Shown here in pieces: positions 1 to 32,000 of a DNA stretch of 32,000 nt. The stretch lies in assembly GCF_000011805.1 (NCBI RefSeq), contig NC_006841.2. One strand, 5' to 3'. The DNA comes from Aliivibrio fischeri ES114 (lineage in GTDB: Bacteria > Pseudomonadota > Gammaproteobacteria > Enterobacterales > Vibrionaceae). The notes beneath the pieces are model-generated. The model had not been told where the DNA came from. It did not search any database and saw only the letters and a program-made list of their open reading frames with translations. Positions within the stretch are counted from its first letter, which is position 1. The number at the start of each line of letters is the position of its first letter. The position numbers and the translations under genes are program-made.

Positions 1-471
1 AACTTGTTAGCTCTTAATGCGGCTATTGAAGCGGCAAGGGCGGGGGAACAAGGGCGTGGATTTGCCGTTGTTGCTGATGAAGTTCGTAAATTGGCGAGTC
101 GTACTCAAGAGAGTACAGCACAAATTCATCAACGAATTGAAGCGCTTAAGTCCGGTTCTGATTCGGCAGTACAAGTGATGGCGGCAAGTAAAAACTTCAG
201 TACATTGACGGTAACTAAAGCGGTCGCTGCATCTGAGTCGTTAAGCCAAATTTTAGTGTCGGTTAATACGATCATGGAAATGAACTCATTAATAGCGACA
301 GCGACCCAAGAGCAGAGTTTGGTTGGTCAAGAGATCTCAGAGCGTATTGTGTCGGTATCCGATCAGAGTTCAGAATCAGCAGATTTAGCGAGTCAAAACC
401 GCTCTGGTGGTATTGTGTTAAACCAAAAAGCCAACGAACTGTCAGAATTAGTTGAGCGTTTTACACTTTAA
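1..471 (+). CDS. Methyl-accepting chemotaxis protein, C-terminal part (5' end outside the window)
   Basis: The frame is open from base 1. The translation contains the conserved MCP signalling core [33 protein letters not shown]. The stop at 469-471 is followed by a hairpin terminator. Confidence 0.9.
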
Positions 472-492
472 TCGATACGTAAATTAATACAT

Positions 493-528
493 AAAAGCAC
501 AAGATTGATGAGATCTTGTGCTTTTTTA
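493..528. terminator. Rho-independent terminator between convergent genes (bidirectional)
   Basis: Stem gcacaagat (497-505) pairs with atcttgtgc (513-521). An A-run precedes it and a T-run (522-527) follows. It sits between the MCP stop (471) and the stop of the minus-strand gene (529). Confidence 0.7.
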
Positions 529-1227
529 TTACCATAATTTAAAGGTATCCCAATTACTTAACGCTTCAATACTTGAATCAATTGGAGGTGCTAAAAAAGC
601 TAAAATCACCGTAGCAATTACGAATATTGCAGATAGCGATAAGTTTGAAAAATCAGTCAGTTTTAATGCTGAACCAAATGAGCGTTTAATACGAACATTG
701 GCCAAATCAACACTGTATATTTCGTCTAATAGAAGATGAATGACACCACCACAGAATACAAAAATGCCGGATAACCAAGCAAATAGATCCGCATTTTTAA
801 ATTTGTCATTGATAATAAAAGCGGTTGTGTTTGTGGTTAGTAAGCCGCAAAAGAGCAAAAATAACAATGAATGACATATGCCTCTATGAATCGTTTGCCA
901 CTCGAATACGTTTCGGATCCCATATTTTATAATTAGGTGTATTACAACAGGTAAACCAATTAAAAGCATAAATTGCCTTTCATTAATGGCATCACTCGTA
1001 AAGTAGCGAATACTGAGTAAAACAATACACACAGTAAAAAGATTAAAAATAATATCGAGAGAGGTGGAATTGTCTGAGTCAATATCAGGCAGCAGGCCAC
1101 CAATGGTACCTAAAAACCAAAGCCATAATGCCGTATCAAGATCGATATGGTTAGCGGAAAGAAGTGCTGCAGAGGCGGCACCAGATGTTAATGCGGCGAC
1201 ATTTAAATGTGTGCTGAAATTTGCCAT
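529..1227 (-). CDS. Membrane-bound metal-dependent hydrolase, DUF457/YdjM-like
   Basis: 232-aa polytopic membrane protein carrying the family motifs LLPDIDS, HRGICHSLL and HLLLDE, which parallel LLPDIDH / HRGFTHSLL / HILAD of E. coli YdjM as I recall it. Confidence 0.65.
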   Translation of the reverse strand: MANFSTHLNVAALTSGAASAALLSANHIDLDTALWLWFLGTIGGLLPDIDSDNSTSLDIIFNLFTVCIVLLSIRYFTSDAINERQFMLLIGLPVVIHLIIKYGIRNVFEWQTIHRGICHSLLFLLFCGLLTTNTTAFIINDKFKNADLFAWLSGIFVFCGGVIHLLLDEIYSVDLANVRIKRSFGSALKLTDFSNLSLSAIFVIATVILAFLAPPIDSSIEALSNWDTFKLW

Positions 1228-1283
1228 AGGTTTTCTAAGAATTCTTTTGTAATATGAAGGCTGATTAATTGAGATAAGAAATT

Positions 1284-1454
1284 ATGTTTAAAATATTTGC
1301 ATTACTGTTCATTGCGTTAGGTATCTATATCGGAATGAATTACGGCGATGAAGTTCAAAGTGTTATGGATTCAGATGCCTTTGAGCAAGTACAAGATACT
1401 TTGGTTGATGGAAAAGATCTTGTGATTGAAAAAATTGAAGATGCTGTTCAGTAA
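1284..1454 (+). CDS. Small (56 aa) membrane protein, not in the ORF track (below its length cut-off)
   Basis: ATG at 1284, TAA at 1452-1454. Translation: MFKIFALLFIALGIYIGMNYGDEVQSVMDSDAFEQVQDTLVDGKDLVIEKIEDAVQ. It has one N-terminal hydrophobic helix and an acidic tail. A strong terminator follows at 1481-1519. The RBS is weak (gagataagaa). Confidence 0.45.
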   Translation: MFKIFALLFIALGIYIGMNYGDEVQSVMDSDAFEQVQDTLVDGKDLVIEKIEDAVQ

Positions 1455-1480
1455 TAGTTAGCATGTTCGATGGATAAAAT

Positions 1481-1519
1481 AAAAATCCCCCTTGATAGCA
1501 ATATCGTGGGGGATTTTTG
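1481..1519 (+). terminator. Rho-independent terminator
   Basis: aaaaatccccc (1481-1491) pairs with gggggattttt (1508-1518), so a T-run follows the G/C stem core. Confidence 0.75.
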
Positions 1520-1550
1520 ATTCTATACAAACGAACCATGAAAACAAGAG

Positions 1551-1582
1551 AATAACTGTTTTTATATACAGTTATTTTCTGT
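1551..1582. terminator. AT-rich hairpin, possible terminator of the yiaD-like gene
   Basis: aataactgt (1551-1559) pairs with acagttatt (1568-1576). T-rich tracts lie on both sides, and it is 40 nt downstream of the minus-strand stop at 1620. The stem is weak (only 2 G:C pairs). Confidence 0.35.
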
Positions 1583-1619
1583 TTTGGTTAAATTCATGGC
1601 TAACGATGCGTGAATTAAC

Positions 1620-2288
1620 TTATTTAAGCGGTAAAATTGTGATTTCTACACGGCGGTTACAAGCACGGCCTTGTTTTGTAGAGTTATCACAAACTGGGTA
1701 ACGAGCACCGTAACCACGAGCATTAACTCGACCAGCGGCAACGTCTTGCTTAATTAGGTAGGTACGCACTGAATCAGCACGTTGCTCTGATAGTGTTTGG
1801 TTTTTAGTTGCATTACCAGAACTGTCAGTATGACCGTCAATTTGAAGAGCTGTATCTGGGTATTCAACAAGGATACGTGCAACACCGTTTAATGTGTTGT
1901 AGATACTAGCATCTAATTGGTATGAGCTAGATTGGAAGCCAATACCGTTGTCCATTACTAGTTTAAGTTCGTTTTTGCCTACACGTTCAACTTGAACACC
2001 AGAGCTCTTAAGCTCATTACGTAGTGCTTTTTCTTGTTGGTCGAAGTAGTAACCAACACCACCACCCACAGCACCACCTGCAGCAGCACCAATTAATGCG
2101 TTTTTACGACGCTCTTTTGCGTTATCACCTGTTGCAAGACCAATTGCAACACCTGCAAGTGCACCAGCAAGAACGCCTTTAGTTGCTGAGTTTGTTTCAG
2201 ACTCACCAGTTGTTGCGTTTTGGCGTTGAGTTGCCTGACAGCCAGTTAATGAAATAAGTAATGCAAGCGCAATTGTGATTTTTTTCAT
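1620..2288 (-). CDS. yiaD: OmpA-family outer-membrane lipoprotein with glycine-zipper region (YiaD-like)
   Basis: Lipobox LISLTGC at the N-terminus. Gly-zipper segments GVLAGALAGVAIGLATG and ALIGAAAGGAVGGGVGYYFD. C-terminal OmpA domain DGHTDSSG...SEQRADSV...NRRVEITILP. Confidence 0.8.
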   Translation of the reverse strand: MKKITIALALLISLTGCQATQRQNATTGESETNSATKGVLAGALAGVAIGLATGDNAKERRKNALIGAAAGGAVGGGVGYYFDQQEKALRNELKSSGVQVERVGKNELKLVMDNGIGFQSSSYQLDASIYNTLNGVARILVEYPDTALQIDGHTDSSGNATKNQTLSEQRADSVRTYLIKQDVAAGRVNARGYGARYPVCDNSTKQGRACNRRVEITILPLK

Positions 2289-2400
2289 GTTTTTCTCTAG
2301 TTATGTACATCTGTGGCGCGCAGTTTACTCCTAGATGATCAAAAATCAATGCTTTATATGAAAGGTTATTGACAAAAATACTGATAATAACGTGATAAGT

Positions 2401-2431
2401 GTCACCTTAAATCCAACAGAATTAAGGTGAC
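2401..2431 (-). terminator. Hairpin downstream of the five-gene operon
   Basis: gtcaccttaa (2401-2410) pairs with ttaaggtgac (2422-2431), 9 nt beyond the stop at 2440. There is no clean U-tract on the minus strand. Confidence 0.4.
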
Positions 2432-2439
2432 TGTTAGTA

Positions 2440-3000
2440 TTATTGATCTGCAACTAGAAGCACACTTAATTGATGCTGAGCGGGGTTATAAGAGATCACT
2501 TCACCATTTGGTGTATCAAATGAATAGATAGCATTACCCGTATTTACAGGCGTGCTACTCCATATGTATCCAGCGAGATCACCGACATCGTAGTTAAAAG
2601 CCGAGCCAAACGCTTTTGTATTCATAGCTGGGCTATTACATGCCGCTTCTTTTAAAGATATTAGTTCTTTTATATTTGGCATTCGCCATTTATCAATACC
2701 TGCAAATTTATGTAATCGGTGATTTCCGTTTTCATCATTGATGGAGGCGATCATCGTCAATGCACTTTGCCAAAAGTAGGTTTGAGTTGCACCACGACAC
2801 TCTTTATTTGTGCTATTCCATTGCTTGCCTAATGGGCATCGCATCCAAGTTAATCCGGTTAGGTTATCAATCACAATACCGCTATCTAGGTTGATATAGC
2901 GGTTGTTAGCTGCTGTTCTCGGTAGGTTAGCATTGCATTCTTGGGCAACAACTGTAATTGAAAAAAATGAAATAAATGCGATAAAAAAGATATTTTTCAT
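2440..3000 (-). CDS. Secreted DUF1566 (Lcl C-terminal domain family) protein
   Basis: Signal peptide MKNIFFIAFISFFSITVVAQ. Family hallmarks DNLTGLTWMRC ... W..A ... DKWRMPNIKELISL. Only a 2-nt gap to the upstream gene. Confidence 0.75.
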   Translation of the reverse strand: MKNIFFIAFISFFSITVVAQECNANLPRTAANNRYINLDSGIVIDNLTGLTWMRCPLGKQWNSTNKECRGATQTYFWQSALTMIASINDENGNHRLHKFAGIDKWRMPNIKELISLKEAACNSPAMNTKAFGSAFNYDVGDLAGYIWSSTPVNTGNAIYSFDTPNGEVISYNPAQHQLSVLLVADQ

Positions 3001-3002
3001 GA

Positions 3003-4505
3003 CTAATTGCCTTGTGCTGAAACTAAACGAGCTGGGAACAAATAAGAAGGATCATTTTCGTATTCGGTATTTTTAAATTTTGGTGGTGTTTTACTGGTGT
3101 AAACTTCCACAGTGCTTACACTGCCTTTATTCTCACCTAATAGGTTAATGGTATTAAAGCTTAAAGCACCATCGTTGTTGTAAGGGGTGTATGTACCGTA
3201 GGTCATTGTTTGATGCCATACTCCACCTTCTTCAATGTCAGAGCTACCTATAGGCTGATTAGGAAAGAAATAATGACTTAATCCGTATGTTGCTGAGCTC
3301 GAGTTTGTTTGACGTTCACCAAAATCGATGAGATTGTAGATTTCATGAAATCTTGGTAGTCGCCAATCACTTTTTCCGCATAATTGAATCGAATTAATGT
3401 AGTTAACGTAATCTTTCGTTGTACAAATCTCATCTCCTGCTGTTTTACAAGTTGCAAGAGCCTCATCTTTAGAGAAAGGCGTGACGTCTGCTAGTTCTAA
3501 AGCAAGTTGGCGATTTTTAAATTGAATAGATGACTCATTGGCTGATTTTATCTCCCAAATTAGCCCACTTCGCTCATCAAGAACGCAGCGCCATCGTGAC
3601 GCTGAGTCACCAAGTTTATTTCCGTTCATGTCTAATTTTGTGAATTTAAATCCATTATTTTGTTTTGGATTTCGTTCGATTTTATCAAAACCAAAATCAG
3701 CATCTTGCCCAGGAAAACTTAAAGGGGATGTTTCGACATTATGTTCACTATTTTCATCGGTAAAATAGAGAACAGTTCCAGTGTCGTTTAATGGACTGCC
3801 GCTTAGTGAAATGGCATTTAATTCTTTGATAAAAGTTAATGATTGGGCTTCTGTTAATACAGATGTCACCATATCTACGGGATTATTAATGATATTTGCA
3901 CTTAACAAAGTTAATAATTGTGTTCTGTTTTGGCTTTTAGTGTGTTTCAACAGGGTAATTACATTTTGCTCTAATATAGCCAGATCTGGATCTTGCAAAT
4001 TATCAAGAAGATTTCCACGTAAAGAAATTCCTTTTTCTGATAGTTGTGTGGTAATTATTTCTATCGCTTTTTTAGCTGTCATTCCATTATTTATGTGACC
4101 AGCGATTAATGACGTGATGCCATTGATTTTATTTCCAGTGGATTTTTGTAATCCTGGAGCCACAATATAGGCATTATTAGTCGATGCCGCTATCGCATTG
4201 TCTGCATATGAGTTTACAGATTGAAAGGCGCTTGGTGTTTCTGCTAATAGTGGTAGCGTTACAATATTTTTATTGGTATCTGTAATTGAAAACTTACCTT
4301 GTGCATCTGCTTTTGACGTCGGTTCATTTGCATCACACATTAAATTTTGGTTGATATCAACGCACACCTTACTATTTGGTGCAATGTGTTGAGTTGCGAT
4401 TGTGCCTGAGAGTGTATAACTCGGAACTGAAGTGTCAGGAGAATCTGAGCCTCCACATCCTGTAAGTGCCAAAGTGGTGGCTAAAAGAGTTAATTGATAT
4501 TTCAT
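3003..4505 (-). CDS. Lipoprotein with C-terminal DUF1566 domain (500 aa)
   Basis: I place the start at ATG 4505, giving MKYQLTLLATTLALTGCGGS with lipobox LTGC. The track's upstream extension to 4724 overlaps the preceding gene. The C-terminus has SGLIWEIK ... SDWRLPRFHEIYNLIDF (DUF1566 pattern). Confidence 0.75.
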   Translation of the reverse strand: MKYQLTLLATTLALTGCGGSDSPDTSVPSYTLSGTIATQHIAPNSKVCVDINQNLMCDANEPTSKADAQGKFSITDTNKNIVTLPLLAETPSAFQSVNSYADNAIAASTNNAYIVAPGLQKSTGNKINGITSLIAGHINNGMTAKKAIEIITTQLSEKGISLRGNLLDNLQDPDLAILEQNVITLLKHTKSQNRTQLLTLLSANIINNPVDMVTSVLTEAQSLTFIKELNAISLSGSPLNDTGTVLYFTDENSEHNVETSPLSFPGQDADFGFDKIERNPKQNNGFKFTKLDMNGNKLGDSASRWRCVLDERSGLIWEIKSANESSIQFKNRQLALELADVTPFSKDEALATCKTAGDEICTTKDYVNYINSIQLCGKSDWRLPRFHEIYNLIDFGERQTNSSSATYGLSHYFFPNQPIGSSDIEEGGVWHQTMTYGTYTPYNNDGALSFNTINLLGENKGSVSTVEVYTSKTPPKFKNTEYENDPSYLFPARLVSAQGN

Positions 4506-4533
4506 AGATAGATCTTCTTGTTGTGAGTTAAAA

Positions 4534-6813
4534 TTACAAAAGTAGGTATTGGCGACGTAGCCAAAAGATAAAAAGTAAAAATAAAGTGAATAACGAAATA
4601 CTACCGCCCGAGGTGGATGAACTCGCCGTTGTCGATGCTGTTTGAGACGAGCACTGATAAGAACGAATGTGTCCAACGCCCCATGACAGTAATTTTCCTG
4701 AATGATTAGGACTGAAATCGACAACCTCTAATCGCCATGTACCCCAACTCGATTCCCCTAAGAGTGGAGCAAGGATGTCATCGTGTTGAACGGTAAAATA
4801 GTCACGAAATGTTTTATTTTTTATTTGACGGTGATTGAGTAAATTGACTTTTGTTCCACGGGGTGAAATAAGAGAAATATTTAAATCAATGAAATTATCG
4901 TGTTCAATATTGAGATAAATACCAAAAGTATTATCCACGACACCGTCTCTATTTTTAGCAATAAAATTAATGGTTTGTATACCAGCGATAGGGCGACCAG
5001 AATTATCTGTTGTTGCATCAGGGAGACGAATGTTTAGAGGTTTAAACGGGTTAGAAAAAAGAGGTATCCCTTTTACTAGAGTCGTATTCTCAGACCATTC
5101 TTGCGATAATAAATTCGAGCTAAATTGATATTTAATATTGGTTTCTATATTAAATGACTCTCCACACACCAATCCAGTAGGGTAATCAATATTCATTTCC
5201 ATTTCTTTGAATGGAATGCTGACAATATGTTCAGCTAATTTATTATTAATGAATATGTCACCATCAATAGAAGCTGAGCGTTGCGTTGGTGATAGTATCC
5301 ATTGGATTAAACTGTTAGGAGCAATATAGCGGTGAGCGAATTCTTGCTTGAATGGTTCGAGTATAAGTCCATGCTGATTAAAATGTTTCGTTAAGATCTG
5401 TGCATAGATTTTGTTTGGATAAAGCTGATTAGCCACATACACCATGCTTTCTGCTAAATCGTGCATTTTTAAACCACGACCTAACCCATACATAGACTCT
5501 AAAACAATCGTGTCGAACTCAGTAAATGCATTTTCGCCATAAGTGCTAACACTTTGCTTTAAGGATTGAAATAAAGGGGTAGACCAAAGCTCATCTCCAA
5601 GTTCACCTGCGACGCTTTCGTGCGCACGATATTCAGAACTTTTAAAATAACGGGCTCTTTGGTTCCATAAACTACGAGTGGTATTTTTTGTGCCAAAATA
5701 ACCATCCCAGTTAAAAACAGTATCGATTTCAAATTCTTGACCAGAGCTATTCGCATCCGTGAATTGTTGTCTATAACTGTAACTTCCTGCCCAATAATCG
5801 CCAAAGCCTTCACCTATTGCGCCTGTGTGTCCATAAGCCCAATCAGGAACGATATGATAATGAATAGAATGGCCTAATTCATGTAAAAGAACATCAGCGT
5901 CAAGTGCATCTGGAGAACCACCACCTACGCCAAGCAGCAAGGCTTTAGGGCCGTAATAATAAGTTGAATTATCTGCGATTAATCCTCGAGCATCAAAATC
6001 AATAGGTGCGTTGAAAACAGAAAACCCGAGAGATTGAATGTATTTTGCAGACGCATTTAGATGCGCAAATGCCATCACCTGCGGAAAACGTTGATCATTG
6101 ATTCTTATAGATTTTAATTCTGCTAGAGATGAAAATTTCGCCACGCCTTCTTGAGGAAGAAAACCATTACTATCTTCTGTTCTGGTTGGGTTACTTGATG
6201 TTTTTGGTGTGATTAAACTAATCGCATCAATTTGACGTACTCTTGAATTACTTAAGAAATATTGTCCATTTGCTAATAACACTTCAGCGTTTTTTTTAAC
6301 GTATTGAGGTGGGTTAGGATATTGAGCCAAATCTGTCATTTGTGACGTAGGTTTTGGTGCTCGATCCATTGTTCGTAAATCAGGATCAAAGACCATGAGA
6401 TCTGCAGTGATTACGTTGCCACTGGCTACTGTTGGTGATGTCAGAGAGTTTAACGTTCGTGGTGCTTCAAGCTCTGAGGCCGTTGTTGGTTTACCATTAC
6501 GGATAATAGTATCTTGAAGGCTTTTAAAGACTCTAACAATATGGTTATTTTTATTTGTAGATAGAACAATCGTTTTTTGTTGTTGATATTCACCATCCAC
6601 CCATAGATCAAAGTTATAATGAGCACCAAGTTTAGAGTGCGTCACATAACGCAATTTATATTCACCATGGTTAGGGTAAGTCTGCTGTAAGTAGTTTTTG
6701 GCATCTTGAGCTTGAGATATGGTTATTAATTGATCTGGATAATCCCACTCACCAGCAAGGGTTTGAGTGGAAAACCATAATCCAAACATGAAGTAATAAA
6801 GGTACTTAATCAT
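4534..6813 (-). CDS. Secreted thermolysin-like zinc metalloprotease with proprotein-convertase P-domain and GlyGly-CTERM sorting signal
   Basis: Signal peptide. HELGH at aa 311-315 (nt 5869-5883), with GAIGEGFGD placing Glu335 20 residues after the second His, as in the thermolysin GAINEAISD motif. P-domain-like segment ...LNISLISPRGTKVNLL...WGTWRLEVVD...GKLLSW. C-terminus SSSTSGGSISLFTLFLLFIFWLRRQ. Confidence 0.8.
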   Translation of the reverse strand: MIKYLYYFMFGLWFSTQTLAGEWDYPDQLITISQAQDAKNYLQQTYPNHGEYKLRYVTHSKLGAHYNFDLWVDGEYQQQKTIVLSTNKNNHIVRVFKSLQDTIIRNGKPTTASELEAPRTLNSLTSPTVASGNVITADLMVFDPDLRTMDRAPKPTSQMTDLAQYPNPPQYVKKNAEVLLANGQYFLSNSRVRQIDAISLITPKTSSNPTRTEDSNGFLPQEGVAKFSSLAELKSIRINDQRFPQVMAFAHLNASAKYIQSLGFSVFNAPIDFDARGLIADNSTYYYGPKALLLGVGGGSPDALDADVLLHELGHSIHYHIVPDWAYGHTGAIGEGFGDYWAGSYSYRQQFTDANSSGQEFEIDTVFNWDGYFGTKNTTRSLWNQRARYFKSSEYRAHESVAGELGDELWSTPLFQSLKQSVSTYGENAFTEFDTIVLESMYGLGRGLKMHDLAESMVYVANQLYPNKIYAQILTKHFNQHGLILEPFKQEFAHRYIAPNSLIQWILSPTQRSASIDGDIFINNKLAEHIVSIPFKEMEMNIDYPTGLVCGESFNIETNIKYQFSSNLLSQEWSENTTLVKGIPLFSNPFKPLNIRLPDATTDNSGRPIAGIQTINFIAKNRDGVVDNTFGIYLNIEHDNFIDLNISLISPRGTKVNLLNHRQIKNKTFRDYFTVQHDDILAPLLGESSWGTWRLEVVDFSPNHSGKLLSWGVGHIRSYQCSSQTASTTASSSTSGGSISLFTLFLLFIFWLRRQYLLL

Positions 6814-6822
6814 TTTTATCTC

Positions 6823-8958
6823 TTAAAATACGTATTTAGCGTTTACAGTGAAATAACGTCCAGGTTCAGTGGAATAGCCTTTCGCTGAGTCCATAATTCC
6901 TGCAACATCTTGATAGCGGATGTATTCTTTATCGAATAGATTGATGATGTTTGCGCTGATATTAAAATCTGTGGTGACAGCGTAATTTACGCCAAGATCA
7001 ACCGTTGCCCAGCTTGATGTTGTCGCACATTCTGTTGCCATACCGATATTCGTTGCGCATTGTGGTACTCGATCCATTGAGGATGCCCAATTAAGAGAGC
7101 TGTAGGCTGACAGTTTTTCAAGATCGTAAGTAATACCAACATTTCCTTCTAATGGAGTGATGGTGCGAATGTATTCACCATCGCCATCTTTTCCGTCAAC
7201 ATAACCAATCTTTGAGTTTATTCCCCATTCTTGGGTGAATTGGTGTGCTAGGGTTAATTCAGCTCCATAAGTCTCGACACCACTGATGTTTTGGTATTGC
7301 TTTAAGTAATTCCCGGTAGATGGGTCCATTCCAACTTGTATAACATCGATAAAGTTTTCAAATTTTTGATAAAAAACAGCACCATAGATTTGAGTTTTAC
7401 CAGAATCATATTTAATACCGTGTTCGATAGAATCACTTGTCTCTGCTTCTAAATCCATATTAGGAATGATTAAGAATGGGGTCAGAGGAACAAAGTCATG
7501 GTTGTTATATCCGTATGCTTTATCATAAGCTGGAGCACGATAACCGTGGTTATAGGATAAATACGCGTTGAGTGTATCTGTAAATTGATAGGTCGCAGAA
7601 ACACTAGGAGATAGCTCACTGCTATTTATTTTTTTTACACTAAAACCAGCAATAGAGTCAGAATCGCTAGGGGTTAAGCTGTGCGCATCAAAACGAAGCC
7701 CTCCAGTGATAATCCAATTGTTAACTTCCACCATATCGCGCAAATAAATGCCAAGACTATATGCTCTTGCTGGTGCGAACGGTTGTGTGTGATTTACATT
7801 ATTACCGTTCCAATCAATAGTTGATTTGCTGTTTGGTCTCTCATATTGATTGCTTGTTAAACTTAGACCATAAGCAAGATTATGAACTTGGTTTAATAGA
7901 GTAGCAGAACTTATAAAATCGTTATCAAAACCAATTAATTGATCAGTAAAACTTTGAGCTTTTATTTCTCGGCGTTTTTCTACAATATTATTTCGCTCAC
8001 GCGACATTAATCTATTGATGTCTGAAGATGTTGTGGTATCTCTCCAGTAGAGTTTTGAATTTAATTTCTCAAAGAAAGCATCGTAAGGTGTATATTCAGC
8101 GCCAATATAAGCGTTGATATCTTGAGTATTTTCTTTGTGGTTATAGGTAGATATATGCCAGATACCATCTTTTTGAATAGATGCGGATCCTTCTTCACGT
8201 AACATATCTTCGGTGTAGTATTCAATTTTAGCGGTTAGCATTAGCTCTTCGCCAATGTAGTGATTTACTGTATATGCAGCGTTTACACCATCAACATTAC
8301 GGTTATATAGATCTTGTTGGTAGTTACGGGTTTCTTCACCTTGCCAGTAGGATAAATTAATTAGACTTTCAGTATTTCCAGAGCGAAACGCTAGGTTACT
8401 GCTACCTTTATATTTATTACTTATGCCTGTGTAAGTACCAGAAACATCAGAATAGAAATCGTTACCTTTTAAATAGTCTTCAGGTTGTTTCGTTTCAATA
8501 ATAACAACACCACCAATAGCGCCTGAACCATGAACTGAAGAGCTGGCACCTTTTACAACTTCAATTGATTTTACGTTTGATAGATCAAACGAATTACGGC
8601 CAACTTTGTCATTAATATCTGAAGCGCCGTAACCATCGGAAGATTTAATTCCGTCTTTTACAATAACAATACGATTCCCTGTCATTCCTCGAATTGTTAT
8701 ATTTTGCGGGCGACCAGCGCCACCAGTAACACTGACTCCTGCTTCTTTATTGAGAGAGTCGTATAATTCTGTTGTTCCTTTTGTTTCTAGGTCATCGCCA
8801 TTGATAACAGTAATAGACCCTGCAACTTTTGATAAGGGTTGTTCTACTTTGTTAGCTGTAACGACAACTTCATCAAATTGTGTAACCTCAGAATTAGCGT
8901 GTACGAAGTTGGCAGTCAGTACGCTAAGTACTGCCGCTGTTATTGGTGAAAGCTTCAT
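6823..8958 (-). CDS. TonB-dependent outer-membrane receptor
   Basis: Signal peptide, TonB box DEVVVTA, plug motifs ITIRGM / IVKDG / IEVVKGASSSVHGSGAIGGVV, and a beta-barrel ending in ...YFTVNAKYVF. GGAG RBS upstream. Confidence 0.9.
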   Translation of the reverse strand: MKLSPITAAVLSVLTANFVHANSEVTQFDEVVVTANKVEQPLSKVAGSITVINGDDLETKGTTELYDSLNKEAGVSVTGGAGRPQNITIRGMTGNRIVIVKDGIKSSDGYGASDINDKVGRNSFDLSNVKSIEVVKGASSSVHGSGAIGGVVIIETKQPEDYLKGNDFYSDVSGTYTGISNKYKGSSNLAFRSGNTESLINLSYWQGEETRNYQQDLYNRNVDGVNAAYTVNHYIGEELMLTAKIEYYTEDMLREEGSASIQKDGIWHISTYNHKENTQDINAYIGAEYTPYDAFFEKLNSKLYWRDTTTSSDINRLMSRERNNIVEKRREIKAQSFTDQLIGFDNDFISSATLLNQVHNLAYGLSLTSNQYERPNSKSTIDWNGNNVNHTQPFAPARAYSLGIYLRDMVEVNNWIITGGLRFDAHSLTPSDSDSIAGFSVKKINSSELSPSVSATYQFTDTLNAYLSYNHGYRAPAYDKAYGYNNHDFVPLTPFLIIPNMDLEAETSDSIEHGIKYDSGKTQIYGAVFYQKFENFIDVIQVGMDPSTGNYLKQYQNISGVETYGAELTLAHQFTQEWGINSKIGYVDGKDGDGEYIRTITPLEGNVGITYDLEKLSAYSSLNWASSMDRVPQCATNIGMATECATTSSWATVDLGVNYAVTTDFNISANIINLFDKEYIRYQDVAGIMDSAKGYSTEPGRYFTVNAKYVF

Positions 8959-8974
8959 TTGTAGCTCCGCTTTT

Positions 8975-10978
8975 TTAATTATTTATTAGAGATAAAAGAA
9001 AAATATATTCAAACGCTTGTTGTTTTAAAGCATCCCGTCTATTTGTTGAGTGTCCTTGATTAAAATGGGTTTCAAGTAAATAAGGACCTTTACCTGAACT
9101 GTTTCTTCTTATTTTGGTTAGGTATTTAGCGCCTTCCCAATAAGGCACTCGACTATCATTAAAACCAACTTGAACAAGAAGTGGGGGGTACTCTTGTTTA
9201 GAGATATTTAAATAAGGATCCGTTTTCTTCATGATATTTAATTCATCTTGAATTGTTGGATTTCCCCATTCACTATATTGTTGTAGTGTCAGTGGTAAAG
9301 AGCTATCAGACATACTATTAATGACATCGACAAAAGGTACATTGAGAGCTGCGCCTTGAAATAACTTTGGCTCTTGATTCAGTGCAGTTGCAATTAGAGT
9401 ACCGCCTGCACTTGACCCCAATGCGTAGATTTTTCGTTCCCCATTGCGATATAACTTCATCGATTTTGCTGCATTTATAAAATCAGTTGCGGCATTTTGA
9501 CGGTTTATCCCTCGACCTGCTTGATACCAATCTTCACCTTTGTAACCACCACCTCGAACATGAGCAATGGCATAAATTACTCCACGATCTAATAAGCTGA
9601 TTATTTGTGGCATGAAATAGGGTTTCATCGTGACGCCGTAAGCACCGTAACCGTATAAAAAAACAGGATTGGTATCGGTTAGCTTATCTTTCCTATAAGC
9701 AAGAGTTACCGGTAGTTCAATTCCATTATTTGTTACGATTATCTGTTCTGTTGCATACAAAGAAGCATCAATATTTGGATATTGATCTTCTAAGTACAGC
9801 GCTCTATTTAAGGTCGCAGTATTTACTTTTTCCCATTTTGGGCTTTGCACCATAGACATACTACGTAAGTAAAAGGTATCACTATTAAAATCACCAACAC
9901 GACTGATCCAAGCAACTTGGCCAGAGGTGGATAAAGAGGTTCTTAGTCTGATTTCTCCAGCAGTATTTAGATAAATTAACTGCGAGCTTTTATTATCGTT
10001 AACAGAAACAACGGGACCTGATTTAAATAAATAAAAGTCTGTAATTCTTTTGTTTTTCTGTGGTCGATAAAGTGGTAACCAATTGTTTATAATTGATATA
10101 TGTGCAATGTTTGCTGAATATAATATAAACAGGTTGTGTTCATGATTGCTATTTATTATGGCTTTGTTTTTAGCAATATCTGCGTAATATTCAACACCTT
10201 CTTGTCGAGTCTTTATTGGTAAAGAGAGATGTGTACTTGTTAAGTTTAAAATTCTTTGTTCAGTGCTATTGCTGTTATTAGATTGTACCATCGCATATTG
10301 ATGATCACTTGAAAGATAAAAAGACAGTAGCCATTCTTTATCTTTTTCAGTGAAAAGAGACGTTATGTTTTGTTGCTGTGTATCAAACTGAATTAATTCA
10401 AAAGGTCGTAATGAATATTTTTCTTGTTTGATAAGGTACACATAACGGTCATCTTTAGACCAAGTAACAGTAGGCTCAACGTGATGTGTTAACGTTGTTA
10501 TCGATTGTGTTCTTAAATCAACAATACTGGCTTGGTATTGTTCAGTTCCTGTCAAATCTTCGGTAATGACGAGTTTATTATGATCATTACTTAAATCCCA
10601 GCCACCAAGGTGATAGTAATCGAATTGATTCGCTCGGTTAGAGATATTGAATAATACAGTGATCTTTTTTGTTTTTAATGAACGCGAAAGTATTTGGCGC
10701 AGACCATTATATTGAGTCACTGTGTATTCTGAATCACCAATTATTTTCCACGGAGACTCCGATTTTATTGGTTGGTTATGTTGCCACTCTTCGACCAATG
10801 CATCCGTTTTAGGCTTAACTTTTGTTTTGAATTCATAAGTTAATTTATTTTCATTATTTAAATACTTTAAAACCTCAGGATTAGATCGTGAACTATCTTT
10901 TAGCCAATTCAAATTATCTTGAGCGAAAGTTAAAGAAGAAAATAGAACTAAGCAGTAAAGAACATTAAGAAATTTCAT
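8975..10978 (-). CDS. Exported S9A prolyl-oligopeptidase-family serine peptidase (oligopeptidase B / protease II-like)
   Basis: PtrB-like N-terminus DNLNWLKDSSRSNPEVLKYLNNENKLT. Catalytic triad context GSSAGG, NDSRVPYWEG, QGHS. I prefer ATG 10978, which gives the signal peptide MKFLNVLYCLVLFSSLTFAQ. The track starts at GTG 11014. Confidence 0.85.
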   Translation of the reverse strand: MKFLNVLYCLVLFSSLTFAQDNLNWLKDSSRSNPEVLKYLNNENKLTYEFKTKVKPKTDALVEEWQHNQPIKSESPWKIIGDSEYTVTQYNGLRQILSRSLKTKKITVLFNISNRANQFDYYHLGGWDLSNDHNKLVITEDLTGTEQYQASIVDLRTQSITTLTHHVEPTVTWSKDDRYVYLIKQEKYSLRPFELIQFDTQQQNITSLFTEKDKEWLLSFYLSSDHQYAMVQSNNSNSTEQRILNLTSTHLSLPIKTRQEGVEYYADIAKNKAIINSNHEHNLFILYSANIAHISIINNWLPLYRPQKNKRITDFYLFKSGPVVSVNDNKSSQLIYLNTAGEIRLRTSLSTSGQVAWISRVGDFNSDTFYLRSMSMVQSPKWEKVNTATLNRALYLEDQYPNIDASLYATEQIIVTNNGIELPVTLAYRKDKLTDTNPVFLYGYGAYGVTMKPYFMPQIISLLDRGVIYAIAHVRGGGYKGEDWYQAGRGINRQNAATDFINAAKSMKLYRNGERKIYALGSSAGGTLIATALNQEPKLFQGAALNVPFVDVINSMSDSSLPLTLQQYSEWGNPTIQDELNIMKKTDPYLNISKQEYPPLLVQVGFNDSRVPYWEGAKYLTKIRRNSSGKGPYLLETHFNQGHSTNRRDALKQQAFEYIFLLSLINN

Positions 10979-11040
10979 AAGTACAGCAAATCCATGAGTC
11001 AATTTAATTAACACGGCGAATGCTACACATTAATACGAAT

Positions 11041-11059
11041 GAGATCAATTATCATTTTC
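11041..11059. promoter_or_regulatory. Candidate Fur box upstream of the peptidase/TonB-receptor operon
   Basis: gagatcaattatcattttc matches the 19-bp consensus GATAATGATAATCATTATC at 13/19 positions by hand alignment. On the other strand it contains AATGATAAT. It lies 27-63 nt upstream of the possible starts. Confidence 0.35.
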
Positions 11060-11182
11060 ATTTCTTTTTATTGTTATTGTGATGACCATCTTGTTATTAG
11101 CGTGGGAATTGACGTTGTTTTACACTTGATTTGTAGATTTTTAATGATTTTTGGACTAAGGCTTAACTTCAAGAGGAGGGAA

Positions 11183-11210
11183 GCATACAGTTATGACTTA
11201 AACTGTATGC
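11183..11210 (-). terminator. Hairpin downstream of ohrR
   Basis: gcatacagtt (11183-11192) pairs with aactgtatgc (11201-11210), 8 nt past the stop at 11218. On the minus strand it is followed by a pyrimidine-rich tract (ttccctcctctt). Confidence 0.4.
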
Positions 11211-11217
11211 ATTAATA

Positions 11218-11685
11218 TTATTTTTCTAGATTTGCTAATAGCTTTTCACAGGTCGCTTTTAATTGTTGCAGTTCTTCAAGTTGTAATTGGCTTTTACAAA
11301 AAATACCGTTAGGTACAGATAGGGCTTTGTTTTTTAGTTCAATACCTTGTTTTGTAAGGAAAACCAAACGGATGCGTTCGTCTTCTTTGCTGCGCTCCCT
11401 TGTGACTATCCCTTTTGATTCTAATCGCTTAAGTAAAGGGGTTAGGGTGCCAGAGTCAAGGTGTAGATCATGTCCTAGATCTTTTACATTAATGCCATTT
11501 TTTTCCCAAATAACCATCATTGCGAGATATTGAGGATAGGTAAGATCCAATGTATTGAGTAATGGACGATAGGCTCTGATCATGGCATTAGATGCGCTGT
11601 ATAAAGAGAAACATACTTGATTCTTAAGTAATAATTGAGGGGAATCAATATTATTTTTATCTTGTGTTTTGTTTTGTTTTTCCAT
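11218..11685 (-). CDS. ohrR: MarR-family organic-hydroperoxide sensor/repressor OhrR
   Basis: Winged-helix MarR core LTYPQYLAMMVIWEKNGINVKDLGHDLHLDSGTLTPLLKRLESKGIVTR and the N-terminal sensing Cys in NQVCFSLY. The gene is divergent from ohr. I place the start at ATG 11685 (AAGAGG RBS); the track's 11736 start would bury the operator palindrome in coding sequence. Confidence 0.85.
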   Translation of the reverse strand: MEKQNKTQDKNNIDSPQLLLKNQVCFSLYSASNAMIRAYRPLLNTLDLTYPQYLAMMVIWEKNGINVKDLGHDLHLDSGTLTPLLKRLESKGIVTRERSKEDERIRLVFLTKQGIELKNKALSVPNGIFCKSQLQLEELQQLKATCEKLLANLEK

Positions 11686-11706
11686 TGATGCCTCTTTAAA
11701 TAAAAA

Positions 11707-11782
11707 TAGATTGTGCACAATATACTTGTATTTCATTTAAGAATCGACATATACTGAAGGAAATTAAGTTGCACACAATCTA
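11707..11782. promoter_or_regulatory. ohrR-ohr divergent control region with two inverted copies of a TAGATTGTG-type operator
   Basis: Site 1 (11707-11723), tagattgtgcacaatat, contains the perfect 12-bp palindrome ATTGTGCACAAT (11710-11721). Site 2 (11766-11782) reads tagattgtgtgcaactt on the other strand. Confidence 0.5.
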
Positions 11783-11835
11783 ATTACTGACAATTTTTAT
11801 AGATTAAATAGAATTTAGAATAAAGGGGCACCATC

Positions 11836-12258
11836 ATGACAACATTGTATACAACAAAAGCAACGGCTTTGGCTGGACGTAATGGTCAAGTAAAAACAGA
11901 TGATAATATGCTTGATCTCGCATTAAGTTATCCAAAAGAAATGGGTGGTACAGGGGAAGCAACGAACCCTGAGCAGTTGTTTGCAGCAGGTTATTCAGCG
12001 TGTTTTTCAAATGCGATTCTTCATGTGGCTCGTGAAATGAAAATTAAGTTAACTCAAGCTCCTGTGACTGCTGAAGTTGGTATAGGCCCAAATAGTGCGG
12101 GTGGTTTTGCTTTAACGGTTGTGCTTGCTGTTGTACTTGATTTAGAAGATCAACAAGCACAGCAATTAGTAAAAACAGCGCATCAAGTTTGTCCATATTC
12201 GAATGCGGTTAAAGGGAATATTGATGTAAAACTCTCTGTAAATGGCGTAGCTCTTTAA
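11836..12258 (+). CDS. ohr: Organic hydroperoxide resistance protein Ohr (OsmC/Ohr family peroxiredoxin)
   Basis: 140 aa with both catalytic Cys contexts, GYSACFSNA and HQVCPYSNA. AAGGGG RBS. Divergent from ohrR. Confidence 0.9.
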   Translation: MTTLYTTKATALAGRNGQVKTDDNMLDLALSYPKEMGGTGEATNPEQLFAAGYSACFSNAILHVAREMKIKLTQAPVTAEVGIGPNSAGGFALTVVLAVVLDLEDQQAQQLVKTAHQVCPYSNAVKGNIDVKLSVNGVAL

Positions 12259-12276
12259 CTCGTAAGGAATGATTAA

Positions 12277-12672
12277 ATGAACACGTTATTATTGACGGCA
12301 GGGCGTGTACTTCTTGCTTTGTACTTTTTGATCCCAGGTATCATGAAGTTTGTATCTTGGGATATGCACATCCAGTTGATGGAAAAGCATGAGATGCCGT
12401 TTGTGCCTGTTTTGCTAGGGCTCGCTGGTGTTTTCCAGATTGGTGCCGCGATTTTATTGATTGCAAATCGCTTTACGTGGATCGTTGCTTTGTTATTAGC
12501 TGGCTTAGTACTTGTGATTAATGTCTCTTTACATGATTTCTGGAATTATTCAGGGATGGAAGGCGCGCATGAAATGCAAAATTTCATTAAAAACTTAGGC
12601 ATTTTTGCTGGTTTACTCGTGCTTTCAGGTCACTCTATGCCTGAGTGTTGCAAGACAAAAAAGAAGTCATAA
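12277..12672 (+). CDS. DoxX-family inner-membrane protein
   Basis: 131 aa with four hydrophobic helices and a DoxX-like N-terminus GRVLLALYFLIPGIMKF. It lies 18 nt downstream of ohr, so is probably co-transcribed. Confidence 0.75.
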   Translation: MNTLLLTAGRVLLALYFLIPGIMKFVSWDMHIQLMEKHEMPFVPVLLGLAGVFQIGAAILLIANRFTWIVALLLAGLVLVINVSLHDFWNYSGMEGAHEMQNFIKNLGIFAGLLVLSGHSMPECCKTKKKS

Positions 12673-12696
12673 TAAAACGTGAGTAGCACAATGAAG

Positions 12697-12731
12697 AAAG
12701 GGATATGAAATTAACCATATCCCTTTTTTTA
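12697..12731. terminator. Bidirectional rho-independent terminator
   Basis: aaagggatatg (12697-12707) pairs with catatcccttt (12716-12726), followed by a T-run. It lies between the convergent stops at 12672 and 12754. Confidence 0.75.
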
Positions 12732-12753
12732 TTAATTAGCTAATGTGATCTAC

Positions 12754-15141
<2,388 letters not shown>

Positions 15142-15151
15142 TTATTCTCAG

Positions 15152-15171
15152 TTAAGTAAAGTTTTACTAAA
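15152..15171. promoter_or_regulatory. 20-bp near-palindrome TTAAGTAAAGTTTTACTAAA upstream of ygjK (candidate operator, motif copy A)
   Basis: 8 of 10 base pairs are symmetric. It shares the core TAAAGTTTTA with the copies at 28364 and 29705. It lies 20 nt upstream of the ygjK start. Confidence 0.4.
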
Positions 15172-15262
15172 TTTAACTTTTGCATAGTAGTTATAAATGA
15201 GAGGAGTTTCAGTGAAGCTTGTCTCACAAAGTTAAACAAGCTTCATAAACGGTGTGACCTAC

Positions 15263-16270
<1,008 letters not shown>

Positions 16271-16550
16271 TCACTGTAGTAGAATTCATTTTTATAGGTA
16301 AATATTGGGAAACAACGCTTCTGTAATTGTGTTTGTAGCGATGACCAATAAGAGAAAGAATATCGATGAGAAGGTTGAAATAGTAGGTTATAAAGGGAAA
16401 AGTGTGAGTATGTTAAGACGATTTTTACTTATATTTACCTAAATTTTTACTTATGAAGAAATCACATGATTTGATTTTTAGAATCGCTATGATTACCGTT
16501 TTAGTAATGAAAATTAAGCGTTGATATGTATCTGTATAGATTGATTGAAT

Positions 16551-16582
16551 AAAAAAGGCACTGAATATTATCAGTGCCTTTT
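16551..16582 (-). terminator. Rho-independent terminator of the distal ygjI-like permease gene
   Basis: aaggcactga (16555-16564) pairs with tcagtgcctt (16571-16580). On the minus strand the hairpin is followed by TTTTTT. Confidence 0.75.
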
Positions 16583-16621
16583 GTCATATCTAGGGGAAAC
16601 TAAATGCTAATTTGTTTCGTG

Positions 16622-18140
<1,519 letters not shown>

Positions 18141-18968
18141 TGTGAGATGTGTCATTAAATAATGAAGAAAAAATAAGCAAAGTGTGATGATGATCTATTC
18201 TAATGTGATGAAACGATAGTTAGGTTAGTGGTTATTCTTAAATAAGGTATCGTTAAAAAGATGAATGTTCGTAATGACATTGTGGTGGTAGTACGAAGGT
18301 CTTTCTTTTTATTCTATTGATTGTCACGGTCACTTTAGAACAAATACTCACCACTTAGTCTGAAGATGTGTTGTGCCGTTGATCGTTAATTATTTAGATA
18401 AACGAGATTAATCTAAATAATTCAAACTTATTTTGGGTATAAATAAGTAAATATTTCAATAAGTGTAAAGATATGAAATTATTTATGTTTGGTGGTAAAT
18501 TATTTAGAGCAAACAAAATAAAAATATTGACCTTGTTGTAATTGCAGAATATAAGGTAGGGAAATTTTAAGTGCCTCATATAAGGGTTAAGTTATTAATT
18601 TTATAATTTATTTTTTTTAGCATGTCTTTTTTACATACTAGATAGCAATGATTAAAAATTTGAATGGAACGATATCGATGTATTAAAATTTCTAATGAAG
18701 TGAGTTTTATAGACAAGTTTCATGCTTTAAAGATATACAGAAGAATTCGTAGCTTTAAGTTATATGACATGAATTTATTTTTATCGACTGCATCAGAGAT
18801 AAAATCATTTTTATTTAATACAGAGACAACAGAAGGTTAAACTGATAGAGCTGTTTTGAGTTTTTATTTTATTGGTTTCATTAAAAATAGTAATGGTTTG
18901 GTCATCAAAAGGTGATTCATTTATTTTCATAAGTGATTTATCTGTACTTGTAGTATGTAAATTAAAAA

Positions 18969-20300
18969 ATGTTTAATGTTAAATTATTTGGATTAGATAA
19001 GCTTTTCTTATTTGTGGTTTTGTTTTTGTGCATTTTTGCATCGATAATTTATTATCATATATATTCCATATCAATTTTAGAGAAAAGTATTCACATTAAT
19101 TACCAAAAGGTTGTTGACGTAACAAAGCGGTTTCATGGCTATTACATAAATTCGGATACGATATCTTTAAAAAAAGGCGTTCATGATAATGATGGCGTAG
19201 GCGTTATTGTTAATAAACTAGGGGACGTTAAAGTATTATCTCCAGCTATAAATCAGCTTTATAAGAGCTTATCTGGAGTGATAGAATCAAAATATATATG
19301 GACTGTTGCTGTTATAGATAAGTTGCATAATGAAAATACAGAGAACTCATACTTTAAGCCTTTAAGAGATGGTTATCTTAGATTTAACAATAAGTCATTG
19401 CATGATTCAAATATATTAGAAAGCATAGTTAATTTAGAAAGCTTGAAAGTTAGTTATAAATCTTTCCATCATGATGATGTGAGAATTACTGAGATATATA
19501 AAGAGCAATGGACAGGTGAAAAAATATACTCAGTTATTTATCCTATTTATTTAGATACAAGGTTAACTTCGGTTATTATTGTAGATATTAAAAGAGGCTG
19601 GAATTCTCTTTTAATTGAAAAGTTTAATCAGAAACGTTGGACTCATTTTTATTATGGAAAAGGTGTTAATTGGGCAACATTTACTCTTGCATTGCCATAT
19701 ACATCGGATAAATATTCACCAGATGTAAGTATTGATCTTCTTTCAATATTGATAGGTAGCTTTTATATATCTTGTGTTGTCTTCTTTGCCGCATTATGTG
19801 GTTATTATTTTTATGTAAAAGTAACCATAATGAGAAGCTACGATCATATGACGGGGTTTTATCGTCGTGATTTTTATGAACCAAAATTGAAAGCATTAGA
19901 ATCAGCTTCTTTTTTAATGATAGATATCGACCATTTTAAGCGAGTAAATGATACTTATGGGCATGACTTTGGTGATGTTGTTATTCAAGAAGTAGCGCAT
20001 CGTATACAAAACTGCATTAGAGTAAATGATATTGCTATTCGCTGGGGTGGCGAAGAGTTCATTGTTATCTTTCAAAAAATAAATCAAGATGACCTTATGA
20101 ATAAGGCGGAATCCATTAGAGAAGTAATAGAAAGCAAATCAATTGATGGAATAGAAATTACGATATCTATTGGTGGAGCCACCCAAAGAGACTTTGAAGC
20201 CGTTAGTGATGCAATAAAGAGAGCTGATATTGCGCTTTATTATTCTAAAAATGCAGGCCGTAACATAGTTACATTAGATAAGAACAATTATGATTTTTAG
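18969..20300 (+). CDS. Membrane diguanylate cyclase: TM - periplasmic Cache-like sensor - TM - GGDEF (GGEEF, I-site RVND)
   Basis: GGDEF domain motifs DHMTGFYRRDFY, MIDIDHFKRVNDTYGHDFGD, RVNDIAIRWGGEEF and YYSKNAGRN. Hydrophobic helices at about aa 12-32 and 257-283 flank a periplasmic region of about 225 aa. Confidence 0.85.
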   Translation: MFNVKLFGLDKLFLFVVLFLCIFASIIYYHIYSISILEKSIHINYQKVVDVTKRFHGYYINSDTISLKKGVHDNDGVGVIVNKLGDVKVLSPAINQLYKSLSGVIESKYIWTVAVIDKLHNENTENSYFKPLRDGYLRFNNKSLHDSNILESIVNLESLKVSYKSFHHDDVRITEIYKEQWTGEKIYSVIYPIYLDTRLTSVIIVDIKRGWNSLLIEKFNQKRWTHFYYGKGVNWATFTLALPYTSDKYSPDVSIDLLSILIGSFYISCVVFFAALCGYYFYVKVTIMRSYDHMTGFYRRDFYEPKLKALESASFLMIDIDHFKRVNDTYGHDFGDVVIQEVAHRIQNCIRVNDIAIRWGGEEFIVIFQKINQDDLMNKAESIREVIESKSIDGIEITISIGGATQRDFEAVSDAIKRADIALYYSKNAGRNIVTLDKNNYDF

Positions 20301-21618
20301 CAATGTTGATAATAATAATATGTATGTAAAGTTTTTCTTATGCTCATTTATACTGTCAGGATATATATTGTATCAATATAACAGGTTAGAAATAGAATCG
20401 TTTAAAATGGAGTTTCAAAGTAATATAAATAGGCTTTATGATACAATTAGGAAAATAACACCATATTATTTAAATACTAATACAGTAGAGCTATATAAAG
20501 GAACGTATACTATTGATGAAGTTTCTGTGATGGTAAATGAAAATAGTAAGGTAAAGGAGTTATCTTTAGGTATAAATTTATTAGAAACAGAGATAAGGAA
20601 GTATATCGGTGATGACTATTGGAGTATTGCAATTATACAAAAGTCAGACACAAATACAGATTCAAATACCGCACATTTTAAGCCGTTACGTGACATCCAT
20701 GTTAATTTAAATTCAGATATGAAATATGATAGAAACTGGATAGATAGAATATTAATCAACGAAAAAATATCAAGTAACTATCATGTTTTATCATTATGCG
20801 ATTTGAAGTTAACAGAACCATATGTTGAGAAAATCTCAGAGCAAAAAGTTAGGAGCATATTTTACCCTATATATGTTAATAAAAATCTAACCGCAATGTT
20901 TTTATTGGATATTAAAGATTCCGTATTTGATAGTTGGTTGAATGAATTTAACACAGATAGATTTAGTTTTTTATATTATATCAATAATGAAAATCCATTT
21001 TTTTCTTTAGATGATTCAATAGATATTCCTTGTTCTCCAATTGAAAACATATTGGGATTATCAATAAATATAAACAAAATAATGATATGGAGCTTGTTAT
21101 TTGCGTTTGTTATTACAGGCGGGTTCATTTTTATTGAAAAAACACTACGAAAGTTTATTTTTTATTGCACTCTCGATGATATGACTGGCCTTTATCGTCG
21201 TGATTTCTATGAAATGAAGCTTAATCATTTATTAGATAAATCCATTATCATTGTTGATATTGATAAATTTAAAAGCATCAATGATAAATATGGTCACTCT
21301 AAAGGTGATGAAGTCATAACTGAGGTATGCCGTCGCTTAAGGCAATGCATTAGAGGTGATGATTTAGCCATTCGTTGGGGCGGTGAAGAGTTTGTTATTG
21401 TTTTAAGTAATGTTTCTAGTATTGATTTATTTAATCGTTCTGAAGCAATAAGGGTATCAGTGTCAGAAAGCCCAATTGCTGGTATGAATGTTTCTGTATC
21501 TATAGGGGCGGCAATAGGGAAGAAATCTTCTTTTAAACGTACGCTAAAAATGGCGGATACTGCATTGTATCAATCAAAAAATGCAGGAAGAAACAAAGTA
21601 ACGGTATTTGAAGGATAA
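20290..21618 (+). CDS. Membrane diguanylate cyclase, paralogue of the preceding gene (GGEEF, I-site RGDD)
   Basis: DDMTGLYRRDFY, IVDIDKFKSINDKYGHSKGD, RGDDLAIRWGGEEF, YQSKNAGRN. Same TM-sensor-TM architecture. ATG 20290 overlaps the upstream stop (ATGATTTTTAG); an alternative ATG lies at 20320. Confidence 0.85.
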   Translation: MIFSNVDNNNMYVKFFLCSFILSGYILYQYNRLEIESFKMEFQSNINRLYDTIRKITPYYLNTNTVELYKGTYTIDEVSVMVNENSKVKELSLGINLLETEIRKYIGDDYWSIAIIQKSDTNTDSNTAHFKPLRDIHVNLNSDMKYDRNWIDRILINEKISSNYHVLSLCDLKLTEPYVEKISEQKVRSIFYPIYVNKNLTAMFLLDIKDSVFDSWLNEFNTDRFSFLYYINNENPFFSLDDSIDIPCSPIENILGLSININKIMIWSLLFAFVITGGFIFIEKTLRKFIFYCTLDDMTGLYRRDFYEMKLNHLLDKSIIIVDIDKFKSINDKYGHSKGDEVITEVCRRLRQCIRGDDLAIRWGGEEFVIVLSNVSSIDLFNRSEAIRVSVSESPIAGMNVSVSIGAAIGKKSSFKRTLKMADTALYQSKNAGRNKVTVFEG

Positions 21619-21623
21619 TATAT

Positions 21624-23054
21624 ATGAAATTTATTACTAATAAATATATTGTTTATTTGTTGATCTTTGTAGTTTTTGTACAATTTTTTGTCGTTAAAGA
21701 TTATGAGAACTTTGTTGATAATAATGTTAGAAGTACAATCGAGAGTATTGAATATAAACTTGATTCAGCCAAAGAAACAGTCGGTGAGTTACAAAAGTTT
21801 AAAGAGAAAAATTGTGAAGAAATGATGTTACCTTTACAGAAGATTGTTGCTTTAAACCCAATGATAAATAGCATTTCATTTGTTCGCGATGGTGCTTACT
21901 ATTGTAGCTCTATTGCTGGTAAAAAGGTGTCTTCTGCGGTATTACCTAAAAGAGAGATTCATATACATGAAAAGAATTACTTAACTGGAATGCCAAGTTT
22001 TTCTTATTATCATCAGTATAATGACGATCATGGGGTTCAATTTTACATGAAGGGGATCTCTGTCGATTTGGGCGATAGCCCTGTTGGCCATCTATCTTTA
22101 TCAAATAAAGAATACGTGATATCGAAAAACAATGTATTTAGTGTGTATGTGCCAAATGAAAAGCAGACACATAAATCAGAAAAGTACGATTTTGTAATTT
22201 TACTGGACTATAATGCTGAACTATCAATAAAAAATTATCTTATTAGTCATGTACTTACGATTGTTATCGTCTTACTGCTAATCATGCTTATTAAAGTATT
22301 ATCATTTAAGCTTTCGTTATTAGATATTGAATTGATAAGGTTAAAAAAAGCAATTAAAAACAATAAGATAGTTCCTTTCATACAACCTATTGTTGATGCT
22401 AATGAAAATATCATTGGAGGGGAGGTATTAGCTCGATGGATTACCTCTTCAGGTGAGGTTATTCCGCCGTTGTCTTTTATTCCTAAAATAGAAAAGTTTG
22501 GTTTAATTAATGCAATGACGAAATCCTTATTAAATCAGCTTAAAGTGTATGTAAATGAGCATCAGGTTCATGGATTAAAAGTAAGCGTAAATTTTACTGA
22601 AAGCTGTCTTTATGATGAAGAAATGTACGAATTGTGTAAAGAGTTATCGGGACACTTTATATTGATTTTAGAATTTACAGAATCTATGGAATTTGCAGAT
22701 AAAAATAAGATAATTTCGTACATGGAAAAGTTTAGAAAAATTGGCGTTCAATTTTCCCTTGATGATTATGGAACAGGCTATTCATCATTGAAATATTTAA
22801 ACTACTACCAGTTTGATGTTATCAAAATTGATAAATCATTTATTGATGATATAGAAACGAATCAGCACTCTATCAAAATTATCGAGAACATTATCTTATT
22901 AGCCAACAATTTAGATATTCAATTAGTTGCGGAAGGTGTTGAGAACCATCGACAAAAGAAAATTCTTAATGATTTGAATATTTCAGCACAGCAAGGATTT
23001 TACTATTTCAAACCAATGCCTTTGGATAATTTTCATTCCATAATGCGTGATTAA
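21624..23054 (+). CDS. Membrane c-di-GMP phosphodiesterase: CSS-motif periplasmic domain + EAL domain
   Basis: TM1, then a periplasmic domain with Cys64 and the YYCSS motif (Cys94), then TM2. EAL-domain residues are all present: GGEVLARW, VSVNFT, ILEFTES, DDYGTGYSSLKYL, KIDKSFI, VAEGVEN, QQGFYYFKP. GAAGGA RBS, 5 nt after the upstream stop. Confidence 0.85.
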   Translation: MKFITNKYIVYLLIFVVFVQFFVVKDYENFVDNNVRSTIESIEYKLDSAKETVGELQKFKEKNCEEMMLPLQKIVALNPMINSISFVRDGAYYCSSIAGKKVSSAVLPKREIHIHEKNYLTGMPSFSYYHQYNDDHGVQFYMKGISVDLGDSPVGHLSLSNKEYVISKNNVFSVYVPNEKQTHKSEKYDFVILLDYNAELSIKNYLISHVLTIVIVLLLIMLIKVLSFKLSLLDIELIRLKKAIKNNKIVPFIQPIVDANENIIGGEVLARWITSSGEVIPPLSFIPKIEKFGLINAMTKSLLNQLKVYVNEHQVHGLKVSVNFTESCLYDEEMYELCKELSGHFILILEFTESMEFADKNKIISYMEKFRKIGVQFSLDDYGTGYSSLKYLNYYQFDVIKIDKSFIDDIETNQHSIKIIENIILLANNLDIQLVAEGVENHRQKKILNDLNISAQQGFYYFKPMPLDNFHSIMRD

Positions 23055-23076
23055 AACAAAAGGCGCATAAATGAAA

Positions 23077-23107
23077 AAAGATCCGAGAATATTATTCACG
23101 GATCTTT
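23077..23107 (-). terminator. Rho-independent terminator of permease copy 1 (may also stop the convergent EAL gene)
   Basis: aaagatccg (23077-23085) pairs with cggatcttt (23099-23107). On the minus strand the hairpin is followed by TTTTTTCATTT. Confidence 0.7.
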
Positions 23108-23124
23108 AGGTGCTAAGGTATTAA

Positions 23125-24669
<1,545 letters not shown>

Positions 24670-24728
24670 GGCTCTGAATGTAGTTTCAGATACCGTTTTA
24701 TTATTGTTTTATTACGGTGTTGCTTAGT

Positions 24729-28312
<3,584 letters not shown>

Positions 28313-28363
28313 TTATAAATAGGTAAATATAAATCGTAGTAAATAACTCTCTGGTAAAAGATA

Positions 28364-28383
28364 TTAACTAAAGTTTTAGTAAA
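28364..28383. promoter_or_regulatory. 20-bp near-palindrome TTAACTAAAGTTTTAGTAAA upstream of ebgA (candidate EbgR operator, motif copy B)
   Basis: It differs from copy A only at the two symmetric positions 5 and 16 (G/C swapped). It lies 82-101 nt upstream of the ebgA start. Confidence 0.4.
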
Positions 28384-28573
28384 ACAAATCGGTAAATTCT
28401 TTTACTTTTAACTTGGTCACATAATGAACTGAGCTTTGTGAGCGTGGTAACGTTAATCAAGTGTATTGATACAATTCATTAACTTAAATGGCTGCTTTTG
28501 GATGATATAAGAACAAAGTGATGAATATGTGTTCGAAAAGGATAGAAGGAGTAAAGGGGGGGAGTTATTAATA

Positions 28574-28602
28574 TAAAAAAAGCAACGCCATAAACGTTGC
28601 TT
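28574..28602 (-). terminator. Rho-independent terminator of ebgR
   Basis: aagcaacg (28580-28587) pairs with cgttgctt (28595-28602). On the minus strand the hairpin is followed by TTTTTTT. Confidence 0.75.
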
Positions 28603-28631
28603 AATGTAGGTAGTAAACTTATTGGAATATT

Positions 28632-29627
<996 letters not shown>

Positions 29628-29704
29628 TCATCCTCCAGCCTTTAATTTTATAATATTGCTCCATGTTACTTAATAAATGATGATTTTGATACTTAAAAAT
29701 GGCT

Positions 29705-29724
29705 TTTACTAAAGTTTTACTGTG
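29705..29724. promoter_or_regulatory. Motif copy C, TTTACTAAAGTTTTACTGTG, upstream of ebgR (candidate autoregulatory operator)
   Basis: Contains the core TAAAGTTTTA (29710-19). The string TTTTACTAAAGTTTTACTGTG closely resembles TTTTACTAAAAGTTACTGTG at 18125-18144. Confidence 0.4.
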
Positions 29725-29728
29725 GTTG

Positions 29729-30508
29729 CTATTGAGATTTTTGATATAGGAAGCCAATAGGGGCAATAGCTTGATTAAATAGACGTTTTTTTTGAGCTAA
29801 AAAAAGCTCAGCAGTTGAAATAGCATCGACTAAAGCGTGATGAGCGGGGTAGTCAGGTAGCTTATATTGACGTCTAAGGGAGAATAAACGGAAATCTCTT
29901 TGATAACGGTTTTGTTGAATTGTATTTTGTTCAATTCTAAGCGTATCTAGCCAAATTATAGGTAAATTTGGCAATTGTAGAGAAAGGATAAATTGCTCTA
30001 AAAACCGCTGCTCAATAGTTGCTCCATGAACAACAAGAATATTGCTAGGTAAATTTGAAAAGAAACATTCCATTGCCTCTTCGAGTGAAATCCCCATTTT
30101 TTGTTGCTCAGGTAAAATGTGATGCAATGAGCGTGCGATATGCTCTCTTTCTTCATGTCCATCCTCTGCACTTATTGAGGTTGGTTCATTGATGATATGG
30201 TGCTGGGCACTGCTGAGTTTGATTACGCCATCAATAATGTGAACCCAACCAACGCTCACGATATGATCGGTTTTCGGATTTAACCCTGAGGTTTCAAAAT
30301 CCACAACGGTGAACGCCATATCATTACTGTTTTCTTTCGGGCTTGGATAAGATGATTTAAGAAAACAGACTAAATAATCAGGTAGCGTTAAATTTTGTTC
30401 AATTAATGCTTGTCTCTGCTCTTCTAAACGGTGCAATGGATGGCGATTAGAGAATAGATCCATCATATGAGTGATGATATTTTTGTTCTTTAATGATTTA
30501 TCAGGCAT
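29729..30508 (-). CDS. DEDDh-type 3'-5' exonuclease domain protein (DNA polymerase III epsilon-like)
   Basis: ExoI FTVVDFETSGL, ExoII-like LVVHGATIEQRFL, ExoIII HHALVDAISTAELFL. It starts 3 nt after the upstream stop. Confidence 0.8.
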   Translation of the reverse strand: MPDKSLKNKNIITHMMDLFSNRHPLHRLEEQRQALIEQNLTLPDYLVCFLKSSYPSPKENSNDMAFTVVDFETSGLNPKTDHIVSVGWVHIIDGVIKLSSAQHHIINEPTSISAEDGHEEREHIARSLHHILPEQQKMGISLEEAMECFFSNLPSNILVVHGATIEQRFLEQFILSLQLPNLPIIWLDTLRIEQNTIQQNRYQRDFRLFSLRRQYKLPDYPAHHALVDAISTAELFLAQKKRLFNQAIAPIGFLYQKSQ

Positions 30509-30511
30509 GTA

Positions 30512-32000
30512 CTAGACACCAAATTTCATTTTCATTAATTCTTGAAAGTTTGAAACGATACGAAATGCATCTTTTAAATGCTGACGTTCAAAACTACCAA
30601 ATAAATCAGGCTGTAGTTGACTATCAATGGGTGTGTCATTTTGAATCGCTTTTAATTGGTGTTGGAAACGCAAGCGATTTGCATAATGATAAGTTTCATT
30701 GAGATCTTGATATGTTGAATCGTTAAGAACCCCGACTTGGTGTAAGAATTCCATGCGCTCTGTAGTATTTAATGCAGTACTTTCTTGTAGTAGTGAATAA
30801 ATACGGATGAAATCAACCATACAAGAAATTGCGGCTTTTTTGATATTTAACACTTTATTATTGTTACCATCTTTTTCTAATACCAAATGCTTAAAGATGC
30901 CTAGTGGGGGGCGAGTTCTTAATGCATTACGTACAAGAGCAACGGTTAACTGCATATTATTGCTTACCAATTCATGGCGGCAGGAATCAACAGAGTCAAA
31001 GAGTGCTTCATCCCCATAAATTGGACGAATTTCTAAAAATACATTCAGATTAAGCAATAACTCGTATTCAGGGTTATTACTCCATTTACGGTAATATTCT
31101 TGCCAAATCTCAGCTTTTTGGCACCATTTCGGTGTAGCTGCCATAAAGCGACCTTTACATAAGGTGTAATCTAATTCTGAGAGTGCTTTACATACGTACA
31201 TCGAGAAATGATTAAAATAGATTCTGTCTGATTCTGTCGCGTCGTCAGCAAGGATAATGGCATTATCTTGATCTGATGCTAAATGAACTTCATTTCGAGC
31301 ATGAGAGCCCGCGACTATCCATGTAAATTTACAAGGTGGCTGACCGAATTGTTCAATGGCAAGTTCGATTAACCGGTACGTAAATGCATCATAAATCATA
31401 CTCAGTACTTGCCCAATAATACTTGGCGATGAATTGCTTTCCATCATCCCCTGAAACACAGCACTTCGTTGTTTGGATAAATCAATTAACGTCGAGATGG
31501 AATCAGCGTGACGAATTTTATCTAGTAAGAAAATAGATTGAACACTGTCATTTTGAATTAAATGTTGTGGGGTGATAAAGCCTGTTACCTGTTTTTGATG
31601 ATTAAGCACCGGAATATTTTGAATATTATGCTTCATCATCAATTGAACAGCCGACATCACTAAATCATCTTCATACACGGTATGAATTTCTTGGGTCATG
31701 ATAGAAGAGATAGGGTCATGAACATTTTTTGCTTGAGCAACCACACGTTTCGTCATGTCCTTATCGGTGATCATTCCAATTAGATGTTTATTTTCATCAA
31801 CAATAAAAGCACATGAAACGCCAACCACATTGCGCATTTGATGAGCTACAGCTTGAATCGTATCGGTAGGGGAGGCAATCGCTATGGTTGAATCCGCAAT
31901 ATCACTGTTAGGACGAAGGTAGTTTTGATGCGCATGCTGTTGGTTGTCTTGTTTACTATCTTGCGCTCGCAAACGCGTTTTTAAACTTAAAGCAAGAGAT
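30512..32000 (-). CDS. CBS-pair / DUF294 GlnD-like nucleotidyltransferase signal-transduction protein (N-terminus outside the window)
   Basis: Two CBS motifs (FIVDENKHLIGMITDKDM, IPVLNHQKQVTGFITPQHL) and the nucleotidyltransferase signature AGSHARNEVHLASDQDNAII. The frame stays open from the track's TTG (31972) to base 32000, and family members usually carry an additional N-terminal cNMP-binding domain. Confidence 0.8.
   Translation of the reverse strand, partial: SLALSLKTRLRAQDSKQDNQQHAHQNYLRPNSDIADSTIAIASPTDTIQAVAHQMRNVVGVSCAFIVDENKHLIGMITDKDMTKRVVAQAKNVHDPISSIMTQEIHTVYEDDLVMSAVQLMMKHNIQNIPVLNHQKQVTGFITPQHLIQNDSVQSIFLLDKIRHADSISTLIDLSKQRSAVFQGMMESNSSPSIIGQVLSMIYDAFTYRLIELAIEQFGQPPCKFTWIVAGSHARNEVHLASDQDNAIILADDATESDRIYFNHFSMYVCKALSELDYTLCKGRFMAATPKWCQKAEIWQEYYRKWSNNPEYELLLNLNVFLEIRPIYGDEALFDSVDSCRHELVSNNMQLTVALVRNALRTRPPLGIFKHLVLEKDGNNNKVLNIKKAAISCMVDFIRIYSLLQESTALNTTERMEFLHQVGVLNDSTYQDLNETYHYANRLRFQHQLKAIQNDTPIDSQLQPDLFGSFERQHLKDAFRIVSNFQELMKMKFGV

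What the first reader, a model, noticed from the sequence alone, without database searches (positions are those of the whole stretch)
2440..11059. All-exported five-gene operon: S9 peptidase, TonB-dependent receptor, GlyGly-CTERM metalloprotease and two DUF1566 proteins
Five co-directional genes are separated by only 16, 9, 28 and 2 nt (8975/8958, 6823/6813, 4534/4505, 3003/3000). A hairpin follows the last gene and a candidate Fur box precedes the first, so this looks like one transcription unit. Every product carries an export signal: signal peptides on the S9 peptidase, receptor, metalloprotease and small DUF1566 protein, and a lipobox on the 500-aa DUF1566 protein. The logic resembles a polysaccharide-utilisation locus (secreted degradative enzymes, a surface or periplasmic binding lipoprotein, and a dedicated TonB-gated channel) applied to a proteinaceous or protein-bound substrate. 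I know of no characterised system with this gene set, and DUF1566 has no established biochemical role.
Basis: partly seen in the sequence, partly recalled or inferred. Interest (0 to 1): 0.75.

Follow-up and report, generated by a model that had tools for sequence, protein, structure and literature searches.

The report
Iron-regulated haem-receptor operon (ptrB–hutR type)
This five-gene cluster in Aliivibrio fischeri is the counterpart of a haem-uptake operon already described in Vibrio cholerae and V. vulnificus and switched on by iron starvation, so it is not a new system, although what four of its five proteins do has never been tested.

Summary
Five co-directional minus-strand genes have gaps of 16, 9, 28 and 2 nt. 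All five products carry export signals. A Fur box sits upstream and a hairpin downstream.

The claim that no characterised system has this gene set does not hold. The window is Aliivibrio fischeri ES114 chromosome II, genes VF_A0333 to VF_A0329. The same five genes, in the same order, form the V. vulnificus hvtA operon. That operon was shown by RT-PCR to be one transcript and to be Fur- and iron-regulated (PMC6813434). They also form the V. cholerae ptrB-hutR locus, where HutR (VCA0064) is a haem receptor and VCA0065 is an extracellular GlyGly-CTERM metalloprotease.

I found the five-gene order in 51 loci from other species. A four-gene core (receptor, metalloprotease and two DUF1566 proteins) occurs in Shewanella, Psychrobium and Pseudoalteromonas. 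In three of those loci it lies beside a CobN/HmuS-like gene. The Fur box is conserved about 79 nt upstream of the first gene.

What remains open is the role of the accessory proteins:
- a signal-peptide-bearing S9 peptidase that lacks oligopeptidase B's P1-defining Glu576;
- a thermolysin-fold protease;
- a lipoprotein and a small protein with C-type-lectin-like Lcl_C domains.

My inference is protease-assisted capture of protein-bound haem, by analogy with gingipain–HmuY–HmuR. Interest is modest.

The parts
11183..11210 (-). Hairpin after the upstream gene ohrR (11218-11736). It marks the upstream boundary of the unit.
   Evidence: Terminator-like site with 10 pairs. ohrR matches the NF052638 equivalog at 235 bits, above the 200 cut-off.
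11048..11077 (-). Sigma-70-like promoter candidate (ATAACA, 18 nt spacer, GATAAT). Its -10 hexamer overlaps the Fur box.
   Evidence: Consensus scan, 9 of 12 positions matched. This is a pattern match only.
11041..11059 (-). Fur box GAAAATGATAATTGATCTC
   Evidence: Matches the consensus at 14 of 19 positions. The core AATGATAATTGAT is conserved about 79 nt upstream of the first gene's ATG in more than 30 species with different upstream genes. It nearly matches the V. vulnificus hvtA-operon Fur box gtaaatgataattgatgt.
8975..10978 (-). VF_A0333: exported S9A serine peptidase, annotated 'protease II/PtrB'. It is oligopeptidase-B-like but has Gln in place of the P1-defining Glu576.
   Evidence: Pfam S9_N plus S9. 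Scores 298 bits against Serratia oligopeptidase B (7ywp), with the catalytic triad aligned (GSSAGG, DSRV, GHS) and LTLQQYSEWGNP aligned to LTTGEYDEWGNP. Signal peptides and Gln576 are conserved in most orthologues. The NCBIfam oligopeptidase B equivalog scores 328 bits, below the 1313 cut-off.
6823..8958 (-). VF_A0332: TonB-dependent haem receptor, orthologue of HutR (V. cholerae) and HvtA (V. vulnificus)
   Evidence: TIGR01785 at 417.7 bits, above the 316.85 cut-off. It is 55-56% identical over its full length to the V. cholerae and V. vulnificus genes. It carries YRAP...His487...PNMDL (the FRAP/His/NPNL motifs) and a C-terminal Phe.
4534..6813 (-). VF_A0331: thermolysin-fold (M4/M36-like) zinc metalloprotease with a P-domain and a GlyGly-CTERM sorting signal. 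Orthologue of V. cholerae VCA0065.
   Evidence: H311, E312, H315 and E335 are invariant. The AlphaFold2 model has pLDDT 90 and pTM 0.86. Foldseek matches thermolysin, vibriolysin, aureolysin, LasB and M36 enzymes at probability 1.0, and the P-domain matches furin and the Aeromonas sobria serine protease. TIGR03501 GlyGly-CTERM is above its cut-off. It is 43% identical to the V. cholerae protein.
3003..4505 (-). VF_A0330: 500-aa lipoprotein. Lipobox Cys17, then a transthyretin/CarboxypepD_reg-like beta-sandwich, a family-specific helical domain and a C-terminal Lcl_C (DUF1566) domain.
   Evidence: Lcl_C at 42.7 bits, above the 34.9 cut-off. Cys17 and the LxGC lipobox are invariant in 35 orthologues. 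AlphaFold2 model pLDDT 78. Relatives of the N-terminal domain carry CarboxypepD_reg.
2440..3000 (-). VF_A0329: 186-aa exported single-domain Lcl_C (DUF1566) protein with four invariant Cys
   Evidence: Lcl_C at 92.4 bits. The alignment of 22 orthologues shows invariant C22, C55, C68 and C121 and a signal-peptide cleavage site at VVA|QEC.
2401..2431 (-). Hairpin 9 nt after the stop codon of the last gene. Probable 3' end of the transcript.
   Evidence: dG -16.3 kcal/mol, z = -3.86, and none of 200 shuffles folds as well. There is no U-tract, so it is not a canonical intrinsic terminator.

Best explanation
This is the Aliivibrio fischeri ES114 copy (VF_A0333 to VF_A0329) of the Fur-repressed ptrB-hutR/hvtA operon of Vibrionaceae.

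Proposed mechanism. When iron is scarce, Fur leaves the box that overlaps the -10 region and the five genes are transcribed as one mRNA. The second product is a TonB-dependent outer-membrane receptor that imports haem.

Shown experimentally in orthologues (V. vulnificus, V. cholerae, V. parahaemolyticus), not in A. fischeri:
- co-transcription of the five genes;
- Fur and iron control;
- haem uptake by the receptor;
- the metalloprotease is extracellular and depends on rhombosortase.

Inferred here: the four accessory proteins form a capture-and-release front end for protein-bound haem.
- The thermolysin-fold protease is exported, processed at its GlyGly-CTERM and held at or released from the cell surface. 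There it degrades haemoproteins or their carriers.
- The outer-membrane lipoprotein and the small exported protein each present a C-type-lectin-like Lcl_C domain. They bind the substrate, or a glycan on it, near the receptor.
- The signal-peptide-bearing S9 oligopeptidase has lost oligopeptidase B's P1-determining Glu576. It trims oligopeptides in the periplasm.

Confidence by layer: about 0.95 that this is the hutR/hvtA-type iron-regulated haem-receptor operon, and about 0.4 for the accessory-protein mechanism.
For: Identity of the locus:
- All five proteins are exact matches to A. fischeri ES114 records.

Synteny:
- V. cholerae (L001) and V. vulnificus (L002) have the same five genes, with the same sizes and overlapping or abutting junctions but different flanking genes.
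- 51 of 81 loci anchored on the metalloprotease have all five genes in order. Five have the four-gene core without the peptidase.

Literature on orthologues:
- RT-PCR co-transcription of ptrB-hvtA-VV2_1550-2 and Fur/iron dependence (PMC6813434).
- HvtA is a minor haem receptor (PMC8706444).
- HutA and HutR are the high-affinity haem transporters of V. cholerae (PMC12607845), and hutR is VCA0064.
- VCA0065 is found in culture supernatant and is 5.4-fold lower in the rssP mutant (PMC6219818; PMC12889589).
- In V. parahaemolyticus all five genes sit among iron-acquisition genes in an RNA-seq table (values 20.7, 11.9, 5.1, 3.6, 2.8) (PMC12341060).

- TIGR01785 above its cut-off, and FRAP/His/NPNL motifs present.
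- Fur box conserved at about -79. Fur-like boxes (up to 16/19) also lie upstream of the receptor in the four-gene loci.
- In Shewanella and Pseudoalteromonas the core sits next to a CobN/HmuS-like protein plus MotA/ExbB-like and DUF2149 genes. These resemble P. gingivalis hmuS/T/U.
- Thermolysin fold with an intact HEXXH+E motif.
- Lcl_C is a C-type-lectin-like ligand-binding domain (PMC11162425).
Against: - Nothing has been tested in A. fischeri. No paper in the library mentions VF_A0329 to VF_A0333.
- No experiment anywhere links the peptidase, the metalloprotease or the DUF1566 proteins to haem use. The V. vulnificus authors state that their functions are unknown.
- HvtA and HutR support growth on free hemin without any stated need for the accessory genes.
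- VCA0065 is also reported as RpoH-regulated.
- The Lcl proteins have no recognisable haem-binding motif and no invariant His or Met ligand.
- The Lcl500 model found no significant structural neighbour.
- The downstream hairpin lacks a U-tract.
Confidence: 0.8

Rival explanations
1. The accessory genes ride on the same iron-starvation transcript but serve a different purpose: host or particle colonisation. The metalloprotease would degrade mucus or matrix, and the Lcl_C proteins would act as adhesins for sulphated glycans. Low iron would simply be the cue for being on a host.
For: Lcl of Legionella binds sulphated glycosaminoglycans through its DUF1566-containing domain. Leptospira DUF1566 proteins are annotated as adhesins, and NF047850 Lsa25 gives a weak hit. 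Free hemin uptake by HutR/HvtA has been described without reference to the accessory genes.
Against: The receptor, metalloprotease and both Lcl genes stay together in every gammaproteobacterial locus examined (61 loci with the ordered core plus 2 short partial contigs). This holds even where the peptidase is lost and the flanks differ. In Shewanella and Pseudoalteromonas the core sits beside HmuS/T/U-like haem-processing genes. Such strict linkage to one receptor is not expected for a general adhesin.
Confidence: 0.2
2. The transported ligand is a haem-peptide or another protein-derived metalloporphyrin fragment rather than free haem. The surface protease generates haem-peptides, the receptor imports them, and the periplasmic S9 oligopeptidase strips the peptide.
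For: S9A oligopeptidases accept only short peptides (established knowledge of the family). This one is exported and has a remodelled S1 site, with Glu576 replaced by Gln, in most operon-linked orthologues. It is the first gene and has the largest value in the V. parahaemolyticus RNA-seq table.
Against: HutR and HvtA orthologues support growth on free hemin. The peptidase is dispensable for the core in Shewanella, Psychrobium and Pseudoalteromonas. There is no direct evidence for haem-peptide transport.
Confidence: 0.1
3. One reading: a previously uncharacterised, PUL-like protein-utilisation system for nitrogen or peptide nutrition, with no known homologous locus.
For: Two peptidases, a lipoprotein whose domain layout resembles surface glycan-binding proteins (lipid anchor, beta-sandwich spacer, C-terminal binding domain), and a TonB-gated channel.
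Against: A homologous operon is published and iron-regulated. The receptor belongs to the haem subfamily. The SusC signature is below its cut-off (24.5 versus 46.2) and there is no SusD. Fur boxes are conserved.
Confidence: 0.05
4. The five genes are not one transcription unit in A. fischeri; internal promoters drive the downstream genes separately.
For: A 28-nt gap precedes gene 4. Weak promoter-like matches occur inside the genes, although there are fewer of them than in shuffled sequence.
Against: The gaps are 2-28 nt. In V. cholerae the junctions overlap by 1-4 nt. RT-PCR spans all junctions in V. vulnificus. The V. parahaemolyticus RNA-seq values decline monotonically along the operon, as expected from polarity.
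Confidence: 0.05

Closest known systems
V. vulnificus hvtA operon (ptrB/VV2_1548, hvtA, VV2_1550 to VV2_1552) and the V. cholerae ptrB-hutR locus (VCA0063 to VCA0067)
   Same: The same five genes in the same order, with similar sizes. Identities are 43-46%, 54-56%, 43-48%, 35-36% and 46-49%. The Fur box is nearly identical and in the same position. The receptor has the same FRAP/His/NPNL features.
   Different: The flanking genes differ: ohrR and a yiaD-like lipoprotein gene here, a DEAD-box helicase and a chemoreceptor gene there. There are no experimental data for the A. fischeri copy.
Porphyromonas gingivalis gingipain / HmuY / HmuR (hmuYRSTUV) haem acquisition
   Same: The functional logic matches: surface-attached proteases free haem from host proteins, a lipoprotein hands it to a TonB-dependent receptor, and the system is expressed under haem or iron limitation. 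In Shewanella and Pseudoalteromonas the core module even sits beside a CobN/HmuS-like gene with MotA/ExbB-like neighbours.
   Different: None of the accessory proteins is homologous. The protease here has a thermolysin fold and is not a C25 cysteine protease. Sorting is by GlyGly-CTERM and rhombosortase, not by the type IX secretion system. The lipoprotein carries Lcl_C and is not an HmuY-fold protein. No haem binding has been shown.
Oligopeptidase B (PtrB/OpdB, EC 3.4.21.83)
   Same: S9A fold and the Ser-Asp-His triad. Scores 298 bits against Serratia oligopeptidase B over the whole length.
   Different: It has an N-terminal signal peptide. Glu576 is replaced by Gln and residue 578 by Ser. 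It scores far below the NCBIfam equivalog cut-off. Cleavage after basic residues therefore should not be assumed.
Legionella Lcl C-terminal domain (DUF1566/PF07603)
   Same: Pfam Lcl_C is above its cut-off in both downstream proteins. The domain is exported and has a C-type-lectin-like binding fold according to PMC11162425.
   Different: There is no collagen-like stalk. Conserved disulfide cysteines are present here, whereas Lcl-CTD has none. Trimerisation and glycosaminoglycan binding are untested.
Bacteroidota polysaccharide-utilisation loci (SusC/SusD plus SGBP plus enzymes)
   Same: The general layout: secreted enzymes, a surface lipoprotein with a spacer beta-sandwich and a C-terminal binding domain, and a TonB-gated channel.
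   Different: There is no SusD. The receptor is haem-type and not SusC-type. Regulation is by Fur. The host is a gammaproteobacterium.

Membership tests
ptrB-hutR/hvtA haem-receptor operon of Vibrionaceae | Five genes in the order S9 peptidase, TonB receptor, P-domain metalloprotease, ~480-500-aa DUF1566 lipoprotein, 186-aa DUF1566 protein | tested here: met
   tblastn and gene tables for the V. cholerae and V. vulnificus loci and 49 further loci
ptrB-hutR/hvtA haem-receptor operon of Vibrionaceae | The receptor belongs to the haem/haemoglobin TonB receptor subfamily, with FRAP and NPNL boxes and the intervening conserved His | tested here: met
   TIGR01785 at 417.7 bits, above 316.85. YRAP, invariant His487 and PNMDL align to HutR and HvtA. 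The boxes are degenerate, as the literature notes for Vibrio receptors.
ptrB-hutR/hvtA haem-receptor operon of Vibrionaceae | Fur box in the promoter upstream of the peptidase gene | tested here: met
   11041-11059, 14 of 19 positions. Conserved at about -79 across more than 30 species. Matches the published V. vulnificus box.
ptrB-hutR/hvtA haem-receptor operon of Vibrionaceae | Co-transcription, iron/Fur-dependent expression and TonB-dependent haem uptake | not testable with these tools
   Shown only for orthologues
Oligopeptidase B (S9A, EC 3.4.21.83) | Ser-Asp-His triad in an S9 catalytic domain behind a beta-propeller | tested here: met
   Pfam S9_N plus S9. GSSAGG, DSRV and GHS align to the Serratia oligopeptidase B triad.
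Oligopeptidase B (S9A, EC 3.4.21.83) | The acidic pair Glu576/Glu578 that sets specificity for basic P1/P2 residues | tested here: not met
   Gln and Ser at the aligned positions. Gln576 is present in most operon-linked orthologues. The role of Glu576 is described in PMC3778648.
Oligopeptidase B (S9A, EC 3.4.21.83) | Scores above the NCBIfam equivalog cut-off (NF007511) | tested here: not met
   328.4 bits against a cut-off of 1313
Thermolysin-like zinc metallopeptidases (clan MA(E): M4, M36) | An HEXXH motif plus a downstream Glu as third zinc ligand, and the thermolysin fold | tested here: met
   H311, E312, H315 and E335 are invariant in 65 sequences. Foldseek gives probability 1.0 and target-normalised TM-scores of 0.56-0.70 to M4 enzymes and 0.48-0.50 to M36.
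Thermolysin-like zinc metallopeptidases (clan MA(E): M4, M36) | Membership of Pfam Peptidase_M4 or Peptidase_M36 at the curated threshold | tested here: not met
   The window protein gives no hit at E <= 0.1. Ten of 14 relatives hit M36 weakly (best 4e-5) and 7 of 14 hit M4 weakly. This is a separate, divergent family.
GlyGly-CTERM / rhombosortase substrates | A C-terminal Gly/Ser-rich motif, then a hydrophobic helix, then basic residues | tested here: met
   TIGR03501 at 23.4 bits, above 15.5. The SGGS motif, helix and RR are conserved across the family.
GlyGly-CTERM / rhombosortase substrates | Rhombosortase and a type II secretion system in the same genome, and processing by rhombosortase | not tested
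   These lie outside the window. The V. cholerae orthologue VCA0065 is 5.4-fold lower in the supernatant of an rssP mutant.
Lcl_C / DUF1566 (PF07603) | Pfam model matched above the gathering score | tested here: met
   42.7 and 92.4 bits against a cut-off of 34.9
Lcl_C / DUF1566 (PF07603) | Trimeric head that binds sulphated glycans, as in Legionella Lcl | not testable with these tools
   No multimer modelling or binding assay was available. No significant PDB neighbour was found for the model.
Sus-like polysaccharide-utilisation locus | An adjacent SusC-type receptor and SusD-type lipoprotein pair | tested here: not met
   The SusC/RagA signature scores 24.5 bits, below 46.2. No SusD-family hit appears in any product.

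The most novel reading that the evidence does not exclude
The conserved core (haem receptor, GlyGly-CTERM thermolysin-fold protease, DUF1566 lipoprotein, small DUF1566 protein) may be an unrecognised protease-dependent system in marine Gammaproteobacteria for taking haem from host proteins. In it, C-type-lectin-like DUF1566 proteins would act as a new class of haemoprotein- or haem-binding co-receptors or haemophores. The exported S9 peptidase, with its re-specified S1 site, would process the imported or released peptide fragments. This would give DUF1566 its first defined role outside adhesion.
Probability: 0.25. Interest if true: 0.6.

Novelty: new member of a known kind. Interest (0 to 1): 0.3.

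Why it matters
The operon and its receptor are established biology, so the locus itself is not a discovery.

The useful part is the gap it exposes. Four proteins have been co-transcribed with a haem receptor in several well-studied Vibrio pathogens and in the squid symbiont for over twenty years of literature, yet none has an assigned function.

The comparative data gathered here sharpen that question into testable form:
- The receptor, metalloprotease and two DUF1566 proteins form an inseparable core across at least eleven genera.
- Fur boxes travel with the core.
- In Shewanella and Pseudoalteromonas the core lies next to HmuS-like haem-processing genes.
- The so-called PtrB is an exported enzyme that lacks oligopeptidase B's specificity-determining glutamate.

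If the accessory proteins do free and capture protein-bound haem, this would explain why vibrios keep a 'minor' second haem receptor. It would also assign a role to DUF1566 in this context.

Tried and rejected
- Sequence searches of both DUF1566 proteins against PDB chains found nothing meaningful. The best hits were TodX and Arl2 at E > 0.02.
- Foldseek of the Lcl500 model against the PDB and the viral BFVD library gave no match with E <= 0.001. Only weak hits to generic beta-sandwiches appeared. The C-type-lectin-like fold of the Lcl_C domain therefore rests on the Pfam match and the Legionella paper, not on my own structural comparison.
- A search of 1.84 billion representative proteins with the N-terminal 261 residues of the lipoprotein showed that the complete module exists only in orthologues. 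Only the first beta-sandwich is widespread, as a CarboxypepD_reg-like repeat. This gave no functional lead.
- A literature search for the A. fischeri locus tags found nothing. The Vibrio iron-transport review I tried by PMC id is not held. Mey & Payne 2001 could only be cited second-hand through PMC6813434.
- I considered whether the Fur box was a chance match. On score alone it could be, since 8 hits (5 distinct loci) in the window score at least 14/19. Its conservation in position and sequence across species argues otherwise.
- I rejected the 679-aa GTG start for gene 1 and the 573-aa TTG start for gene 4 in favour of the annotated and conserved ATG starts.
- I rejected a PUL classification because there is no SusD and the SusC signature is below its cut-off.

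Full report
**Observation**

The gaps between them are 16, 9, 28 and 2 nt.

Profile searches confirm the domain calls:
- Gene 1 has Peptidase_S9_N plus Peptidase_S9.
- Gene 2 has Plug plus a TonB-dependent barrel.
- Gene 3 has a P_proprotein domain plus a GlyGly-CTERM, on a protein with an HELGH motif.
- Genes 4 and 5 each have Lcl_C (the current Pfam name of DUF1566).

All five N-termini read as Sec signal peptides. The 500-aa protein has a lipobox (LALTG|C), and its Cys17 is invariant in 35 orthologues.

A stable hairpin lies 9 nt after the last stop codon, at 2401-2431 (dG -16.3 kcal/mol, z = -3.9). It has no U-tract.

Upstream, the preceding gene ohrR ends in its own hairpin at 11183-11210. 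A Fur-box-like 19-mer at 11041-11059 overlaps the -10 hexamer of the only promoter-like match in the intergenic region.

Two details need correcting. Gene 1 most likely starts at ATG 10978 (667 aa), and gene 4 at ATG 4505 (500 aa). Both agree with the public records and with the orthologues.

**Where the window comes from**

All five proteins are exact matches to Aliivibrio fischeri ES114 records. The gene 3 and gene 4 records carry the tags VF_A0331 and VF_A0330, and consecutive accessions place the unit at VF_A0333 (annotated 'protease II') to VF_A0329.

**The receptor is a haem receptor and the operon is already described**

The TonB receptor scores 417.7 bits on TIGR01785 (TonB-dependent haem/haemoglobin receptor), above the 316.85 cut-off.

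A full-text search then found that V. vulnificus has a five-gene operon, ptrB (VV2_1548), hvtA and VV2_1550 to VV2_1552. RT-PCR showed it to be co-transcribed. It is induced by iron limitation and deregulated in a fur mutant. Its proposed Fur box, gtaaatgataattgatgt, nearly matches the one in this window. The authors equate it with the V. cholerae hutR operon of Mey & Payne 2001, and they state that the last three genes are of unknown function (PMC6813434).

Further literature points:
- HvtA is a minor and HupA the major haem receptor of V. vulnificus (PMC8706444).
- HutA and HutR are the high-affinity haem transporters of V. cholerae (PMC12607845).
- hutR is VCA0064 (PMC6855506).
- The next gene, VCA0065, is one of six GlyGly-CTERM proteins of V. 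cholerae. It is called a putative zinc metalloprotease. It is detected in culture supernatants and is 5.4-fold less abundant in a rhombosortase mutant (PMC6219818; PMC12889589).
- In V. parahaemolyticus RNA-seq, all five genes (S9 peptidase, haem-type receptor, P-domain protein and two DUF1566 proteins) sit among iron-acquisition genes the authors assign largely to the Fur regulon. Their values are 20.7, 11.9, 5.1, 3.6 and 2.8, a decline that is consistent with polarity (PMC12341060).

**Orthology and synteny, tested directly**

The metalloprotease has full-length relatives across Vibrio, Moritella, Photobacterium, Shewanella, Aeromonas and others.

The V. cholerae and V. vulnificus contigs that encode them show the same five genes with matching sizes and abutting or overlapping junctions. 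Their flanking genes differ from those in the window.

I scanned one genome per species with a profile of the metalloprotease, which returned 79 loci. tblastn with the five window proteins, run against these 79 loci plus the V. cholerae and V. vulnificus loci, gave the following:
- 51 loci have all five genes in the same order. They come from Vibrio, Aliivibrio, Photobacterium, Salinivibrio, Moritella, Psychromonas, Agarivorans and Ferrimonas.
- 5 loci have receptor, metalloprotease and both DUF1566 genes but no peptidase, although there is room upstream. These are three Shewanella, one Psychrobium and one Pseudoalteromonas.
- 5 further loci have at least four genes but are cut by contig ends.
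- 2 are short partial contigs.
- 18 loci have the metalloprotease homologue alone. Most are from Bdellovibrionota, Oligoflexia and other distant phyla, at about 30% identity; two are Gammaproteobacteria (Pleionea, Moritella sp. JT01).

The evolutionary unit is therefore the four-gene core, with the peptidase as a frequent fifth member.

**Regulatory signal**

On score alone the Fur box is not remarkable. It matches 14 of 19 positions, and 8 hits (5 distinct loci) reach that score in this AT-rich window.

Conservation makes the case. The core AATGATAATTGAT(C/A)TC is found about 72-80 nt upstream of the peptidase ATG in more than 30 species whose upstream genes differ. Fur-like boxes of up to 16/19 also lie upstream of the receptor gene in the four-gene loci. 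Iron control therefore travels with the module.

**The accessory proteins**

(a) The 'PtrB'. It aligns end to end with Serratia oligopeptidase B (298 bits) and has the Ser, Asp and His of the triad in place. Three things set it apart:
- It has a signal peptide where oligopeptidase B has a cytoplasmic N-terminus.
- At the position of Glu576 it has Gln. Glu576 defines P1 specificity for basic residues (PMC3778648). At position 578 it has Ser.
- It scores 328 bits against an equivalog cut-off of 1313.

The signal peptide is present in nearly all of the 49 operon-linked orthologues, and Gln576 in most of them; a group of Photobacterium loci keeps Glu576. It is therefore an exported S9A oligopeptidase whose specificity should not be assumed to be trypsin-like.

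(b) The metalloprotease.
- H311, E312, H315 and E335 are invariant in 65 sequences.
- The AlphaFold2 model is confident (pLDDT 90, pTM 0.86).
- Its catalytic domain matches thermolysin, vibriolysin, aureolysin, LasB, ProA and fungal M36 enzymes at probability 1.0. The C-terminal domain matches the P-domains of furin, Kex2 and the Aeromonas sobria serine protease.
- Pfam M36 and M4 models hit relatives only weakly, and do not hit the window protein at all. This is a separate family within the thermolysin clan.
- The GlyGly-CTERM is above its cut-off and conserved.

(c) The 500-aa lipoprotein. The model (pLDDT 78) shows four parts:
- a lipid-anchored N-terminus;
- a beta-sandwich (residues 30-127) whose relatives carry CarboxypepD_reg/transthyretin-like domains;
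- a helical domain (129-234) found only in orthologues;
- a C-terminal Lcl_C domain.

(d) The 186-aa protein. It is a signal peptide plus a single Lcl_C domain with four invariant cysteines.

The only solved DUF1566-containing domain, Legionella Lcl-CTD, is described as C-type-lectin-like and binds sulphated glycosaminoglycans (PMC11162425). My own structural searches with the lipoprotein model found no significant neighbour.

**An independent contextual clue**

In two Shewanella loci and the Pseudoalteromonas locus, the four-gene core lies beside three genes:
- a ~1300-aa CobN/Mg-chelatase-family protein (over 1000 bits);
- a MotA/ExbB-like protein;
- a DUF2149 protein (found only in the Pseudoalteromonas locus, the one scanned for it).

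This trio resembles hmuS, hmuT and hmuU of the Porphyromonas gingivalis hmuYRSTUV haem operon, where HmuS is a putative haem dechelatase (PMC12094164). It ties the core module to tetrapyrrole handling in lineages far from Vibrio.

**Most likely mechanism**

The following steps are shown in orthologues. Fur represses the unit. Iron limitation gives one five-gene transcript. The receptor takes up haem in a TonB-dependent way. The metalloprotease leaves the cell in a rhombosortase-dependent manner.

The following steps are my inference. The surface-tethered or released thermolysin-fold protease attacks haemoproteins or haem carriers. The lipoprotein and the small Lcl_C protein hold the substrate, or a glycan on it, at the outer membrane next to the receptor. 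The exported S9 oligopeptidase clears or trims oligopeptides in the periplasm.

The nearest functional analogue is the gingipain, HmuY and HmuR system of P. gingivalis. None of the accessory proteins is homologous to its counterpart there.

I put about 0.95 on the operon identity and about 0.4 on the accessory mechanism. The main rival, at about 0.2, is that the accessory proteins are iron-cued colonisation factors (protease plus lectin-like adhesins) unrelated to haem. Their strict linkage to this one receptor, and to HmuS-like genes, argues against that.

**Novelty and verdict**

The finding is real, but it is not a new system. It is the A. fischeri member of a published, iron-regulated haem-receptor operon.

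The residual value is threefold:
- the still-unknown role of four conserved accessory genes;
- the definition of the four-gene core and its Fur and HmuS-like associations;
- the point that 'PtrB' is an exported enzyme lacking oligopeptidase B's specificity determinant.

Interest is 0.3.

Noticed in passing
window 18000-23100, flanked by 16622-18046 and 23125-24555: A low-GC island (26-31% GC against about 38% elsewhere, with strong positive GC skew) encodes two tandem paralogous GGDEF proteins (443 and 442 aa) and a CSS-motif EAL protein (476 aa). Two paralogous amino-acid permease genes on the opposite strand bracket it. It looks like an acquired c-di-GMP module inserted between duplicated permease genes.
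   Followed up: partly
L060, L066 (Shewanella) about 1224-6130; L067 (Pseudoalteromonas) 1184-5957: A CobN/Mg-chelatase-family protein of about 1300 aa and a MotA/ExbB-like gene (plus a DUF2149 gene in L067) sit directly beside the four-gene core. They resemble P. gingivalis hmuS/T/U, which are linked to putative haem dechelation.
   Followed up: partly
window 9226-9261 (residues 573-584 of the S9 peptidase); orthologues in L001-L057: The operon-linked 'protease II' has Gln in place of the P1-defining Glu576 of oligopeptidase B, and a variable small residue at 578. A Photobacterium subgroup keeps Glu576. The database name 'protease II/PtrB' probably overstates what is known about its specificity.
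   Followed up: yes
window 11218-12672: A divergent ohrR / ohr pair (organic hydroperoxide regulator and reductase, both above the Vibrio equivalog cut-offs), followed by a DoxX-family membrane protein, lies immediately upstream of the operon. This flank is not shared with V. cholerae or V. vulnificus.
   Followed up: no
window 14958-14982 and 23245-23263: Two other Fur-box-like sequences (15/19) occur. One lies inside the 5' end of the long ORF of a YgjK-like glucosidase (12754-15132). The other lies inside the 3' end of the second permease gene (23125-24555, minus strand). Their conservation was not examined, so they may be chance matches in AT-rich DNA.
   Followed up: no
L038, L055, L059: Short metagenome-assembled contigs labelled Patescibacteria and Campylobacteraceae carry this operon in gammaproteobacterial gene order. 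L038 is 57% identical in the metalloprotease. These are probably mis-binned contigs rather than real occurrences in those phyla.
   Followed up: no
window 3003-4724 and 8975-11014: The mechanical ORF list extends gene 4 to a TTG start, giving 573 aa that overlap the end of gene 3, and gene 1 to a GTG start, giving 679 aa. The conserved and annotated starts are ATG 4505 and ATG 10978.
   Followed up: yes
cluster members of window 2440-3000: Some public records name the 186-aa DUF1566 protein 'HutR like protein'. The name seems to have spread from the neighbouring receptor gene and does not reflect homology to HutR.
   Followed up: no

Follow-up and report, generated by a model that had tools for sequence, protein, structure and literature searches.

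Gene organization of the locus

The window analysed here is a stretch of 32,000 nucleotides from Aliivibrio fischeri ES114 (contig NC_006841.2). It carries an AT-rich block of three plus-strand genes between two minus-strand permease genes, perm1 and perm2 (Table 1). Published ES114 cloning primers were identical to the window at the three gene ends tested, without any sequence difference, and this block (hereafter the trio) is therefore the VF_A0342-VF_A0343-VF_A0344 c-di-GMP operon of Aliivibrio (Vibrio) fischeri chromosome II. The arrangement given in the original prediction, two GGDEF genes overlapping by 11 nt and a 5-nt gap before the EAL gene, was exact. Such co-directional, operon-like packing recurred in four other species, and the 3 weak terminator-like sites counted within the trio coding sequence did not exceed the number expected from shuffling (1.6 +/- 1.4). 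The genes were named a 'three-gene operon' in 2014 (Ondrey & Visick, PMC4235076), and an IPTG-inducible promoter (Tn5P) reading toward them led to IPTG-repressible motility, an effect that, according to the authors, could also run via VF_A0341 (PMC4235076). From the gene spacing and this Tn5P result (PMC4235076), we infer that the trio is transcribed as an operon.

The surrounding minus-strand ygjK, ygjJ, ebgC, ebgA and ebgR-like genes were confirmed to follow the E. coli order. perm1, which by inference from the published numbering (PMC4235076) is VF_A0340, is the first gene of perm1-ygjJ-ygjK and a paralogue of E. coli YgjI, while perm2 is the last gene of ebgA-ebgC-perm2. The two had been called duplicated permeases: they are indeed paralogues, but not a recent duplication, being 56% identical and both of widely conserved types. 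Orthologues of perm1 were 86–93% identical in Photobacterium, Aeromonas and Vibrio.

Table 1. Features of the permease gap and its borders (window coordinates)
Position	Strand	Feature	Basis
16622..18046	-	perm1, APC-family permease	Pfam AA_permease_2, 118 bits
18047..18212		perm1 upstream region, ancestral, common to other Aliivibrio	cross-species homology to ~18197-18212
18213..18968	+	AT-rich trio leader, A. fischeri-specific, GC 0.262	homology break, composition
18527..18555	+	candidate sigma-70 promoter TTGACC-17 nt-TATAAG, facing the trio	read from sequence
18969..20300	+	VF_A0342 (GG1), membrane diguanylate cyclase, 443 aa	primer exact at 18969, Pfam, motifs, TM
20290..21618	+	VF_A0343 (GG2), membrane diguanylate cyclase, 442 aa	primer exact at 20290, Pfam, motifs
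21624..23054	+	VF_A0344, predicted CSS-domain EAL phosphodiesterase, 476 aa	reverse primer exact at 23025-23054, Pfam, motifs
23062..23072		junction of 2995-bp indel	other strains/species: 966-969-aa HD-GYP gene and its terminator
23077..23107	-	perm2 intrinsic terminator hairpin, then T-run on minus strand	inverted repeat and sequence
23125..24555	-	perm2, orthologue of E. coli YgjI (~80% identical)	Pfam, orthologue comparison

About 0.9 kb of non-coding DNA had been noted ahead of the trio, and the interval 18047-18968 indeed measures 922 bp, with a GC content of 0.259. Homology with other Aliivibrio breaks at ~18197-18212 on the left and at 23127 on the right, so that the boundaries first proposed for the insert were within ~70 bp on the left and essentially exact (within 3 bp) on the right. 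The perm1 side of this interval contains a perfect 15-nt inverted repeat (18097-18111 / 18126-18140), which is unchanged in every A. fischeri locus and in two further Aliivibrio species. In the trio leader proper (18213..18968), neither a conserved ORF nor an Rfam family nor any remnant of a gene was detected; a 58-aa ORF (18664-18840, plus strand) and a 61-aa ORF (18394-18579, minus strand) were broken by indels in other A. fischeri strains. No similarity was observed between this leader and the short upstream regions of the trios of other species. The block of the candidate promoter was kept in 6/6 aligned A. fischeri leaders, including a divergent one. Lacking the final T of its -10 hexamer, it was passed over by a consensus scan.

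Two membrane cyclases and a CSS-EAL protein

The domains assigned earlier from the sequence alone were all recovered by Pfam profiles above curated cut-offs. GGDEF (PF00990) scored 126.7 and 121.6 bits for the two cyclases (cut-off 23.8), and VF_A0344 gave 188.6 bits for EAL and 44.4 bits for the CSS-motif domain (cut-off 23). VF_A0342 and VF_A0343 share 36% identity over their full length. The sequences RVNDIAIRWGGEEF at residue 351 and RGDDLAIRWGGEEF at residue 355 carry an intact GG[D/E]EF with an RxxD 5 residues upstream; these read, as predicted, RVND-5-GGEEF in VF_A0342 and RGDD-5-GGEEF in VF_A0343. Overexpression of VF_A0342 lowered motility and raised a c-di-GMP reporter (PMC11575326). 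The reporter was raised likewise by each of the 28/28 predicted DGCs of V. fischeri (Isenberg et al. 2024, PMC11575326), and Delta(VF_A0342-A0343) is a component of the low-c-di-GMP Delta7DGC strain (Isenberg et al. 2022, PMC9426504).

VF_A0342 consists of a TM segment, a dCache-like periplasmic domain, a second TM segment and the GGDEF domain. We compared an AF2 model of the sensor (pLDDT 83.8, pTM 0.83) with the PDB by Foldseek. The best 23 matches were all dCache-type ligand-binding domains (E 2.4e-5 to 6e-4, TM 0.40–0.60), CqsR being the top one (E 2.4e-5, TM 0.53/0.60). The predicted fold of residues 30-262 resembles V. cholerae CqsR, B. subtilis KinD, C. jejuni Tlp3 and P. aeruginosa PctC (Foldseek E 2e-5 to 1e-3, probability ~1.0) and, like dCache domains, has two alpha/beta modules after a long N-terminal helix. 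Sequence identity to these four is 8–13%, and none of the Cache-type Pfam models (dCache_1, dCache_2 and related ones) matched the sensor at E <= 1. The periplasmic sensors thus likely have a dCache-like fold, as judged from moderate TM-scores (0.4–0.6) without a sequence-profile match. The output also differs: the GGDEF domain is attached directly after TM2, where the dCache comparators have a kinase or MCP module.

As adjacent paralogous membrane GGDEF proteins with a periplasmic sensor, VF_A0342 and VF_A0343 also recall E. coli dgcI(yeaI)-dgcJ(yeaJ), which we take to be tandem GAPES1 cyclase genes. The GAPES1 match of VF_A0342 is faint, and membership is not established, since the score (18.2 bits) lies below the Pfam threshold (27.7) and covers 38 residues only. 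The E. coli pair, unlike the trio, presumably has no co-transcribed EAL gene.

VF_A0344 shows a TM1-periplasmic-TM2-EAL architecture (hydrophobic segments 6-24 and 210-228; EAL 240-464). Its EAL signature reads EVL. The catalytic residues, said earlier to be kept, align with those of the solved PA3825 EAL domain (GGEVLARW, VNFTE, EFTES, DDYGTGYSS, KIDKSF, AEGVE and QG). Overexpression of VF_A0344 nevertheless raised the c-di-GMP reporter instead of lowering it and did not increase motility, so no PDE-consistent phenotype was obtained (PMC11575326). With TM1, a two-cysteine periplasmic CSS domain, TM2 and an EAL domain with intact catalytic motifs, the protein resembles the E. coli CSS-domain PDEs PdeC and PdeB, for which redox control is established (Herbst et al. 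2018, PMC5897775); the PdeC type is marked by DsbA/DsbB-dependent inhibition and by DegP/DegQ processing. The cysteines of VF_A0344 (C64 and C94, the latter within C94-S-S) are 30 residues apart and were invariant in five Aliivibrio orthologues; both were lost in the P. leiognathi homologue. The Pfam CSS model covers residues 38-100 only (profile 12-75 of 209). VF_A0344 differs further in being encoded in an operon behind two cyclases, an arrangement that, to our knowledge, has not been reported for E. coli CSS-PDE genes.

Base composition of the trio

The low G+C of the block had been proposed from three spot counts (13, 10 and 23), which were exact, and the dip persisted on full computation: GC was 0.292 for 18047-23124 vs 0.381 elsewhere in the window. 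None of the sixteen 1-kb windows within the segment exceeded 0.321, the lowest value among the 101 windows outside it (mean GC 0.379, sd 0.022), which places the segment at z = -3.8. An analysis of codon usage had been suggested as a check: GC3 of the trio (0.23–0.28) falls within the range of the other genes of the window (0.21–0.46), and synonymous usage is not foreign. The deficit sits at codon positions 1 and 2 (GC1 and GC2), with FYMINK amino acids in excess. With GC3 in the neighbours' range, it comes from amino-acid composition.

The trio at another site in sister species

The original prediction described the trio as inserted antisense between the permeases of a conserved ebg-ygj locus, and this held: perm1 and perm2 are adjacent without insert in Photobacterium, Aeromonas, Vibrio and Klebsiella/Kluyvera. 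Far from being universal at this position, the trio was missing at the ebg-ygj site of each of 3 other Aliivibrio species and of all ~70 other genomes. Sister Aliivibrio (A. sifiae, a genome of the A. finisterrensis type and one further Aliivibrio) carry a gene-for-gene orthologous trio adjoining lux, flanked by a CNNM/CorC gene on one side and an ABC transporter gene on the other; this CNNM-ABC site is empty in A. fischeri, with 51 bp between the genes. Identities between A. fischeri and sister trios were 54–58% for GG1-GG1 and 54–59% for GG2-GG2 vs 35–36% for cross-pairs. Trio GC was 0.30–0.32 across all species, AT-rich at either site, and identity between species was 54–70% for the trio vs 74–97% for flanking genes. 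P. leiognathi carries a GGDEF-GGDEF-EAL run at a third locus.

The trio is thus most likely native to Aliivibrio, intrinsically AT-rich and fast-evolving. Its position would differ by intragenomic transposition, or by loss followed by regain via intra-genus recombination. On the assumption that A. fischeri is the sister lineage of all other Aliivibrio, a move in either direction would take a single event. We consider it quite probable that the trio is a self-contained, genus-wide c-di-GMP input module (two dCache-like cyclases and a CSS-EAL protein), native, located at the ebg-ygj gap here and at CNNM-ABC in sister species, with the HD-GYP gene lost.

The history could also have been one of allelic replacement within the genus, the native CNNM-ABC copy being lost and a divergent Aliivibrio copy captured in the permease gap through recombination that was illegitimate or assisted by homology. 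The trio is only 54–60% identical to its sister-species orthologues and its leader is unlike upstream regions in other species, as such a capture would leave them. The variation within A. fischeri points the same way: GG1 and GG2 form deeply diverged alleles (dS 0.39–0.64) beside adjacent perm1 with dS 0.012–0.015, and recombination therefore imports divergent DNA at the permease gap. Among non-fischeri species, however, the trio diverges as fast at one fixed locus (54–70%), so high divergence does not require transfer, and the donor was not found. We regard this history as rather unlikely.

An origin outside the genus, as a recent genomic island from a low-GC donor that landed between the permease paralogues, is largely refuted and appears very improbable. 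The GC dip would fit it, as would the absence of the trio from the ebg-ygj site in other Aliivibrio, Photobacterium, Aeromonas, Vibrio and enterobacteria, and the 86–96% identity of trio proteins within A. fischeri vs ~99% for flanking genes. Yet the trios of sister Aliivibrio have their genes in identical order and are comparably poor in GC, and the codon positions trace the deficit to amino-acid composition. Full-length homologues of trio proteins were found in Vibrionaceae only, and the best matches outside A. fischeri were all Aliivibrio (53–58%), everything else being at or below 41%. Around the trio, no integrase, transposase, flanking direct repeat or tRNA target was found. The 'foreign cassette' suggested originally is accordingly not sustained, since the trio is native to the genus and occupies a different chromosomal site in relatives.

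Could the position instead couple the trio to the ebg-ygj genes, so that surface behaviour follows a sugar or glycopeptide signal that EbgAC/YgjK handle and that the trio detects in the periplasm? Only physical position suggests this, and a metabolite ligand would be plausible given the predicted dCache-type, small-molecule-binding fold. Against it, the sister-species module adjoins lux/CNNM/ABC genes and not ebg, the trio lies on the opposite strand with its own 0.9-kb leader, no LacI/EbgR-type regulatory link was seen, and the conserved palindrome is part of the ancestral DNA upstream of perm1 and not of the trio side. The proposed coupling to beta-galactoside or collagen-glycopeptide use is therefore not supported and highly unlikely, the position of the trio not being conserved.

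The trio might also consist of decaying or silenced passengers without current function: it is an AT-rich island whose long, AT-rich leader is of the kind typical of H-NS-silenced DNA, motility responded only when an external promoter was supplied (PMC4235076), and VF_A0344 gave no PDE-consistent phenotype (PMC11575326). This is scarcely credible, because dN/dS of 0.065–0.098 (14 sequences) places the trio under purifying selection, every catalytic motif is preserved, the three reading frames are uninterrupted in 20/20 A. fischeri strains' loci, and VF_A0342 and VF_A0343 raise c-di-GMP when overexpressed (PMC11575326).

A proposed model for the module

For the trio as a native, self-contained input module, we propose the following working scheme. 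The three genes would be co-transcribed from their own promoter inside the long AT-rich leader, possibly the candidate at 18527-18555. Periplasmic small-molecule ligands may act on both dCache-like sensors and so switch on c-di-GMP synthesis by the GGDEF domains, which would be capped by product inhibition at the RxxD I-site. The CSS-EAL enzyme would be inactive with its two periplasmic cysteines disulfide-bonded and, once reduced, would degrade c-di-GMP. The net output of the transcribed trio would be more c-di-GMP and less flagellar motility.

The trio itself was already known: it was catalogued, then tested by overexpression and deletion after 2014. The literature that we found on the operon does not discuss that its site differs from that in sister species, nor does it treat the HD-GYP indel, the intrinsic AT-richness or the dCache-like sensor fold. 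Our additions are modest details: the HD-GYP indel, the deeply diverged GG1/GG2 alleles and the probable dCache-like periplasmic sensors.

HD-GYP indel and strain variation at the permease gap

An HD-GYP phosphodiesterase gene occupies the permease gap in other Aliivibrio and in 4/20 A. fischeri loci. One A. fischeri locus was 99.2–99.4% identical to the window on both sides of the junction and was longer by 2995 bp; a 6-mer, ATAAAT (23067-23072), is common to the breakpoints. The ES114-type sequence of the window has lost the HD-GYP gene by a clean 3-kb deletion.

More speculatively, and with considerable doubt, the trio may be a relocatable cassette that moves between Aliivibrio sites without recognisable mobility machinery, the permease gap serving as a recurrent landing pad for c-di-GMP genes (HD-GYP, then the opposite-oriented trio). 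If this were true, the presence or absence of HD-GYP and the GG1/GG2 alleles would partly account for how squid-symbiont strains differ in motility, biofilm or colonisation behaviour.

Identity and gene content of the locus

Published ES114 cloning primers for VF_A0342, VF_A0343 and VF_A0344, with sequences taken from PMC11575326, matched the window with zero mismatches at 18969, 20290 and 23025-23054. The three plus-strand genes (GG1, GG2 and EAL, hereafter the trio) are therefore a known, named chromosome II locus, VF_A0342/VF_A0343/VF_A0344, and identical proteins of this locus were found in more than 100 assemblies. The ORF map reproduced the predicted layout, including the overlap and the gap between the trio genes (see table). 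All trio domains exceeded the curated Pfam thresholds, both cyclases carry RxxD-5-GGEEF, and alignment of the VF_A0344 EAL domain with the solved PA3825 EAL domain showed a match at each motif. Thus the domains, the five-residue I-site spacing and the retained catalytic residues of the original prediction all hold, as does its statement that no effector is encoded. Elsewhere in the window, the minus-strand ORFs 3003-4724 and 4534-6813 share 191 nt; since 4534-6813, the upstream ORF, extends 191 nt into 3003-4724, the TTG start of the latter probably lies upstream of its true start.

Features of the window, and the additional gene of related loci (L-numbers are individual loci from A. fischeri strains and relatives)
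Feature	Position	Strand	Basis or remark
ygjK	12754-15132	minus	ORF map
ygjJ	15263-16258	minus	ORF map
Permease 1 (perm1)	16622-18046	minus	ORF map
Leader part 1	~166 bp next to perm1		ancestral perm1 upstream sequence
Leader part 2	~18437-18600		conserved, 6/6 strains aligned
Leader part 3	18600-18780		variable; deleted in L020
Leader part 4	proximal 190 bp		conserved
GGDEF gene VF_A0342 (GG1)	18969-20300	plus	ORF map, Pfam, ES114 primer match
GGDEF gene VF_A0343 (GG2)	20290-21618	plus	11-nt overlap with VF_A0342; Pfam, ES114 primer match
CSS-EAL gene VF_A0344 (EAL)	21624-23054	plus	5-nt gap after VF_A0343; Pfam, ES114 primer match
Permease 2 (perm2)	23125-24555	minus	ORF map
ebgC, ebgA, LacI-family ebgR	beyond perm2	minus	ORF map
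HD-GYP gene, 966-969 aa	L017 1979-4973; L020 2299-5199; L023 6830-9739		window junction 23062-23072

The trio is already known and experimentally studied, and no new system is added here. An IPTG-inducible promoter on a transposon, upstream of and facing the trio, renders motility IPTG-repressible (PMC4235076), and Delta(VF_A0342-A0343) is one lesion of the low-c-di-GMP Delta7DGC strain (PMC9426504). On systematic overexpression, the c-di-GMP reporter was raised by 28 of 28 predicted cyclases; VF_A0342 lowered motility and left cellulose unchanged. Against expectation, VF_A0344 and four other predicted phosphodiesterases also raised it, VF_A0344 with no gain in motility (PMC11575326). The papers retrieved were not found to discuss the relocation of the trio, the polymorphic HD-GYP indel or the dCache-like sensor folds, all described below; these are modest additions.

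The trio is an insertion native to the genus

When the window proteins were mapped onto 78 related loci, both permease types were found to adjoin without the insert, at a distance of 0.25-0.65 kb, in Photobacterium, Aeromonas, Vibrio and Klebsiella/Kluyvera, and E. coli carried the perm2 type (ygjI) only. No GGDEF or EAL gene was mapped at the permease site in any of these genomes, E. coli included. Nucleotide homology to three other Aliivibrio species ended at ~18197-18212 and at 23127, essentially the interval first proposed (18141-23124). The trio is an insertion into the ebg-ygj locus. The bracketing permeases, described at first as duplicated, are indeed paralogues; at 56% identity they are an old pair and not a recent duplication.

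Such an insert could be a foreign cassette, as the original prediction had considered. Beyond A. fischeri, the closest homologues of VF_A0342 were all from Aliivibrio (53-58% identical), with those of Photobacterium, Vibrio and Enterovibrio at 41% or less and only GGDEF domain matches outside Vibrionaceae. In the three sister genomes inspected (A. sifiae, an A. finisterrensis-type genome and a third Aliivibrio; 3/3), the VF_A0342 homologue leads the same GGDEF-GGDEF-CSS-EAL trio, with likewise overlapping gene junctions, flanked by a CNNM/CorC gene on one side and an ABC-transporter pair on the other (the CNNM-ABC site); the A. sifiae trio site is immediately downstream of luxCDABEG. Orthology runs gene for gene: GG1-GG1 and GG2-GG2 identities are 54-58% and 54-59%, against 35-36% for cross-pairs. 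The CNNM-ABC site of A. fischeri is empty, its CNNM and ABC genes lying 51 bp apart; the anchor protein of this site is also encoded on a 1,379,633-bp contig, and the contig bearing the trio at the ebg site is likewise of 1,379,633 bp. Where one of the two sites holds the trio, the other thus lacks it, a pattern indicative of relocation within the genus. The island showed no integrase, transposase, flanking repeat or tRNA; direct or inverted repeats sought at its flanks were only short AT-rich chance matches. Taken together, the sister orthologues, the empty reciprocal site, the all-Aliivibrio nearest homologues and the lack of mobility signs argue strongly against a foreign cassette: the trio is a module that belongs to the genus, evolves fast, is AT-rich in its own right and has another site in A. 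fischeri than in its sister species.

At a third locus, P. leiognathi carries GGDEF, GGDEF and EAL genes in a row, and the architecture is therefore old in Vibrionaceae. The EAL protein of this GGDEF-GGDEF-EAL(-GGDEF) cluster (L102 8637-10121) has lost both cysteines of the CSS domain; redox control of any kind would thus be missing there. P0039 (A. fischeri according to NCBI) and the homologue from V. scophthalmi are each encoded by a lone GGDEF gene, uninformative on the trio.

AT-richness, divergence and selection

The three G+C spot counts of the original prediction were exact on recount, and the low G+C held on full computation: segment 18047-23124 has a GC of 0.292 against a window background of ~0.38, and 16 of its 16 1-kb windows were at or below the minimum of 101 windows outside (mean 0.379, sd 0.022; z = -3.8). 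The trio has a GC of 0.30-0.32 in every species, at either site, versus 0.35-0.40 for flanking genes. Codon usage, proposed as a check for foreign origin, spoke against it: trio GC3 (0.23-0.28) falls within the range of the other 19 ORFs of the window (0.21-0.46), and the deficit lies in GC1 (0.34-0.39) and GC2 (0.23-0.30), at or below the bottom of the range of these ORFs. Phe, Tyr, Met, Ile, Asn and Lys make up 0.38-0.41 of the trio proteins versus 0.29-0.35, and interspecies identity is 54-70% for the trio versus 74-97% for neighbours in every comparison. This pattern is unlike foreign codon usage; we infer that loosely constrained sensor proteins drifted under the AT mutation bias of the genome.

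Within A. fischeri, Nei-Gojobori estimates over 14 sequences gave dN/dS of 0.098, 0.091 and 0.065 for VF_A0342, VF_A0343 and VF_A0344 respectively; flanking genes with non-zero dN gave 0.014-0.075, and ebgR showed zero non-synonymous changes. The trio is clearly under purifying selection. Mean dS of the trio was about twice that of the flanks, in a mosaic pattern: between the window (18969-21618) and loci L013/L015, dS reached 0.39-0.64 in GG1 and GG2, with 0.012-0.015 in the adjacent perm1 and 0.09-0.12 in EAL. Deeply diverged cyclase alleles therefore circulate within A. fischeri, and the abrupt change in dS implies recombination breakpoints inside the island.

An HD-GYP gene and other strain variation

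The permease gap of three other Aliivibrio species holds a 969-aa gene in the same orientation as the permeases. Its product has a membrane sensor at the N-terminus, a weak match to GAF and an HD_5 domain; as the HD and HHExxDGxGYP motifs are intact, the gene encodes an HD-GYP phosphodiesterase. Of 20 A. fischeri loci, four (L013, L015, L017 and L020) have it besides the trio. L017 and the window are 99.2-99.4% identical on both sides of 2995 bp extra in L017, the indel breakpoints have ATAAAT in common (window 23067-23072), and the segment missing from the ES114-type sequence contains the gene's own hairpin terminator. The ES114-type arrangement would most simply be a recent clean deletion of the HD-GYP gene. 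The reference strain ES114 is reported to encode two HD-GYP proteins (PMC11575326); since it is without the permease-gap gene, some other strains have one more, and the inventory of 50 c-di-GMP genes is therefore strain-specific.

A second strain-variable region, 2410-11217 (8.8 kb), is swapped for ~20 bp in L009, L017 and L019; its five minus-strand genes encode proteins of 186 aa and 573 aa, a 759-aa P_proprotein-domain protein, a 711-aa TonB-dependent receptor and a 679-aa S9 peptidase. The OsmC gene is absent from L010 and L016, perm2 is broken into 129 + 366 aa in L003 (14157-15588) and ygjJ into 138 + 96 aa in L007 (6295-7289), all cases of strain-level gene decay around the locus. Additional DNA of ~2.4 kb lies between perm1 and ygjJ in Aliivibrio sp. 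1S175 (L021 11413-13882), and of ~2.7 kb after perm1 in A. sifiae (L024 11416-14139), where ygjJ had no match.

The leader

Alignment of six A. fischeri strains divided the 922-bp leader between perm1 and VF_A0342 into four parts (see table). A perfect 15-nt inverted repeat, GTAACTTTTAGTAAA-N14-TTTACTAAAAGTTAC, lies at 18097-18140 in part 1, 50-95 nt ahead of the perm1 start codon. It is unchanged in every A. fischeri locus as well as in Aliivibrio sp. 1S175 and EL58, and may serve perm1-ygjJ-ygjK as an operator or RNA hairpin. TTGACC-17-TATAAG, oriented toward the trio, occurs at 18527-18555 within the conserved block, and scans for sigma-70 and terminator consensus showed no enrichment over shuffles (promoters, 24 versus 34 expected). 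No known riboswitch or sRNA was found in the leader, an Rfam scan of 16000-25000 (E <= 1) giving one chance snoRNA-like match only. Two ORFs sometimes annotated here by gene callers, 18664-18840 (plus) and 18394-18579 (minus), carry indels in other strains and are not genes. As tblastn with the 240 collected proteins, the window's own proteins and the HD-GYP protein revealed no gene remnant (best E 0.037), a 24-nt likeness of 18485-18508 to the GG1 start was dismissed as chance. Trio upstream regions of other species are short (120-270 bp), with no similarity to this leader; blastn-short queries with the leader and with the sequence that follows EAL gave nothing significant against their trio flanks. 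Downstream of EAL, the L017 and L098 terminators show a loose likeness, too weak for use.

Sensors and a proposed mode of action

Coupling to beta-galactoside or glycopeptide metabolism, as first suggested, is unsupported: the position is not conserved, and the trio is on the opposite strand with its own leader. Both cyclases consist of TM, a ~225-residue periplasmic domain, TM and GGDEF, and VF_A0344 of TM, CSS domain, TM and EAL. The VF_A0342 periplasmic domain, modelled from a 66-sequence alignment (pLDDT 83.8, pTM 0.83), had as best structural matches the dCache ligand-binding domains of V. cholerae CqsR, KinD, Tlp3, PctC and Mlp24 (E 2e-5 to 1e-3, TM 0.4-0.6); Cache sequence profiles gave no match to it. 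The CSS cysteines C64 and C94 of VF_A0344 are invariant in five of five Aliivibrio orthologues. In E. coli PdeC/PdeB, a DsbA-dependent disulfide of these cysteines inhibits the enzyme, which is active in its thiol form (PMC5897775).

VF_A0342 and VF_A0343 would be gated by periplasmic small molecules, with the I-site presumably capping the output of both, and by analogy VF_A0344 would be off in an oxidising periplasm and on once reduced. In aerobic culture, transcription of the trio would therefore raise net c-di-GMP and lower motility, an output in line with the transposon-promoter (Tn5P) result and with the overexpression data. Oxidised, inactive VF_A0344 may likewise explain, on the E. coli precedent, its missing phosphodiesterase phenotype on overexpression.

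The trio belongs to the catalogued set of 50 c-di-GMP proteins of a major symbiosis model, and dCache-like sensors and conserved CSS cysteines provide concrete, testable input hypotheses for three otherwise uncharacterised enzymes. The low GC here is that of a fast-evolving, AT-biased sensor module, which calls for caution in taking composition alone as proof of horizontal transfer.
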